This document shows positions 1-64,000 of a DNA stretch of 64,000 nucleotides, piece after piece. Every line of letters starts with the position of its first letter. Position 1 is the first letter of the stretch. The notes beneath the pieces were generated by a model. That model had not been told where the DNA came from and ran no database searches. It saw only the letters and a program-made list of their open reading frames with translations. The DNA is from Nitrospirota bacterium (lineage in GTDB: Bacteria > Nitrospirota > Thermodesulfovibrionia > Thermodesulfovibrionales > Dissulfurispiraceae): contig CAWBMP010000003.1 of assembly GCA_963790025.1 (NCBI GenBank), positions 128,001 through 192,000 on the forward strand. Reading direction: 5' to 3'. A program made the translations under genes and the position numbers.

Positions 1-251
1 AACTGGAAGATATTTCACGACATATGCAGACGTTTTCTCTGGTGAATGTGTTATCGTCCCCTCCTGATGACTGGGAAGGTGAACAAGGACAATTGGATGA
101 ATCGTTACTTCGTAAGTGGATACCTGAGCCTGATGGAGTGTGTTTCTGGGTGAGCGGTCCCCCTGGAATGGTTGGCGCATGCCGGGAACTGCTTAAACAA
201 ATTGGAGTCGAGGATCGAAGTATCCGCAACGACAGATTTATGGGATATTGA
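1..251 (+). CDS. FAD/NAD(P)-binding oxidoreductase (ferredoxin-NADP reductase-like), C-terminal part, truncated by window start
   Basis: Frame is open back to the window edge; FNR-family C-terminal motifs W-x-G-x-x-G, 'FWVSGPPGMV' and terminal 'DRFMGY'. Confidence 0.75.
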   Translation, partial: LEDISRHMQTFSLVNVLSSPPDDWEGEQGQLDESLLRKWIPEPDGVCFWVSGPPGMVGACRELLKQIGVEDRSIRNDRFMGY

Positions 252-305
252 TCTTAGCTGAATCGGCAGCAGGTACAAAAACATTAATAGACTAAAGGAG
301 GATGT

Positions 306-470
306 ATGTGCTACACATGCGGATGTGGAAGGCCGGATGACAGTATGGGTGACCCGAGAAATATCACTAACAAGTCATTTGAGGAGGCAGCAAAGGCTGC
401 TGGAGAGACACCGGATGAAGCAAAACAAAACGCTTTGAAGCTTCTAAAGAAGGTGTTCGGTGAAAAATAG
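306..470 (+). CDS. Small 54-aa Cys-motif protein (MCYTCGCGRPDDSMGDPRNITNKSFEEAAKAAGETPDEAKQNALKLLKKVFGEK), not in ORF track
   Basis: Strong SD AAGGAGG just upstream of ATG306; TAG at 468-470 is followed directly by a terminator. Confidence 0.8.
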   Translation: MCYTCGCGRPDDSMGDPRNITNKSFEEAAKAAGETPDEAKQNALKLLKKVFGEK

Positions 471-476
471 GACATT

Positions 477-513
477 AAAAAAACCCCCCGGAGTTTGTCT
501 CCGGGGGGTTTTT
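477..513. terminator. Bidirectional intrinsic terminator
   Basis: AAAAACCCCCCGGAG-tttgt-CTCCGGGGGGTTTTT perfect stem with A/T tails, between convergent genes. Confidence 0.9.
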
Positions 514-535
514 ATCAGTCAACTAACTTATTGAT

Positions 536-2299
536 TTAGAACAATCCACTGACCTTTCCAGTAGCGGTATCTACGTCAATCCTTCTGAATGCCGGATTTG
601 AACTCGTTCCGGGCATGAGGCTGATCGCGCCGGCGCAAGGGCACAGGAACTTGGCGCCGGAGTAGATGAGGACGTCCCTGATGGGCAGCGTCCAGCCATG
701 GGGCACTCCCTTGACAACCGGGTCGTGGGTGAGGCTCAGGTGGGTCTTGACCATCATGGTAGCGTAGTCGGCATACTTGGGATCGTCTTCCAGCATCTTG
801 GCCTTGGCTTCAGCTTCGGGCAGCCAGGAGACGCCGTCTGCGCCATATACTTCCTTCGCTATGAGGGCTACACGGTCGCGCAGTTTCATCTCGAGCGGGT
901 AGAGGAATTTAAACTCGGATTTCTCGTTGCAGGCATCTATGACTGCGTCAGCCAGTTCAAGAGCGCCTTCGCCGCCCTTGAGCCAGTGCTGGGACTCGGC
1001 GCAGCGGGCACCGGCAGCTTCTGCAGCCTTCTTGACCGCTTTCACTTCGGCATCTGTATCGGTATAAAAACGGTTGATGCAGACCACAGGGTTTATGCCG
1101 GACTTGCGTATAACGTTGATCATGTGGACCATGTTTGCGCATCCCTTTTCCACCAGAGCAACATTCTCCTTGGTGTATTCTTCAGGAAGCGCTTTTCCAG
1201 CCACAACCTTGGGGCCGCCGCCATGCATCTTGAGGGCGCGGATAGTGCTCGTGAGCACCGATACATGCGGTTTCAACCCGCTGAAACGGCACTTCACGTT
1301 CCAGAATTTTTCAAATCCGATGTCAGCAGCAAAACCGGACTCGGTCACATGGTAGTCGAACAGCTTCAGGGCGACCCGGTCGGCGATGATGGAGGACTGC
1401 CCGACAGCGATGTTGGCAAAAGGCCCGGCATGGACAAAGCACGGGTTGTATTCTGCCGTGCACATAAGTGTGGGGTTGATCGTGTTGCGCATAAAGGCGG
1501 TCATGGCGTTGCCGACTTCCAGGTCACCGGTGGTGACAGGCTTACCGCTTTTATCAAAGGCGACCGTTATATTGTTCAGGCGTTTTTTCAGGTCCGCCAG
1601 ATCCTTGGCCACGGCCAGGATAGCCATGCACTCCGACCCGACTGCGATTCCAAATTTCGACTGCATCATGAAGCCGTCCTGCCTCCCGCCTATCCCCATT
1701 ATGATATTGCGGAGGCCCTGTGCACAGAAGTCAATTATCCATCCCATTTCTATACGGGTGGGGTCGATGTCGAGCCGTTTCATCTTGGTAAGACGCTGGA
1801 GCTGCTCGTCGTTATAGTTGCGCTCGTGCTGCATGCGGGCATTCAGTGCTACCATGGCCAGGTTGTGGGCGTTCATTATGTCGTTGATGTCTCCAGTTAG
1901 CCCAAGGGAAAATTCGGTCATGGGGATCAGCAGGGAATTGCCGCCGCCGGCTGCGGTGCCCTTGACATTCATGGTAGGGCCGCCCGAAGGCTGGCGCAGG
2001 GCCCCGCCTACGTTCACTCCACGTTTTCCCAGTCCTTCCATCAATCCGCAGGATGTTGTGCTTTTTCCTTCGCCCAGAGGGGTCGGGGTGATGGCAGTCA
2101 CCTCGATGTATTTTCCGTCGGGCTTATCCTTGAGGCGGTTGATAATTTTGAGAAAGTCAATCTTGGACAGCCTGCCCATAGGCAGCATCTCGTCTTTCTG
2201 AAGTCCAAGTTTTTCGCGCCACTGCTCAGGGGTCGGCATGTGCTTTTCCGCTTCCTCGGAAATCTGCCAGTCAGCTAACTTCGTTGCATCGTAAGGCAT
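536..2299 (-). CDS. fhs: Formate--tetrahydrofolate ligase
   Basis: [37 protein letters not shown] and [15 protein letters not shown] motifs; SD GGAGG. Confidence 0.97.
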
Positions 2300-2427
2300 A
2301 ATAACCCTCCTTTAAAATGAAATTGAAAATATTCTCCAGTAGTGCAAATGCGTCATGTCTGCCGGGCTTATAAAGCAATACCAATGCATCTGTGCATTTC
2401 CCGCACGCACTTAGAGATAACCGGAAC

Positions 2428-2456
2428 ATTATAACAGTAATCCTTTATATCTTCAA
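2428..2456 (-). promoter_or_regulatory. sigma70-type promoter of fhs
   Basis: Minus strand reads TTGAAG-N17-TATAAT with extended -10 TG. Confidence 0.65.
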
Positions 2457-2579
2457 TATTATAAAAACAATTATTTTTATGGCTTTATTAATAAAGATAT
2501 AGTCTATGTTAAAATTAATATTTATGATATCAGGAGTGCCTCCGAAAGCAGGGGCACAAAAGTAATAAGTCGTCAAGGA

Positions 2580-5102
2580 ATGAGCGTGAATGAAGACATA
2601 AGTGGGAGATGGTGCAGTAGGGCATCGGAGCTGATCAAAAGCAGCCTGACAGGCAAATCAATAGTTTCAGATTTAACTGCTCAGGCTGACAAGGTGCTTT
2701 CGACAGCGTTCAGAACAGCAGTTAAAATGTCGGACGGTGTCCATGGTGAGTTGGCCCTCGTTGCGATCGGTGGTTACGGACGCAGTGAAATGGTGCCGTA
2801 TTCAGACATTGATATAATGCTGCTGTCCAGGGGAAGGGACAAAGAGACGACGGAACCGGCCCAATCGGTGCTTTACAAATTGTGGGATATGGGGTTGAAC
2901 ATAAGCCATTCTTTCAGGACCCTCGAGGAATGCCTGCAGGATTCGATTAAAGACTATAAGACCCGCACCGCTATTATTGATTCGAGGTTTCTGGCCGGCA
3001 GCAGAAAAGTTTACGATGAGTTTAGAAGGGACATTTATCCGAAAATATTATTTAAAAAGAAGCGCGATTTTGTAGGAGGCATACTTGGCGAAGTCAAAAC
3101 GAGACACAAGATATACGAAGGTTCAGTTTACCTGCTCGAGCCGAATATAAAAGACGGCATGGGCGGACTGCGGGATATTCACACTCTTACCTGGCTCTCA
3201 ACAGTTGTTTTGAAAATAGATAATATCTCCGGGCTGGCAGTAATTTTGCCGGAAAACGATTATCTGCATCTTATCAAAGCCTTTGACTATCTTCTCAGGC
3301 TGCGTTTGTGTCTGCATATAGCCTCAAAACGCAAGAACGATGTCCTGTCCTTTGAATTCCAGGACGCTGTTGCGCGGCTCATGGGCTTCAAAGATACAAA
3401 AAGGTTCGATGCAGCGGAAATAATGATGAGGCTCTTTTATAAGAAGGCCGAAGTAATCAGCAGCGGCCTTAGCAGGATTATGACCATTAGCGGCCGCAAG
3501 TACATTAACTTCCCCCTTAACCTGAGCATCAAACGCCTCAACGATGATTTTTACCTTGCAAAAAATGAAATAACTTTTAAAGACAAAGAGCTTTTCAGAA
3601 ATACAGATAAAATTATGGAGGCGTTCAGCATTTATTCGGCTTCAGGCAGGAAATTCAGTTATCAGCTAAAACAAAGTCTAAGGGGAAGGATGCGTTTTAT
3701 AAGCCGCAAGAGCCGAGCGTCAAGGAAGGCCGTGGCTTATTTCCTTGAAATATTGAATGGTGACAGGGTATATGAGACTCTGCGCGAGATGCATGAGACG
3801 GGGGTGCTTGACCGTCTTATTTATGAGTTTGGGAGGTTAAGGCATCTCGTAATTTATGAGATATATCACAGGTATACTGTTGATGAACATTCCCTGCTGG
3901 CTGTAAAGAATCTTGAAACACTTAAGAACAGTCAGCAGGCAAAGACAGGCTATCTAGCCGGCATACTAAAGAGAACGAGGCGGGATATTCTGTTTCTTGC
4001 GATCCTCTTGCATGACATCGGAAAGGGCCGATATGAAAGGCATGGCGGCAACCATCAGGAAGCGGGGTATAAAATGATGAAAGCCATTATGGAGCGTTTC
4101 GATATCGAGCATAAAGACAGGAGCAGGATCGAGTTTCTGGTAAGAAATCACTTTGTGCTGGCCAAGCTGGCACTCGCCAGGGATAGCGAGGAGCCTGAGA
4201 CAGTAATACAACTCGCGGAACTTGTTGAAAATGAAGAAAACCTTGATGCACTTTATCTGATGACGTATGCGGACATGACTGCGGTAAATCCTTCTTTTTG
4301 GACTGATTGGAAGGCGTATCTGTTTTACGACCTCTATGTGAAGACAAAAGATCATCTGCATGGAATAAAGGCCAAGCGATACTCGCCATCAGACAAAGGG
4401 CTGCAGGTATTCACCGAGTCAATGCCGGACAGGTATGTCGTTTCTGCCACCAATGAGACATTGCGGGCAGATTACCTGCTTGCCGGGCGGGTGCATGCGG
4501 AGTCGCTTGCGATAGAGGTGCATAAGAGACCTGACGGCACTGCCGAGATAACCGTGGCCACGAATGACAGGGCCGGGCTCTTCTCAAAAATTGTCGGCGT
4601 ACTGAGCTGCAAGGGACTTAATATTCTAAGGGCCCGAATTAATACAAGCAGCAATGCGTTGGCGCTCGATAAGATTTTACTTTCAAACTGGAGCGCCATC
4701 TGGTGGGAAGGGCTGGAGGAGCAGTTAAAAGCGGACCTTTACAATGCAATAGTTTTGGATGCCCCGGTTTGCGCTGAAAGAGGCGTTTTGAAACATACCT
4801 TTACGGGCAAAAGACTGGAGAGCTTCATCGAGATTGACAACGAGACGTCTGCGAGCCACTCGCTCCTTGAACTTTTGCTGCCGGACAGGATTGGTTTGTT
4901 GTTCGATATTTCAAAACGACTGGTTGAGCACGGGGTTTCTATAGCTTCAGCTGTTATAAACACTGAAGAAGGTGTGGCCCAGGATGTTTTTTATTTGCAA
5001 TATAATGGTGGTAAACTTACTACCGATTCTGTACTGAAAATCCTGGGAGCATTGTATGATTCTGAAATCGACAAAGAAGAGGTAATAGGGAATAGGCAAT
5101 AG
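2580..5102 (+). CDS. glnD: [Protein-PII] uridylyltransferase
   Basis: NTase AIGGYGR..PYSDIDI, EPNIKDGMGGLRD, HD domain (YHRYTVDEH, LLHDIGKG), two C-terminal ACT domains (DRAGLF, DRIGLL). Confidence 0.95.
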   Translation: MSVNEDISGRWCSRASELIKSSLTGKSIVSDLTAQADKVLSTAFRTAVKMSDGVHGELALVAIGGYGRSEMVPYSDIDIMLLSRGRDKETTEPAQSVLYKLWDMGLNISHSFRTLEECLQDSIKDYKTRTAIIDSRFLAGSRKVYDEFRRDIYPKILFKKKRDFVGGILGEVKTRHKIYEGSVYLLEPNIKDGMGGLRDIHTLTWLSTVVLKIDNISGLAVILPENDYLHLIKAFDYLLRLRLCLHIASKRKNDVLSFEFQDAVARLMGFKDTKRFDAAEIMMRLFYKKAEVISSGLSRIMTISGRKYINFPLNLSIKRLNDDFYLAKNEITFKDKELFRNTDKIMEAFSIYSASGRKFSYQLKQSLRGRMRFISRKSRASRKAVAYFLEILNGDRVYETLREMHETGVLDRLIYEFGRLRHLVIYEIYHRYTVDEHSLLAVKNLETLKNSQQAKTGYLAGILKRTRRDILFLAILLHDIGKGRYERHGGNHQEAGYKMMKAIMERFDIEHKDRSRIEFLVRNHFVLAKLALARDSEEPETVIQLAELVENEENLDALYLMTYADMTAVNPSFWTDWKAYLFYDLYVKTKDHLHGIKAKRYSPSDKGLQVFTESMPDRYVVSATNETLRADYLLAGRVHAESLAIEVHKRPDGTAEITVATNDRAGLFSKIVGVLSCKGLNILRARINTSSNALALDKILLSNWSAIWWEGLEEQLKADLYNAIVLDAPVCAERGVLKHTFTGKRLESFIEIDNETSASHSLLELLLPDRIGLLFDISKRLVEHGVSIASAVINTEEGVAQDVFYLQYNGGKLTTDSVLKILGALYDSEIDKEEVIGNRQ

Positions 5103-5180
5103 GCGATAGGCTCTGATAGACAAATAATTCCGCGAGGCATCATTCATGACCTGTTGCCTATTGCCCATCGCCTATTGCCT
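5081..5180. repeat. Inverted arrays of degenerate heptamer (GGCAATA)n ... (TATTGCC)n
   Basis: ggtaata gggaata ggcaata ggcgata ggc ... cctgttg cctattg cccatcg cctattg cct; overlaps the glnD stop. Confidence 0.8.
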
Positions 5181-5188
5181 GTATTATT

Positions 5189-8100
5189 TTGATGACGAAA
5201 AGAATTATATATATAGCTATAGCTGTACTGTTATTCGGCATTTTTTTATATGCCTCAAGAGGGCCTAACATATCTAATGCACTCAAGAGGATCATTTTGC
5301 CTGAACTCGAGACTGCGACGGGCAGAAAATTTATAGCCCAGAAGATTTACGTCAATCTCTTCCCTTTATTTGTTGAGATCAAAGGGCTCAAATCGTTTGA
5401 CGACAACGGTGAGCGGATTATCGAGGTCCAGAGAGTAAAAGGTTATATAGGACTCTCAGGCTTAATACAAAAAAAGGTTTTTATTAAAAGACTGGTCATT
5501 ACAGAGCCAAATCTCCGGACTGACAGAAAACAGATTGAAGATATTTCTGCTAACATAAAAAAATATCTCGCTCAAGAGCCGAAGATGCCGTTTAAGGTCG
5601 AAGTCAAATCGGTCACCATAGCCAATGCAGAGCTCTTTTATCAGGATAGTGACTACAAGCTGTTGCTGGGCGGGTTTAACTCAGATGTCATTATTGCAAG
5701 GAATCCCAAATTTATAGTTTCTTCGAAGAGAGTTGTTTTCGATAAAAAAGGATTAAATGAGGCAACAGGCGCCTTGGAATCGGTCTTCTATTTGAAAGAT
5801 ACTATTGTCGATCTTAAAAAGTTCAAAATCACCTCTGACAAGTCAGGCGTATTCACCTCCGGTTCGCTCGACACAAAAAGTCTTATCGGCAGGTTTCTGT
5901 CTGAGGCAACTGTATATGTCGATACCGTAAAGAAGATATTCGGATTGAAACGCAATGGAGAGGGAAGCCTTACTGTCAATGGGTCGATAGGAATTGACGG
6001 CCGGAAGCCCTGGATCGACTCTGTCTTCGTTGACATTAAGGTCGACGGTGATCTATTTCTTGAAACGCTTATGGAATTGCTGAAGGTAAAAGAAAAAATT
6101 GCCGGACATATAAACGTTGACGGTTTTTTGAAGGGCCCTATCGATAAGCTGCATGCTGAAGGTAAAGCGGTACTTGATAACGGCGTTCTATTCGGCGTAC
6201 CCATTGAAAGGCTGAGCTGCAAAGTTCTGTATCGTGACGGGGCAATGAGGTTCCTCAACGGGCATGCGCAGGTCCTTCATGGGAACGCCCTGGCCGAAGG
6301 TATGATAAGGCTTCCCGTTGTCAATTATTTTGAAGTCAAGGTAAAGGCGGAGGATGTCTCCAGCAGTGGGCTTTTAAAGTTGATAGGCTTGGACCGTGTG
6401 CTGCCCGAGGGAAAGGTGAGAGGTACTCTGGCATCATCAGGCAACGTCTTTGATCCTGAGGGCGAATTTTATTACAAGAGCACGGTGGCAGGCCGTGACG
6501 TGCTTGGCAGGGTCAGGGAGGCAAAAAGCCCCTTCATCATGAAAAACAATGTGATACATTTTGATAACATGTCCTTTGCTACAGATAAGTCCAAACTCTC
6601 GTCCTCGGGTTCTATAGACCTGAATAACAATACTTTGAGTTTTCAGGGTACAGGTGGGACAACGGATATAGGGGATTTGACATTTCCCTATTTTGCTGCA
6701 CTATCCGGACCTGCACGGTTTTCTCATGTAGTATCCGGAAGTCTTAATAATCCTGACATCGATCTGCATTTTGATGCGGAACAGACAGTCTTTTCGACCA
6801 AAGGCCTAGCCTCAACTGCTATCGTAAACAACAGTGTCTTTGTCTTTGACACAATAAATGGCGATGTAAATTACAGAAAAGACCGCCTGACCGTCAAATA
6901 TTTTTCGGCTGTTTCGAGGCCGGACCCGGGGGCGCCGCAGGAAAAAATCAGCGCCGGCGGCACTGTACTTTTTCCACGGGCTGGAGCATTGTTTGATCTT
7001 AAAAAGCCTGATTTCAACTTGTCCCTGTTTTTACAGAATATCGATATCAAGACACTCGTTGCTATGTTTACCGGGAAGGTAAAGGCAAGTGGAGTTTTGA
7101 ATACCTATTTCAATCTCTCGGGCGGTATCGATACAATAAGGCTTTCAGGGGATGTCCATGGGAGCGGTATGACTATAGCGGACCAATATGCACTCGATAG
7201 CGCTGACGGGCATGTCACATGGGAAGGCCGCTCGGTCAGTTTCAAAGCGCTGCGTTTAAAGAAGGGAGCTTCATCGGCAGAGATTACCGGGACAGTTGGT
7301 CCTCATGACAAATTCTCAATCAATGCAGCGGCCAGGTCCATTAAGGTTTCCGATATTATTTCTGAGAAACGCAGGGAGAAGCTTAAGGCACAATACAAGG
7401 AGCTTTTTGTCGACAATTTTTTTGACACTCTTTTTCTGTCCAATCTGAACATACGTGGTGAAGGGACTTTTGAGAGTCCGGTATTGTCATTAAAAAGCGA
7501 TATCAATGCTGGAGCTTACAGAGGTCGGCCTGTGGGCGGCGGTGATATACAGGGCACACTTAACGGAAAGCATGCAACAATCACTGCCCGTCTTCTTGAT
7601 AAAAAGATGACAATAAAAGGAGAGGCGCAACTTACGGAGAAGCTGCCATGGAACGCTTCTGCTGACTTGCAGTCCGCGCGGTATGATTTTATTTTTGCAA
7701 ATTTCTTGAAAGATGTTCCCGATGACCTGCTTATTAACTTAAGGGGGAATATTGTTGCGCGGGGCGATAAGGACCATATCAATGCCGTGGCAAACATCAG
7801 CAATGCCCATCTTTATTTTTACGGAAGCGGTTTTTCCAACAGTTCAGGCATAACACTGAGACTTGAAGACAAAAAACTCTCCATAGGATCAGTTTCCATG
7901 AAAAGTGAGACATCGGAAATCAGGATGGCCGGCGCCGTTTCTATCGGATCAGGGTACGATCTGCTCATTGAGGGTTCGTCGTCCCTGACGCCTCTGAAGG
8001 CGTTATCGAAAAATATCGATATCTTAAGGGGGGACGCATCTTTTGTCTTTGCAATTACCGGGGACTGGAACAGCCCGAAAATAAACGGAGACATGGATAT

Positions 8101-9259
8101 CGCGAACGGCAGCCTCGGTTTCAAAAACATCCACTATCGCCTCTCATCCGTTTCTGCCTATCTGTATTTCGATCAGGACCGTATCATACTTGACAGGTGT
8201 TCCGGAAAACTTTCGGGTGGCGATGTGACTGCAACAGGTACTGCATATTTGCAAAAGTTCACTATAAAACGGTTTGTTCTCAACTCCCGCCTCCGGGGCA
8301 TTACTGCATCTGTGTCCAAAGACTTCATTTTTAATTTCGACGCCGACCTCAATTATAGGGGCACGCTCGATACTCAAACAGTTCTAGGGGATATTGATAT
8401 AAAAAGAGCAAGATACACCGAGCGAATTGATTGGAAAAGCTGGCTTTTGAGGACACGCCAAAGAGAGAGACCGAAAATAGAATCGTCCAGGCTCGATACT
8501 ACTAATTTGAATGTCCGCGTATCGAGCCCCAACATTCTTATAGCCAATAACATAGCGAAGGCTGCCCTGAAAATGGATATTATTCTAAAAGGGACTATAG
8601 GGCAGCCGGTTGTTTTGGGGAAAGTCGAAGCAAAAGATGGTATCGTCTATTTCAGAAATAATGAATTCAAAATATTGCAGACGACTGTGGACTTCTCTAA
8701 TCCCAACCGTATTATCCCTTATTTTACCATAGTAGCTGAGACCAGGGTGAGAAACTACACCGTGAGACTCAGCCTGGACGGAACTATTGATCAGTTTAAT
8801 GTTTCTCTCTCTTCCGACCCGTTTTTGGCTGAGAGCGATATATTCAGCCTTTTGACTGTCGGGCAGATAGGAAGAAACCTGAAGGGCATGGAGGGAGGCA
8901 TCGGTGCAGGAGAGGCTACTTCGTTCCTTACAGGAAAAATGCAGGACGTCCTAGAAGAGCGCCTCAGGACAATTACAGGTTTCGACACTTTTCAGATAGA
9001 GCCTTCGGTATACTCAAAATCAACGGTAGACACAACAACAACGGTGTCTAAGTCCTCGGGAACACTTTCTCCCAGAGTAACTGCTACAAAAAAAATCGGA
9101 GACAACCTTTATGTCAGTTATAGCGCCGCTGTCGGAGCAGGTGAAGAGCAGATATGGAGGCTGGAATACCCCCTGGGACGGAACGTCTCACTTGTGGGTG
9201 ACAGGGATGAACTCGGGAGTATAGGCGGGGACATCAAGTTCCACTTTGGATTCAAATGA
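5189..9259 (+). CDS. tamB: Translocation/assembly module TamB-family (AsmA-like, DUF490) protein
   Basis: N-terminal membrane anchor, long beta-rich body, C-terminal DUF490-like 'LSSDPFLAESDIFSLL..G' and 'GGDIKFHFGF'; probable start ATG5192. Confidence 0.85.
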   Translation: MMTKRIIYIAIAVLLFGIFLYASRGPNISNALKRIILPELETATGRKFIAQKIYVNLFPLFVEIKGLKSFDDNGERIIEVQRVKGYIGLSGLIQKKVFIKRLVITEPNLRTDRKQIEDISANIKKYLAQEPKMPFKVEVKSVTIANAELFYQDSDYKLLLGGFNSDVIIARNPKFIVSSKRVVFDKKGLNEATGALESVFYLKDTIVDLKKFKITSDKSGVFTSGSLDTKSLIGRFLSEATVYVDTVKKIFGLKRNGEGSLTVNGSIGIDGRKPWIDSVFVDIKVDGDLFLETLMELLKVKEKIAGHINVDGFLKGPIDKLHAEGKAVLDNGVLFGVPIERLSCKVLYRDGAMRFLNGHAQVLHGNALAEGMIRLPVVNYFEVKVKAEDVSSSGLLKLIGLDRVLPEGKVRGTLASSGNVFDPEGEFYYKSTVAGRDVLGRVREAKSPFIMKNNVIHFDNMSFATDKSKLSSSGSIDLNNNTLSFQGTGGTTDIGDLTFPYFAALSGPARFSHVVSGSLNNPDIDLHFDAEQTVFSTKGLASTAIVNNSVFVFDTINGDVNYRKDRLTVKYFSAVSRPDPGAPQEKISAGGTVLFPRAGALFDLKKPDFNLSLFLQNIDIKTLVAMFTGKVKASGVLNTYFNLSGGIDTIRLSGDVHGSGMTIADQYALDSADGHVTWEGRSVSFKALRLKKGASSAEITGTVGPHDKFSINAAARSIKVSDIISEKRREKLKAQYKELFVDNFFDTLFLSNLNIRGEGTFESPVLSLKSDINAGAYRGRPVGGGDIQGTLNGKHATITARLLDKKMTIKGEAQLTEKLPWNASADLQSARYDFIFANFLKDVPDDLLINLRGNIVARGDKDHINAVANISNAHLYFYGSGFSNSSGITLRLEDKKLSIGSVSMKSETSEIRMAGAVSIGSGYDLLIEGSSSLTPLKALSKNIDILRGDASFVFAITGDWNSPKINGDMDIANGSLGFKNIHYRLSSVSAYLYFDQDRIILDRCSGKLSGGDVTATGTAYLQKFTIKRFVLNSRLRGITASVSKDFIFNFDADLNYRGTLDTQTVLGDIDIKRARYTERIDWKSWLLRTRQRERPKIESSRLDTTNLNVRVSSPNILIANNIAKAALKMDIILKGTIGQPVVLGKVEAKDGIVYFRNNEFKILQTTVDFSNPNRIIPYFTIVAETRVRNYTVRLSLDGTIDQFNVSLSSDPFLAESDIFSLLTVGQIGRNLKGMEGGIGAGEATSFLTGKMQDVLEERLRTITGFDTFQIEPSVYSKSTVDTTTTVSKSSGTLSPRVTATKKIGDNLYVSYSAAVGAGEEQIWRLEYPLGRNVSLVGDRDELGSIGGDIKFHFGFK

Positions 9260-11997
9260 AAGACAAAAAACAATACCGCAGAGACACGGAGACACAGAGA
9301 AAAAGGGCCTTTTACTTTCCTTTTTTTCATTTTCTTTTTTTTCCTCTGTGCCTTTGTGTCTCTGCGGTTGCCTCTGATTCCATTGTTTGTGCTTCAGATA
9401 TTCCCGTGGGTTCTATCAACTCGGTCAAAGTAACAGGACTATCTTCTGTTCCGAAATCTGAACTTCTTGACCTCCTTAATATTGAGAAAGGCGCGGTTCT
9501 TGACATGTCTGCACTGAATTCGGGCATCAAACGTGCTTTTTTGAAAGATATTTTTGATGATATTATTGTTGAAAGCGCGGATCCGGACCGCACTGCGATA
9601 ATTGTGATTGTCAAGGAGAAGCCCGAGATCGCTTCGATTGAGGTAAAAGGAAACGACCATTTTTCGGCTGGTTTTATAAAAAAACAGCTCGGCCTTGATA
9701 CGGGGGAACGTTTAATCCGCGTTAAAATAAAAGAAGGTATTGCAAAAGTCAAAGAAGCAATGAAACAAAGTGGTTTTGTTGACGCCGATGCCGCTTATAC
9801 GATAATGCCGCGCAGGAATAATAAGGTCACCATTGAAATAGCAATTCATGAAGGGCAACCCGAGTTCATCAAGCAAATCATTGTGCCTGCACACGCCGAT
9901 ATAATCAATAAATATTTAACGCTTTCTGAAGGCAATATTTTTGACCGCACGAAAATGGAGACTTTCAAAAGTAAAGTCCTTCAGTATTATAAAAAGGAGA
10001 GTTTTGTCGGCACCTCCCTGTTATACACCTTTAACAGTGGGGTATTGACTATCAATATTGATCCCGGCAAAAAACTCACAGTAACTTTCAGCGGAAATGG
10101 AAAAATTGGATCTGGCGATCTAATGAAAGAAGTGCCTTTTTTTGATATTAACGAGTTCAGCGATGACCTCACAGAAGAGACAATATCAAGGATCATATCT
10201 CTCTATCACCACAATGGTTTCCTTTTAGCCCATGCAGCGCCAGTTGTTTCGGCCGTTGGTGAAGAAATAAAGCTCGATATATTCATATTCGAGGGAGACC
10301 AGTATAAGGTGGGAAAGATAAACTTTGAAGGTGCTACTATCCCTCAAGAGAGGCTGAGGGATATTCTTGTCTCACGAGGAGGCGATTATTACAACCCGGA
10401 CAACCTGGAACAGGATGAGAACAGCCTTACAGATTATTATCGGGCCCTCGGCTATTTGTATATGGAAGTTCATGAGCCGGAGATAGTCATACAGGACAAA
10501 AAGGTCAACATAAAATTTGTGCTTGATGAGAAGAGTCCGGTAAAGATTACGGATATTGCAATATCAGGTGCAAAGTTTATTTCCAATGATGAGCTGATGA
10601 AAGCAATGCCGGTTAAAGTCGGCAGCCCATATAACGAGGTGGATATTTCCGATTCGCGGCGCAAAATCCTTGAACTGTATGGCAATCGCGGTTTCGAGGA
10701 GACAAAAGTTAGTGTTCAGAGGGAAATCTCGGACACTTCGGCACGCATTGCATTTGTTGTGAATGAGGGCAATGAGACGTTTTTCGGCAAGAGTATTATA
10801 GTTGGCAATTATAGGACCAAAAATGAGGTCATCCAGCGGGAGTTCCTCCATAAAATGAACAATCCCTTCGATTACAGCAAGCTGATTCAGGAGAAACAGC
10901 GTCTTTATCGTCTGGGGCTATTCAGTGATGTTGAAGTTGTTCCATCTGAAAAAAGCGACAGTCAAAGAGACGTAATCTATAAATTTAAGGAGGCAGATGC
11001 CGGGGCCGTGGATTTCGGCGTAGGTTACGGGGAGTATGAAAAAATAAGAGGGTTCCTCGGCTTCAGCTACAGGAATTTGTTCGGTTTGGACAGACAGGTA
11101 TCGCTCAGGACTGAAGCAAGCACACTGGAAAAGAGAGTTATTCTTTCGTATACAGAACCGTTTTTTCTCAACAGGGACCTGACATTTAAATCATTGCTCT
11201 TAGCTGAGGATAAAACGGAAAAAAACTTCGATACCGACGTGGTTAGTTATAAACTGACAAGAGAAACAGCAAGTGCTGGTGTAGAAAAAAAACTGGGCGA
11301 TTCAATAAAGGCCGATCTATATTATGATTTTTCGGTAGTAAAGACAAGAGATGTACAGCCTGATATAGTGCTGAGCAGGGAAGATACCGGCTCACTCATC
11401 ATCAGCGGACTGCGTCCGGAATTCATATACGACACCAGGGACAACCCCTTTGACGCAAAGAAAGGAATTCTTGCCGGATTATCATTTAAATTTGCTTCTT
11501 CGGTCTTTTTTTCTCAGACTGATTTCCTTAAGTCCTTGCTTTACGTTAATAAATACATGAGCCTGAGCAAGAGGATTGTACTTGCGGTATCCCTGCGAGG
11601 CGGGGCAGCAGAAGGCCTGAGAAATACGAGTTCACTGCCGATAGTAGAGCGGTTTTTTTTAGGAGGAAGGACAACGGTCAGGGGTTATGACCAGGACACA
11701 TTGGGACCAAAAGGGGCTGACGGAACTCCGCTCGGCGGGAATGCATTTCTTATGGGTAACTTTGAATTGAGAACTGACGTAGGGCGCGGATTCGGCATAG
11801 TTACTTTTGTCGACACTGGTAATGTCTTTGACAAAATACAGGACATGAGCGTGACAGGCCTGAAATACACAACCGGTCTCGGGCTTAGATACAATACTCC
11901 TGTGGGGCCTATAAGGGTCGATTACGGGGTTAAATTAAACAGGCTGAAAGGGGAAAGCTTTGGTGCATTACATTTCAGTATTGGTCAGGCGTTTTAA
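9256..11997 (+). CDS. Omp85-family outer membrane protein (BamA/TamA-like) with multiple POTRA domains
   Basis: Repeated POTRA-like units, VRGY motif (FFLGGRTTVRGY), C-terminal 'TPVGPIRVDYG...FSIGQAF'. Confidence 0.9.
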   Translation: MKDKKQYRRDTETQRKRAFYFPFFHFLFFPLCLCVSAVASDSIVCASDIPVGSINSVKVTGLSSVPKSELLDLLNIEKGAVLDMSALNSGIKRAFLKDIFDDIIVESADPDRTAIIVIVKEKPEIASIEVKGNDHFSAGFIKKQLGLDTGERLIRVKIKEGIAKVKEAMKQSGFVDADAAYTIMPRRNNKVTIEIAIHEGQPEFIKQIIVPAHADIINKYLTLSEGNIFDRTKMETFKSKVLQYYKKESFVGTSLLYTFNSGVLTINIDPGKKLTVTFSGNGKIGSGDLMKEVPFFDINEFSDDLTEETISRIISLYHHNGFLLAHAAPVVSAVGEEIKLDIFIFEGDQYKVGKINFEGATIPQERLRDILVSRGGDYYNPDNLEQDENSLTDYYRALGYLYMEVHEPEIVIQDKKVNIKFVLDEKSPVKITDIAISGAKFISNDELMKAMPVKVGSPYNEVDISDSRRKILELYGNRGFEETKVSVQREISDTSARIAFVVNEGNETFFGKSIIVGNYRTKNEVIQREFLHKMNNPFDYSKLIQEKQRLYRLGLFSDVEVVPSEKSDSQRDVIYKFKEADAGAVDFGVGYGEYEKIRGFLGFSYRNLFGLDRQVSLRTEASTLEKRVILSYTEPFFLNRDLTFKSLLLAEDKTEKNFDTDVVSYKLTRETASAGVEKKLGDSIKADLYYDFSVVKTRDVQPDIVLSREDTGSLIISGLRPEFIYDTRDNPFDAKKGILAGLSFKFASSVFFSQTDFLKSLLYVNKYMSLSKRIVLAVSLRGGAAEGLRNTSSLPIVERFFLGGRTTVRGYDQDTLGPKGADGTPLGGNAFLMGNFELRTDVGRGFGIVTFVDTGNVFDKIQDMSVTGLKYTTGLGLRYNTPVGPIRVDYGVKLNRLKGESFGALHFSIGQAF
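9275..9368. repeat. Imperfect inverted repeat (ACCGCAGAGACACGGAGACACAGAG ... CTCTGTGCCTTTGTGTCTCTGCGGT) inside the 5' end of the Omp85 gene
   Basis: 25-bp arms at 9275-9299 and 9344-9368 are reverse complements with 3 mismatches. Confidence 0.8.
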
Positions 11998-12493
11998 AGC
12001 ATGGCCGGCTGCTTTCTGTTTCTTTCTGGCAATCGGCTGCTTGTCACTTGCTACTTGTGTTTATGCTGAAATCCTTGAAAGGGTGGTGGCTTACGTCAAT
12101 GATAGCGCTATCACTCTTTCCGAGTTCAGGGAAAATGCTCAGGCTACAAGGAAAAAACTGGGCAATGTTTCAGATCTGGATATAATAAATTCGATGATCA
12201 ATAGGCTGCTTCTTGTACAGGAAGCAAAAAAAATGCGGCTTGAAGCCCCTAACACAGATGAACTGGTTCTGGACTATGTTGATATAAAGATAAAATCGTC
12301 GATTATAATAAGTGAAGATGAGATCGAGAGTTTTTACAATGAAAACAGAGATAAGTTCAAGGGGCAGGATTATTTTGCAGTAAGAGATGAAATTGAAAAA
12401 TACCTCTTTGAACTTGAAACTAACAAACGCCTGAAAAAGCACATTGAGGAACTCCGGGCCAAGTCTGAAATAAGCATACAGCTCAATGAGTAA
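11960..12493 (+). CDS. SurA N-terminal-domain periplasmic chaperone-like protein (start uncertain)
   Basis: Signal peptide, then 'EILERVVAYVNDSAITLSE', 'MINRLLLVQEAKK', C-terminal 'IEELRAKSEI'. Confidence 0.75.
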   Translation: MVHYISVLVRRFKAWPAAFCFFLAIGCLSLATCVYAEILERVVAYVNDSAITLSEFRENAQATRKKLGNVSDLDIINSMINRLLLVQEAKKMRLEAPNTDELVLDYVDIKIKSSIIISEDEIESFYNENRDKFKGQDYFAVRDEIEKYLFELETNKRLKKHIEELRAKSEISIQLNE

Positions 12494-12508
12494 ATGAGTT
12501 ATACCTAT

Positions 12509-12967
12509 TCACCCATTCACTGTAATGATAACTGCATGCTCATCGCATTCCGGAAACTTGTGGCATTTAAGGCAATCACCCCATATTTTTTGAGGAAGTT
12601 TGGCTTTATCTATGTCTCTGAATCCCATTTTTTTAAAGAAATCCGGCTGATAGGTGAGAGCAAAAACTTTCTGGATTCCGAGAGCTCTCGCCTCTTTCAG
12701 ACATTTCCTGACAAGTGATTTGCCAATGCCGTGGCGCTGGGATGTTTCTTTGACGGCCAGGGACCGTATTTCTGCAAGGTCCTCCCATAAAATACGGAGA
12801 GCGCACACACCCTTTATTGCACCGTTATGCTCATAGACCATAAAATCTCTGATGCCCTCATATAAATCATTAAGTGCACGGGGCAGCATTTCCTCTTTTT
12901 TCGCAAACTCGTTTACAAATTTATGGATCTGTTTTACGTCAGTTATGGTCGCCTTTCTTATGCTCAA
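12509..12967 (-). CDS. GNAT N-acetyltransferase, short ArgA (N-acetylglutamate synthase) type
   Basis: 'WEDLAEIRSLAV..RHGIG', 'VFALTYQPDFF', 'LPQKIWGDCLKCHKFPECDEHA'. Confidence 0.8.
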   Translation of the reverse strand: MSIRKATITDVKQIHKFVNEFAKKEEMLPRALNDLYEGIRDFMVYEHNGAIKGVCALRILWEDLAEIRSLAVKETSQRHGIGKSLVRKCLKEARALGIQKVFALTYQPDFFKKMGFRDIDKAKLPQKIWGDCLKCHKFPECDEHAVIITVNG

Positions 12968-13544
12968 TGATATCTAATCCTTTTTCAATTAATTGTCTGT
13001 TAATATCTATCATGTTTTTCCTGCTTGTGGGGGTCATATCGTTCAAGGCCCTTACAACCGAAGCAAGTGACAGAATACCCGTAGAAGAAATAAATGCCCC
13101 CATCATTACCATATTGGCCAACTTTGTATTGTTCATTGTTGCCGACAGCATGCTTGCAGGCACGCCCAGCACCTCGATGTTGTTTCCCATATCCACTGCT
13201 TCCCTAATTGCTTTGAGGGATGAAATAGGGGGGGTAAGGTCAGCAAGATCGATAAGAGATGAGTCATATAATAACATTCCGCCTGGGAGGATCTTGCCGG
13301 CAAAACGTTTGCAGGAAGCACTGTTCATTGCAACAAGTATGCGCGGATTTCGGACTACAGGAGAACCGATCATCTCATCAGAAATTATAACAGTACAATT
13401 TGCTGTGCCTCCCCGCATCTCTGCACCATAAGAAGGCATCCATGTGACCTCTTTACCTTCAAGCATTGTAGAATATGCCATAAGCCTGCCGAGAAACAGG
13501 GTTCCCTGTCCGCCAGATCCAGCTATTATGATTGTATGCTCCAT
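12939..13544 (-). CDS. 2-oxoacid:ferredoxin oxidoreductase gamma subunit
   Basis: 'AGSGGQG', 'PSYGAEMRGGTANCTV', 'ANMVMMGA'. Confidence 0.9.
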   Translation of the reverse strand: MEHTIIIAGSGGQGTLFLGRLMAYSTMLEGKEVTWMPSYGAEMRGGTANCTVIISDEMIGSPVVRNPRILVAMNSASCKRFAGKILPGGMLLYDSSLIDLADLTPPISSLKAIREAVDMGNNIEVLGVPASMLSATMNNTKLANMVMMGAFISSTGILSLASVVRALNDMTPTSRKNMIDINRQLIEKGLDIIEHKKGDHN

Positions 13545-13556
13545 CGTTATAAGACT

Positions 13557-14309
13557 CTATGAGCTGTATATATCTTTCAAAATGCCTATTTTATAAACTT
13601 TCATCATTTTATCTCTTACCCATTCAATCGATTTATCAGGCGTAAGACCCCAGTCAGTAGGGCAGGGCGATAGAATCTCAACCATGCTGAATCCTTTCTG
13701 TTCCATTTGGTACGTGAAAGACTTCTCTATCATCTTTTTTGTTTGCAGAAGGTTTTTGACCGAATCAACAGACGTCCTAGCAATAAACGAGACACCGTCA
13801 ATAGTGGCAAGCATCTCGGCGACATGAAGAGGGTGACCTGTTGTCTTAATGTCTCTCCCTTTAGGTGTTGTAGTAGTTTTCTGCTCCGGCAGCGTTGTAG
13901 GCGCCATCTGTCCCCCTGTCATGCCGTAAGTGGCGTTATTGATGAAAAAGACGGATATGTTCTCTCCCCTGTTTGCAGCATGAATGATTTCTGCTGTACC
14001 GATTGCGGCAAGATCGCCATCTCCCTGGTACGAGAAGACGATTCGGTCAGGGAGTGTTCTTTTCATACCGGTAGCTGCAGCGGGAGGTCTGCCGTGAGCA
14101 ACTTCAATCATGTCGAAATCATAATAATCATAGGCAAAAACAGCACAGCCGACCGGAGCCATGCCTATGACTTTCTCTCGGATACCTAGTTCCCCTATTA
14201 CTTCAGCAATAAGCCGGTGGATCAGGCTATGACCGCAGCCGGGGCAGAAACGGAAAGGGGTCTTCTTAAGACTTTTGGGACGCTCAAAGACCTGCTTCAT
14301 AAGCAGCAT
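13557..14309 (-). CDS. 2-oxoacid:ferredoxin oxidoreductase beta (TPP-binding) subunit
   Basis: 'FCPGCGH', 'YQGDGDLAAIG', 'NNATYGMTGGQMAPTT', 'SPCPT'; probable start ATG14300. Confidence 0.9.
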   Translation of the reverse strand: MLLMKQVFERPKSLKKTPFRFCPGCGHSLIHRLIAEVIGELGIREKVIGMAPVGCAVFAYDYYDFDMIEVAHGRPPAAATGMKRTLPDRIVFSYQGDGDLAAIGTAEIIHAANRGENISVFFINNATYGMTGGQMAPTTLPEQKTTTTPKGRDIKTTGHPLHVAEMLATIDGVSFIARTSVDSVKNLLQTKKMIEKSFTYQMEQKGFSMVEILSPCPTDWGLTPDKSIEWVRDKMMKVYKIGILKDIYSS

Positions 14310-15304
14310 TATAACACAGGTAAGGAAGACAGGAGAAGCCCTTCAAGTAATCCATAATCACTTATAGTTAAAGTATCGGCTTTAAGTATTTCCATCACTG
14401 TTATCAGGATAAGAATACCGGGAATTATAATATCAGCTCTCCCCGGTTCAAGCCCTTTTACATTGGTACGATCGCATAATGGCATAGAAGATAAATGTTC
14501 CAGAAGTCTTTTAAGTGAGGCAAAAGACATTCTGTATAAATGGACCTTCTCAGCATCATAAGTATTAAGACCCATATCGATTGCAGCGACTGTAGTAGCG
14601 GTGCCACCGGTTGCAACAAAACTCCTAATGTCATTATTGTGAATCCTGAAACTGATTCCTTCAGTTCGAAAAGACCTGCTAACTGATTCAAATACTTTAT
14701 TTTTAATGTGATCGATTTCTGATTTGGCAGGGGGGTCACTGCGGATAAAACGTTCATACAAGCGAACAGCCCCGATTTGAATACTACCTTTTATAGTGCA
14801 GCAGGTAGAAACCAAAGAGTCTGAGACATCTTTGTCGCTGAGTATCCACTCAGTGCTTCCCCCTCCAATGTCTGTAATAAAGGTTGGGAACTCCGGTGCC
14901 GGATCATATCCCAAAACACCTTTGACGGTCAATTCAGCCTCCATGTCTCCACTTATAATGATTACATCTATGCCTGTTTGTACTTTTACCGCTTCAACGA
15001 AAGCCTCCCTGTTGCCGGCATCGCGTAAGGCGCTCGTGCCGACAGCCACGATCTTTTGTACCTTAAATTTGTCGATTAATGCTTTAAATTGTTTTAGTGA
15101 ACTTATTGAATTATCGATATTATCTTGAATAAGTATGCCCTGTGTATTTAATCCTTGTCCGAGGCGTGTCACTGACCGGCTTGTCTGCAATCGAAATAAC
15201 TTTCCGTTGTCAATGTGTCCAATTAACAATCTTAAAGTGTTAGTGCCAATGTCAATTGCTGCATAAGTTGGTGCAAAAGGGTTGTTAGAGGATTGAGTCG
15301 TCAT
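14309..15304 (-). CDS. ppx: Ppx/GppA family phosphatase (exopolyphosphatase)
   Basis: 'AAIDIGTNTLRL', 'TSALRDAGN', 'DIGGGSTE', 'GRADIIIPG', 'GLLEG'. Confidence 0.9.
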   Translation of the reverse strand: MTTQSSNNPFAPTYAAIDIGTNTLRLLIGHIDNGKLFRLQTSRSVTRLGQGLNTQGILIQDNIDNSISSLKQFKALIDKFKVQKIVAVGTSALRDAGNREAFVEAVKVQTGIDVIIISGDMEAELTVKGVLGYDPAPEFPTFITDIGGGSTEWILSDKDVSDSLVSTCCTIKGSIQIGAVRLYERFIRSDPPAKSEIDHIKNKVFESVSRSFRTEGISFRIHNNDIRSFVATGGTATTVAAIDMGLNTYDAEKVHLYRMSFASLKRLLEHLSSMPLCDRTNVKGLEPGRADIIIPGILILITVMEILKADTLTISDYGLLEGLLLSSLPVL

Positions 15305-17003
15305 GGACTATTTTAAGAATTGTCCCAACAGCATCTTCCACTTTTACTTTAAGTATTTCTCTCGTGCGACGTATTTTTATTTCTATCATGTTATCCTTTA
15401 AATTCTTCTCACCTATAATAATATGTACCGGAATTCCGATAAGGTCAGCGTCTTTGAACTTGACTCCAGGTCTCAACTCACGGTCATCAAGCAAGACATC
15501 TATATTTCTATCCAACATGCTGTTGTAAATCTCTGAAAGATTCTGATAGAGAAATTGGGCTACCTCGATGGTCCTGGAGTCGCTCATATTTAAAGGAATT
15601 ATCTCGAGATCGAAGGGTGAAATAGTTTTCGGCCATATAATGCCGTCTTTATCGTAGTTTTGCTCAATGGCAGCAGCTGCGATCCGTGCAGGCCCAATAC
15701 CGTAACTACCCATTACAAGGGGTTTCTCATTTCCGCTATTGTCGAGATACACCGCATTCAATGCAACAGAATACTTTGTACCCAGTTTGAAGATATTACC
15801 AATCTCTATTACTTTTTCAATATTAATCTTTCTGTTGCATGCAGGGCAGATATCTCCCTCCTTAGCAGTGTGCAGGTCATTCCATTCAGCAGTGAAGTGG
15901 AAGCCAGGTTTAATACCTTTTACATGATAATCCAACTCGTTAGCTCCACTTATATATGTCCCTTCTTTAAGTGACAAGTCAGCAATGATCCGTATGTCAT
16001 GACCCATCGGACCGATGAAACCAGCCTCGATTCCAAGGATGGATAGTACCTCATCTTTCTGGGCGGGCCTGAATTGTCCTATAATGCGTATCATCTTTTT
16101 TTCGTGAAGGTCCTGATCACCGCGAAGCAAAGCGAGTACAGGCTCCTTTTCACTAATGAGCAAAAGACTCTTTATGAAATAGGGTTGTTCTATTCTTAAG
16201 TAATCGGACACCTCTTTGATGGTCTTTTTTTTCGGCGTAAAGACCTTTTCGTACTGCCAATTCTGATTTTCTACCGGAGGGGACACTGTTTTTGCTATTT
16301 CTACATTTGCCGTATAATTACCACACTTATCGCATAGTACTATTTCATCTTCGCCGGCCATGCTCGGGGCCATAAATTCATGGGCAGTTGCACCTCCCAT
16401 CATGCCTGGGTCCGACTCGACCTGATAAAACCTGAGCCCGCATCTATTAAATATTCTGTGATAGGCTTGAGCATGAAGTTCATAGCTCTTTTCCAGGCCT
16501 TCCACATCTGCATCAAAGCTGTAGCTATCTTTCATGACGAATTCTCTGGTCCTCAATACGCCACTTTTAGGCCTTGCCTCATCACGCAGCTTCGTCTGTA
16601 TCTGGTACCATATCTGGGGAAGGTCCCTGTAAGAATGGATTTCTTTAGACGCAAGCCATGTCATAATCTCTTCATGAGTCATTCCCAGGCACATATCCCT
16701 GTTGTTCCTGTCTTTCAAACGAAACATCTCTTCCTTGATAGCATCCCAGCGCCCTGTCTTCTGCCAAATCTCAGCAGGATGCAAGATGGGCATTGTAATC
16801 ATTTGAGCGCCGATCTTATCCATCTCATCCTGTAATATCCTGTTGATTCTATTGAACACTCTCCAGCATAGTGGGAGGAATATGTACAGACCCGCTGCAA
16901 GCTGTCGGACGTATCCCGCACGAAGCATGAGCTTATGGCTGATTGACTCAGCCTCAGATGGAATTTCCCTCATTGTGGGAATAAGCAGTTTAGAATAATG
17001 CAT
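15285..17003 (-). CDS. proS: Proline--tRNA ligase
   Basis: 'SHKLMLRAGY', 'RDEARPKSGVLRTREFVMKDSYSF', INS editing domain, 'EIGNIFKLGTKYS'; SD GGAGGA before ATG17003. Confidence 0.97.
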   Translation of the reverse strand: MHYSKLLIPTMREIPSEAESISHKLMLRAGYVRQLAAGLYIFLPLCWRVFNRINRILQDEMDKIGAQMITMPILHPAEIWQKTGRWDAIKEEMFRLKDRNNRDMCLGMTHEEIMTWLASKEIHSYRDLPQIWYQIQTKLRDEARPKSGVLRTREFVMKDSYSFDADVEGLEKSYELHAQAYHRIFNRCGLRFYQVESDPGMMGGATAHEFMAPSMAGEDEIVLCDKCGNYTANVEIAKTVSPPVENQNWQYEKVFTPKKKTIKEVSDYLRIEQPYFIKSLLLISEKEPVLALLRGDQDLHEKKMIRIIGQFRPAQKDEVLSILGIEAGFIGPMGHDIRIIADLSLKEGTYISGANELDYHVKGIKPGFHFTAEWNDLHTAKEGDICPACNRKINIEKVIEIGNIFKLGTKYSVALNAVYLDNSGNEKPLVMGSYGIGPARIAAAAIEQNYDKDGIIWPKTISPFDLEIIPLNMSDSRTIEVAQFLYQNLSEIYNSMLDRNIDVLLDDRELRPGVKFKDADLIGIPVHIIIGEKNLKDNMIEIKIRRTREILKVKVEDAVGTILKIVHDDSIL

Positions 17004-17303
17004 AATAGGGTCTTCCTCCAAGGGTTTTAAATAAGATCGATACTCTAAACTATATCATTATTTTTCAATGAAAAACAATAGTAACTCATTCTTAAAAAAT
17101 CTTCATAAGCACTTACTTGTCTTTTTTTTAAAAAATGTAATCTCGTCTTTTCAAATAGTTAACTGAAATGTAGGTATTTTGCCCAAATGTGACAGGCATG
17201 TGACGATTTTCTGACATTTTGGAGACATTTAGTTGTCGTATCATAGTGGAAGGACAGAACAACACTGTAACTATTTGTTTTACCTACATTCGATCGGGAC
17301 ATA

Positions 17304-17331
17304 ACTTTACATAATATATCTTATCGGACAT
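17304..17331 (-). other. dif: Chromosomal dif (XerCD recombination) site
   Basis: Minus strand ATGTCCGATAA-GATATA-TTATGTAAAGT: 11-6-11 layout, XerD arm close to TTATGTTAAAT; lies in an AT-rich intergenic gap. Confidence 0.8.
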
Positions 17332-17448
17332 AATAAATAAACAAGGAATGTTGGTAACATGTTATCAACCACGTTAATAATTGTCAGGTAAAAGCGTACT
17401 TGCTGGGTTCTATCTGTGATGTATAAGTTATAGGCAGATATAAAAAGA

Positions 17449-18729
17449 TTAAATGTTAATGGGTTCTCGATAATTATTGGGGATTCCCAGCGCTTGATTA
17501 TTTTTATATCCTGTAACCCTAATATTTATCAAGGTTTCTTGCCTATGATCAAACCCATCGGCCAGCAAAACCTTGATATAATTGGCGCTCGTGCCAACAT
17601 ATCCCTCAAAGCCCTTATTTTCGACTATTATTTCGAGTATCTGATTGTAATGCCTTAATATATAATCCTTTCTTTTGGAATCACCGATACCTTTTAAAAT
17701 ACTAACCCTTTGTTTTTTTAGGTTTTCTGAGATTTGATTATTAAATGAGGCAGCCCTTGTTCCCGGTCTTGACGAGTAAGGGAAAACATGAATATATGAA
17801 AATGGCATCGCCTCAATAAAACTGCGAGTCTTAAGGAAGCTCTCTTCATCCTCCCCTGGAAAACCCACAATTACATCCGTACCAATTGCTATATCAGGGA
17901 ACCTTTTAACAATTACTTGTATTTTACCTGTATAATCCCGTGTAGAATATGTCCTATTCATGCTCTTAAGTATAGAATCATCACTGCTCTGAAGTGGAAT
18001 ATGAAGGTGATTGCAAACTCTTCTATCGCTTATTACATCAAGCAGTTCATCATTTATTTCGTTAATTTCGAGTGAACTAAGCCTTATTCTCTTTATATTT
18101 GTTTCTTTAAGTATTCCTTTCAGTAAAAATGCAAGTGATTTCTTGGGGTCAAAATCAAGACCATAAGTTCCGAGGTGTATCCCGGTGAGGACAACCTCTT
18201 TGTATCCGGACTCATGATAGTTGTCTATTTTACGGATTATATCTTTATAAGATTCACTTCTGGATATTCCCCTTGCCATGGGAATAGTGCAATAACTGCA
18301 GAAATAATTGCATCCATCCTGCACCTTGACAATCGGCCTATGCCTTGAATAACCAGAGATTTTCTGGGGTAGTGCGATATTAATGAAGGAAGTAGTTGAA
18401 TAAGAGCCGAGTAAGTTACTGATAAAACGGACTTTATCGCTATTTTTAATTACATCTATCGTATCTCCAATCAGTTTTATTGAATCTGAATTCAGCTCGG
18501 CGTAACAACCTGTAACTATCACTTTAGCACTGTTTCTTAATGCCTTATGTATCAATTGTCTTGATTGCTGGTCTGCCTTGGCAGTTACCGCGCACGTATT
18601 AATGATACACAAATCAGGAGATTCAGAAATAGTGACTATATCATGACCGGCGCACTTCAACGCGCCTTCAATACTAAGGCTTTCGGCCTGATTAGTTCTG
18701 CACCCGAGAGTTACAATAGATACCTTCAT
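17449..18729 (-). CDS. mtaB: tRNA t6A37 methylthiotransferase MtaB
   Basis: 'TLGCRTNQAES', 'INTCAVT', 'KVQDGCNYFCSYC', 'VVLTGIHLG', 'HVFPYSSRPGT'. Confidence 0.92.
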   Translation of the reverse strand: MKVSIVTLGCRTNQAESLSIEGALKCAGHDIVTISESPDLCIINTCAVTAKADQQSRQLIHKALRNSAKVIVTGCYAELNSDSIKLIGDTIDVIKNSDKVRFISNLLGSYSTTSFINIALPQKISGYSRHRPIVKVQDGCNYFCSYCTIPMARGISRSESYKDIIRKIDNYHESGYKEVVLTGIHLGTYGLDFDPKKSLAFLLKGILKETNIKRIRLSSLEINEINDELLDVISDRRVCNHLHIPLQSSDDSILKSMNRTYSTRDYTGKIQVIVKRFPDIAIGTDVIVGFPGEDEESFLKTRSFIEAMPFSYIHVFPYSSRPGTRAASFNNQISENLKKQRVSILKGIGDSKRKDYILRHYNQILEIIVENKGFEGYVGTSANYIKVLLADGFDHRQETLINIRVTGYKNNQALGIPNNYREPINI

Positions 18730-18743
18730 GTAATTATTTAAAA

Positions 18744-18851
18744 CATGGCTAAAGGCAAAGGGCTAAAGGCAATAGGCCAAGTAACGCAGGAAATACAAAA
18801 TAGAAATCTGCTCTTTGACCTTTTGCCTTTCGCCATTTGCCTTTAGCCATG
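18744..18851. repeat. Inverted arrays of degenerate heptamer (GGCTAAA/GGCAAAG)n
   Basis: catggctaaaggcaaagggctaaaggcaataggc ... gccttttgcctttcgccatttgcctttagccatg-like arms; overlaps the miaB stop. Confidence 0.8.
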
Positions 18852-20174
18852 TTTAATTAATCCTACCAGTGAATGTCTGTTAGCCTTTATTATGGTTACG
18901 TTAGCCAGATATCCAATCCTACCTCGCCCACCTTCATTAACCGGGAATATCGTGGTATTGGTTTCATCAAAAGCAACACTTACGATTTTATTTGTTCTTG
19001 TCCTCCCAGACATTTTTGCCGGATCTCTTTCATCAGGACCTTCCATAAGTATCTCTTGCACTACATTTATAAGGCCCCCATTTTTTTTTTCGTTAATATT
19101 GTTTTGTACTTCAAGTATTTCATTTAGCCGCGACAATTTAACGGCATCATCCAGGTGGCCACTCATTCCTGCTGCTTTCGTACCTTTCCTCAACGAATAA
19201 TGAAAAGCAAAGATGCCGTCGAATTCAATTTTATGCAGCGCATTAAGAGTCAGCTGGTGATCCTCAAGTGTTTCCTCAGGGAATCCAGCAATAATATCTG
19301 AAGTTATTGCAATTCCAGGTATTAGCTTACGTAAATCATCAACTTTGCGCATGTATTCATCAAATGAATATTTACGATTCATTAAAGATAATATTTTTGT
19401 CGATCCCGATTGAAGCGGCAAATGAATATGTTCGCATACCTTTTCAAGGTCTCTCATAGCAAAAATCAAATCGTCAGACAAATTTTTCGGATGAGAAGTG
19501 ACGAACCTGATTCGCTTTAGTCCTTCTATTTTATCTGCTGCTTTAAGTAATTCGGGAAACCTCATGTCGCTCTCATATGAATTGACATTTTGGCCCAGAA
19601 GAGTTACTTCCTTGTATCCTTTGTCAACAAGGTCCTTTATTTCTTCAAGTATTGTCCGGCTCGGCCTGCTCTGCTCCCTACCTCTCGTATACGGTACAAT
19701 GCAGTAGCTGCAAAAATTATTGCAGCCATAAACTATGTTGATCCAGGCCGTGACCCCATCCTTTCTTGCGACAGGAAGTTCTGCGGTTGACAACAGCGGG
19801 TTGTCTTCAACGGCAATTTTAGCAGCTTTTGACTTAAGAATATCTCTAATTATATGAATATTCTGCGGCCCTATTACATGATCAACGTATGGCACCCTTT
19901 TTAAGATATTTTTACCTTCCTGCTGCGCGATGCAACCTGCCACGGCTATTGCAAGTCCGGGCTTTGTTTTTTTTAGGCTCTTTAGCCGTCCCAGTTCGCT
20001 GTAAAACTTTTGCTCAGCCTTTTGGCGAATGCTGCAGGTATTAAAAATCACAAGGTCGGCATCCTGCGGTTTATCGGTTTCAGTATACCCTTCCGACTGT
20101 AAAATACCGGACATCTTTTCGGAATCATGGACATTCATCTGGCAACCGAAGGTTGATATATAATATTTAGTCAT
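18843..20174 (-). CDS. miaB: tRNA i6A37 methylthiotransferase MiaB
   Basis: 'TFGCQMNVHDSE', 'NTCSIRQKAEQK', 'GCNNFCSYCIVPYTRGRE', 'LLGQNVNSY', TRAM domain. Confidence 0.95.
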   Translation of the reverse strand: MTKYYISTFGCQMNVHDSEKMSGILQSEGYTETDKPQDADLVIFNTCSIRQKAEQKFYSELGRLKSLKKTKPGLAIAVAGCIAQQEGKNILKRVPYVDHVIGPQNIHIIRDILKSKAAKIAVEDNPLLSTAELPVARKDGVTAWINIVYGCNNFCSYCIVPYTRGREQSRPSRTILEEIKDLVDKGYKEVTLLGQNVNSYESDMRFPELLKAADKIEGLKRIRFVTSHPKNLSDDLIFAMRDLEKVCEHIHLPLQSGSTKILSLMNRKYSFDEYMRKVDDLRKLIPGIAITSDIIAGFPEETLEDHQLTLNALHKIEFDGIFAFHYSLRKGTKAAGMSGHLDDAVKLSRLNEILEVQNNINEKKNGGLINVVQEILMEGPDERDPAKMSGRTRTNKIVSVAFDETNTTIFPVNEGGRGRIGYLANVTIIKANRHSLVGLIKHG

Positions 20175-20283
20175 AATATTAATCAGTTATGCTATCGTCT
20201 AATAAAGACTCGACCGTCAATAGCTCACGCATGGTCAAACTATTTTACCTCATTTGCCTGAAAAAAATCATACTACTGTAAGC

Positions 20284-21048
20284 CTACTTCTTGCCAATGG
20301 CAATATTTAAAGTATATACGACTTCTCCTCCTGCATTATCGGAAATTTTAACCTTAACACTTTGATCTCCTGAAATATTTGCAGGTAACACCCACTTTAT
20401 TAGCCCACTATTCTTATCAATATCCATGCCTTGCGGGGCACTTACAAGAGAATAGTTGATCGGATATCCGTCAGGGTCAACAGCTTTAATCTGGTAAAGC
20501 AGCACCTTGCCGTCAAAGCTGACCTGGTTGCTTTCAGTCAATTTCGGAGCAGATTTCTTTATTTCAGCAGTTAAAATTCGTGATGGCCCATAATTCTTAC
20601 CATCGAAAGGGGTTATTTTAACCGAAATTTTGTCTCCCATTTTAAAGCCGCTGATGCTATCAGTGTCTCCGGCATAAAAACTATTCTTAGTCCATTCGAA
20701 CTTAAATGAGAGAGGCTTTCCTTTGCTGTCCTGCCCTTCAGCAACTACCCGCAAGATATCACAATTGTCTTTATTTTCAGGGATTATGCATGCTTTCCTT
20801 AACACTAAATGAGTGTTCATCACCTCTTTATCGGTTTCAAGGCTTGGCATTGAGGAATTGTCGGAGGAGTTTGCTTCCTTCGTCTGATCGTCAGAATGTG
20901 TAACAGAGAGTGCCCCCCCATGGCTTGTACCTCTATCTATGGCTGTTTTCGTTTTGTCCGGACCGCACGAGCAGATAATAAACAATGAAACAGAGATAAC
21001 AAGCGGTTTTACTAAATGCCTTGCGGTAAAATGGACAATCATAATCAA
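20284..21048 (-). CDS. Putative lipoprotein with Ig/cadherin-like (He_PIG-like) domains, last gene of the pilus operon
   Basis: Lipobox-like IICSC; 'YQIKAVDPDGYPINYSLVSAPQGMDIDKNSGLIKW'. Confidence 0.65.
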   Translation of the reverse strand: MIMIVHFTARHLVKPLVISVSLFIICSCGPDKTKTAIDRGTSHGGALSVTHSDDQTKEANSSDNSSMPSLETDKEVMNTHLVLRKACIIPENKDNCDILRVVAEGQDSKGKPLSFKFEWTKNSFYAGDTDSISGFKMGDKISVKITPFDGKNYGPSRILTAEIKKSAPKLTESNQVSFDGKVLLYQIKAVDPDGYPINYSLVSAPQGMDIDKNSGLIKWVLPANISGDQSVKVKISDNAGGEVVYTLNIAIGKK

Positions 21049-21680
21049 TATGCGTATATTGCGGAGAGATTGGCCCTTTGTTCGGGCACATTTGCCCCTG
21101 TGTCAAGCTCGCCCTGGACTTCTATTCGGTAGACGTAAGGGAAGTGCTGGGGGACAATTATCCCGGAGGATGCATCGACGACCCCTGCACCCTCGAGATC
21201 CAGTCCGCTTGTATCAGTATTACCCGGAACGGTATCTACAATCTTTGTGTACACATTATAAGTAGTATTCGGCTCGGCCGAATTTAATTGGAATGTCATG
21301 TCAGCAGTAATAGTAGAGGGATTATTGGGATCTCTAAGAGTGAGAGTGCTATCGCATCCCGCCGGCCAATTCACAGTAGCCTGTGTCAGCTTGGCCGTGA
21401 AACATGGATCTCCTGCAAGGGTAGACATCATGCCTCCATAATTACCTATAGCTGACAGGACCACCATAGAGTTAATTGTTTTTGGAATAATATCTTTTGT
21501 AATGATCTCTACGCCGCCTTGCGATGCGTCCCGAGCTGTTGAATATCTCTTTTCAAACCCTGATAAAACGGTCCCCCTTGTAACAAAATAGATGGCGAGC
21601 ATTATTATACCAAGGATGATGAGGGTGAGAAGCAACGATGTTATAAGGGCAACGCCTTTTTGATTTTTTATGTAATTCAT
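21045..21680 (-). CDS. pilX: Type IV pilus minor pilin PilX-like
   Basis: 'QKG|VALITSLLL' prepilin site lacking Glu5, typical of PilX; operon context. Confidence 0.8.
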   Translation of the reverse strand: MNYIKNQKGVALITSLLLTLIILGIIMLAIYFVTRGTVLSGFEKRYSTARDASQGGVEIITKDIIPKTINSMVVLSAIGNYGGMMSTLAGDPCFTAKLTQATVNWPAGCDSTLTLRDPNNPSTITADMTFQLNSAEPNTTYNVYTKIVDTVPGNTDTSGLDLEGAGVVDASSGIIVPQHFPYVYRIEVQGELDTGANVPEQRANLSAIYAY

Positions 21681-21689
21681 TCTTATTGC

Positions 21690-22883
21690 CTAAGATAGAT
21701 TTTTCGGGTTGACTGAAATTTTTTGCACTTTCCACCGGTAATTCGCCCATCCCACGCCAATAGTAGTCGATAGGTTAAAGTTACTTGCTACACCGGGGTC
21801 TCCAACTGTTATAGTGCTGTTGGGATATGAGAAATTCTGGTCCGCCCTTCCCTCATGAGTAAGGATATATACCCTGACCTCTTTCAACCGTTGACTGAGA
21901 AGGGCAGGATTATTTAATGTAGCCTGAACTGTTGCTACGGTAACGCCTTCGCTTGTACTTACCTGAGATCCGTTATCATTATATAATGTTCCGGGAACTC
22001 CGTCATCGTTCATGTCCAGGTTGAATATAACCTGCAAATCTGCAACACAATCAAGGATGGGTAAAAGGGGATTAGTAAGCGTACCATTTGATTGACTTAC
22101 ATAGGCCCTGACTAATTCCCCTGTGTTTGGTGCGCAATAGGATGGAAAGAGGCCGGCAGCTTTCGAGATAAAATAATCTACCCTGTTAAAAGGCATTCTC
22201 AGAGGATTGCTGTCCACCCCATATATCAGATACATGCTATCGGGGTTGATAGGAGAGAAACTTGCCGGAAAAGCTGCGGCTGAATAGGTCGTCGAAAAGT
22301 TCAGTCCGTTCACTACCAATTGACGCAGTCCCGTGTCGCTGGTCTGGGGAGCGATAACGATTACTTGGTCCTGACCGGAGATAAGATCGCTGCCCCCAGC
22401 CGGAACCCACGAGTTTGGACTTGTGGTCCCAAACGTGATGTAAGTCCATTTTGAAGCCGCAGTGCTGGTTCCAAGAGAGGTTCCCTTTATAACAAGATAG
22501 TCGGACCCGTTTACGTATCCCTGATGATTATTTCCGCTTATAATTGCCCTGGGTACTCCATTCGGAGCATCATTATAGTTAGCAGCCAGCGGGTAAGAGG
22601 GATCTGCAGCCTCGTTGTAACTGAAGGTGCTTTGGAAAGCCCATGGCAATCCAAATCCGGCACTTGCAATATCAGCCCTCATCAGTTCAAGTCCGGCAAT
22701 GCGCTCCACCTGGCTTTCTGTCTGTTTGTTTTGCTGAGTAGATTGCTTTAAAAGCAGGGTAAATGTATTGGAACCTATTGCTATGACCGCAACAAATATA
22801 GCTATTACAACGAGCAATTCCGTAAGAGTGAACCCCTCCTCTCCTGACTGTGAAGATTTAAGCACTTTTTCCATGTATCTCAT
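21690..22883 (-). CDS. pilW: Type IV pilus minor pilin PilW-like
   Basis: 'EEG|FTLTELLVV' N-methylation motif, 'LMRADIASAGFG', large size. Confidence 0.8.
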   Translation of the reverse strand: MRYMEKVLKSSQSGEEGFTLTELLVVIAIFVAVIAIGSNTFTLLLKQSTQQNKQTESQVERIAGLELMRADIASAGFGLPWAFQSTFSYNEAADPSYPLAANYNDAPNGVPRAIISGNNHQGYVNGSDYLVIKGTSLGTSTAASKWTYITFGTTSPNSWVPAGGSDLISGQDQVIVIAPQTSDTGLRQLVVNGLNFSTTYSAAAFPASFSPINPDSMYLIYGVDSNPLRMPFNRVDYFISKAAGLFPSYCAPNTGELVRAYVSQSNGTLTNPLLPILDCVADLQVIFNLDMNDDGVPGTLYNDNGSQVSTSEGVTVATVQATLNNPALLSQRLKEVRVYILTHEGRADQNFSYPNSTITVGDPGVASNFNLSTTIGVGWANYRWKVQKISVNPKNLS

Positions 22884-23311
22884 ATGACGTTATTAACCAC
22901 AGAACTTATGCTGTGCAGGGTTGGTATCCCTTTGTGAGTCCATTGTACCGTGACCTGGATGGTCAGAGTATTTGGATTTGTAATATCCGGCTGCGTGATT
23001 ACAGTAGTTACAGAGTAATTTACCGTAATTCCTCTAATAGTTCTGGTAACATTGGGAGTAATGGGTGGTGCACTCCCCAGGGTGGACCCATATGTTCCTG
23101 GGATCAAACTGGTAAAAGGATTATTTCTAAAACTATTCATGCTTTCCTCGGCAACGCCTGTTGCCTCATCCCTGAAGACGTTAAACAAGTTATGATCAAC
23201 GACAACTGCCGCGGTATTCAAAAGGGCCAGCATGCCAATAAGAAGGACGAACATGGCAACCATGACCTCAATAAGAGTGAAGCCCGTCTCATTTTTGTAT
23301 GCAGTTGCCAC
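22880..23311 (-). CDS. pilV: Type IV pilus minor pilin PilV-like
   Basis: 'ETG|FTLIEVMVAMFVLLIGMLAL', C-terminal 'IQVTVQW'. Confidence 0.8.
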   Translation of the reverse strand: MATAYKNETGFTLIEVMVAMFVLLIGMLALLNTAAVVVDHNLFNVFRDEATGVAEESMNSFRNNPFTSLIPGTYGSTLGSAPPITPNVTRTIRGITVNYSVTTVITQPDITNPNTLTIQVTVQWTHKGIPTLHSISSVVNNVI

Positions 23312-23780
23312 TTGTCATATGCCCCATATAGATTTTCGTCTGCGTTATTGAAATACAGTCATATACGGCGCCAACAGGATTGTTTTGAACATATATTGTC
23401 GTGCCGGTTGATATAAGACCACTGGCGAGACCGTTCTGGTCAAAAGTAATCTGTGTATTTCCGTTAGGGTTCCATGTTACCGGATTGCTTAACTTTGAGA
23501 CCTGTTTCACAATAGGATCGGCTGCATCAAGAGTGTTGTTATAATCCGTATCATCGTATATGGTATATTTTGTCGCAGCAAGCGTCACAAAGCGGAACCG
23601 ATTGCTGCCCATCGCACGTATTCGCGCCTCCATCAAATCGGCGTACATTTGCTTTATCTCGCTCTCGATATTGTTTTTTTCCGTCCACTCGCCGAATCTT
23701 ATGGTTGCGATCGTCAGAAGGATTCCTGCAACTGCCATCACTATCGCCATCTCAATCAATGTAATACCGTGCTGTTTCAT
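23289..23780 (-). CDS. FimT/FimU (GspH-like) minor pilin
   Basis: 'QHG|ITLIEMAIV', 'ADLMEARIRAM', 'ITFDQNG'. Confidence 0.8.
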   Translation of the reverse strand: MKQHGITLIEMAIVMAVAGILLTIATIRFGEWTEKNNIESEIKQMYADLMEARIRAMGSNRFRFVTLAATKYTIYDDTDYNNTLDAADPIVKQVSKLSNPVTWNPNGNTQITFDQNGLASGLISTGTTIYVQNNPVGAVYDCISITQTKIYMGHMTSGNCIQK

Positions 23781-26700
23781 TTCTCCTTTATATGCAATAT
23801 CTTTTTTAAAGGCCTTGGCTTTATAACAATAGAAAGCCCCTGCCCTTTCGGCGGAACGCCGGTGATAGGAAGGCTTTGCCTGTTGCTGTTTTGCGTAAAA
23901 GCGCCGGCCAGTGAAATCTCCTGAATGCTTCCGGTCGAAACCTGCACCAGTGCGGTGCCGGTGACGATATTGGATACTTGTTTAGTTACGGGAGCACTCA
24001 AAGAAGATGAGGAGCAATTGGCAAAACAAACCGAACTTGAGCCCGTATTATATCCAAGCGCCCAGATATATGAATTGCCGCCAAGACTGCAGGGATCGGT
24101 TGTGGGCATAAATGTGGTAAAAAATACAACGCCGTTGGGTGCTGCAACAGGATCGGTTATGACCCTTTCCGCGCCATAGATCGGCGTTGTCGTTGTTGTT
24201 GGAGCGAGGGTTATATACCATCCATTGTTCGGCTCGCTATTCGACGGGTTGGTTGTTTGGTTGTTGAGACTTCCCACTGAAGAAGTACAGGTGCTGTCAA
24301 AAGTATCGTTGGGAAGGTAGCACGGGTCCTTGACTCCATAGAGCATTCTGATTGAATCTCTGTCATCCAAATTCGCAGCCGTTTTAAAAAAAAATCTTCC
24401 TGTTCCGAAATAGAGCCATAAGTGATGATTCGTCCTGTCCTGAAGCTTCGCAACAGATGTGGTTACCGGACCAATGCCGCTGAGGACAGTACTGAGCGTC
24501 CAGTTCGCCGGGTTTATATCTTGTTTGGTCGTCACTCTGAGGACCCCGCCGTTAGTCCATGTAGTACCTGATAGTTGTGTATAGCCGATATAAAAAACAT
24601 CGTCCTGATAAAAACCGTTGGAACTGGGGTTCCACTTGTCGACATCAATCGGCGCATTAAAAACAGAGGAAGCAAAGGCATTCTTTATGCCTGTATCGAT
24701 TGGAGTCGTTGTTGCTAACTTTCCCGTTGCCAGGTCAACTATATAAAGCTTGAGGTTCTGATCGGAACTCCCCTGAAATTGATGGTTCGTGGTATCGATC
24801 GGGCCTGTCGGTCCTGAGGCAAAGACAGCGAACCATTTTCCGTTTTTTGTGTTGTCAGGTGTGTTAATTGCCGGCGCCGGCTGTTTTGTGCTTATCTTAA
24901 CAATCGCAGGTCCTGCAAGGGTATAACCAAGGGCCGGGTCCGAAAACTCCCATAAAAGCGACGGACTCTGCGGACTTGTAACATCCAAAGCGAAATAAGA
25001 TGAGAAGCCGCTTCCTGTCACAGGCGTTTTTACGCATTGATTTCCAGTCACACCGGCAACAGCATTACAGCTGGCGGAACTGTCCCTGCAAGCACCCCCT
25101 GTTCCCATGCTGCCGATCAAAATTGTCCTCCAGGTTGTGCTGTTTAATTGAAGATTATTATTCCCATTAACCGTTGTTTGTTTAGGTGCGTCCCAGTAAT
25201 TGCCGGAATACCCCCCGTTTGCAATGCTCGCATCAAAGATATATGTCGGGCCATCTACGTAATAGAGATGACAGTAATGGGGATCTGACATATAAGTGAG
25301 ATAGGGCAAAGCATTATTGGGTATGAATGACCATTGCTCCTGCCCCAGGGTCTGATAAGATGCTGTAGTTTCATCACTATCGTTACACTTGCCGTCTCCT
25401 CCGGGATCTGCGCAAAGTGCCGCCTTCTGGTCCGGGGGGAATACAGTCATGTCGAGCGTGCCGAGCTTAAACGCATGGAGCATTCCGTCATTGGCTCCGG
25501 CATACACCATTCCCCTGGTCGTATAGTCTTTGGAGTTAATAAAAGGAGTATATGTCGTATCGTTATATCCCAGAGGAGGGGCCAAATGGTAAGAATCGAG
25601 GGCTATTGAAGACTGGACCCTTGGCGTTGATGATATGATGTCCCCAAATCTCCAGACACTTGAGCTTAAACAGTTCCCGCTGCTGCAATCGGAGTTCTGT
25701 GTACATGAAGTGTTCGTTCCGGAGCAGACTTTGTTCATAGTCACTGTCCTGCTCCGGAACCCCATGGTTACGCACAGTATGCCGGAGCTGCAATCCGAAT
25801 TCTGCATACATGGCGTGGCAGTCCCGGAGCAGACATTATCGTACCCTATAACATAATTAATCAGTTCGGTAGCTGTCGTAATGTTTGAAGGATTCAGATT
25901 CAGCAGAGGTTGCAAGGTTGATGCATTTGCGGTAGTGAAGTTTCCTAAAACAGGATTGTTGTTGCTGTCTGTCGTCGAATAGTAAATAGTCCTCGCCGAA
26001 TTTTTAATATTGCGCGACCATAGAAGTGTTCCCGCCTCCCATAAGCTGCTGATATCCTCTATGTCTATGGGATCAGGTGTGACTAGTGTATAGATTTCAT
26101 TCCCGTTAATATCTTGAGTACCCATATCCTGATATCTGTGCACCCGCGTTTTGTTCATGGTGGTGTCATAGTAAAACACGAGTCTATAATCATCAAGCAA
26201 TTTGAGTTTATAATCTTTAACGGTATCCTCTCTGATTGAATTATTCTGGAGTTTGGGGTCAAGGTAATACCATAAATCCTGTAACATACCGGTCCATGTT
26301 GCGCTCGTATTGTTTGTGAATTGCCTGCTGGGATAAAACACTGCCTGAAGAAGATTGGCCCCGCTCCCGGCACTATTGGCAAGCACTGAAACTGCTGTGC
26401 CGGACGAAGACTGGTTAAGGATGTCGCTGAAGGCATTCTGCAGCTGTTGCGGCAATTGAAGAGGATTGGATGCATAGTAATATGTATCCGGAAGTCCATC
26501 TCCATTAGCATCCCATTTGCTCGTCGAATCAGGATAGGGGTCCGTCGTATCGCTGTTTGTGAAACCTCCGTATTTGGCCGCATACCAGAAGGGGTCATGA
26601 AGAAAGCTTGATGACGACCCGGACGTGCTGACCTTAAATGTTCTTTCAACATATATTTTGCCGGGAGTTGAGGAAGATGTGCTGCCTGATGAAGATCCAG

Positions 26701-29158
26701 CAGGGTTTGAAGAAGATGAAGGGCATGTTCCTCCGTTACAATACGTCTTAAAACTTACACCGTCCCCTGCGCCCTGGAGTTCTATATAATCGCCTGCACC
26801 GGAAACGCCATTGATTAAATACCCGGCGCCGTCGATAGCCCCTGCCGCATAAAAACTTCCCGTAGTTCTTACGGTTATGGTACTCGATCCGGTTTTTACA
26901 AACAATCGCCACCGCACATCAAGGTCATAGTCATTCCCCTGTCCGGAATCATCCCATGCAACTTCATAAGCATATTGGTAGCCGCCGGTTGTACTGTACA
27001 TACTGCATGAGTGTGCGCTGTCAGAGCCGGGATTAGCTTCAGTAGTGCAAATACATTCGTTGTCCCCGGTCGGACAACTGATGTTGGGCGTTGCCAGTAT
27101 TTTGAAATCGACGAACTGTCCCTTTGAACCGGTGAGGCCGGAATAGGAAATAACCTGAAAACTCGGCTGGAGCTGCACATTGGTACCGTTAACAGGGAAG
27201 GTCAGATTCGGTATGTCCGATGGTGTCACTACTGCATAAGTATTAACTATCTTGTTCCCGGCAGCTGCAGTATTAGTGACTCCTGTAGTATGCGCCCACC
27301 AGGCCAGCCCGGCCATATAGAACGAACCCTGTTTTGTGGGCTCTTCAGAACATTGACCTCGTACCAGCCCAAAATCAAATGTGCCTGATGCAGGTTTTCC
27401 CGTACACACGCCATATGTTGCATCTGTGGATGATAATCCTGCAGTTTCTCCAACAAAGGCACTGGTTACACTTTCTATCGTATTGATCTTGGAATTGGTT
27501 ATCTCCTGCTGAACACTCGGCGTGTCGCTGGTGCTTATGTTCGATGACCAGTTGGAGTTGGCCCCTGGGAGTTGGTCGGAGTCCCACGAGGTGTAGACAT
27601 CGCTGATCATCAGTATAAAGGGCTTGGCACAGGATGGACAAGAAGAAGATGAGCCGTTATAGGGACAGGTACCGGCACTGTAAGGATTGGACCACGAGGT
27701 TTCCACCGGAAGCGTACCCGAGGTAAAAAGACTTGTAGCAAATTGTCCGGTCGGGTCAGGAGTAACTGATTGAAACTGTGTCGTGGGACCGCTTTCCCCC
27801 ATAATATACCTTAGCGCTTCATAATACATCTCACTCATGGGGTTCCCCCAGTTTCTGCATTGCCCTTCTGAAAAAGTAGCGCTCAGGGGACAGTTATAAG
27901 TCTGACCGGAGTTAACCCAACTATTACTTGGGAAATTATAATCTATCAGTCGAAACATATCGAGGGTTTTGATAATCTTTGACGATCCGGTATTGATTGT
28001 GCCGTCAGATGTGTTTATCTCTTGAGTGACGTCCCTAAAATTGCTTCTTAAAAGTCCCCCGCTCTTATTTTGATTATAGCTTCCAGTTATCAGGCCGAAG
28101 TACATTTGAGGGGCGTTGTTAACAGGATCCAAACCCATAGTCTGCATTAATCCGGCCGGCTTGTATGAGTATGGAGACGAGCTGCCGTATTGCAGACAGT
28201 CCGATTCAAGTCCGGCCGCGGAACTGGAATCGCACACTTTAACATTGACGTACATCCACGTATCAATAGGCAAAGTGGGCCCTACGTTGGGACCGGTGTT
28301 GTATTTTTTTGAGCATTGTACTCCTCCGTCGAGGGCAGCAGCATACGGATAATATCCTCCGTTTGTATTGCTAGGAGTTGCAGGCCCGTTGCTTGCACTT
28401 CCCCAGGATACTGTCATGAGGGACCAGTTACCCTGACTGCCCGGGTTGCTGGTGAATGGGTTGGCGCAGTTATTGTTACTGTTGCATGTGGTTGTGCGCG
28501 GCGAACTGCAGTTGCCGCTTGCGTCGCAAGTGTTTGTGTTGCATATGGTAATAGCTGTTTGACCAGTGCTGGCCGGAGTAAGAGATGCAATGTCGCTGCC
28601 GGTATAGACTTTTGCCCAGGAGTGTGAATCCTGTGTAAGTGTCGTCCTGCTCAAGACAGTTGTGCCTGATGTATCAATGTCTCGTTTGCCGCCGTACAAC
28701 ACCTTGCGGAAAACATCGATCCTTGCCATCGTTGCCCAATTAAGAAAGTTGCCGCTCCAGTTACCCGAACAATAATGGTTGTTGGCGCCGGTAGCCAGCG
28801 CTGAGGGCTCATAACGGTTATTCGAGGAAGAATAGTTGTAGCACTTGTTTGAGTCGAAATATCCATAGTAGTTGATGGTATCCGTATAGGTCACATTAGG
28901 CACGAGCATTCCATTTGAGTCCAGCGTGGTGCCATCAAGATTGACAACATCATCATAGGCCTTAAAATACATCTTATGGTCTTTCGACACCACGAGCATT
29001 ACCAACGGGGGGATGTTTGTATTGAGAAAGGGCGGAGTGCTGCAATAGTTGCTCATCGGCGTCGGTGTTGCTGCTTCTGCAACAGAAAAGAAACCGCAAC
29101 CCGGAAAGAAGATAAGAATCAACAAAAGAAATGAAGTCATTTGATATCGCATTTTCAT
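23777..29158 (-). CDS. pilY1: PilY1/PilC type IV pilus tip adhesin
   Basis: Signal peptide, N-terminal 'YYGYFDSNKCY', C-terminal beta-propeller motifs 'GDIISSTP', 'VYAGANDGMLHAF', 'WLYFGTGR', 'VFFTTF'; start placed at ATG29158, downstream of the sigma54 promoter. Confidence 0.9.
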   Translation of the reverse strand: MKMRYQMTSFLLLILIFFPGCGFFSVAEAATPTPMSNYCSTPPFLNTNIPPLVMLVVSKDHKMYFKAYDDVVNLDGTTLDSNGMLVPNVTYTDTINYYGYFDSNKCYNYSSSNNRYEPSALATGANNHYCSGNWSGNFLNWATMARIDVFRKVLYGGKRDIDTSGTTVLSRTTLTQDSHSWAKVYTGSDIASLTPASTGQTAITICNTNTCDASGNCSSPRTTTCNSNNNCANPFTSNPGSQGNWSLMTVSWGSASNGPATPSNTNGGYYPYAAALDGGVQCSKKYNTGPNVGPTLPIDTWMYVNVKVCDSSSAAGLESDCLQYGSSSPYSYKPAGLMQTMGLDPVNNAPQMYFGLITGSYNQNKSGGLLRSNFRDVTQEINTSDGTINTGSSKIIKTLDMFRLIDYNFPSNSWVNSGQTYNCPLSATFSEGQCRNWGNPMSEMYYEALRYIMGESGPTTQFQSVTPDPTGQFATSLFTSGTLPVETSWSNPYSAGTCPYNGSSSSCPSCAKPFILMISDVYTSWDSDQLPGANSNWSSNISTSDTPSVQQEITNSKINTIESVTSAFVGETAGLSSTDATYGVCTGKPASGTFDFGLVRGQCSEEPTKQGSFYMAGLAWWAHTTGVTNTAAAGNKIVNTYAVVTPSDIPNLTFPVNGTNVQLQPSFQVISYSGLTGSKGQFVDFKILATPNISCPTGDNECICTTEANPGSDSAHSCSMYSTTGGYQYAYEVAWDDSGQGNDYDLDVRWRLFVKTGSSTITVRTTGSFYAAGAIDGAGYLINGVSGAGDYIELQGAGDGVSFKTYCNGGTCPSSSSNPAGSSSGSTSSSTPGKIYVERTFKVSTSGSSSSFLHDPFWYAAKYGGFTNSDTTDPYPDSTSKWDANGDGLPDTYYYASNPLQLPQQLQNAFSDILNQSSSGTAVSVLANSAGSGANLLQAVFYPSRQFTNNTSATWTGMLQDLWYYLDPKLQNNSIREDTVKDYKLKLLDDYRLVFYYDTTMNKTRVHRYQDMGTQDINGNEIYTLVTPDPIDIEDISSLWEAGTLLWSRNIKNSARTIYYSTTDSNNNPVLGNFTTANASTLQPLLNLNPSNITTATELINYVIGYDNVCSGTATPCMQNSDCSSGILCVTMGFRSRTVTMNKVCSGTNTSCTQNSDCSSGNCLSSSVWRFGDIISSTPRVQSSIALDSYHLAPPLGYNDTTYTPFINSKDYTTRGMVYAGANDGMLHAFKLGTLDMTVFPPDQKAALCADPGGDGKCNDSDETTASYQTLGQEQWSFIPNNALPYLTYMSDPHYCHLYYVDGPTYIFDASIANGGYSGNYWDAPKQTTVNGNNNLQLNSTTWRTILIGSMGTGGACRDSSASCNAVAGVTGNQCVKTPVTGSGFSSYFALDVTSPQSPSLLWEFSDPALGYTLAGPAIVKISTKQPAPAINTPDNTKNGKWFAVFASGPTGPIDTTNHQFQGSSDQNLKLYIVDLATGKLATTTPIDTGIKNAFASSVFNAPIDVDKWNPSSNGFYQDDVFYIGYTQLSGTTWTNGGVLRVTTKQDINPANWTLSTVLSGIGPVTTSVAKLQDRTNHHLWLYFGTGRFFFKTAANLDDRDSIRMLYGVKDPCYLPNDTFDSTCTSSVGSLNNQTTNPSNSEPNNGWYITLAPTTTTTPIYGAERVITDPVAAPNGVVFFTTFMPTTDPCSLGGNSYIWALGYNTGSSSVCFANCSSSSLSAPVTKQVSNIVTGTALVQVSTGSIQEISLAGAFTQNSNRQSLPITGVPPKGQGLSIVIKPRPLKKILHIKEK

Positions 29159-29170
29159 AAAGTTTACTTT

Positions 29171-29186
29171 AGCAATTTTGATACCA
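29171..29186 (-). promoter_or_regulatory. sigma54 (-24/-12) promoter of the pilY1 operon
   Basis: Minus strand TGGTATCAAAATTGCT vs consensus TGGCACGNNNNTTGCW; GG-N10-GC spacing is exact. Confidence 0.8.
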
Positions 29187-29250
29187 TAAAGTAAAAATAC
29201 TGTTTTTTCAGCTAAATTCAGATTAATGCGATGATAATAAGGCAATAATT

Positions 29251-29289
29251 ATGTAATTAATTACATTGAACTATGTATTGAGTTACCAT
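29251..29289. promoter_or_regulatory. Candidate enhancer-binding-protein sites (UAS)
   Basis: Perfect palindrome ATGTAATTAATTACAT (29251-29266) and a degenerate copy ATGTATTGAGTTACCAT 22 bp along. Confidence 0.6.
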
Positions 29290-29319
29290 TGTGGGCCTGA
29301 CAGCATGTGTATAAAGAAC

Positions 29320-30687
29320 TCAATCACGATCCCCTCCTATCCCATATTCCTTTATCTTGGTCAGCAATGTTTTATAACTCACTTTAAGCATTTCCGCTGC
29401 ACGCGTCTTATTACCTCCAGTCTGAAGTAAAACCGCTTTAATTCTTGATTTCTCTGCGTTTTTGACTGCAGCCTGTGCGATTTCCGGCAGCGTTCCTTCA
29501 TCTCCGGCTTTTTGCGTTGATCGGGGCCAGGCAGGATTCAGGTGTTCCGGCCCAAGCACATGACCATCACATAAGATGACAGCACGCTCAACAATATTCC
29601 TCAGCTCTCTCGTATTGCCTTTCCATTCGTTGACAAGCAGTATTCGCTCGGCTTCGGGCGAAAGCGCCGGGATCGCTTTGTTCATTTCCGATGAGAAGAA
29701 ATTTATAAAATATGATGCAAGAGGGACAATGTCTTCCTTTCGCTCTCTCAGAGGCGGGAGGTATAGAGGGAATACATTCAAACGGTAATAAAGGTCTTCC
29801 CTGAAGCTCTCTTCCTTGACTTCCTTTTCGAGGTCTTTATTGCTGGCTGCAAGTACCCGCACATCGACTTTAACGGTTTTTGTGCTCCCAACGCGCTCAA
29901 ACTCGTTTTCCTGCAGCACACGCAGGAGTTTTGATTGCAGCGAAAGTTCCATGTCCCCGATTTCATCAAGAAATATGGTCCCCCTGTCAGCGAGTTCAAA
30001 CCTGCCCGGCTTTATTTCCGAAGCACCAGTAAACGCACCCTTTTCATGGCCGAATATTTCATTTTCAATTAAATCTTTAGGTATTGCGGCGCAATTAACT
30101 GCAATAAAAGGTTCTTTCGCCCTGGGACCGAGGTGATGGATAGCCCTGGCAACAAGTTCCTTGCCTGTACCGCTTTCACCAAGGACCAATACGGTTGTCT
30201 TCAGTGGGGCCACTTTCCTGATTTTTTCCATAACCATGTTCCACTGTTCGCTCACCCCCACCATTTCTGGCATTTTTAGAAATTTTTGGAATTCATTTCT
30301 GAAGACAAGGTTCTCTTTCTGCACGGTCCGCTCCTCAAGTGCGCGTCTCAGAATAAGTATAAAGTGGTCAGGATTGAAGGGCTTCGTAATAAAATCATAA
30401 GCGCCTTCTTTTATTGCACTGACAGCAATTTCAATGCTGCCGAATGCAGTCATTACGATAACAGGAATAAAAGGGGACACCTGACTGATCGTTTTAACTA
30501 TTGCCATTCCGTCTCCGTCAGGCAGTTTCAGGTCCGTAATCACTGCACTGATGTTCTCCCGTGAGAGAGCGTCAAGCCCATCCTTGACAGTCATGGCTGA
30601 TAGAACGGAAAACCCCTCCGACCTGAGCGTCCTGCCGAGCATGTCTGCCATGCTCTGTTTATCTTCAACTATTAGAATAGTTTGCAT
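29320..30687 (-). CDS. sigma54-dependent response regulator (NtrC/PilR family)
   Basis: Receiver (DLKLPDGDG), GESGTGKE, GAFTGA, C-terminal Fis-type HTH. Confidence 0.93.
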   Translation of the reverse strand: MQTILIVEDKQSMADMLGRTLRSEGFSVLSAMTVKDGLDALSRENISAVITDLKLPDGDGMAIVKTISQVSPFIPVIVMTAFGSIEIAVSAIKEGAYDFITKPFNPDHFILILRRALEERTVQKENLVFRNEFQKFLKMPEMVGVSEQWNMVMEKIRKVAPLKTTVLVLGESGTGKELVARAIHHLGPRAKEPFIAVNCAAIPKDLIENEIFGHEKGAFTGASEIKPGRFELADRGTIFLDEIGDMELSLQSKLLRVLQENEFERVGSTKTVKVDVRVLAASNKDLEKEVKEESFREDLYYRLNVFPLYLPPLRERKEDIVPLASYFINFFSSEMNKAIPALSPEAERILLVNEWKGNTRELRNIVERAVILCDGHVLGPEHLNPAWPRSTQKAGDEGTLPEIAQAAVKNAEKSRIKAVLLQTGGNKTRAAEMLKVSYKTLLTKIKEYGIGGDRD

Positions 30688-30689
30688 AA

Positions 30690-31547
30690 TTATTGTACCG
30701 GCAAAAACAGACGAAAAGTGCTGCCCTTCCCTTCTTTGCTGTTTAAACTCGTGCCTCCCCCATGGGCCAATGCAATTTTATGCACGAGGGCAAGTCCTAT
30801 GCCTGAGCCGCTGCTTTTTGTAGTGTAAAAGGGCATAAATATCTTATTGAAATCAGTTTTCGGTATGCCCTTGCCGTTATCCTTGATAGCAATGGATACC
30901 CCATCTCTGCCGGTCCCGTCGGACAAATCCGCCTTTTCTATATCTATCCTTATCTTATCGCCTGCGTGTACGGCATTCTGAAGCAGGTTCTTGACAGCCT
31001 GCCTGAGAAGCGTCTTATCACCTTTGATTAAAACAGGACCACAAGGGGAGAATTTGATTTCTGAAGCAGTATCACCCATGTTAATTACAATATCTTTGAC
31101 AAAACTTACCACTTCGATGTCTGTCTTGTTCAGGGGTTCGGATTTTGAAAACTTCAGAAGTTCCTCCATCACCCGGTTCATTTCTTCTATTTCATTAAGA
31201 ATCGCCTGTACAATCTCCCTTCTGTTGTCGGTTTCTTCAAGACCCTTCAGCAGGAGTCGCGCATACCCGGCGATGACACCCATGGGATTCCTGAACTCGT
31301 GTGCAATTCCTGCACTCACCTCGCCGAGGGCAGCCAGCCTCTCCTTTATCATGAGCTGTTCTTTGAGGGATTTTATTTCACCACCTAGTGCAGTGAACGC
31401 ACCCATAACTGTATCCATTTCAATATGTTCGGCGTCCTGTCTTTTTTTCTTCAAAAAACGTGGGAAATAAAGAGTGAAAAAAAAGAGTGCGAGCAGGACA
31501 GCTGACGCTGACAATAAAACAATCAGCGCTTCAGGGTTGGTGCTCAT
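30690..31547 (-). CDS. Sensor histidine kinase, single N-terminal TM, no obvious sensor domain
   Basis: 'AHEFRNPM', 'NLLQNA', 'DNGKGI', 'PFYTTK..GSGIGLA'. Confidence 0.92.
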   Translation of the reverse strand: MSTNPEALIVLLSASAVLLALFFFTLYFPRFLKKKRQDAEHIEMDTVMGAFTALGGEIKSLKEQLMIKERLAALGEVSAGIAHEFRNPMGVIAGYARLLLKGLEETDNRREIVQAILNEIEEMNRVMEELLKFSKSEPLNKTDIEVVSFVKDIVINMGDTASEIKFSPCGPVLIKGDKTLLRQAVKNLLQNAVHAGDKIRIDIEKADLSDGTGRDGVSIAIKDNGKGIPKTDFNKIFMPFYTTKSSGSGIGLALVHKIALAHGGGTSLNSKEGKGSTFRLFLPVQ

Positions 31548-32443
31548 TACCTCCCGGTGATAAGCTCGATAAGCTTATCCGCCGGCAGTGTTCCTGAGTG
31601 CACCCTACCATCGGGAAGAATCAATGTCGGAGTGCCTGAAATGCCAAGGGATCCGGCCAACTTAATATTGTCGTCAATTTCCATCGTACTGCACTCGGCC
31701 TTTGTAATCGGCTTCCCTTCAAAATTCTCATCCATCATCTTAAGTGATTTCTTGCATACGATAGACTTTGCCTTCCAATATGCGTCCTTATGAGCTGTCA
31801 GCGGGAACAGTTTAATATAAAAAACAATATCTTTTCTTTCAGCTACAACTTTTTTCATCTCCTGATGGAGTTTAGCGCAAAACGGGCATTCAGGATCGGT
31901 AAAAACGATTACTTTCTTTCGGGCGCTGCGGTCACCTAGCACCAGCGCATTCCGGAGAGGTATCTTCGAAACATCTATTTTCCTGTTGTTCTGTTCTTTA
32001 TCGATGGATTCCTGGGTCTTGTTGGAACCGCTGCTAACTTCAACAATGGGGCCGGCCACCAGAAACCTCTTTGAAAAATCTGTATAAAAAATGCCCTTCT
32101 TACCGTTATCATCGACGGATACTTCCCATAGTCCTTTAACAGGACTTATTTGGATGCCCGCAATTTTACCGGTAGAGTGAATTTTTTTTAGTATGCCGAG
32201 GGCCTCCTCGTTGGTCAAGGTGTGGCATTTCTTGCAATCGCCGTCGCATCCGCCTTCACTGAAAGTATGGCCCGGGACAGGAAAGAAAAAGGTAAGAAGA
32301 AGGCATAAGGCTAACAGAGTTATAGCGTTGAGCCTGCTGCGTTCAGAAAAAAATTGCCTTTGACACCGAACGCTGTACCCGGAGCACTGTACGCAGGAGG
32401 CCTTTAATCCATCAACCTTTATCATATTTGTTATGTTAATCAA
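31547..32443 (-). CDS. dsbC: DsbC-family thiol:disulfide isomerase with N-terminal CxxCH (start uncertain)
   Basis: 'FTDPECPFC', 'GISGTPT', dimerisation-like region 'SPVKGLWEV'. Confidence 0.85.
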   Translation of the reverse strand: MINITNMIKVDGLKASCVQCSGYSVRCQRQFFSERSRLNAITLLALCLLLTFFFPVPGHTFSEGGCDGDCKKCHTLTNEEALGILKKIHSTGKIAGIQISPVKGLWEVSVDDNGKKGIFYTDFSKRFLVAGPIVEVSSGSNKTQESIDKEQNNRKIDVSKIPLRNALVLGDRSARKKVIVFTDPECPFCAKLHQEMKKVVAERKDIVFYIKLFPLTAHKDAYWKAKSIVCKKSLKMMDENFEGKPITKAECSTMEIDDNIKLAGSLGISGTPTLILPDGRVHSGTLPADKLIELITGR

Positions 32444-32451
32444 TTTTCTCT

Positions 32452-32481
32452 TTGAATTTCAAGTTACAGTTTTGTTATAAT
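32452..32481 (+). promoter_or_regulatory. sigma70-type promoter of scpB (likely leaderless transcript)
   Basis: TTGAAT-N18-TATAAT with TG extension, 8 nt before ATG32490, no SD. Confidence 0.55.
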
Positions 32482-32489
32482 TCACGGCA

Positions 32490-33020
32490 ATGGAGGATTT
32501 CTCACCAAAAGCGGTTCTCGAGGCCTTGTTGTTTGTTGCCGGAGAACCCGTAAACATTAGCAGCCTGGTAAAGGCAACAGACCTGCCTGAACACGAAATC
32601 AAAAGATTGCTGGACGAATTGTCTTCTGACTACAAGTCCAGGAATTCCGGCATTCTTGTTATCGGGATCGCAGAGGGATACCAGGTGGTAACCGATCCCA
32701 ATCTCTCACTGTGGATAAAACGTTTTAAACACATCAACCAAACTAATAAACTCTCGCAGCCTGCCCTTGAGACACTGGCGATAATTGCGTATAAACAGCC
32801 TGTAACAAAACTGGAGGTAGACCAATTGCGGGGTGTCAATTCCGACGGGGCCGTCAAGGGCCTTCTGGATAAGCATTTAATTAAAATAGTCGGTAAAAAA
32901 GAAACGCCCGGCAGACCGTTTCTATATGGTACGACAAAAGAGTTCATGCAGTACTTTGGCCTCGAAAGTTTAAGCGACTTACCGCCTATAAGTGATTTTT
33001 TAAAGGACGAGGCGGCATAA
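32490..33020 (+). CDS. scpB: SMC-Scp complex subunit ScpB
   Basis: 'LEALLF', 'LSQPALETLAIIAYKQPVT', 'PGRPFLYGTT..F..YFGL'. Confidence 0.95.
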   Translation: MEDFSPKAVLEALLFVAGEPVNISSLVKATDLPEHEIKRLLDELSSDYKSRNSGILVIGIAEGYQVVTDPNLSLWIKRFKHINQTNKLSQPALETLAIIAYKQPVTKLEVDQLRGVNSDGAVKGLLDKHLIKIVGKKETPGRPFLYGTTKEFMQYFGLESLSDLPPISDFLKDEAA

Positions 33021-33045
33021 CTAAACGATTAAAGGAGGACGCAGC

Positions 33046-34212
33046 ATGAAGCGATTTTATGCAGTACTATCCTTTATCATTGCTTTTTCTTTCATCACTG
33101 TAACGGCGGGCGCAAATACTTCCTACACGGTCAGGAAAGGCGATACATTACAGAAGATATGCAAAAAATATAAAGTCAGCGTATTCGAAATAAAGGAATC
33201 CAATGGCCTCAAGTCCAGCAAATTAGGTACCGGAATGAAGCTGTCCATTCCCGGACCCGAAAACAGTCGCAGGAATAAATATACGTCTCGCAACTCAAAG
33301 AATAATTCGTCAAGCTATGCTGTCTCTGAAAGATCCGAAACCAAAAACGCCAAAGACGATGGAACAGTGCATATAGTGAAAAAAGGCGATACGCTGAAAT
33401 CTCTGGCCAGGAAATATGGAGTCACAGTTAATGAATTGAAGAGGGCCAATAATCTGAAAAGGGGCAAATTGAAGATCGGCCAGCAGATCGTGCTCAAAAG
33501 CAATAGCCATGCACCCAATACATATACTGTCAGAAAGGGAGATACGGTCCGTAAGGTTGCGAGGCGCTTCAAGCTGAACGTCGATGATTTAAAAGACATT
33601 AACGGTTTGCAGGGAAACTCTCTTAAGCCCGGTCAAAAACTTTATCTGGCAAGAATTACCCCGAAAATTAGGGAAGCCACTTCTAAACCAACCGACATTT
33701 ATGCAGAAAAAGCCGGCCCTGCGGTTACCTCCGCCCGTCTGGAAGAGGTGAAAGAGATGTCAATTTCTGAAGATGTTCTTGCTGACCTTGATATAAAAGA
33801 GCGTCTTATTCTTTTTGCTAAAAAGATGCTGCACCTACCGTATCATTTCGGCGGAAGTGGCGCAATCGGCCTGGATTGTTCCGCATATGTACAGAAAGTG
33901 TTTGGCTTTATCGGACAGCAGATTCCGCGCAGCGCCCGTGAACAGTTCAACCTTGGAGAAGCTGTAGAAAAAGAAGATCTGGAATCAGGGGACTTGGTTT
34001 TCTTCAAGACCTATGCGTCTTTTCCTTCGCATGTGGGTATTTATCTTGGAAACAACCTTTTCATACATGCCTCATCACTTTCCAGGAAAATAACAATTGA
34101 TAGCCTTGAAACCCCTTACTATTTCAGGCATTTCATCGGCGCCAAGCGCATAATCCCCGATGACGATACTGATGTTGGCCTGATCGAAACACCGGCTGTT
34201 AAAGTGAACTGA
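33046..34212 (+). CDS. LysM x3 + NlpC/P60 peptidoglycan endopeptidase
   Basis: Three LysM units (YTVRKGDT, HIVKKGDT, YTVRKGDT); 'DCSAYV', 'GDLVFF', 'HVGIY..FIHAS'. Confidence 0.92.
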   Translation: MKRFYAVLSFIIAFSFITVTAGANTSYTVRKGDTLQKICKKYKVSVFEIKESNGLKSSKLGTGMKLSIPGPENSRRNKYTSRNSKNNSSSYAVSERSETKNAKDDGTVHIVKKGDTLKSLARKYGVTVNELKRANNLKRGKLKIGQQIVLKSNSHAPNTYTVRKGDTVRKVARRFKLNVDDLKDINGLQGNSLKPGQKLYLARITPKIREATSKPTDIYAEKAGPAVTSARLEEVKEMSISEDVLADLDIKERLILFAKKMLHLPYHFGGSGAIGLDCSAYVQKVFGFIGQQIPRSAREQFNLGEAVEKEDLESGDLVFFKTYASFPSHVGIYLGNNLFIHASSLSRKITIDSLETPYYFRHFIGAKRIIPDDDTDVGLIETPAVKVN

Positions 34213-34213
34213 T

Positions 34214-35707
34214 TTATTTTCTTAGTACTTCTGGATTAGTATGCGGAATAAACAGCGCCGCGGGGAACTCCTTCATGAATTCACCGTCAGTGTTCATTTC
34301 CCTGTAAGTGACCATAGCGCAGATAGCATCGATGTCCTTGAGGAGAGTACTGTCCATAAGCAGCATTTCGGCCCCGGCGAGAGACGAGTTCCCTAATGGA
34401 ATAAACCTGTCCCGCTGAATATCAGGAATAAACCCTATCCTAATAGCCTTGTCGGTATCTATTCCGGTACCGAGTGCGCCGCTTACATAAAACCTTGCAA
34501 TGTCCCTGAAACTAAGTCCTACAGCCTTGACCATTACATATAATGATGCAAACATTGCGGCCTTGGACCGCAGAAAATTCTCTATGTCGGTTTCCTTGAC
34601 TACAATTGTAGCAGCTTCAGATTCATGCAGGACAAAGCCTTTGCGCCCGTCGGTCTCCCTTATTTTTCCTGAACTGCCGACGAATTTCCCCTGCTGGTTT
34701 ATAATACTTGCGGCATATAGTTCTGAGATCAGATCTATCATGCCGGATCCGCAAATGCCTTTAGGCGGCTTGTCACCGATAGTTTTTATCAAAACAGTAC
34801 CATCGTCCCTTCGGATGTCGACATTACAGATAGCGCCCTCTTCTGCCCTCATACCGGCTTCGGCGATGCCGCTCTCCAGTGCCGGGCCTGCGGCCCCGGC
34901 CCCTACCATTATCCATTCATCACACCCAAGGACAATTTCAGCATTAGTTCCTGCATCAACAATGATAAACGGCTCTTTTTGTTTATATCCTCCTGAAAAA
35001 AGAATACCTGATATGATATCGCCGCCTACATAGCTTCCGGCATTGGGGAATATGTAAACGAGACCCGGTTCATGAATACTGATGCCGATAGTATGAGGCG
35101 CAATGAAAGAAGGTTTATGTACCGCCGGTATATATGGTTCAACCGGAATGGCGTCTACAGACAAGTTCAACAGGAAGTGGGTCATAATAGTATTGCCTGC
35201 AATAATAACTGCTCCGACGTCTTCGATTGCAACTCCGTGCCCGGCACAGAGCTTACCGATTAATTTATTGATTCCGTTGACAAGAAGTGAATGAAGAGAA
35301 TCACCCTTGCCGCCCATGGCCAGGTGCACCCTCGTGAGCACATCCAGCCCGGCACTGATCTGGGGGTTCTCGATTTCAGAACTTCCTATCCGCTCTTTCT
35401 TAATCATGTCGAAGAGCGAGGCGACCATATTTGTTGTGCCTATATCAAGCGCCACAGCATAGGACACCGGCCTTCCTACGTCAATGACCTTATAACTATC
35501 CCCCATGGATCCGAGAACAAGTGTTATCGAAAAATCGTGTTCTCTTAAATAAGCCGGAAGCTTTCTGAGGAGCGCAAGGTCAATGTCTACAGGATCTGCA
35601 ATTCCGATGCTCTTCAATCCATCAAGCAGCCGTTCCTTATCAGCCCGCTTGTCGGATGGTGATGGCTGATCCACGGTCAAGAATACGGTAGTTATAATTG
35701 GTTGCAT
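34214..35707 (-). CDS. ASKHA-family corrinoid reductive activator (RACo/AcsV, DUF4445-like), lacking the N-terminal 2Fe-2S domain
   Basis: 'ALDIGTTN', 'NPQ..GLDVLTR', 'YVGGDI', 'DAGTNAE', 'AAGPALE', 'GICGSG', 'GNSSLAGA', 'FIPHT'. Confidence 0.85.
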   Translation of the reverse strand: MQPIITTVFLTVDQPSPSDKRADKERLLDGLKSIGIADPVDIDLALLRKLPAYLREHDFSITLVLGSMGDSYKVIDVGRPVSYAVALDIGTTNMVASLFDMIKKERIGSSEIENPQISAGLDVLTRVHLAMGGKGDSLHSLLVNGINKLIGKLCAGHGVAIEDVGAVIIAGNTIMTHFLLNLSVDAIPVEPYIPAVHKPSFIAPHTIGISIHEPGLVYIFPNAGSYVGGDIISGILFSGGYKQKEPFIIVDAGTNAEIVLGCDEWIMVGAGAAGPALESGIAEAGMRAEEGAICNVDIRRDDGTVLIKTIGDKPPKGICGSGMIDLISELYAASIINQQGKFVGSSGKIRETDGRKGFVLHESEAATIVVKETDIENFLRSKAAMFASLYVMVKAVGLSFRDIARFYVSGALGTGIDTDKAIRIGFIPDIQRDRFIPLGNSSLAGAEMLLMDSTLLKDIDAICAMVTYREMNTDGEFMKEFPAALFIPHTNPEVLRK

Positions 35708-35789
35708 ATATTGGAAACCGTCTTTTTTGGTTTTGATTATAACACAACAAGTAAGAGACCGGCGCAAATAGAATTGTCAACCCCGCGAG

Positions 35790-36548
35790 TTACTTTGAGT
35801 TCTTCCCAACATTACTGAAGATAGGAAATCTCATTATTCCGGATTTGGACAATACATATTTCATTGTTACGCCAAGCACCCCGAATCCATATTTGACGCT
35901 CCTGCGAAAGTTTATTGATGAAGCGTCATCAAAATATTTCGTTGGACAGCTTATCTCTCCGATTCTGAATCCGAAATACACAGCCTGGGCGAGTATCTCA
36001 TTATCGAAGACGAAATCATCGGAGTTTGCCTCCAGTGGCAGCGATTCAAGCAGAGCTTGGCTGAATGCCCGGAATCCCGTGTGGTATTCCGAAAGCTTGG
36101 CACCAAGGAGCAAATTTTCTACAAAAGTAAGAAACCGGTTCGCAATATACTTATAGAGCGGCATGCCTCCTTTCAGCGCTCCTCCTCCAAGTATTCTCGA
36201 TCCAAGAACGAGGTCATAATGTCCGGAAATAATCATGGAGGACATTGCCGTTACAAGGCGGGGAGAGTATTGGTAATCAGGGTGGAGCATTACTACTACA
36301 TCAGCCCCTCTTGTCAATGCCTCTTTGTAGCATGTCTTCTGGTTGCCGCCATAGCCGCGATTCTCAATATGAATAATCGTATGAATACCGAGTTTCCTTG
36401 CCTTTAGGGCAGTGTCGTCCCCGCTCCCGTCATCAACCAGGATCACCTCATCTACGATATCCTTCGGAATCTCACGGTACGTCATTTCAAGGGTCTTCGA
36501 TGCATTATAGGCGGGCATGACCACAACGATTTTCTTTTGCTCAAGCAT
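35790..36548 (-). CDS. Glycosyltransferase family 2 (DPM1-like)
   Basis: 'VVMPAYN', 'VDDGSGD', 'NRGYGGNQK', 'MLHPDYQY'. Confidence 0.9.
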
Positions 36549-36616
36549 ATATCCCCTCTGCCTTGCGCACATTTTTACAGCAGCTTATTTATAACATAGA
36601 CGCGCCGGTCCCTTCC

Positions 36617-37327
36617 TTAGAATAATTTTGAGATCAGGAATGGGACTGCCGCTTCGACCGGCAGAATTCTTTCTCCCGCCTGGACAACCCGAAACCCCAA
36701 TGCCCGGAACATATCGATCTCATAAGGAATGAACCCCCCTTCCGGTCCGACTGCAAGAGTCACCGGACATCCAACACTGCACGGGAAAGTCTCCGGCGCA
36801 GTCGGATGGGCAACAAGCGGTAGGGTATTTTTCATTATATCCGGCATCTCATCTTCAACAAATGGTTTAAATAAAGGCCGCAACAGCACTTCAGGCTTAA
36901 CAGTATCGCGGGATTGTTCGAGACCCCGCAGCAGTTGTCTTCTGATAATCATTGCATCGAGTGCCGGGCTTTGCCAGAAACTTTTTTCGACCCTTCGGGA
37001 ATTGATGAGAATGATTTTTCTGACACCAAGTGCACTTGTCATATATAACACTCTCCTAAGTATTTTGGGTCTCGGCATGGCAAGAACAAGAGTTATCGGA
37101 AGTTTCGGAGGCGGTTTTTTGTAAAACCGGACTTCCATTTCCAGAGTATCGCCGCTCAATAACGTAACCAGTCCGCTACCGATATCTCCGCCTTCCAGGC
37201 CTACACAGAGTTCATCTCCTATAGAGGCATGGTGTATTTCCAGAACATGCCGCATACGCCGGTCGCTGAGACGCACAAGATGTCTTCCTTCGACAAAATC
37301 GTTTTCAAAAAGAATAATAAGGTTCAT
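36617..37327 (-). CDS. rsmE: 16S rRNA m3U1498 methyltransferase RsmE family
   Basis: SPOUT motifs 'VGPEGGF' and 'RILPVEAA'. Confidence 0.85.
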   Translation of the reverse strand: MNLIILFENDFVEGRHLVRLSDRRMRHVLEIHHASIGDELCVGLEGGDIGSGLVTLLSGDTLEMEVRFYKKPPPKLPITLVLAMPRPKILRRVLYMTSALGVRKIILINSRRVEKSFWQSPALDAMIIRRQLLRGLEQSRDTVKPEVLLRPLFKPFVEDEMPDIMKNTLPLVAHPTAPETFPCSVGCPVTLAVGPEGGFIPYEIDMFRALGFRVVQAGERILPVEAAVPFLISKLF

Positions 37328-37332
37328 AGTAA

Positions 37333-37534
37333 GTACTTCGATTCATAAATATGGTTGCATTCGAACGCCGCTGCACCCCTCCAGCTTCGTTGCGCTCCTT
37401 CTCCGTACACAAACGGGGTCCCCGGCAAGTCGGAGACTTGCTGGGGTGCAGAACGGTACGCCTCCACTCGCGCGCCTTGCCGGCGCGGCGCATCAACGCT
37501 CTCAATGCGACACCATATTTATGAACTGAAGTAC
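37333..37534. mobile_element. MITE-like element, copy 1 (202 bp, with nested hairpin)
   Basis: Terminal inverted repeats GTACTTCGATTCATAAATATGGT / ACCATATTTATGAACTGAAGTAC; homologous to 55420-55581 in the opposite orientation; no transposase. Confidence 0.8.
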
Positions 37535-37578
37535 AATCTGCTATTCCAACTGACAGGCGATTTATTGTATAGTGTAAT

Positions 37579-37710
37579 ATGGTGTCCGGAGGATCTTATG
37601 GCCTCGTTTCAGTATCAAAGCGGAAGCCCCGCTGGCTGATTAAAATCCTGATCACGATTATTGCTATTGCATTGGTACTTACTGCCTTCCTGATATTCAG
37701 GCATTATTAA
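37579..37710 (+). CDS. Putative 43-aa single-pass membrane protein (MVSGGSYGLVSVSKRKPRWLIKILITIIAIALVLTAFLIFRHY)
   Basis: Basic patch followed by a ~20-aa hydrophobic helix; fills the gap and stops 3 nt from the convergent moeA stop. Confidence 0.5.
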   Translation: MVSGGSYGLVSVSKRKPRWLIKILITIIAIALVLTAFLIFRHY

Positions 37711-37713
37711 CCT

Positions 37714-39654
37714 TCATCCCTCAAAAAGCACTTTACCCATGTCCCTGGTATCATAGCCGCCCATAGACTCGACAAGTCCCCTGAATTCGTCATCCTCCCG
37801 TATTATTTGCAGCACTATGCGGACCATTTCAGTCTCTATAAACTCACGCGGAATTGCAAGATCATAACGTTCGCTGGCAACCGGGATAAAATCGAGATCG
37901 AGCGCCCTTGCGGACGAGTAAATGGCAAGCCCCGTATCGGCCAGCCCCGTAAGCACAGCCGATGCAATCGCCATATGCGTGTATTCGTCCCTGTCGTAAC
38001 CTTTAATCATAGAGGGGCTGATGCCTTTGTCTCTAAGATATTTATCCAGCAGCAACCTTGTGCCCGAACCGGACTGCCTGTTGATAAAGAGCACATCATC
38101 CCTCAGGAGGTCTTCAAATCCGCCTATGTTTTTTGGATTACCTCTTTTTACAATAAGTCCCTGCTGCCGGTATACAAGATTCACCAGCAATACTTTACGG
38201 TCCGGCAAAAACCGTTTTATGAAGGGAACATTATATTCTCCTGAGTGTTCATCGAGGAGATGTGTTCCGGCGAAATGCGCTTCTCCCCTTTTCAGCGCCA
38301 TCAATCCCCCCATCGACCCCACATGGGCGGAAGACAGTGAGTAATCCTGGTAATTCTTTTTTATACTATTTGCCAATACATCAAGCGCATTGTCGTGGCT
38401 GCCGATACAAACAATAGTATTTTTTACCTCGTCTTTCTTTCTCAACAGTTCAACCGTCACTTCACTGCCCGCGCTCAACCCCTCTGAACCTGCCGGTATT
38501 CTCAATATCCCGTCGGCCCTCACCAGCGACATAAGCAATCCCGCTCCCCTGCCGACAGGAGTTGCAATATGTTTGTCACCTACAAGCCCCACTTTAACGC
38601 GGATAAACTCATCGATGCCCACTGATGAAGCTAGCTGCCTTGAAATAACTGCTTGTATCCTCTCGCCTGGCCCTGCACTGATGCCTGATAGCCGTGCAAT
38701 GACGGGCTTCACGAAAAGTTGAAAAGTAATATAGGCAGATACTGGATACCCCGGTATGCCGAACACCGGCTTCTTGTTGATAAAACCGATTATAATGGGT
38801 TTCCCGGGCTTGATTGCCGCACCGTTGACCAGTACCTCCCCAAGGGACTGTATCGCTGCCAGCGTGTAATCTTCAGAACCTCTTCCTGATCCCGCGTTGA
38901 TCAGAACAATATCGGATAACAGTGACGCATCATAAAGCGCTTTCTTAATTGCCTCGATATCATCTTTAATGACAGGGACCCTGATGGCTTCAGCATTTAA
39001 CTCCCTGGCAAGGCCCTGGAGCAGTACAGAATTATATTCGATGATCTCAGGAGGAACGGGCGGGCGGTCTCTCACCCTTTCAGGTTCAATGATTTCCGTG
39101 CCTGTAGGAATAACAGCCAGTTTGGGTTTTCTCCTGACTTTTATTTCAAGATGCCCGCTCGCAAGCATTGCTCCTATGTCGATCGGTCTTATTAAATGGT
39201 TTTCAGGGATTATTAACTCGGTAGCGACAATATCTTCTCCGATTGTCCGCACATTATGGTAGGGAGGCACCGGCTGGTAAATTTCAATAAATTCCGACTT
39301 CTCTCTTCTGACTATGTTCACATCCTCTATCATTATCACCGCGTTGAATCCTTCCGGCATGGGATCGCCGGTGTCAACATACAAAGCAGTATGCCCCAGC
39401 TCCAATAGAAGCGGTGTTGTCTCACCTGATGCGAAAGTATCGGCAAAACGCACTGCATAGCCGTCCATGGCAGCGGAATGATAAAAGGGCGACGAATACT
39501 TTGCAAAAACAGGCTGTGCAGAAGTCCTGCCCCGCGCTTCGTTAACACTGACCATCTCGGCATCCAGAGCATGCAATCCAATTTCGTCAATATGTTTGAA
39601 CAGAAGTTCAAGTGTCTTTTCGAGAGAAGGCGTATCGAGAAAGACCTGTTTCAT
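37714..39654 (-). CDS. moeA: Molybdopterin molybdo/tungstotransferase MoeA fused to a PBP (LysR-substrate-binding-like) domain
   Basis: 'AAMDGYAV', 'VDTGDPMP', 'IKPGKP', 'PGYPVS'; C-terminal 'GSHD..VGSMGGL..NRQSGSGTR'. Confidence 0.9.
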   Translation of the reverse strand: MKQVFLDTPSLEKTLELLFKHIDEIGLHALDAEMVSVNEARGRTSAQPVFAKYSSPFYHSAAMDGYAVRFADTFASGETTPLLLELGHTALYVDTGDPMPEGFNAVIMIEDVNIVRREKSEFIEIYQPVPPYHNVRTIGEDIVATELIIPENHLIRPIDIGAMLASGHLEIKVRRKPKLAVIPTGTEIIEPERVRDRPPVPPEIIEYNSVLLQGLARELNAEAIRVPVIKDDIEAIKKALYDASLLSDIVLINAGSGRGSEDYTLAAIQSLGEVLVNGAAIKPGKPIIIGFINKKPVFGIPGYPVSAYITFQLFVKPVIARLSGISAGPGERIQAVISRQLASSVGIDEFIRVKVGLVGDKHIATPVGRGAGLLMSLVRADGILRIPAGSEGLSAGSEVTVELLRKKDEVKNTIVCIGSHDNALDVLANSIKKNYQDYSLSSAHVGSMGGLMALKRGEAHFAGTHLLDEHSGEYNVPFIKRFLPDRKVLLVNLVYRQQGLIVKRGNPKNIGGFEDLLRDDVLFINRQSGSGTRLLLDKYLRDKGISPSMIKGYDRDEYTHMAIASAVLTGLADTGLAIYSSARALDLDFIPVASERYDLAIPREFIETEMVRIVLQIIREDDEFRGLVESMGGYDTRDMGKVLFEG

Positions 39655-39771
39655 AAAGCCTCCACAAAAGCTAAGAGCCTAGAGTCCGGAGCCAAAAGCC
39701 GACGATATATATTAAGGTATTTATAATTATAACATGAAGGTAGTTATTAAACTTTTTGCCGGATTGAGGAA

Positions 39772-40392
39772 TTATGGTGAGTAATCTTCGATTTTGATAT
39801 TATTAATGTAATCAACCCGAAACCCTGAATTGCTGCATTTGATGATGTTCAGGCAGCCATAATCCTGGTTTATCTTGAACAGATCACGCAGTGAGATCCC
39901 CAGCACATGACACAGGATCAGCCGGTTGACACCGGCATGGCCGACAATGAGAATATTTTCCTCTGCTGGTCCCAGGATGTCATGAAAAGCTGTAATCACG
40001 CGCCTGCCGCACTCGGCAAAGCTCTCGCCACCTGTAATGCGATAATTGAAAATGTCTTCGCCGCGTCTGCTGAACTCTTCCGGTAGACGCTGTGCGATAT
40101 CGGAAAATGTGAAGCCTTCCCACTCGCCAAGACTTATTTCCCTCAGGTCTTTTCGCTCTATAATTTCGATATGCCTGTCAACGGCTATTATCCCGGCCGT
40201 CTGTCTTGTGCGTGAAAGGTCGCTGCAATATATCGAGCACAGATCCTCATCGGCAAGCCTTTTTTGCAAACAGACTGATTGTCTGACACCTTCCTCATCC
40301 AACGGGAGATCGGTCTGTCCTATATATCGTTTCTCATTATCCGGCGATTGCGTTTTCCCATGCCTGACCAAAAATACCGTCAGTAACTTCAT
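39772..40392 (-). CDS. Histidine phosphatase (CobC/phosphoglycerate mutase family)
   Basis: 'VRHG', 'SDLSRTRQTA', 'GGES', 'VGHAGVNR'. Confidence 0.88.
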   Translation of the reverse strand: MKLLTVFLVRHGKTQSPDNEKRYIGQTDLPLDEEGVRQSVCLQKRLADEDLCSIYCSDLSRTRQTAGIIAVDRHIEIIERKDLREISLGEWEGFTFSDIAQRLPEEFSRRGEDIFNYRITGGESFAECGRRVITAFHDILGPAEENILIVGHAGVNRLILCHVLGISLRDLFKINQDYGCLNIIKCSNSGFRVDYINNIKIEDYSP

Positions 40393-40396
40393 CTGT

Positions 40397-41746
40397 TCAA
40401 TTCGACTCCGTTATATATCTTTTCCCTGCCGGAGGCGGCAAAGTGCCCTCGCATCGCTCAGTATTGAGGACCACTTTCAACCTGCCGCTGCGCCTTGCCT
40501 CGCATATTGCCGGACTTGTATTCAGTCCCTTGGAAAGCGCACGTTTGACAGCCTGATCAGATCCACTAGCCATCAAAGCCGTAATGATCAGCTTTGTTGC
40601 TCGTCGTGCATTGTCTACCTGGGCCGTAAAGTTGATGACTCCTGGTACCTCAAACAAACCTTCATCCAGTTCGGGCATGTCAAAATAGCGCTTCCCATCT
40701 ATCAAAATGGGGCCTTTTTTTCTTCCGGCAATCTTGTCCAGGCGTCTAAGTATGCTGCCGCATTCGCATGGCCCCGGGAGAAAACGGGAAATATCACCGG
40801 TGCGGTAACGGATGAGGGGCATACCCTGCTGGGTCAAAGTTGTGAAGACGACCTCGCCTTGTTTTCCTTCGGACAGGGGGCCACCGGCATCGTCGACAAT
40901 TTCAAAATATAAATCCGCCTCTCGCAGGTGATATCCGTCATGAGCCTCGCACTCCACTCCGCCACCCAGGCCCATTTCGGTCATGCCGTAATGTTCAAAG
41001 ACACGGCAGTCCCATAGCCGCCGGAGTTCCTTTATAATGACCCCGGGAACATTGTCAGTGCTTAATAGTACACTCTTCAAGCGAAACTTGATGCCCACAG
41101 CATCTGCATATCGAGCAAGCGCGAGTACCTGCACCGGTATCCCGACTAGGGAATTAATAGTCTCCCGACCCATAATTGTCAGTGTGTCCTGAATATTGCG
41201 AACAACGCCATGAGGCACCGGCGTGACGCCTGAACGCTTCAGGGCCGATGCAAGCAAATCACCGACGCTCCCGGCGCGCTCACCCGGCAGCAGTATCAGT
41301 ACCCTGTCACCCTTTTCGACAAGGGTCGACATCCCCTGTTGAAAGAAATCGATCGTCAATTCCTGGTCGGAACGCGTGAAGTACAGGCGTTTGGGGTTGC
41401 CTGTTGTGCCGGATGTGTCCAATGTAACTACCCGGCCGATATCATCCTGCGAAACACAAAGGAAGCGGACAGAGTGTTCCCTTATATCTTCGGCGGTGGT
41501 GAATGGAAAACGGCCCAAATCAGCAAGACTGCTAAGCTCCAAGTCAGCGCCTTTCAACAGGTCCCTGTAAAAAGGGCTTTGAACGGATGCCATGCGTATC
41601 GTCTCCCACAGTTTTTGCAGTTGGTGCGATTGGATTTGCTCCCGGCTCAAGGCATGCCTGTCTGCACCTATCTTGCGGGCTATCCAGGCTTCCAGAGGTG
41701 TCTTTGGGACACATGTCATACTCATATCACAAACAGACCTTTGCAC
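40397..41746 (-). CDS. AMP-forming CoA ligase-like protein (PaaK-like, DVU_1553-type)
   Basis: 'TSGTTGNPKR', 'HYGMTE', 'PLIRYRTGD', 'CECG'. Confidence 0.85.
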   Translation of the reverse strand: MQRSVCDMSMTCVPKTPLEAWIARKIGADRHALSREQIQSHQLQKLWETIRMASVQSPFYRDLLKGADLELSSLADLGRFPFTTAEDIREHSVRFLCVSQDDIGRVVTLDTSGTTGNPKRLYFTRSDQELTIDFFQQGMSTLVEKGDRVLILLPGERAGSVGDLLASALKRSGVTPVPHGVVRNIQDTLTIMGRETINSLVGIPVQVLALARYADAVGIKFRLKSVLLSTDNVPGVIIKELRRLWDCRVFEHYGMTEMGLGGGVECEAHDGYHLREADLYFEIVDDAGGPLSEGKQGEVVFTTLTQQGMPLIRYRTGDISRFLPGPCECGSILRRLDKIAGRKKGPILIDGKRYFDMPELDEGLFEVPGVINFTAQVDNARRATKLIITALMASGSDQAVKRALSKGLNTSPAICEARRSGRLKVVLNTERCEGTLPPPAGKRYITESN

Positions 41747-43112
41747 GATATAGCGGCTTGCCTTGCATTGCAGTCAGATTGTATGCGCAAAAAGGGATGA
41801 TCCTGTTATCCGGGCTGACCACATGGATAAAACACTCCCGCAGGCGCTCGAGGTCTAAATTCCAGGCATCCTGGAAAGCCATGCCCGATACGCATAATGA
41901 ATACATGTCGACGCGCTCCAAAAAGTCATCCAGGCTGTCGACTTTCATGAATCTCCCGTGGTCCATCGTCCCGTCTCCACCTGCTATAACCTTATTGTAC
42001 CGGCTTGAGGCCCATCGCCTGGCAACGAAAAGTTGTGCCTTTTTGGCCCCATCTGCCGCAGCTTGCGGCTGACAGCAGCCAACATGTCTTTCCTTCTTCA
42101 ACGACCTTAACTCCCCGTTCTCCATAAGTACAAAGCTCCCGCTAAAGGAGCAATAGGCGTTCTCAGCTGCCGGAGGATGGAAATCGTTAACCTTCATCCT
42201 GCCATGTGTTTGGAGTTCGATTTCACTGATGACCTCGGGAATCGTAATGCGGTCTGAATCGGCGGGTACTTTCGGGTATCTGCCAAAATAACTGATTGGC
42301 TGGAAATGAACTCCCTTTACCACGTGCATCCTCGCGATCGCATACTCTATAATCCTGCCGATGTCCCCGGTATTGATTCCGGGAACCAAGGTAGGCACAA
42401 GTACTACACCTAGTTGATGCGCAGCGCAATTTGAAATAGCTGCATCCTTTACGTCAAGGAGGGCCCTGCCGCGTATTTTCTTATATATAACGTCGGCAGT
42501 ACCGTCGAACTGGAGGAAGACGCATCCAAGTCCGGCCTCTTTGAGACTTCTCACATAACCCGAATCCTCGGACAGACGGAGGCCGTTTGTATTGAGCTGA
42601 AAAAAACTGAAACCCAGAGACCTTCCCACGGCTATTATTTCCGGCAGGTCGTCCCGCAGAGTCGGCTCACCGCCTGACAGCTGGATGTTATAAGGCCCCC
42701 CGCTGTCCAGTAGCATCCGGTACCAACTTTCGATTGTCCTCACATCCGGATCGTTGTCTTCACTTCCGGCTGAGGCAAAACAGACGGGGCAGGTCAAATT
42801 GCATCGTTGAGTAATCTCGATGAGGACGCAACAAGTGTGCTGGCGATGGTCAGGGCACAGGCCGCAGTCAAAAGGGCACCCGTGTTGTACTTTCGTCGCA
42901 CATACTGGAGGCTGGGACGGTGGTTTGGATACGGACCAGGATTTGTAAGAAGGTTGTCCGCGCCAGATGATTGACATGAAGCTGCCATGGTCTGGACAGG
43001 ACTTATCTAAATAGACATCTTCACCTATCGCAACCCGCCTTGCTTCGATGCGTTTCAGACACGCCGGGCAGAGGCTCTCGGTTATCCCTATTACCTCCCA
43101 TTCCCTGACCAT
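41727..43112 (-). CDS. Radical SAM protein, TrsS/MJ0619(Tes)-like architecture
   Basis: N-terminal CPAC..CPDH, 'CPFDCGLCPDH', RS motif 'CNLTCPVCFA', 'SGGEP', C-terminal 'ECFIH..IPFCAYN'. Confidence 0.88.
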   Translation of the reverse strand: MVREWEVIGITESLCPACLKRIEARRVAIGEDVYLDKSCPDHGSFMSIIWRGQPSYKSWSVSKPPSQPPVCATKVQHGCPFDCGLCPDHRQHTCCVLIEITQRCNLTCPVCFASAGSEDNDPDVRTIESWYRMLLDSGGPYNIQLSGGEPTLRDDLPEIIAVGRSLGFSFFQLNTNGLRLSEDSGYVRSLKEAGLGCVFLQFDGTADVIYKKIRGRALLDVKDAAISNCAAHQLGVVLVPTLVPGINTGDIGRIIEYAIARMHVVKGVHFQPISYFGRYPKVPADSDRITIPEVISEIELQTHGRMKVNDFHPPAAENAYCSFSGSFVLMENGELRSLKKERHVGCCQPQAAADGAKKAQLFVARRWASSRYNKVIAGGDGTMDHGRFMKVDSLDDFLERVDMYSLCVSGMAFQDAWNLDLERLRECFIHVVSPDNRIIPFCAYNLTAMQGKPLYRAKVCL

Positions 43113-43114
43113 AC

Positions 43115-43741
43115 TTACAATTCCTTCTTGATACAGCGCTGATCATAGATCACACGTATTTCCGAATAGTCCTCCGGTGTATCGATGTCCAGCAATATCC
43201 CCTTGTCATCCACATCGACCTCGCGGGCTTCTGTCTCATGCCGGGCCAATAAAGATTGCAGACCATCGGGTCCTCTCCAGGACAGTATCTCATGGAACAG
43301 GGTTGAGGGTATCAAAGGCGGGTGCCCGTGTCGGTCCATAAAAGTAGGATAAAATACATAAGCCCCCAACTCTCTATAGGCCCTAATGATTTTTTTCACG
43401 GTAAGACTTTTTACCAGAGGCATGTCAACCGGCAATAAAAAGACGCCTTTAACTCCCGGCCCAAGTGAGCGCAATCCGGCGACAACTGACGAGAACATCC
43501 CTTCGTTATACTTTTCGTTGAATACCCAGCGGACATGCAAGGGGTCCAGCACCGGTTTCAAGTCATCGGCCCGATGTCCAAGGACAACCGTTATATCGTT
43601 TATACCTGCCTGCCGGAAGATCCCGATAACAATTTCAATTACAGTTAAGTTACCCAGCGGCAACAAAGGCTTGAAATCAGACATCCGCGATGAATAGCCG
43701 GCAGCTAATACTATGGCGCTTAAATCCTCTTCGACAACCAT
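43115..43741 (-). CDS. MocA-like molybdenum cofactor nucleotidyl(cytidylyl)transferase
   Basis: 'VLAAGYSSRM..FKPLL', 'GMFSS', 'PVDMP', 'GHPP', 'DIDTPEDY'. Confidence 0.85.
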   Translation of the reverse strand: MVVEEDLSAIVLAAGYSSRMSDFKPLLPLGNLTVIEIVIGIFRQAGINDITVVLGHRADDLKPVLDPLHVRWVFNEKYNEGMFSSVVAGLRSLGPGVKGVFLLPVDMPLVKSLTVKKIIRAYRELGAYVFYPTFMDRHGHPPLIPSTLFHEILSWRGPDGLQSLLARHETEAREVDVDDKGILLDIDTPEDYSEIRVIYDQRCIKKEL

Positions 43742-44781
43742 TTCTCTTTTTCAGCCCTCACCTTGATCAGTTCACCGACAATGCTCACGGCAAGTTCCTC
43801 GGGAGTCTCAGCGCCTATATCAGTGCCTATCGGGCAATAGACACGGTCAAAATCCTGCCTGCTGAACCCCTCACCGGCAAGGGCTTCGAATATCTTGTCC
43901 CTTTTTCTCCTGCTTCCGATCATACCGATATATCCTGCCTTAGTCTCCAATGCCCGGGCAAGGACCGTCTTGTCATGAAGGTGTCCCCTAGTAACAATGA
44001 CTATGTAACTGTCCTCGTCAATCGGCAGTTCTGGAAGTCTGTCGAAAGACTCCAGCAAGATGACTTCTGACGGCACCGGAAACCTTTCACGGTTTGCGTA
44101 TTCGGAGCGATCATCCATAACAACCGTCCTGAAACCGACACTCTCGCTCAGGGGCGCGACTTTTTGTGATACATGGCCCGCACCTAAGATGTAGACCGTG
44201 CCGGCATTGCGAAGCGGCTCTACCAGAACTTTTTGATTGCCGAGTGCCTGAGTGTGGATAAAAATACCGTCCGGTTCTGCAATAAGTCTGGAGAGCAATT
44301 GGGGATCGCCGTCGAATCCACCGATGAGTCTTCCGTCCTGCTTTAAAAGACATTGCCGGATATCAGGATTTTGCTGGCTGCCCAGCTTTGTAAGCAGCCA
44401 TCCCTTTCCCTTCCGCTCCAGTATTGCCGCAGCCTCTCTGTAAATAAGCGCGCTGGTCTCATCAGAGCCGTCGATGAAGTCCAGCAACACCTGGCCTTGC
44501 CCTCCGCACATCATATCCATGCCCGAAACATCTTCGCCCGTAAGTTTAAAGGACAATATAACCGGCTGTCCGGAAATCAATACCTTTCTCGCAACCTCAA
44601 TGGCATCGGCCTCCAGACGTCCGCCACCGATAGTACCCCTGATTTCACCATTCATCCTGACCAGCATCCTGGCGCCCGAAGTGCGGGGAGCAGAACCGGA
44701 TTGATCGAAAATGACGGCAACCACAAAACTTTCCCCTTTGTCAAGAAGGTCCGCCATTTCCCGGAATAATTTTTTCATCAA
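43720..44781 (-). CDS. XdhC/CoxF family molybdoenzyme maturation factor
   Basis: 'GSAPRTSGA', 'GTIGGG', 'MMCGG', 'GAGHV', 'YIGMIGSRRK', 'AETPEELAVSI'. Confidence 0.92.
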   Translation of the reverse strand: MMKKLFREMADLLDKGESFVVAVIFDQSGSAPRTSGARMLVRMNGEIRGTIGGGRLEADAIEVARKVLISGQPVILSFKLTGEDVSGMDMMCGGQGQVLLDFIDGSDETSALIYREAAAILERKGKGWLLTKLGSQQNPDIRQCLLKQDGRLIGGFDGDPQLLSRLIAEPDGIFIHTQALGNQKVLVEPLRNAGTVYILGAGHVSQKVAPLSESVGFRTVVMDDRSEYANRERFPVPSEVILLESFDRLPELPIDEDSYIVIVTRGHLHDKTVLARALETKAGYIGMIGSRRKRDKIFEALAGEGFSRQDFDRVYCPIGTDIGAETPEELAVSIVGELIKVRAEKEKWLSKRI

Positions 44782-44802
44782 GATTCCACCGATAGCTTTA
44801 TT

Positions 44803-45252
44803 TCAGCGGGCCTGACCGAAGTCATAATTGTTGGCCCCCAGTATTTCTTTCACCTTTTGGACCGTTGCGAGCAGTATCTCAGGACAGCGCGACAGCCGGT
44901 TGCGGGGGTCGTCCTGAAGGATATCGGAGCAGTTGGTCCCTCCGTACCTGGATTGGTATTCCTTCTCAAACCATTCCACAAGCTCGCTCATCATGAGGTA
45001 AAGACGGCTGTCCGCTTCTTCATCCGGCTTTCCCTTTCCAGCATAGAGTCCGATCAGACAGGCGCCGCCGGTAAGAGTTCCGCATATCTTTCCGCAAAAT
45101 CCGACGCCGCCAAGCAGCCCCGACATGGCCCTTACCAGGTCCGGGTTGCTCTTCCCCTGAGCTTCCAGGGCCATAATGATCATGATCTGGCTGCAATAGA
45201 AGCCCTGCTGAGACAGCTCCAACATACGGATGAAATCGTCATTCATTTGCAC
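44803..45252 (-). CDS. C-GCAxxG-C-C family (putative redox/metal-binding) protein
   Basis: 'FYCSQ', 'GG...ICGTLTGG', 'TNC', 'RCPE'. Confidence 0.85.
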   Translation of the reverse strand: MQMNDDFIRMLELSQQGFYCSQIMIIMALEAQGKSNPDLVRAMSGLLGGVGFCGKICGTLTGGACLIGLYAGKGKPDEEADSRLYLMMSELVEWFEKEYQSRYGGTNCSDILQDDPRNRLSRCPEILLATVQKVKEILGANNYDFGQAR

Positions 45253-45261
45253 GTTATCCTG

Positions 45262-45909
45262 TTATGTGTCCTTTCGGGCAATAAGGAGAAAATAGCTGAG
45301 ACAAGCCTGTTTCAAGGTCTTCAGGTCCGACAGCCCTTCAAAGGAACCATGCTCCATGATCATCCGAAAAACAAATTCCTTCAGCACATGACAATGGTCT
45401 TCCCAAAGCTCAATAGTAAAGCCCCTGCGGGCCAGCTTGCCTGTCAGACTCTCCTCTGTCATTATACCCGACATACAAAACGGAAGCTGCATGTTATGAA
45501 TTAAGTTTATCGCACAGGTGTCACGTGAGTAAACATCGGTCACGACAAGTTTGCCGCCCTGACGCAATGCACGGTTGAATTCGGCCAGGACACGGTCCCT
45601 GTCAGGCAGCACAGAGAGTGTGCATTCTGCCAGAATGCCGTCTAATGAGGCCGAAGCAAACGGCAGTTTTTCAGCTACACACCGGACAAGCGGCAACTCA
45701 GGGTTGCGCCGAATGCCGCGCTTCAATGGAACCTCGGCACAATCGATGCCGATCGCATCAAGGCACGATTCCTGCCGAAGAAATTCTACGCTTTCTCCAG
45801 CGCCACACCCTATATCAGCTACCACGGCACCAGCTTTGAATGAGCAATACCTGATTGCCCTAGCCGTCAACGCAAGCCCGCCAGGACGCATAATATCGGT
45901 GGTAATCAT
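45262..45909 (-). CDS. Class I SAM-dependent methyltransferase (DVU_1556-type, ArsM-related fold)
   Basis: 'RPGGLALT', 'DIGCGAG', 'AECTLS', 'PFCMSG'. Confidence 0.85.
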   Translation of the reverse strand: MITTDIMRPGGLALTARAIRYCSFKAGAVVADIGCGAGESVEFLRQESCLDAIGIDCAEVPLKRGIRRNPELPLVRCVAEKLPFASASLDGILAECTLSVLPDRDRVLAEFNRALRQGGKLVVTDVYSRDTCAINLIHNMQLPFCMSGIMTEESLTGKLARRGFTIELWEDHCHVLKEFVFRMIMEHGSFEGLSDLKTLKQACLSYFLLIARKDT

Positions 45910-46118
45910 TTGTCTTCCAGCGCCTGTTCCACTTGCAGCATCTTTCCGACAGCCAGTTCCTCAGGTACAAATACAGTGCCGCAAACAGGACATATCGACA
46001 ATTCAACAGGGAATTCACTTCCAAGGTATGAAACCGTCACCTTCCCGGGCATAAGCTCCTTGCCGCACTTTAGGCAAGTCAACTCAGGTCCCGGCGAAAG
46101 GATATTATCTTCGCTCAT
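45906..46118 (-). CDS. Small CxxC...CxxC protein (DVU_1557-type)
   Basis: 'CLKCG', 'CPVCG', C-terminal 'VEQALEDK'. Confidence 0.8.
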   Translation of the reverse strand: MSEDNILSPGPELTCLKCGKELMPGKVTVSYLGSEFPVELSICPVCGTVFVPEELAVGKMLQVEQALEDK

Positions 46119-46405
46119 TTAACGATTCCCTCAATCACTTCCATCCTGTGGCTGTATGCGTTGTGAATTATAAAGCCGGAATCGTTAGGAGAATATTCCA
46201 CCCAGTAGGTCACACTTACAGGCCTGTAATGGGCGATGAAACGGCCGGTTGCAGCGTTGAGAATCTTCTCGCCCGTGCTCTCCGCGTGGCGTATTACCTT
46301 TTGTATGTCCCCGACCAGAATCATCCTTGACTCCAGCAAATCCGACACCTCAGGAGATATATAAAGTTCTATGGATTTCTCTTCTTCAGACACCCTTTCC
46401 CCCAC
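46115..46405 (-). CDS. Probable detached C-terminal domain of the upstream flavo-Fe-S oxidoreductase (frameshift), or a separately translated partner
   Basis: Overlaps the upstream ORF; adding one G to the G5 run at 46399-46403 fuses them as ...LRELWGERVSEEEK... Confidence 0.6.
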   Translation of the reverse strand: MGERVSEEEKSIELYISPEVSDLLESRMILVGDIQKVIRHAESTGEKILNAATGRFIAHYRPVSVTYWVEYSPNDSGFIIHNAYSHRMEVIEGIVK

Positions 46406-48465
46406 AGTTCCCTCAAGAGTTGAATTTTCAGTTTGGCGCGATTTTCATGGCGCTGCGAAAAGCCCGGGCCTTTTCTTGCAGCGGGGTCGTCCCGGTTGAC
46501 CGGATCAGGGGCCCAGATCAGATCGAGGATGTGAAGGGCACGCTTACCCCTGGACGAAAAATTGTCCCGGCACATGGCGCAATACGTTATATAGTCGCGG
46601 TCGCTTTCCCCTATTCTTCGTTTGACCACCTTATCTGCAACCAGAGGATTGGCAAAAGACATAAGGCCCCCATAACCGCAACAAGTGGTCAAATGCCGAT
46701 TGTGGCCCAACTCCTCCACCCGAACCCCGAGTTTTCCAAGGATGCAGCGTATTTCCCCCTGTATCGCTTCATCGTATCTGGTAGAACAGGTGTCATGAAC
46801 AGCAACCTCCTGAGGCGGTGTTTCAGGTCCTGACCGTGGCAGTTTGCTCACTGCCAGGATAGACCAGAGAGTTTCCACCTCGGCATCCTTCAAGCGGTCT
46901 CTGAACACCCGGTGGCAGCTCGAACAAGCGGTGATTATGCGTGGAGTTCCCAGCTGCCGCCAAGTTTCGACAAAGGCGCCCATAGTCCGACCGAACAAGT
47001 CCTCTTCACCGGCCCATTCTGCGGGAGCACCGCAGCATCCTAGGACAAGCCCTACTCCACCCCTGATATTTTGCCGCAGATATTCATATACCTTTACCAC
47101 CTGCTGAGGCGATGATGCACTCAACTGGCACCCCGGGAAGAAGACGGCACTGCTGGATGAGAAACCCGGTTGATGTCGCGCAAGGGTAAAGGCCCCGCTA
47201 TTGCTGAAGGCCATGTCCCTCAGCGCAAAATCATGGGCCGAGGCAGGCATTTTCCCTTTCTGTACCATGCTCTGCCTGGCGTCCAGGCAGAGCATGGCCA
47301 TATTCAGGGACACCGGACATACGGCCTCGCAGAGACTGCAGAGTGCGCATGTATTTACCATGCGATTGGCGTGGTGCATTCCCATGATGATGGAGTCGTT
47401 ATTGTAGATTTCTCTCACATACCTCTTGGGATATGAGCCATAATGGGCGAGATACTCGCACACTTTCACACATTCGAGACACTGGCAGTTCAGGCAGCGA
47501 CGCGCCTCGGCTTCCGCTTCTTCGCGGCAGTAGCCCTGCATGCTGTTTTGCATCGGAACTGAGGTAAGCGGTCCGGTCCCCTTAGTATCGGTGTACAACT
47601 GCGTAACGTAGGGGCCCTCGAAAGCGCGGCCCGCGGTCAGGGAAACCCCCTGAAGAAGGCGATCAATCGAAACGGCTGCCAGTCTTCCATCGGAGATCGA
47701 CGTAATCGGTGAGAATTTTAAGTCGCCATAGCGCTGACTACCACCGGAGAATACCTTGCTATTGCTGGTAGCATAAGAGATTGGAGCTATTATGATACGG
47801 CCATCCGGCCCGAGATCAAGATTCAGGCGCAGACCATGAACCGCAACAGGTCCCGGTCCAATATAAACCGCGTCGAATTCGGCAACGATGGAATCAAACG
47901 ATATCCCTTTTCCGGATTCGTTGCTCACTTGGCTGTCCAAGTGAATGACGACCTCCAGGCCTTCGAAAACAACCAGATCCGAGTCTATCAACTGCTGCGG
48001 CAGGGTTTGTCCGTGAATGTTCCTTAAGCATCCGCCAAGTCGGCTGCCCGACTCGAAGATTTCGACCTGATATCCTTTGGAAGCAAGATCGAAGGCAGCT
48101 GTCAAGCCGCTGAGTCCGGCGCCGACTACAGCAACCTTCTTGTCCTTTTTTTGCAAATGTCTGATCTTCGCGGAAGTCCTCTCTCCATAGTCAATGCAGG
48201 CCCTCTCAAGGGCATTGATCATAATGGCTTCTCCCGCCTCGTTTCGCTTGCAGGCAACCTGACAGGGATGGTCGCATATCCTGCTTATGATGCCGGGAAA
48301 GGGCACAGTCTTACTAAAGATAGCAAAACCTGCGGAGTAGTCTCCCTTGCGTATACATTCGATCATGCCCCTGGCATCTACGTGTGCCGGGCATGTGGCA
48401 GTGCATTCAGGCGGCCACTCCTGAATGCACTGGGACTCGCGTTCTCTCGCGCGCTTATGGTCCAT
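46369..48465 (-). CDS. Pyridine nucleotide-disulfide oxidoreductase / 4Fe-4S dicluster / CCG-domain protein
   Basis: GltD-like 'CTATCP..RICDHPCQVAC', GAGLSG, 'CLNCQCLECVKVC', 'CALCSLCEAVCP', two CCG motifs. Confidence 0.85.
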   Translation of the reverse strand: MDHKRARERESQCIQEWPPECTATCPAHVDARGMIECIRKGDYSAGFAIFSKTVPFPGIISRICDHPCQVACKRNEAGEAIMINALERACIDYGERTSAKIRHLQKKDKKVAVVGAGLSGLTAAFDLASKGYQVEIFESGSRLGGCLRNIHGQTLPQQLIDSDLVVFEGLEVVIHLDSQVSNESGKGISFDSIVAEFDAVYIGPGPVAVHGLRLNLDLGPDGRIIIAPISYATSNSKVFSGGSQRYGDLKFSPITSISDGRLAAVSIDRLLQGVSLTAGRAFEGPYVTQLYTDTKGTGPLTSVPMQNSMQGYCREEAEAEARRCLNCQCLECVKVCEYLAHYGSYPKRYVREIYNNDSIIMGMHHANRMVNTCALCSLCEAVCPVSLNMAMLCLDARQSMVQKGKMPASAHDFALRDMAFSNSGAFTLARHQPGFSSSSAVFFPGCQLSASSPQQVVKVYEYLRQNIRGGVGLVLGCCGAPAEWAGEEDLFGRTMGAFVETWRQLGTPRIITACSSCHRVFRDRLKDAEVETLWSILAVSKLPRSGPETPPQEVAVHDTCSTRYDEAIQGEIRCILGKLGVRVEELGHNRHLTTCCGYGGLMSFANPLVADKVVKRRIGESDRDYITYCAMCRDNFSSRGKRALHILDLIWAPDPVNRDDPAARKGPGFSQRHENRAKLKIQLLRELWGKGCLKKRNP

Positions 48466-48477
48466 CTTGATCTCAGC

Positions 48478-51213
48478 TTAATTCTTCTTGCCTTTGGCAT
48501 CCAAAGCAGCCTTGATCACCTCCGGCCTTGCCGGCACACTGGTTATTCGGGCACCGCAGGCGTTATAAATGGCGTTCAGTATCGCCGGATGAGGGGCTGT
48601 CAACGGCGCCTCTCCCACACCGGCTGCGCCGTATGGTCCCAGTGGCCTCGACGTAACATTGTAAATGATCTGAAAATCATCCGGCACATCTTTAGCGTAG
48701 GGCAAGCCGCAGCCCATCAGGGTCGTGTGTTTCTTCAGGTCCTCGAAGTCTTCGCTGAGGGCCAGGCCGATGCCCTGTGCTATGCCTCCATAGATCTGTC
48801 CGTCAACCGTGGCCTTATTGATGACAGTGCCGATATCGGTGACAGTCGTGAACTTGACGACTGTGGCCTTGCCGGTCTTCATATCTACTTCGACTTCCGG
48901 CATAAACAATTCATACATGTAGACCGCGAACGGACTTCCCTGACCTGTTTCACTGCTGCAGGCCGTGCATGCGGCCGCTGCCCATTTGCCGTTGTATCGA
49001 AGCGGAATCTTTTCCGCAACCATTTCGTCATAGGTGCGGTACATTCCGTCGCCTTTGCGCATCGCATTAAGCAGCATGTCACAGGAAACCTTTAACGAAT
49101 TGCCGGTTATAACGGTGCTGCGGCTTCCGCCCGCAGGGCCGCTGTTTGGGCAAGTAGCGGTATCGTTCATGCGAAGCCTGATCTGCCCAGGGCTGAGGCC
49201 GAGAGGCTTGAGGGTCTCGTGGACAAAGGTCAGTGATCCGATGTCCGCGCCTTGACCGTGATCTTCCCAAGTGTTCAGTACAAGCACTCCGTCCGGAGTA
49301 AGTTCTACAGCAGCCTCCGAACCATCCGGACCGTCGAGGCCACATCCGTAGATGCCGAGGGAGATGCCGACTCCGCGTTTCTTGTCAGAGGTGGAGAGTT
49401 CCATGCATCTCTTCTTGGCCTCTTTATACAGTGGACGCAGTTTGTCGAACATAGCTTCAAGACAATAAACATCAGGCTGACAACCGGTAGGAGTGGTGTC
49501 TCCAGGGCGATAAATATTCTTGTAGCGAAGTTCGAATGGATCTATCCCCATCTTTTCGGCAAGTTCGTCCATCAATATCTCTGAGGCCAGGAATGATTGC
49601 GGAGAACCGTAGGCCCTGAACGCCGATCCCCAGGCATGGTTGGTGCAGACCGTGCGGCCCTTGCCGCGGATGTTGGGGATGTTATATCCTGCGCCAATGA
49701 ACTGCGCCTGGCGAACCGTCAGCAGGTCTCCGAACTCGGAGTAAGGACCATGGTCTATAGTCCAGTCGCTCTCCATGGCAATCAACTTCCCGTCCTTGTC
49801 CGCGCCGAACTTAAGTTTGACGAATCCCGGCGAGCGCTTGCCGGTATAGGTGATGTGCTGAAACATCGAATAGGTCAGTGAGACCGGCTTGCCGGTCGCC
49901 ATACAGGCGACGCCGAGAAGTGCCTCCATCGTCGGGCTGAATTTGTAGCCGAATGTGCCGCCGGTCGGGTTTTGGATAATTCGCAGTTTTTCGGGCTCAA
50001 TGCCCAGTCCGGGACATATCATTGCATGGTGGAGAAATATGCCGATGCTCTTGGACTGGATGGTCAGACGGCCCTCTTCGTCGAAATAGGCGCAACCGCA
50101 ATCCGGTTCCATGGTGAGGTGGGGCTGGCGGCTGCAATAGAATTCGTCTTCGACAACATAAGCAGCCTTCAACATCAGAGGCTTCGTATCGTCGCCTTTT
50201 ACTATCCCCTGCTCGTAGTAAACATTGGGAGTGCCGGGATGTATCTCCATGGCATCCGGGGCCATGGCCGCCGGGGCACTCATATATGCCGGAAGGGCCT
50301 CAAGATCGACCTTCACCTTTTTAGCAGCAGCGTCGGCATTCTCCTGAGTGTCGGCGCAGACAATGGCTATTGCATCTCCGTACTGGAAGACCTTGTCCTT
50401 GCACAGGATAGGACGGTCCCAGCCGTCGCCCTTGTTGGACGGGAAGGTAATCAGACCAGTAATAGCGTTCTTGCCTTTCACATCTTTGTGCGTGACTATC
50501 TTGTATACGCCGGGCATGTTTTCGGCCTCCGACGTGTCTATGCCTTTGATGTTCGCATGGGAAACTTCTGCCTGTACGAGGGCCAGTCGCAGAGTATCGG
50601 GAGGCATCTGCAGCGCCACATCGTCGCCGTAATCCCATGTGCCTGTAACTTTTGCAATTGCCGACGGACGCTCATAGGTCGAGCCCATGATGCTTCCATC
50701 CTTGCCGGGCTTGAATAGGAGGTCCTCCTTCTTCAACTCACCTCTCAGCACCCTGGCTGCGTCCATGACTGCATCTACGAGCGGCTTATAGCCCGTGCAG
50801 CGACAGGCATTCCTGTGATTCTGGAACCAGTCGCGCACATCTCCCCGCGTCGGGCTGAGGTTTGTATCCAGCAGGGCCTTGGCAGACATTATGAAGCCGG
50901 GGCTGCAGAAACCACACTGGGCCCCGCCGTGGGCCATCCAGGCCACCTGCAGCGGATGCAGGTTGTCCTCTGTTCCAAGTCCATCTATAGTCAATATCTC
51001 AGCAAAATCCTGCACTGTTTTCATCTTGACGACACACGACCTTACGAGCTTTCCGTCCAGGATGATCGAGCAACATCCGCACTGGCCATGACCGCAGCCT
51101 ATCTTACAGCCTGTCAAAAGCATCTGCTGCCGCAGTACGTTGGCCAGAGATTTCTCCGGATCGACTACCAAAGACCTGGCTACACCGTTGACCTTCAGGA
51201 TCTTTCTCAGCAT
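48478..51213 (-). CDS. mop: Molybdopterin-dependent aldehyde oxidoreductase (xanthine oxidase family, Mop/AOR type)
   Basis: Two 2Fe-2S sites ('GCGHGQCGCC', 'QCGFCSPG', 'CRCTGY'), 'GGTFGYK', 'AFRAYG', 'GVGE'; no FAD domain; SD GAGGTG. Confidence 0.93.
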   Translation of the reverse strand: MLRKILKVNGVARSLVVDPEKSLANVLRQQMLLTGCKIGCGHGQCGCCSIILDGKLVRSCVVKMKTVQDFAEILTIDGLGTEDNLHPLQVAWMAHGGAQCGFCSPGFIMSAKALLDTNLSPTRGDVRDWFQNHRNACRCTGYKPLVDAVMDAARVLRGELKKEDLLFKPGKDGSIMGSTYERPSAIAKVTGTWDYGDDVALQMPPDTLRLALVQAEVSHANIKGIDTSEAENMPGVYKIVTHKDVKGKNAITGLITFPSNKGDGWDRPILCKDKVFQYGDAIAIVCADTQENADAAAKKVKVDLEALPAYMSAPAAMAPDAMEIHPGTPNVYYEQGIVKGDDTKPLMLKAAYVVEDEFYCSRQPHLTMEPDCGCAYFDEEGRLTIQSKSIGIFLHHAMICPGLGIEPEKLRIIQNPTGGTFGYKFSPTMEALLGVACMATGKPVSLTYSMFQHITYTGKRSPGFVKLKFGADKDGKLIAMESDWTIDHGPYSEFGDLLTVRQAQFIGAGYNIPNIRGKGRTVCTNHAWGSAFRAYGSPQSFLASEILMDELAEKMGIDPFELRYKNIYRPGDTTPTGCQPDVYCLEAMFDKLRPLYKEAKKRCMELSTSDKKRGVGISLGIYGCGLDGPDGSEAAVELTPDGVLVLNTWEDHGQGADIGSLTFVHETLKPLGLSPGQIRLRMNDTATCPNSGPAGGSRSTVITGNSLKVSCDMLLNAMRKGDGMYRTYDEMVAEKIPLRYNGKWAAAACTACSSETGQGSPFAVYMYELFMPEVEVDMKTGKATVVKFTTVTDIGTVINKATVDGQIYGGIAQGIGLALSEDFEDLKKHTTLMGCGLPYAKDVPDDFQIIYNVTSRPLGPYGAAGVGEAPLTAPHPAILNAIYNACGARITSVPARPEVIKAALDAKGKKN

Positions 51214-51255
51214 GTTTTTCACCTCATTATCAAAATAACAGCGGCTTATGCCGTT

Positions 51256-52281
51256 TCAATTGCCTTTACCGAAAGCGCAGTTGGGATACCGGCAAGGATC
51301 GCAGATAGTGCAAAGTCCTCCATGCGCCAGACGCGTAATGTCCTTGCGGGTAATCTCTTCGCCGGCCAAAATGCGGGGGGCTATCAGATCGAAAATCGTT
51401 GTCTTGTGATACATTACACAACCCGGCAGCCCCAGCACCGGAATATTCCCTATGTATGCCAGCATGAACATAGACCCCGGAAGCACAGGGGCACCGTAAG
51501 CGACAATGCGGCCGCAGGCTGCCCTTATCCCCGCCGGAGTGACGTCATCCGGATCGACCGACATGCCGCCGGTTGTTACGACCATTTCGGCGCCTTCCTG
51601 GATCAGGGTCTGAATTGCCTGCGCAATCATGTCTACGCTGTCGTCGACAAAAATACGCCGGAGGACCGTGCTTCCCAAGTCAGTCATCTTTGTTTCTATG
51701 ACCGGCCCGAACTGGTCCTTTATACGTCCATGGTAAACCTCGCTGCCGGTTGTAACGATGCCGACTTTCAAGGACCGAAGGGGTTTAATCTCAAAGACGG
51801 GATAGCATTTCCGCCCTATGGCTTCCACGCAGCTTATCTTTTCGGTATCTATCACAAGCGGAACTACCCGGCAGCCTGCAACGACCTTTCCGGCTGTTAC
51901 GATCTGGTTTGAGTGTATCGAAGCCAATGCGATCTGTTCTATATCGTTCATCTCTTCCAGCGCACCCGTGTTGATCTTCAAAAGACCCTTTGTTTCGGCC
52001 TTCAACTCAACCTTGCCCTCGACAGGATCGGTTAAGGTAATACCGGGGCCGGCCGCGGCCTTTGCCAGCCTTATAGCCGCGTCATTTTCATGCAGAGTAT
52101 TCTCATCCAGTTCCCAGACGTAAAGATGCTCCTTGCCGAGGTCCAACAGCTTTGGGATGTCTTCACGCTGTATAATATGCCCCTTCTTGAATGCCCTTCC
52201 CTTGAATTTGTTATGAACGATTTCCGTTATATCGTGGCATAATATAGTACCTTCCGCTTCATGCACCGATATTGTTTTCAT
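51256..52281 (-). CDS. Molybdopterin-binding (MoeA-like) protein
   Basis: 'GTILCHDIT', 'TTGSEV', 'TGGMSVDPDD', 'PVLPGSM', 'GGLCTICDPCRYPNCAFGK'. Confidence 0.85.
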   Translation of the reverse strand: MKTISVHEAEGTILCHDITEIVHNKFKGRAFKKGHIIQREDIPKLLDLGKEHLYVWELDENTLHENDAAIRLAKAAAGPGITLTDPVEGKVELKAETKGLLKINTGALEEMNDIEQIALASIHSNQIVTAGKVVAGCRVVPLVIDTEKISCVEAIGRKCYPVFEIKPLRSLKVGIVTTGSEVYHGRIKDQFGPVIETKMTDLGSTVLRRIFVDDSVDMIAQAIQTLIQEGAEMVVTTGGMSVDPDDVTPAGIRAACGRIVAYGAPVLPGSMFMLAYIGNIPVLGLPGCVMYHKTTIFDLIAPRILAGEEITRKDITRLAHGGLCTICDPCRYPNCAFGKGN

Positions 52282-52437
52282 CCAATCTCTCCTTTATATA
52301 GCATATTGCTAATCATATCACCTCATCAGGGATAGTGCAACCCCGGTTCGGATATACCAAATTAAATGGTGATCTCTGCAGCAGGCCGCGGATGTTCTGG
52401 CAGGCAGCCGGAAATATAAAGTGATATAATTGATCTC

Positions 52438-53178
52438 ATGGCTTCGGCAAAAACAGCTGGAATAATCATCATCGGCGATGAGATATTGACCGGAAAGGTC
52501 CAGGATACCAATACCTTTTTTCTCACAGGGGAACTCTGGTCCCGGGGCGTAACGGTCCGCCGCATCTCGGTAATTCCGGACATTGTCCATGAGATAGCGG
52601 ACGAAGTGAGTGTTTTTTCGGAAAAATACGACTTCGTATTCACATCCGGCGGCATCGGGCCGACCCACGACGACGTGACTATCGAAGGCATCTCTCTTGC
52701 GTTTGGCGTAAGACCGGTGATAAACGACATCCTGAAGCGAATGCTTGAACAGAAGAGTAAAGACCTTACGCCTGCGCGGCTGAAGATGGCTGAGGTGCCC
52801 GAAGGCGCTGAACTTCTCGACGCAGACGGCCTGATTTTCCCTCTTATCAAATTCAGGAATGTATTTATCTTCCCCGGTATACCCGAACTGCTGAGGAAAA
52901 AATTCCATGCCATCAAAGAACATTTCAACGGGCCGAAAATATTTCTTCGGAAGGTCTATTTCAACGAATTGGAATCAGTTCTGGCGCCTCATCTCAGTGA
53001 AATTGTCAGACTCAAAAAGGGCATCAAGGTCGGCTCTTATCCTGTTATTGATAACCAGGATTATTCGGTCATGGTCACTCTTGAATCCACCAACGGGGAG
53101 GAACTCGATTCCGCAGTCCGCCTTCTTCTCGGGAAAGTACCCCAAGAGAAAGTTGTTCGTGTGGCAGGGGCCGATTGA
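52438..53178 (+). CDS. CinA N-terminal-like (COG1058, MoCF-domain) protein without PncC domain
   Basis: 'IGDEILTGKVQDTN', 'SGGIGPTHDDVT', 'PGIPE', 'GSYP'. Confidence 0.85.
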   Translation: MASAKTAGIIIIGDEILTGKVQDTNTFFLTGELWSRGVTVRRISVIPDIVHEIADEVSVFSEKYDFVFTSGGIGPTHDDVTIEGISLAFGVRPVINDILKRMLEQKSKDLTPARLKMAEVPEGAELLDADGLIFPLIKFRNVFIFPGIPELLRKKFHAIKEHFNGPKIFLRKVYFNELESVLAPHLSEIVRLKKGIKVGSYPVIDNQDYSVMVTLESTNGEELDSAVRLLLGKVPQEKVVRVAGAD

Positions 53179-53190
53179 TGCAGCGCTTCC

Positions 53191-54498
53191 ATGAATAAAG
53201 AGAAATCCAAAACTGTACGTAAATCTTCGGATTTGCAGACTATTGAAGTCGCAAAAAACATTCTGGAAGGCAAGGACAAGAAAAACCTCCTGGCGCGACT
53301 CATGCCTTTCCTGGGTCCGGCCTTTATCGCCAGTGTGGCTTATGTCGATCCGGGTAATTTCGCAACAAATATCCAGGGCGGCGCGGAATTCGGGTATTTG
53401 CTGTTATGGGTGATTGTCGCCAGTAATCTGATGGCAATGCTCATCCAGACACTATCGGCCAAGTTGGGCATAGCAACCGGAATGAATCTGGCTGAGCACT
53501 GCAGGACCAATTTCTCAAAGCCGGTAGTCATTGGCATGTGGTTACTGATGGAAGTGGTGGCCATGGCTACCGACCTGGCAGAGTTTTTGGGGGCCTCTTT
53601 GGGGTTTAATCTGTTGTTGGGAGTACCTCTTCTGGTTGGCGCCATCCTCACCGGGATTTCGACGCTCATTATCCTTGGCCTCGAACGGTATGGATTCCGG
53701 CCGCTGGAAGCGGTTATCTCCTCCATGGTAGGCGTGATTGCCCTGTGTTATCTGGTCGAAACCTCTATCGATAAACCGGCCTGGGGAAAGATACTGTACC
53801 ACTCAGTCGTTCCCCAATTTTCGGGATCGGAAAGCGTGCTTTTGGCCACCGGGATATTGGGTGCCACTGTCATGCCGCATGCTATTTTTTTGCATTCCGC
53901 CTTGACTCAGGGTCGCATCGTGGTCAGGGACAGAATACAGTTGCAAAGCCTGTATCATTACGAGATTGCGGATGTAGTTATAGCCATGGGAATTGCAAGT
54001 CTTGTCAATGCCGCTATGCTGATAATGGCAGCCTCAACGTTCCACGAAAAGGGGTTTTCGAACATTGCATCTATTGAAGAGGCATATCGAACACTGGAAC
54101 CCCTTCTGGGAAAGGCCTCGAAGTGGGTTTTTTCCATTTCGCTGCTCGTCTCGGGACTGTCGTCGTCAACAGTGGGGACCAGTGCCGGTCAAGTCATCAT
54201 GCAGGGTTTTCTCAAACGACACATCCCGATATGGATAAGGAGGCTGGTGACAATGCTGCCCGCTATGGTTGTAATCGGGGTGGGTTTGGATCCGACACGC
54301 ACGCTTGTAATCAGCCAGGTGGTACTGAGTTTGGGATTGCCGTTTGCCATTATTCCACTGGTAATGTTTACGCGCAGCAGGGACATAATGGGGGAACTGG
54401 TTAATAAAGGAATTACTACGGCAATTACCTGCGTAATCGCAGCGTTAATAATCGCGCTGAATCTTTACCTTATTTATGATACGCTATTTAAGAGGTGA
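53191..54498 (+). CDS. mntH: Nramp-family divalent metal (Mn2+) transporter
   Basis: 'AYVDPGN', 'GATVMPH', 'SQVVLS'. Confidence 0.93.
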   Translation: MNKEKSKTVRKSSDLQTIEVAKNILEGKDKKNLLARLMPFLGPAFIASVAYVDPGNFATNIQGGAEFGYLLLWVIVASNLMAMLIQTLSAKLGIATGMNLAEHCRTNFSKPVVIGMWLLMEVVAMATDLAEFLGASLGFNLLLGVPLLVGAILTGISTLIILGLERYGFRPLEAVISSMVGVIALCYLVETSIDKPAWGKILYHSVVPQFSGSESVLLATGILGATVMPHAIFLHSALTQGRIVVRDRIQLQSLYHYEIADVVIAMGIASLVNAAMLIMAASTFHEKGFSNIASIEEAYRTLEPLLGKASKWVFSISLLVSGLSSSTVGTSAGQVIMQGFLKRHIPIWIRRLVTMLPAMVVIGVGLDPTRTLVISQVVLSLGLPFAIIPLVMFTRSRDIMGELVNKGITTAITCVIAALIIALNLYLIYDTLFKR

Positions 54499-54506
54499 TA
54501 CTTACC

Positions 54507-55412
54507 ATGTTCAGGCATATACTAGTCCCGTTAGACGGCTCCAGATTGGCAGAAGCGGCACTGCCTGCGGCCGCCTTTCTGTCAAAGAAATTCAATGCGC
54601 TTGTGACTCTCGCTCACGTAATAGAAAGGAATGCTCCCAGCGAGGTCCACGGACAGCCCCATCTGAGAAATTCCGAAGAGGCAACAGCCTATTTAAAAGA
54701 CGTCGCCCTGAGGGCTTTTCCGCCGGTGGTACAGGTCGATTTTCATGTGCATACATCAGGAGTTGACAATGTGGCTGAAAGCATCGTTGAGCACGCAGAT
54801 GAATTGCACCATGACCTGATTATCATGTGCTCCCACGGTCGCGGCAAGGCTATTCACCTGTTTCTTGGAAGCATTGCGCAAGAGGTTATTTCAATGGGGT
54901 CCCTTCCAGTACTTGTGACGCGCCCCGACAAGGACGCAGCTATTCCTGAGTTTTCCTGTAAATCCCTGCTGTTGCCTTTGGACGGCGACCCGGACCATGC
55001 ACAGTCCCTGCCGGTCTCGAAGGAGTTGGCAAGGGTATGCGGCGCAAAACTGCATTTGGCTGTGGTCATTCCGGGTTTCGGTGACCTTTCAGGCCAGGGG
55101 GCGGTGACCAGCCGGTTTTTACCCGGAACGATGTCTAAAATATTGGAAATGTCTGTTCAAAACGCTGACGAGTATCTTCAGCAGCAGTTGGAAGAGCTTC
55201 GGCAAGAAGGTTTTGAAGCAAGCGCCCAAGTGCTCAGGGGAGATCCGGCCTTCGTAATAGATGATTCAGCCAGACAATTTCAAATTGACCTTATTATCAT
55301 GGCGACCCATGGGAAAACAGGTATGGACGCTTTCTGGTCAGGGAGTGTGAGCCATAAAGTATCGGGCCGAAGCAGCGTGCCGATACTGCTGATACCGGTC
55401 AGGAAGAAATGA
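54507..55412 (+). CDS. Tandem-domain universal stress protein
   Basis: Two USP domains ('ILVPLDGS..MCSHGRG..GS', 'LLLPLDG..MATHGKTG..GSVS'); SD GAGGTG. Confidence 0.9.
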   Translation: MFRHILVPLDGSRLAEAALPAAAFLSKKFNALVTLAHVIERNAPSEVHGQPHLRNSEEATAYLKDVALRAFPPVVQVDFHVHTSGVDNVAESIVEHADELHHDLIIMCSHGRGKAIHLFLGSIAQEVISMGSLPVLVTRPDKDAAIPEFSCKSLLLPLDGDPDHAQSLPVSKELARVCGAKLHLAVVIPGFGDLSGQGAVTSRFLPGTMSKILEMSVQNADEYLQQQLEELRQEGFEASAQVLRGDPAFVIDDSARQFQIDLIIMATHGKTGMDAFWSGSVSHKVSGRSSVPILLIPVRKK

Positions 55413-55419
55413 TGCCTTA

Positions 55420-55581
55420 GTGCTTCAGTTCATAAATACGGTGTCGCACAGAGAGCGTCGATGCATCCACGCCGGCAAGGCGCGCGACTGAGGCGTACCG
55501 TTGTGTACGGCGAAGGAGCGCAACGAAGCTGGAGCGGATGCAGCGGCGCTCGAATGCAACCGTATTTATGAATTGAAGTAC
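55420..55581. mobile_element. MITE-like element, copy 2 (162 bp)
   Basis: TIRs GTGCTTCAGTTCATAAATACGG / CCGTATTTATGAATTGAAGTAC (20/22); TTA on both flanks. Confidence 0.8.
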
Positions 55582-55962
55582 TTAGTTCCCCATAGATTCT
55601 TTAGAGGGGAAATCAACTATTTTGGTCTCATCCTTCTGTACAAGAGAACGCCCTTCAAAAACACCGCCTTCGGCAACAGACAGTTTTCTTGTGCTGATAT
55701 CTCCTATGAGTTGACCGGTATTTTTAATCTCGATAAGCTCTTCAGCCTTTACATTGCCGATTACCTTGCCGCCGACGATCACCGAGCGCGCTGTTATGTC
55801 CCCTTTAATTGAGCCCTTGTCACCGAGAATCACCCAATCAGCAACGATATTGCCGTTAAAAACACCATCAATTCTAAAAGTACCTTGAGTTGCTATATCG
55901 CCCTTGAATTCAGAATTGGGTCCTATAAGGGCCTCAAGTTTACTATTTTTGTTTGTGAACAT
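55582..55962 (-). CDS. Bactofilin (polymer-forming cytoskeletal protein)
   Basis: 'LIGPNSEFKGDI..RIDGVFNGNI..G.IKGDI..G.VIGNV..GGVFEG'. Confidence 0.9.
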   Translation of the reverse strand: MFTNKNSKLEALIGPNSEFKGDIATQGTFRIDGVFNGNIVADWVILGDKGSIKGDITARSVIVGGKVIGNVKAEELIEIKNTGQLIGDISTRKLSVAEGGVFEGRSLVQKDETKIVDFPSKESMGN

Positions 55963-56809
55963 TCTTTGCCTCCATGATGAATTCCCGTGGGTTTATCGCT
56001 TTGCCGTTGTGCCGGACTTCATAGTGAACATGCGGTCCGGTAGAATCCCCGGTAGAGCCCGAGTGGGAGATAATATCACCCCTCCTGACCTTTTCCCCCA
56101 CCTTGACGGCAATAGAAGTATTATGCGCATAAAATGTGGCATTACCGAAGCCGTGTTCTATTACTACCAGATTTCCGCTGCCTGTGCTCCAGCCGGCAAA
56201 GCTGACGATTCCATCAGCTGTGACCCGCACCGGAGTTCCGGCCGGAACTGATATATCAAGGCCCGAATGGAATTCCGGGCTGCCGTCTCTCGGGTTTTCC
56301 CTCGGTCCGAATTCCGATGTAACCCTGCCGTCGACGGGCCATCCTTTCGGTGTCGCCACATAAATATCTTTCTGTCCTTTTAAGAAATCTTTTATGGCCC
56401 CGACATTTTCAATTGTCTTCTTTATTTGTTCCTGTAAGAGGTCCATGTCGATTGAACCCTCATCGTGGGCCGTGACTTTGCTATCAACATTTTCAAGAAT
56501 TTTGTCCTTGCTCTTGAAGGAAAGCAACCTTTCAAATTCCGCCTCGGTATTCTTCAGGGTTGTCATAGTGGATTGTAATTCAGAGAAACGGGCCGTATAA
56601 AAACTCAGTTTGTCTTTCATGCGGTAGTATTCAACTGTGCCGACTGCGGCAGATATAATATATACTGTTCCCACGAACCACAGAAAAACCGAAAAAATAA
56701 TGCCGATCGAGGGCAATTTAAAATTGATGGTTCGCTTGCTGTCATGGGGAATGAGCATTATGCTGACTGGTGTAAAAAGCTTTTTTAGTAGCCTTTTTGC
56801 CTTATACAT
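55943..56809 (-). CDS. M23 family metallopeptidase with N-terminal TM and coiled coil
   Basis: 'HSGLD', 'YAH', 'STGPHVHYEV'; probable start ATG56809 overlapping the purM stop. Confidence 0.9.
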   Translation of the reverse strand: MYKAKRLLKKLFTPVSIMLIPHDSKRTINFKLPSIGIIFSVFLWFVGTVYIISAAVGTVEYYRMKDKLSFYTARFSELQSTMTTLKNTEAEFERLLSFKSKDKILENVDSKVTAHDEGSIDMDLLQEQIKKTIENVGAIKDFLKGQKDIYVATPKGWPVDGRVTSEFGPRENPRDGSPEFHSGLDISVPAGTPVRVTADGIVSFAGWSTGSGNLVVIEHGFGNATFYAHNTSIAVKVGEKVRRGDIISHSGSTGDSTGPHVHYEVRHNGKAINPREFIMEAKNVHKQK

Positions 56810-57836
56810 AGCGTATTTTTTCCGTCTCTCCTTTTTCAACAGTACCAATATGGTATGCATCAAAGCCATATTGCCTCAGTCTTGAAATGGACAGCTCAGA
56901 AACTTTTTCAGGTATAACTATAACATAACCGACACCCAAATTAAAGGTTTTTTTCATCTCGCCATCCGAAATATTGCCGAGCTCCTGCAGCATCGTGAAG
57001 ACGCGCGGTACGGGCCAAGAGTCCTTTTTTACCACGGCCGTAAGTCCATCTCCTATAATTCTCGGCACGTTGCCGGTGATCCCACCCCCCGTTATATGGG
57101 CCATACCCCTTATATCGGCATAGGCTGCAATCGCTTTAACAGCGTTGACATATATTTTTGTCGGTGCAAGCAGTATTTCTCCGAGCGGGGCGTTTAACTC
57201 AGGCAGGTACTTGTCGACTGTAAACTGCGCAGCTTCAAAAAATATTTTCCGCGCCAGGGAATATCCATTGCTGTGAAAACCGCTCGACGCGACACCGATA
57301 ATCGCATCACCCGCCTCGATGCGCTCACCGTTGATGATCCCGCTTTTCTCGACCACTCCCACGGCAAAGCCGGCAAGATCGTATTCTTTGGCCTGGTAAA
57401 AACCGGGCATTTCAGCGGTCTCCCCCCCGATAAGGGCGCAGCCGGCCTCATTGCAGCCGTCGGCTATGCCCTTCACCACATCTTTAGCCTTATCGGCATC
57501 AAGCTTCCCGGTAGCAAAATAATCGAGGAAAAAAAGCGGCTCGGCGCCGAGGGTCAGTATATCGTTAACACACATGGCCACCAGGTCGATGCCCACGGTA
57601 TCGTGCTTGTTCATTAGAAAGGCAATCTTGAGTTTTGTACCCACGCCGTCCGTACCGCTGACCAGCACCGGCTCTTTATAGCGTACAGTATCCAGCTTAA
57701 ATAACGCGCCGAAGGAACCGATATCGGTGAGCACTTCGGGCCTGAATGTTTTTTTTACAATAGGCGAGATAAGCTGAACAAGGCGCTCACCCTCGTCAAT
57801 ATCAACACCGGCTTTCTTATAAGTAAATTCTTCCAT
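56802..57836 (-). CDS. purM: Phosphoribosylformylglycinamidine cyclo-ligase
   Basis: 'YKKAGVDI', 'GTDGVGTK', 'GGETAEMPG', 'HSNGYS', 'AHITGGG'. Confidence 0.97.
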   Translation of the reverse strand: MEEFTYKKAGVDIDEGERLVQLISPIVKKTFRPEVLTDIGSFGALFKLDTVRYKEPVLVSGTDGVGTKLKIAFLMNKHDTVGIDLVAMCVNDILTLGAEPLFFLDYFATGKLDADKAKDVVKGIADGCNEAGCALIGGETAEMPGFYQAKEYDLAGFAVGVVEKSGIINGERIEAGDAIIGVASSGFHSNGYSLARKIFFEAAQFTVDKYLPELNAPLGEILLAPTKIYVNAVKAIAAYADIRGMAHITGGGITGNVPRIIGDGLTAVVKKDSWPVPRVFTMLQELGNISDGEMKKTFNLGVGYVIVIPEKVSELSISRLRQYGFDAYHIGTVEKGETEKIRYV

Positions 57837-57943
57837 AATATGCGGGAAATAAACTAACTTTGAGGCCTAATTAAGATACCATAATGAGGGTATTTAGGTC
57901 ACGCAACGACCGTAAAGGGTAGTGGGAAGGGATGAAAGCGGTA

Positions 57944-58774
57944 CTATGAAATGATCTTCATGCTTATATCCACTGCCCTCGCTGAATGGGTCAATGCGCC
58001 GATGGATATCAGGTCAACTCCTGTTTCTGCAATTGTTCTGACATTATTAATATTTACATTGCCTGAAGCCTCTATAAGCGCCCTGCCCTTTGTGATCTTT
58101 ACAGCCTGTGCCATTTCGTCCAAAGACATATTATCGAGCATGATCACATCGGCTCCTGCGTCCAGTGCTTCCCTGAGTTCATCGAAATTCCCGACTTCTA
58201 CCTCTATCTTCATCAAATGATGGGCCTTTTTTGCCAGCCCCACCGCTTCTTTCACCCCTCCGGCAATGCGGATGTGATTATCTTTTATAAGAACGCCGTC
58301 GTAAAGCCCGTAACGATGATTATCGCCGCCCCCTGTCTGCACGCCGTATTTATCCATAAAACGCATTCCAGGCGCGGTCTTCCGGGTATCAACTATTTTC
58401 ACCGGCAGGTCCGAGACGAGACTTTTGAATGTATGGGTTAATGTTGCGATGCCCGATACCCGCTGCAATATATTAAGCGCCGTCCGCTCCCCTGCCAGCA
58501 GACCCCGCGCATTTCCTGTCACTTCTGCTATTTCGCTGCCCTTTGCTATATCAATCCCTTCTTCAAAGAAAACTTTCACGTCTATACGGGGATCAATGAT
58601 CAAAAAAACCTCTCTGACAAAAGGCATTCCGGCCAGAATAAGGTCTTCTTTAGCGCGGATAATTGCCTTTGCTTCCTTACTTGCAGGCACAATCAGCAAT
58701 GAGGTGATATCGCCATGCCCCAGATCTTCAGAAAGGGCAATATGTATTGTTTCCCTGACTAATCCGGAAAACAT
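57944..58774 (-). CDS. nadC: Quinolinate phosphoribosyltransferase
   Basis: 'EDLGHGDIT', 'DTRKTAPG', 'HRYGLYD..LIKDNH', 'IMLDN', 'GALTHS'; probable start ATG58774. Confidence 0.95.
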   Translation of the reverse strand: MFSGLVRETIHIALSEDLGHGDITSLLIVPASKEAKAIIRAKEDLILAGMPFVREVFLIIDPRIDVKVFFEEGIDIAKGSEIAEVTGNARGLLAGERTALNILQRVSGIATLTHTFKSLVSDLPVKIVDTRKTAPGMRFMDKYGVQTGGGDNHRYGLYDGVLIKDNHIRIAGGVKEAVGLAKKAHHLMKIEVEVGNFDELREALDAGADVIMLDNMSLDEMAQAVKITKGRALIEASGNVNINNVRTIAETGVDLISIGALTHSARAVDISMKIIS

Positions 58775-58779
58775 CTTTC

Positions 58780-59271
58780 TTATCGCCGTCTGAATAAAGA
58801 AAAGAGTCCGAATATCCCACCGGCAACGGCCCCGATGGCAAGTGCACTGTGCCAATCGAGGAGCGTGGTCACAGTCCCATTTATATTTTTGCCGATCATG
58901 AGAATCGAGGTACTGTTATTGGCGTTGACCTCATTGGAAACTATGACACCGACAGCACTTTTGTTTGCATTGATTTCTCCGGAAGACACGGCAACCGGCA
59001 CAAATGAGAAGTTCAGATCCGTCCTGTCGCCTGCGGCAAGTAAGCCGATGCTCTGGTTCAGGGTAAGTGTTTCGCCTCTCATGAGCACGGCCGCCCCCTG
59101 AGTAACCTCTATGCGCTCGCCATCGATGCTCAGCGAGCCCACCTGCTGCAGCTCTATATGACCTCCGTCTACAGCCCGAACAGTGCTTTGCTTAATAGTC
59201 ACAAATTCAGCCTCGACAAGGTCAAGGGCCTTGCCTTCTATATCCATCATCTCTTTTTCCATTGCATCCAC
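58780..59271 (-). CDS. Hypothetical protein with ~15-aa beta-repeats and a C-terminal membrane anchor
   Basis: SD GGAGGT; periodic units; C-terminal 'ALAIGAVAGGIFGLFSLFRRR'. Confidence 0.7.
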   Translation of the reverse strand: MDAMEKEMMDIEGKALDLVEAEFVTIKQSTVRAVDGGHIELQQVGSLSIDGERIEVTQGAAVLMRGETLTLNQSIGLLAAGDRTDLNFSFVPVAVSSGEINANKSAVGVIVSNEVNANNSTSILMIGKNINGTVTTLLDWHSALAIGAVAGGIFGLFSLFRRR

Positions 59272-59366
59272 CTCCGTTTTTTTTAAAACAATTTATGAGT
59301 ATAAGAGTAAATAAGTGAAAAGAAGTTTTTATTACCGATATACCCATCTACTACCCATTTACTATA

Positions 59367-62276
59367 TTAAATGGTTCTCAGGAGCTTTACATTCTCCTCC
59401 AGTTTCACTCTTTTGCTTAAAAGGTCGTCATATTTAGTCTTGTCCTTTTCCAGAACATTCTTTGGGGCGTTCTTTAAAAAATCCTCATTACGCAGTTTTT
59501 TATTCAAAAAAGTCAGTGTTTCATCGATTTTAGCCATTTCTTTCTGGAGTCTTTGTACCTCAGCGCCCACATCCAGCAATCCACTTAAAGGAATATACAC
59601 CTCCATTCCTTCATGTACGGCAACGGCAGAGCCTTCCACTCGCACTATGCCCGGCCCCAGGTTAATCTCTTTGCATCTTGTCAATTTTCTTATCGATACA
59701 AGGTTATCATAAATAACATCTTCTACTTCCTTGGAAAATGTTTTGATGTCCGCCCTGATTTCCACCGAAGGCGCTATGTTCAACTCTCCCCGTATACTCC
59801 GTATTCCAGTTACAGCATTGAGCAAAATCTCCATCTGATGTTCCGCATCATGAAATCTGGGCAGCTTTGTGGGATACTGCATGAACATCAGTGAGCCGGC
59901 ACTCAAATCGCTTGCGGGCTGCGCGTTGAGTTCCCGGTCGGGGGCCCCGGCACTGACGTCAAATACATTGTGCCATATATCCTCGGTTACAAAGGGGATA
60001 AACGGATGGAGTAATTTGAGACTTTGTTCGAGAACAAAAAACAGGCAATCGACTACCGCTGTTTTTTCCCCGCTATCGTCCTGATAGAGCAAAGGCTTTG
60101 TAATCTCAAGATACCAATCACAGAATTCATGCCAGATGAAATGATATAGACTTGCCGTAGCATCGTTAAACCGGTAATTTTCGAGATTTCTGTTGACCTC
60201 GTCCACTGTGAATGCCAGCCTGCTCAGTATCCATTGGCTCGCAATGTCCGGCTTCTCAATGTTTCTAAGCCTGAAAAGAACAAAGAAAGCTTCCAAATCT
60301 TTTTCTCTTGTCCACGATGATTCATTTTTAATGATGAATTTGGCAGCATTCCAGAGCTTATTAATAAAGTGACGGTATCCCTCCAGCCGCTCCTCCGAAA
60401 ATCTTACATCCCTCCCTTGTGCCGCGAAAGCGGCAAGACAGAATCTGAAGGCGTCAGCACCGTATTTCCCTATCATCAGCAGCGGGTCCACTACGTTACC
60501 TTTAGACTTGCTCATTTTCTGTCCCTTGGCATCGCGAACAAGCGCATGGATATAAACGTCGGTGAAAGGCACTTCATCCGTGCATTTCAACCCCATCATA
60601 AGCATGCGGGCCACCCAGAAAAACAGGATATCAAAACCGGTGACAAGAACACTGGTAGGATAAAATGTTTTTAGATCGTCAGTTGTATCAGGCCACCCGA
60701 GCGTTGAAAAGGGCCATAGCGCCGATGAAAACCAGGTATCCAGCACATCGGGATCACGAATAATGTGACTGCTCTTGCAATCAGGACATTCCATTACGTC
60801 CTCTCTGCGACAAAAGGAAGTTACCTCTTTCGCCACCCGTATTATCTTGGAATTCCTGATAATACCCTCATGGTTCATGCCTTGAGACCGCAAATCAGCG
60901 TAGGTCCCACCCAAAACTTTTTTTCCTGAAAGCGTCACCGGGTTGAAAAAAATATGTTCGATCATAGTACCCTGTTTACGTCCGTCCGGACCATTACAAT
61001 CAGGACAGTACCAGACAGGTATCCTGTGCCCCCACCATATCTGCCGTGAGATGCACCAATCTCTTATGTCCCTCATCCATGCAAAGTAATTATTGTCCCA
61101 CGAGGATGGTATAAGTTTTGTCTTGCCGTCCTCAACTGCTTTTATCGCCCTGGAAGCAAGCGATTCTATTTTGACGTACCACTGGACAGTAAGAAGTGGC
61201 TCAATGACTGTCTTGCAGCGGTAGCAGTGGCCGACCGCATGCCGGTGTTTTTTTTCTCCTTCCAGCAATCCCTTGTCTTTCAGATCGTTGACAAGTTTCT
61301 TTCTGCAGTCGTACCGGTCGAGTCCCTTGCACTCTTCACCCGCTTCGGTGCTCATACGAGCGTCCTCGGTGATAACGCTTATGGAAGGGAGGTGGTGGCG
61401 TTTCCCCATCGCCTCATCATTAAAATCGTGTGCCGGAGTCACTTTCACAGCACCTGTACCGAATGAGGATTCGACAGCCGGATCGGCGATTATGGGAATT
61501 TCCCTTCCTGTAAAGGGAAGTTCTACGGTCTTCCCTATCAGCCGGACATATCGCTCATCCTCCGGATTCACCGCTACCGCCGTGTCGCCGAGCATTGTCT
61601 CGGGTCTTGTCGTAGCAACAGTTATATAACCCTCTTTATCAAGTGGGGGGGGAAGCGGGTATTTAATGTAATAGAGTGCCCCGTCAATTTCTTCGTATTC
61701 CACTTCAAGATCCGACAACGCAGTATGGCAGCGCGGGCACCAGTTTATCAGGCGGTTGTCGCGATAGACCAAACCCTCTTCAAAGAGCCTGACAAATACC
61801 TCCCGCACCGCCCTGGAAAGTCCCTCATCGAGTGTGAAGCGTTCTCTTGACCAATCACAGGAAGCCCCCAGCTTTTTAAGCTGGTGAATTATCTTCCCCC
61901 CGTATTCGGATTTCCATTGCCAGATCCTCTCGATAAACGCATCTCTGCCCATTTCATATCTGTTCAGACCTTCTTTCGCAAGCTCTCTTTCCACCACATT
62001 CTGCGTCGCTATGCCTGCGTGGTCTGTGCCGGGGACCCATAGAACCTTATGCCCCGACATTCTTTTCCACCGGGCAAGAATATCCTGTACGGTTGCATTA
62101 AGCGCATGTCCCATATGAAGGGATCCTGTAACATTCGGAGGCGGGATGACTATACTGAACGATTCCCTGGGAGCATCGGGAGCAGGCTTGAAGTATCCGC
62201 GAGATTCCCATAACGCATACCATTTATCTTCAATTTCTTCCGGGTTGTAGTTCTGTTTAATCTCTATCATATTCAC
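59367..62276 (-). CDS. valS: Valine--tRNA ligase
   Basis: 'PPPNVTGSLHMGH', 'KMSKSKGN', 'SRQIWWGHRIP', C-terminal coiled coil. Confidence 0.97.
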   Translation of the reverse strand: MNMIEIKQNYNPEEIEDKWYALWESRGYFKPAPDAPRESFSIVIPPPNVTGSLHMGHALNATVQDILARWKRMSGHKVLWVPGTDHAGIATQNVVERELAKEGLNRYEMGRDAFIERIWQWKSEYGGKIIHQLKKLGASCDWSRERFTLDEGLSRAVREVFVRLFEEGLVYRDNRLINWCPRCHTALSDLEVEYEEIDGALYYIKYPLPPPLDKEGYITVATTRPETMLGDTAVAVNPEDERYVRLIGKTVELPFTGREIPIIADPAVESSFGTGAVKVTPAHDFNDEAMGKRHHLPSISVITEDARMSTEAGEECKGLDRYDCRKKLVNDLKDKGLLEGEKKHRHAVGHCYRCKTVIEPLLTVQWYVKIESLASRAIKAVEDGKTKLIPSSWDNNYFAWMRDIRDWCISRQIWWGHRIPVWYCPDCNGPDGRKQGTMIEHIFFNPVTLSGKKVLGGTYADLRSQGMNHEGIIRNSKIIRVAKEVTSFCRREDVMECPDCKSSHIIRDPDVLDTWFSSALWPFSTLGWPDTTDDLKTFYPTSVLVTGFDILFFWVARMLMMGLKCTDEVPFTDVYIHALVRDAKGQKMSKSKGNVVDPLLMIGKYGADAFRFCLAAFAAQGRDVRFSEERLEGYRHFINKLWNAAKFIIKNESSWTREKDLEAFFVLFRLRNIEKPDIASQWILSRLAFTVDEVNRNLENYRFNDATASLYHFIWHEFCDWYLEITKPLLYQDDSGEKTAVVDCLFFVLEQSLKLLHPFIPFVTEDIWHNVFDVSAGAPDRELNAQPASDLSAGSLMFMQYPTKLPRFHDAEHQMEILLNAVTGIRSIRGELNIAPSVEIRADIKTFSKEVEDVIYDNLVSIRKLTRCKEINLGPGIVRVEGSAVAVHEGMEVYIPLSGLLDVGAEVQRLQKEMAKIDETLTFLNKKLRNEDFLKNAPKNVLEKDKTKYDDLLSKRVKLEENVKLLRTI

Positions 62277-62356
62277 ACTTGATTAGTTACCTTTATTATA
62301 TTGTAAAGTTTGATTATAAATCGCAGGAAGCAGGGATATTTCCAAGGGACAATTTA

Positions 62357-63295
62357 TCAGGGCTGCGCAGTAATTTTTTTAATCTCTTTCTTTATTATCG
62401 TTTCTGCCACGTCAGGGACGATCCTGTTTATAGCAGCGCTAATTTCATCGTGCAGAGATTGCATCATTTCATTTACCAGTTCTCTTGTTACATCCTCGAT
62501 AATCTTTGGTGCATTCTGCGTCAAAGTTGCGGAAACAGTCTCCCTGACTGAAGCGGCCAGCTCCGGGACAATATCGTTGCCGAGGATATCTGAGACCCTG
62601 CGGTCAACAGACTGCCTCACTATCTCCCGAATATCGTTTCTGGATGGTAGTTCAATGGAATCGACAGACGCGCTGAAGCCGACAACAGGAGCTTCTGTCT
62701 CCTCCGTTTTCAGCGCATTTTTAAGGTCATCCTCAAAGCCTGTGCTGAATGAAGCAAGGGCCGCCTTCGCATCGTATTCCTCTTCAGTCATCGATTTAAA
62801 CGCATCATTGTCCTCTATGGCAACCGGCATCTCTGTTTCCCTTTCCGGCTCTTCAAGAGAAAAAGATTCTGTTATTTCCTGGACAGCAACCGTGGCAACA
62901 GGCGCTGTCGCCCCCCCGGCTTCCATGCCGACCAGAAGCGATTTAACCTTGCTGATTAATTCCTGGGATTCAAAGGGCTTCACAATGAAATCATCTGCAC
63001 CTACAGATTTTGCATACTCTTCATCGAAAGGTTCAAAAGCACCGGTAAGAAGGATGACAGGTAGATGGACTGTAGCGGCACTGTTCTTGATTTTTTCGCA
63101 AAGCTGGTAACCGTTCAATTTCGGCATCTCGATGTCAGCAAGCACTATATGCGGGCTGAAGGACCCAAGAGCCTCAAGTGCCTGTTCTCCATCGTTAACA
63201 GCCTTAATTTCAAAATCATCGTCACCAAGTACTAATTCAACGACTTTCTGAATAGTAAGACTGTCATCAGCCAACAGCAATCTATAAGAGGCCAT
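62357..63295 (-). CDS. RomR-like response regulator (receiver + acidic linker + helical C-terminus)
   Basis: 'LLADDSLTIQKVV' receiver; C-terminal 'IVPDVAETIIKKEI'; directly upstream of valS. Confidence 0.75.
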   Translation of the reverse strand: MASYRLLLADDSLTIQKVVELVLGDDDFEIKAVNDGEQALEALGSFSPHIVLADIEMPKLNGYQLCEKIKNSAATVHLPVILLTGAFEPFDEEYAKSVGADDFIVKPFESQELISKVKSLLVGMEAGGATAPVATVAVQEITESFSLEEPERETEMPVAIEDNDAFKSMTEEEYDAKAALASFSTGFEDDLKNALKTEETEAPVVGFSASVDSIELPSRNDIREIVRQSVDRRVSDILGNDIVPELAASVRETVSATLTQNAPKIIEDVTRELVNEMMQSLHDEISAAINRIVPDVAETIIKKEIKKITAQP

Positions 63296-63362
63296 ATTCT
63301 ATTTCCTCATTATATGCTTTCGGAGCAATTCACACAGATTTTAGAAGTATATAGTAAATTTG

Positions 63363-63734
63363 TCAAGATTTTTTCTTGCTCCTGTAGTCCTCTATCGCCT
63401 TTTTCAGGGCGTCTGCTCCAAGATTCGAACAATGCATCTTCTGCGGCGGCAGCCCACCCAACTCCGCAGCCACCGTTTCTTTAGATATGCTCAGTGCCTC
63501 GTCGAGGGTCTTTCCCTTCACCAGTTCCGTAATCATACTGCTGACTGCAATGGCGGAACCGCACCCGAACGTCCTGAATTTCGCATCTACAATCCTGTCA
63601 TTCTCGACCTTTATGAAAATCTGCATGGAGTCTCCGCATGTAGGGTTCCCTTCCATGCCCACTCCATCTGCATCAGGAATTTCACCGACATTCCTTGGAT
63701 TCATGAAATGGTCCATTACTTTTTGCGAATACAT
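63363..63734 (-). CDS. iscU: Fe-S cluster scaffold IscU/NifU-like
   Basis: 'YSQKVMDHFMNPRNVG', 'PTCGD', 'GCGSAIA', 'KMHCS'. Confidence 0.93.
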   Translation of the reverse strand: MYSQKVMDHFMNPRNVGEIPDADGVGMEGNPTCGDSMQIFIKVENDRIVDAKFRTFGCGSAIAVSSMITELVKGKTLDEALSISKETVAAELGGLPPQKMHCSNLGADALKKAIEDYRSKKKS

Positions 63735-63737
63735 TGT

Positions 63738-64000
63738 CTAACCTCCCGTGTAACATTTCTCCGCCTCGCCGCCTTCTCCCCATCCTTTTGAAAACGGAGA
63801 CATGTCACGCAATTTTTTGACCACTTGAGGAAATTCCTCAAGGAAGTAATTGATGTCCTCCATAGAATTGTCCATGCCGAGACTGAAAACTATCGATCCC
63901 TGAGCAAGGGCCGACTGTATGCCTAACGACAGAAGTATGGGCGAGGACTTCAACGCCCTGGAAGAACATGCTGAACCGCTTGCCGATAATATTCCTTTCA
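63738..64000 (-). CDS. iscS: Cysteine desulfurase IscS/NifS, C-terminal part, truncated by window end
   Basis: Frame is open to the window edge and reads 'KGILSASGSACSSRALKSSPIL..LRDMSP'. Confidence 0.85.
   Translation of the reverse strand, partial: KGILSASGSACSSRALKSSPILLSLGIQSALAQGSIVFSLGMDNSMEDINYFLEEFPQVVKKLRDMSPFSKGWGEGGEAEKCYTGG

Follow-up and report, generated by a model that had tools for sequence, protein, structure and literature searches.

A complete AOR-TrsS gene cassette in a Nitrospirota bacterium and its proposed role in supplying a sulfur- or selenium-bearing cofactor

The window analyzed here (64,000 nucleotides of contig CAWBMP010000003.1 from a Nitrospirota bacterium) contains at 39772-52281 a complete copy of the conserved "AOR-TrsS" cassette of the DVU_1551-1559 type, in which a molybdenum aldehyde oxidoreductase (AOR) is encoded together with the radical SAM protein TrsS. 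We propose with moderate confidence that the cassette consists of three interlocked layers, a redox layer, a molybdenum cofactor (Moco) layer and a TrsS pathway, and that the last makes or installs a sulfur- or selenium-bearing cofactor or prosthetic group for the module formed by the AOR and the flavo-FeS-CCG protein F. Provision of a cofactor for the AOR-F module is the most likely purpose of the pathway, and catabolism of the AOR product is less likely. The genes, with the one-letter names used below, and a neighboring gene are as follows.

51256..52281, minus strand: G, MoCF_biosynth-domain protein of 341 aa, first gene of the cluster (Pfam PF00994, 82 bits)
48478..51222, minus strand: A, MOP-type molybdenum (MCD) AOR (NF045668, 1662 bits, cut-off 1100)
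46115..48465, minus strand: F, flavo-FeS-CCG protein, as ORFs 46369-48465 (698 aa) and 46115-46405 (96 aa) (NF045663)
45906..46118, minus strand: z, DVU_1557-family 4-Cys protein (DUF7479) of 70 aa (NF045645, 98.9 bits, cut-off 60)
45262..45909, minus strand: M, DVU_1556-family class I SAM methyltransferase (NF045667, 218 bits, cut-off 155)
44803..45252, minus strand: C, DVU_1555-family C-GCAxxG-C-C protein (NF045669, 183 bits, cut-off 103)
43720..44781, minus strand: X, XdhC-family Moco chaperone/AOR maturation factor, XdhC_rel_AOR (NF045664, 412.9 bits, cut-off 350)
43115..43741, minus strand: N, MocA-like NTP transferase, short form (NF045665, 262.7 bits, under the cut-off of 315)
41727..43112, minus strand: R, radical SAM protein TrsS (NF045646, 682 bits, cut-off 490)
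40397..41746, minus strand: L, DVU_1553-family PaaK-like adenylate-forming ligase (NF045666, 474 bits, cut-off 300)
39772..40392, minus strand: H, histidine phosphatase (branch 1), scoring as CobC (TIGR03162, 166.7 bits, cut-off 162.9)
37714..39654, minus strand: neighbor, MoeA fused to a PBP-like domain (NF011068, 729 bits)

The genes are tightly packed on one strand with intergenic distances of -37 to +33 nt. The original prediction had listed ten or eleven minus-strand genes; all of them were found at these positions and their identities were correct, the count being 11 genes carried by 12 ORFs, since F is split by a frameshift and the 96-aa ORF is its C-terminus. What had been called a CxxC mini-protein is present and is more exactly z. 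The GC-richness noticed earlier is also real: the cluster has a GC content of 0.526 vs 0.458 for the remaining window, and none of the 55 other 12.5-kb windows exceeds 0.466. The cassette appears to be an insertion, a GC-richer block amid housekeeping genes. Nine of the window proteins match dedicated NCBIfam models, eight of them above cut-off, the set being MOP-type aldehyde oxidoreductase, XdhC_rel_AOR, TrsS and the DVU_1551/1553/1555/1556/1557 families; these family names agree with the match to the Desulfovibrio vulgaris DVU_155x neighborhood given in the original prediction.

A scan of genome contigs seeded with TrsS gave 567 relatives, and the best 80 of the 567 were kept as loci. With TrsS as starting point, the counts describe TrsS loci and not MOP-type AOR genes at large. 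Presence was scored in the 45 of the 80 loci that have full 10-kb flanks: F and z were found in all 45, the AOR, C and L in 44 each, N in 42, X in 40, M in 38 and H in 37. All of A, X, N, H and M occur together in 32 of the 45, and the gene content and order of the window are matched completely in 32/45. The same order was seen in Nitrospirota, Negativicutes, Acidobacteriota, Syntrophobacteraceae, Anaeromyxobacter, Rhodocyclales, Spirochaetota and others, an arrangement that is far beyond chance. M and H, each absent from seven to eight full loci, and X, absent from five, are steps that are dispensable or supplied in trans. The MoeA-PBP gene has a relative in the flank of only 4/45 full loci; in the window it lies 117 nt downstream of the cluster on the same strand and is a Moco-related neighbor, not a regular cassette member. 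G, whose ATG is preceded by a ribosome-binding site, is present in 9 of the 34 related loci having room upstream of the AOR gene. Two types of putative sulfur- or selenium-supply gene recur: a SclA/TIGR01977-like desulfurase accompanied by a Cys-rich ORF of ~100 aa directly upstream of TrsS (17/80 loci, upstream in 17/17), and a NifS-type gene in another 17 loci, where it adjoins XdhC in 16/17.

Gene fusions were observed across the cassette. Among the 80 loci, N with or without an HD domain is fused to TrsS in five, N-HD is fused to H in four (L009, L032, L049 and L060) and F is fused to z in one (L038). There were 34 TrsS representatives of at least 565 aa among the best 150, and 20 of these were scanned: seven join TrsS to an AMP-ligase (one, P0128, scoring 457 bits on the DVU_1553 model), four carry an NTP transferase (two of these with HD), four a DVU_1556-type methyltransferase and two a DUF5714 (MbdU-like) domain, and three have no added Pfam domain. 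Because natural fusions link TrsS to ligase, methyltransferase and NTP transferase, and the transferase to the phosphatase, the genes earlier described as surplus to Moco maturation, together with the MocA-like gene, belong to one pathway. The earlier division into Moco genes (XdhC, MocA-like and MoeA-like) and surplus genes thus fails for the MocA-like gene, N, given its fusions both to TrsS and to the phosphatase, whereas the expectation that the non-Moco genes form a dedicated co-inherited unit is upheld by synteny (37-45 of 45 full loci) and by these fusions. Note that adjacent genes can become fused without their products sharing substrates.

Synteny and fusions also bear on whether two operons, one for AOR/Moco and one for TrsS, simply lie side by side. 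Such an origin would fit the two AOR-less loci, L023 and L029, which retain exactly F, z, C, R and L as a core module and lack AOR, X, N and H. However, the genes lie on one strand and overlap or nearly touch, their order recurs across many phyla with 32/45 loci complete, and the N::TrsS and N::H fusions span the supposed boundary. The two-operon reading is already contradicted by these observations and is hardly credible.

The AOR has two [2Fe-2S] domains followed by Mo-cofactor binding domains, and lacks an FAD domain. It is a full-length orthologue, with the same domain order, of D. gigas MOP (1SIJ/1VLB, 1336 bits) and D. desulfuricans MOD (1DGJ, 1327 bits) and keeps the equivalent of the catalytic Glu869, although the structural work on those proteins concerned the enzyme alone, without operon partners or physiological electron acceptor. 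The high-resolution structures of D. gigas MOP reportedly contain only MCD and two [2Fe-2S] clusters, which makes it unlikely that the AOR itself holds an additional or altered cofactor. G has a MoCF_biosynth (MPT-binding, MoeA/MogA-like) domain at residues 174-304; its sequence matches in the PDB were to MogA/MoeA domains only, and its N-terminal half matched no family.

F begins with a GltD/NfnB-like FeS domain and an FAD motif, continues with a 2x[4Fe-4S] ferredoxin domain and ends in a domain of ~90 aa. It has two complete HdrB/HdrD-type CCG motifs and four cubane-cluster motifs, and its Cys and CCG motifs are invariant. The CCG motifs, ferredoxin domain and FeS-plus-FAD start correspond to those of HdrD/HdrB-type CCG proteins and GltD/NfnB-type flavoproteins; in contrast to the latter, the single FAD motif pair, with members ~120 residues apart, would be too close together to accommodate an NAD(P)H domain, and the conserved C-terminal domain is extra to both. 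Sequence similarity of F to PDB entries is confined to residues 1-210. In the window, a G run near 46399-46403 has lost one base, which breaks F and shows as a 1-base gap against 3/3 Nitrospirota orthologues; NF045663 is matched by the 698-aa ORF at positions 2-669 of the model and, in another frame, by the 96-aa ORF at 673-758. The F parts lie in one contiguous frame in 69/71 loci (one ORF in 71 ORFs), and the frameshift may impair the module in this organism. The first 4 nt of z are shared with the end of F. The z protein has CxxC...CPxCG knuckles (rubredoxin- or zinc-ribbon-like) with four invariant Cys, and its C-terminal tail, likewise invariant, has Lys as last residue (ending LEDK in 48/49 sequences); its profile retrieved only generic zinc-finger knuckles and no carrier-protein family from the PDB. 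C has invariant C20, C57, C108 and C123, its family profile matches a split-Soret cytochrome c chain (1H21, E=1.3e-5), and it is probably an Fe-S or redox protein. In Clostridium ljungdahlii, one of two tandem AOR-F-4Cys-CGCAxxG sets is described as up-regulated on syngas and/or H2/CO2 (PMC5640608).

TrsS of the window is the Cys form, without an in-frame stop. It aligns with the lipid synthase GDGT-MAS (7TOL) with 304 bits over residues 11-315 and 399-447 and keeps, invariantly, all ligands of the four GDGT-MAS metal sites (C15/C18/C39/H42, C79/C83/C86/H89, C104/C108/C111 and M411 + C427/C442). Both proteins thus combine a radical SAM core with two N-terminal sites, one of rubredoxin type and one an auxiliary cluster, and with a Met-ligated auxiliary cluster at the C-terminus. 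The metal ligands and a carbon-sulfur cluster intermediate have been described for GDGT-MAS (PMC9433317), and TrsS chemistry is probably similar. The same work re-assigns MJ0619, the source of the "HMPTM/pterin dimethyltransferase" label, as GDGT-MAS. The pterin label for TrsS is consequently outdated, and the lead behind the earlier suggestion of pterin modification, which derives from that label, is weak.

Should TrsS be a Tes/GDGT-MAS-like synthase that makes tetraether or membrane-spanning lipids in bacteria, its neighbors would be incidental or lipid-related. The retained metal sites agree with this, as does the proposal of Zeng et al. that the 456 bacterial Tes homologues they report, many from Acidobacteria, are brGDGT synthases (PMC8941075), Acidobacteriota being the source of many of the TrsS loci (best 80 of 567). 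Against it, TrsS scores 361.7 bits on the NCBIfam Tes model, under its cut-off of 450, vs 682 on the TrsS model; residues 316-398 do not align with the middle of the GDGT-MAS chain, and TrsS-specific Cys lie there, the six family-specific invariant Cys being C94, C95, C197, C229, C321 and C346. The constant genomic partners are the Mo enzyme with its Moco genes, the ligase and the methyltransferase, and no glycerol-lipid gene recurs in the 80 loci. TrsS also has no strongly hydrophobic segment (maximum 19-aa Kyte-Doolittle mean 1.42). A lipid role is very improbable.

The ligase L is always adjacent to TrsS. It is PaaK-like (TIGR02155, 120 bits, under 646; PDB PaaK 4R1L, 135 bits) with invariant K442, C97, C266, C327 and C329, and retains both the catalytic Lys and the core motifs seen in PaaK-type acyl-CoA ligases. 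These features, the TrsS-ligase fusions in 7/20 long representatives and the AOR in 44/45 full loci are what a catabolic route would predict, in which the ligase converts the AOR acid to acyl-AMP or acyl-CoA, TrsS attacks C-H bonds of the acyl chain by radical chemistry, and M, H and N handle later intermediates. GDGT-MAS, the nearest solved relative of TrsS, works on alkyl chains (PMC9433317). However, no transporter, thiolase, hydratase, dehydrogenase or other catabolic enzyme family recurs across the 80 loci, R and L are retained in the AOR-less loci, and the cassette is unchanged in organisms of very different carbon metabolism. Conversion of aldehyde to acid to acyl-CoA also costs ATP, whereas CoA-acylating dehydrogenases reach the thioester free of that cost. 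XdhC, NifS, NTP transferase and radical SAM proteins are accessory types of maturation and cofactor pathways. We regard the catabolic route as rather unlikely.

The nearest named relatives of M are arsenite methyltransferases, and its Glu95-Cys96 pair is invariant. This raises the suggestion made earlier that the cassette handles metalloids or chalcogens, with the Cys-rich proteins, M and TrsS binding and alkylating or methylating As, Se or Te with electrons from AOR-F. Both AOR-less variants keep this reading alive: L029 has as neighbors a regulator of the ArsR/SmtB type, a MIP channel (aquaporin family) and an ArsM-like methyltransferase (193 bits, PRK11873), and at L023 an ArsM-like methyltransferase of the arsenosugar type (332 bits) is joined to a DF seleno-family domain, with SaoA/SaoP-like ABC genes and a rhodanese also present. 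The two TrsS fusions to the MbdU-like "metal-binding" domain, the selenoprotein forms of TrsS and C-GCAxxG-C-C proteins implied by family names, and the SclA-like lyase beside TrsS in 17 loci point the same way. That genomic context, however, comes from two loci only; the flanks in the window carry neither ars nor sel nor metal-resistance genes, ArsR is absent from the regular cassette, and the regulator type seen is a sigma-54 activator (16/80 loci). M scores far below ArsM cut-offs (61.8 bits vs 263 on PRK11873), and the Mo aldehyde oxidoreductase is left without a role. Metalloid handling is doubtful.

N aligns with positions 2-199 of the 359 in NF045665 and scores 145 on the MocA model TIGR03310, under 186. 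The long form is NTP_transf_3 plus HD, the HD tail being present in 64/80 loci and absent from the window copy. As MocA is its closest named family, N may simply make MCD. H, with invariant catalytic R10, H11, R61, E85 and H152, behaves as a cassette member despite its CobC score.

From these data we infer the following scheme for the preferred reading, a cofactor pathway serving the AOR-F module. In the redox layer the MOP-type Mo-MCD enzyme would turn an aldehyde into the acid, and two electrons would pass through its [2Fe-2S] clusters to the HdrD-like F, predicted to carry cubane clusters, FAD and two CCG sites without an NAD(P)H domain and to have the rubredoxin-like z and the Fe-S-type C as partners. 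XdhC, G and the MocA-like N would make and insert the MCD cofactor. R, L, M, N (with HD elsewhere) and H would act as one biosynthetic unit, in which L adenylates a carboxylate and TrsS takes a hydrogen atom from an unactivated carbon; its C-terminal auxiliary cluster, used as in GDGT-MAS, may then give S or Se insertion or carbon coupling via a carbon-sulfur intermediate. M would methylate the product, and a nucleotide or phosphate handle could be added and trimmed by N and H. The candidate targets of the product are F/z/C or the Mo site.

The cassette had been ranked as the best candidate for a new system in the window, but it is already curated in NCBIfam (NF045645, NF045646, NF045663-NF045669); it is widespread and catalogued, hence not newly recognized. 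The window has the same gene content and order as the curated neighborhood and differs in N (without HD and under cut-off), the frameshifted F and the missing desulfurase; the small Cys-rich ORF and His-rich ORF found, like HD and desulfurase, in many relatives' loci are likewise lacking. The cassette models are cited to Haft & Tolstoy 2025 (mSystems 10:e0141724), and a table row of a review also names TrsS. Text searches of the literature, outside the content of that paper, gave no functional assignment for the cassette, consistent with its earlier description as recognized but biochemically uncharacterized.

The accessory cluster of selenium-dependent molybdenum hydroxylases (YgfK, YgfJ/MocA, YqeB, YqeC and an EF2568-type NifS), said to have been described by Haft & Self in 2008, also combines a xanthine-oxidase-family enzyme with a GltD-like FeS flavoprotein, a MocA-like transferase and an XdhC-like protein, and its TIGR01977 (EF2568-type) desulfurase is shared with 17 cassette loci. 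However, the window has no YqeB, YqeC or SelD, and TrsS, ligase and methyltransferase have no counterpart there. The sulfur-inserting pathways of LipA with LplA/LipB and BioB with BioW/BioC, and the Hcg pathway for the FeGP cofactor, offer a second parallel. Although the cassette proteins are homologous to these at superfamily level at most and no carrier-protein family was found for z, the enzyme kinds are shared: adenylate-forming ligase, SAM methyltransferase, nucleotidyl transferase and cysteine desulfurase, along with a radical SAM enzyme whose auxiliary cluster donates or bonds sulfur.

The cluster is a run of co-directional genes read on the minus strand from 52281 down to 39772, with intergenic distances of -37 to +33 nt. 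Its GC content is 0.526 versus 0.458 for the remainder of the window, and none of the 55 other 12.5-kb windows exceeds 0.466, in agreement with the GC-richer, tightly packed block originally described. ORF listing and family scans also upheld the original gene list, and the NCBIfam family names agree with the originally noted likeness to the D. vulgaris DVU_155x region.

Genes of the cassette in order of transcription, with the single-letter labels used below
G, first, minus strand: 341-aa protein with a MoCF_biosynth domain
A, second, minus strand: MOP-type aldehyde oxidoreductase (AOR), NF045668, 1662 bits
F, third, minus strand: flavo-FeS-CCG protein, NF045663
z, fourth, minus strand: 70-aa DVU_1557-family 4-Cys protein, NF045645
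M, fifth, minus strand: DVU_1556 methyltransferase, NF045667
C, sixth, minus strand: DVU_1555 C-GCAxxG-C-C protein, NF045669
X, seventh, minus strand: XdhC_rel_AOR, NF045664
N, eighth, minus strand: MocA-like NTP transferase, NF045665 and TIGR03310
R, ninth, minus strand: TrsS radical SAM protein, NF045646, 682 bits
L, tenth, minus strand: DVU_1553 PaaK-like ligase, NF045666
H, eleventh, 39772-40392, minus strand: histidine phosphatase, TIGR03162

The original prediction had counted ten or eleven genes. Eleven is the correct number, but the 96-aa ORF at 46115-46405 does not encode a mini-protein of its own; it belongs to F. Positions 2-669 of NF045663 (759 positions) are matched by a 698-aa ORF and positions 673-758 by the 96-aa ORF in a different frame, and the two parts form a single contiguous frame in 69 of 71 related loci. 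In a DNA alignment with three Nitrospirota orthologues, the window showed a single-base gap relative to all three, in a G run near 46399-46403 (within 46369-46405). The split of F is therefore a one-base frameshift, and the cluster has eleven genes, one of them frameshifted. The deletion could be either a homopolymer sequencing error or a real mutation. The 96-aa piece begins at a GTG start codon of its own and has GAGGG upstream.

The cassette is flanked by housekeeping genes (formate-THF ligase, GlnD, TamB, BamA, ProRS, ValRS, PurM, NadC, and RACo). A fusion of MoeA with a periplasmic-binding-protein-like domain (MoeA-PBP; 37714-39654, PRK14498 type, 729 bits) follows the cassette on its strand at a distance of 117 nt, and such a neighbor recurs in only 4 of 45 loci having full flanks. 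Upstream and divergent are a 246-aa CinA-N/MoCF_biosynth protein (52438-53178, plus strand; 130.9 bits to NF002291) and then MntH. Three proteins with MPT-binding domains (G, MoeA-PBP, and the 246-aa protein) flank the cassette. A 201-aa minus-strand ORF (52318-52923) that overlaps the CinA-like gene and matches no family was rejected as spurious because the plus strand there encodes the CinA-like protein, which is the likelier gene. The AIR-synthase-like gene at 56802-57836, considered as a SelD candidate, is PurM. An Rfam scan over 35-56 kb of the window found nothing real and thus no Moco riboswitch, and pattern scans for sigma-70 promoters, terminators, and sigma-54 sites remained at chance level. 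Elsewhere in the window, the segments 20284-23826 and 23777-29245 cover a run of ORFs (254, 211, 397, 167, and 88 aa) without a Pfam or NCBIfam match and an adjoining 1822-aa protein having only a weak PilY1 beta-propeller match, and a sigma-54 response regulator and histidine kinase are found at 29320-31547. The formate-THF ligase (536-2299) and the RACo-type corrinoid-protein reductive activator (34214-35767) suggest a host with a Wood-Ljungdahl-type C1 pathway.

To survey the cassette, a TrsS alignment was scanned against one genome per species, which gave 567 relatives, and the best 80 loci were taken. As the survey was seeded from TrsS, its counts describe TrsS-bearing loci. The 80 loci come from Nitrospirota, Negativicutes (Sporomusa, Pelosinus), Acidobacteriota, Syntrophobacteraceae, Geobacteraceae, Anaeromyxobacter, Rhodocyclales, Spirochaetota, Clostridia, and others. 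Gene presence was scored by tblastn with the window proteins in the 45 of these loci that have full 10-kb flanks. F and z were present in all 45, A, C, and L in 44 each, N in 42, X in 40, M in 38, and H in 37; A, X, N, H, and M occurred all together in 32 of the 45. The co-occurrence of the non-Moco genes with the AOR, which had been proposed as a check, was thus seen in this TrsS-seeded profiling. The order A-F-z-M-C-X-N-R-L-H on one strand is nearly constant, with G before A in 9 of the 34 loci having room upstream. Median identity to the window is 74% for the AOR and 41-64% for the other regular cassette genes (68% for G, from 15 loci only). The nearest copies are in Nitrospirota MAGs, where the AOR is 89-90% identical and the flanks are unlike those of the window. 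Together with the GC step, these non-matching flanks are compatible with horizontal acquisition of the cassette. Correlations between genes in their identity to the window were weak and were not used.

Natural gene fusions show which genes belong together. Among the 80 loci, N (with or without a C-terminal HD domain) is fused to TrsS in a single ORF in five (L024, L026, L038, L066, and L067), N-HD is fused to H in four (L009, L032, L049, and L060), and F is fused to z in one (L038). TrsS was also searched against 1.84 billion representative proteins, giving 627 matches at E<=1e-30, and 20 of the 34 representatives of at least 565 aa among the best 150 matches were scanned for fusions. Seven of these 20 carry TrsS plus an AMP-binding ligase, four NTP_transf_3 plus TrsS (two with HD), four a class I methyltransferase plus TrsS in either order, and two TrsS plus a DUF5714 (MbdU-like "metal-binding") domain; the other three have no added Pfam domain. 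The TrsS-ligase representative P0128 scores 457 bits on the DVU_1553 model, and two representatives, P0125 and P0142, exceed the DVU_1556 cut-off. Apparent TrsS-ligase fusions in loci L065 and L078 were long alternative-frame ORFs in GC-rich DNA and were discarded as artefacts. A search for fused z forms among longer proteins gave two matches, neither with a partner domain. The MAG carrying L038, labelled Patescibacteria group, has both an 845-aa F-z fusion and a 666-aa fusion of short N to TrsS, and either this lineage is fusion-prone or stop codons were lost in assembly.

These fusions indicate that R, L, M, N, and H belong together. The original prediction had set R, L, M, and H, among others, apart as surplus to Moco maturation, and the fusions bear out that these four form one unit; its assignment of the MocA-like gene to ordinary Moco maturation does not hold, as N in the fusions belongs with them. 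The fusions and the synteny likewise contradict the notion of two unrelated operons lying side by side, which we regard as extremely improbable.

The AOR is missing from two of the loci, one being a further copy in Sporomusa sp. KB1 (L023) and the other belonging to a Geobacteraceae MAG (L029), and both keep exactly F, z, C, R, and L. Although only two in number, these loci show that the TrsS-ligase pair has a closer bond with F-z-C than with the AOR. This AOR-less core and the lack of downstream enzymes in the loci speak against a catabolic route in which an acid is converted to an acyl-CoA for radical chemistry; the fusions of R with L would fit such a route, but on balance we consider it unlikely. 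Both AOR-less loci have metalloid- or chalcogen-type neighbors. L029 has an ArsR/SmtB regulator together with an ArsM-like methyltransferase and a MIP channel; at L023 there is an ArsM-like methyltransferase of arsenosugar type, which is fused to a DF seleno-family domain, along with SaoA/SaoP-like ABC genes and a rhodanese. Metalloid handling by the cassette is supported by these two variants, by the resemblance of M to ArsM, by the fusions of TrsS to an MbdU-like domain, and by a selenium flavor in several cassette families, but metalloid-type genes are found neither in the regular cassette nor in the flanks of the window, and we think this function rather improbable. In Sporomusa sp. KB1 the AOR-less locus and a full cassette (L016) are ~30 kb apart, and at L023 the ArsM-like gene is separated from the rhodanese by a Rep3-type replication initiator and an SLH protein. 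At L029 (noted at L029:11939-13312) the ligase is flanked on either side by a TrsS paralogue.

Several genes that accompany the cassette elsewhere are lacking in the window copy. In most loci N is ~373-400 aa with a C-terminal HD phosphohydrolase domain (an HD tail is present in 64 of the 80), the short form being that of the window and its Nitrospirota relatives. A cysteine desulfurase is present in 34 of the 80 loci in two sharply distinct settings. Seventeen loci have a TIGR01977/SclA-like enzyme plus a ~100-aa Cys-rich ORF, in all 17 directly upstream of TrsS, and another 17 have a NifS-type enzyme, which immediately precedes XdhC in 14, immediately follows it in two, and lies elsewhere in one. 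A ~100-aa His-rich ORF follows H in 27 of the 80 loci and a sigma-54 activator precedes the cassette in 16.

The AOR matches NF045668 at 1662.4 bits (cut-off 1100), with residues 6-907 covering positions 2-904 of 905. Its Pfam domains (Fer2, Fer2_2, Ald_Xan_dh_C, MoCoBD_1, and MoCoBD_2) give a single chain of two [2Fe-2S] domains, an a/b hammerhead, and two Moco-binding domains; a Pfam scan found no FAD_binding_5 domain. It aligns over its whole length with D. gigas MOP, the first xanthine-oxidase-family enzyme of solved structure, and within a gap-free block has a Glu opposite position 869 of the 1SIJ chain, the catalytic glutamate (Glu869) of the D. gigas enzyme. The D. gigas crystal structures reportedly contain only standard MCD, which argues against a modified cofactor inside the AOR.

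The features of F were read from invariant columns of 31 orthologues. F has a GltD/NfnB-like N-terminal FeS domain, a single GxGxxG...FAGG flavin motif pair whose spacing of only ~120 residues would not accommodate an NAD(P)H domain, a 2x[4Fe-4S] ferredoxin domain, and a conserved ~90-aa tail. Like HdrB/HdrD-type proteins, it has two complete CX(n)CCGX(m)CXXC motifs (Pfam CCG 51.3 bits versus 20.6), of which C444...C475 C476 G477...C512 C515 and C558...C593 C594...C627 C630 are invariant (numbering of the L072 orthologue). Similarity to PDB sequences is confined to residues 1-210. The small z protein has CxxC...CPxCG knuckles and a tail ending in the same Lys in 49 of 49 sequences, with the last four residues identical in 48. 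When z was considered as a LysW-type amino-group carrier, a profile of 29 sequences retrieved only generic zinc-finger knuckles from the PDB (best E=0.0026), giving no sign of such a relationship. C has four invariant Cys residues and its family profile matches the split-Soret cytochrome c chain 1H21 in the PDB (E=1.3e-5), a protein said to carry an Fe-S center in its N-terminal part; the single C sequence found nothing in the PDB and had no usable match in the ESM Atlas.

X scores 412.9 bits against NF045664 (cut-off 350) and has both XdhC_CoxI and XdhC_C domains. N scores 145 bits against TIGR03310 MocA, below the cut-off of 186.45, although MocA remains its closest characterized family. The DVU_1551 family NTP transferase is a two-domain form (NTP transferase plus HD), whereas N of the window lacks HD and matches only positions 2-199 of the 359 of NF045665 (262.7 bits, below the cut-off of 315); an orthologue with its HD domain, that of locus L014, scores 443.7 bits.

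TrsS of the window is a 461-aa ORF with no internal stop that matches positions 3-441 of the 441 of NF045646 (682.2 bits, cut-off 490), and thus is not a selenocysteine (UGA) form. The family name admits Cys forms. No Sec-type in-frame UGA was seen in the 80 loci, and examination of in-frame stops and truncated representatives gave no consistent position for a Sec site. In one Nitrospirota MAG (L001:1088-2443) TrsS has an in-frame TGA where all aligned homologues have Gly, more likely an error or mutation than selenocysteine. Judged by sequence, TrsS is the closest bacterial cousin of GDGT-MAS (304 bits). All 14 of the sequences compared share C15/C18/C39/H42, C79/C83/C86/H89, C104/C108/C111, and M411, residues that align with all of the GDGT-MAS ligands, those of the rubredoxin Fe, [4Fe-4S]N, the radical SAM cluster, and [4Fe-4S]C (Met). 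The sites concerned, for which PMC9433317 gives the GDGT-MAS ligands, are the CX2CX20CX2H rubredoxin-type site, the CX3CX2C plus His of an auxiliary cluster, the radical SAM CX3CX2C, and the labile Met ligand of the C-terminal cluster. TrsS residues 316-398 do not align with the lipid-binding middle region of GDGT-MAS (7TOL) and carry TrsS-specific invariant Cys residues. The score of TrsS against the Tes model NF045702 is 361.7 bits, below the cut-off of 450. A list in Zeng et al. (PMC8941075) gives 456 bacterial Tes homologues as candidate brGDGT synthases, which would allow TrsS to be a lipid synthase, but TrsS scores below the Tes family cut-off, does not align in the middle region, and lies in the wrong gene context, and we judge a lipid role very improbable. 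As to the 7,8-dihydro-6-hydroxymethylpterin dimethyltransferase label of the MJ0619 type, PMC9433317 reports that the pterin assignment of the founding member, MJ0619, could not be corroborated and that MJ0619 is the lipid synthase. Neither the "HMPTM" label (Pfam PF23545) nor the names that JGI gives to TrsS homologues can therefore be taken as evidence for pterin chemistry.

L passes NF045666 (474.4 bits, cut-off 300) and falls far below the PaaK cut-off (TIGR02155; 120.3 bits versus 646.3), so a PaaK assignment was rejected. It keeps the adenylation motifs and K442, which is the catalytic Lys in the adenylate-forming superfamily and is shared by at least 90% of 29 sequences, plus four conserved Cys residues. 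M passes NF045667 (DVU_1556; 218 bits, cut-off 155), has an invariant Glu-Cys pair, and was rejected as an ArsM (PRK11873; 61.8 bits, cut-off 263). H passes TIGR03162 CobC only marginally, by 4 bits (166.7 versus 162.9), with its catalytic residues R10, H11, R61, E85, and H152 invariant. Its context, 37 of 45 cassette loci and fusion to N in four, argues against a cobamide role and suggests that the CobC name, likely from annotation pipelines, is misleading.

The cassette may be read as three layers. In the first, A would oxidize an aldehyde and pass electrons to F, and the small metal/Cys proteins z and C would act as partners. In the second, X, G, and N would synthesize and insert MCD, with NifS beside XdhC where it is present, an adjacency that matches the known XdhC-desulfurase partnership. 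The third would be the TrsS pathway, the steps of which are proposed by analogy with the carbon-to-cluster-sulfur intermediate of GDGT-MAS and with LipA/BioB-type sulfur insertion. The ligase would activate a carboxylate, TrsS would functionalize an unactivated carbon through its auxiliary cluster (S or Se being replenished by the dedicated lyase where present), M would methylate, and N(-HD) and H would add and trim a nucleotide/phosphate handle. We give about an even chance to a cofactor or prosthetic-group role for this pathway. That role is favored because the enzymes are of maturation type, because the loci share no transporter or catabolic enzyme, and because the cassette is unchanged across organisms of very different metabolism. 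As the target of the TrsS product, the minimal core suggests F, z, and C, and the links with N and X suggest the Mo site.

A more specific proposal, improbable as a whole, is that the TrsS pathway builds a previously unknown S- or Se-bearing prosthetic group for F-z-C. The ligase would attach an acyl group to a carrier, which may be z (70 aa) through the invariant Lys at its C-terminus, TrsS would thiolate or selenate an unactivated carbon via its auxiliary cluster in the manner of LipA, M, the NTP transferase, and the phosphatase would complete the group, and the HdrD-like CCG site of F would cycle it.

The cassette had been called recognized but biochemically uncharacterized. NCBIfam has dedicated models for nine of its proteins, and no functional study turned up in literature text searches for TrsS, the family names, and the D. 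vulgaris locus tags, the last appearing only in rows of proteomic tables. It is thus recognized yet functionally unsolved, and the window adds one more member. The fusion map, the F-z-C-R-L core, the two desulfurase settings, the F architecture, the invariant z tail, and the mapping of the GDGT-MAS metal ligands onto TrsS were obtained in this analysis. A review table attributes TrsS to Haft & Tolstoy 2025 (mSystems 10:e0141724), in which part of these results may already be found. In C. ljungdahlii, Aklujkar et al. 2017 (PMC5640608) describe two tandem AOR-F-4Cys-CGCAxxG sets, one of which is induced on syngas and/or H2/CO2.

MOP belongs to a fixed cassette together with an HdrD-like protein and a radical-SAM pathway of five enzymes, which natural fusions mark as a single unit; the scale is that of at least 567 TrsS relatives (one genome per species), with cassette content read from the best 80. 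A solution of this pathway could bring to light a new cofactor or a new route of maturation and explain how anaerobes use low-potential electrons derived from aldehydes. It could also correct the CobC label on the cassette phosphatase and the annotation of TrsS as a pterin methylase or tetraether lipid synthase, which matters for predicting sources of brGDGTs. If the prosthetic-group proposal is true, the 30-year-old "orphan" MOP would make up one half of an aldehyde:disulfide oxidoreductase that has a cofactor dedicated to it, and many of the "bacterial Tes homologues" used for predicting brGDGT producers would be TrsS proteins rather than lipid synthases.
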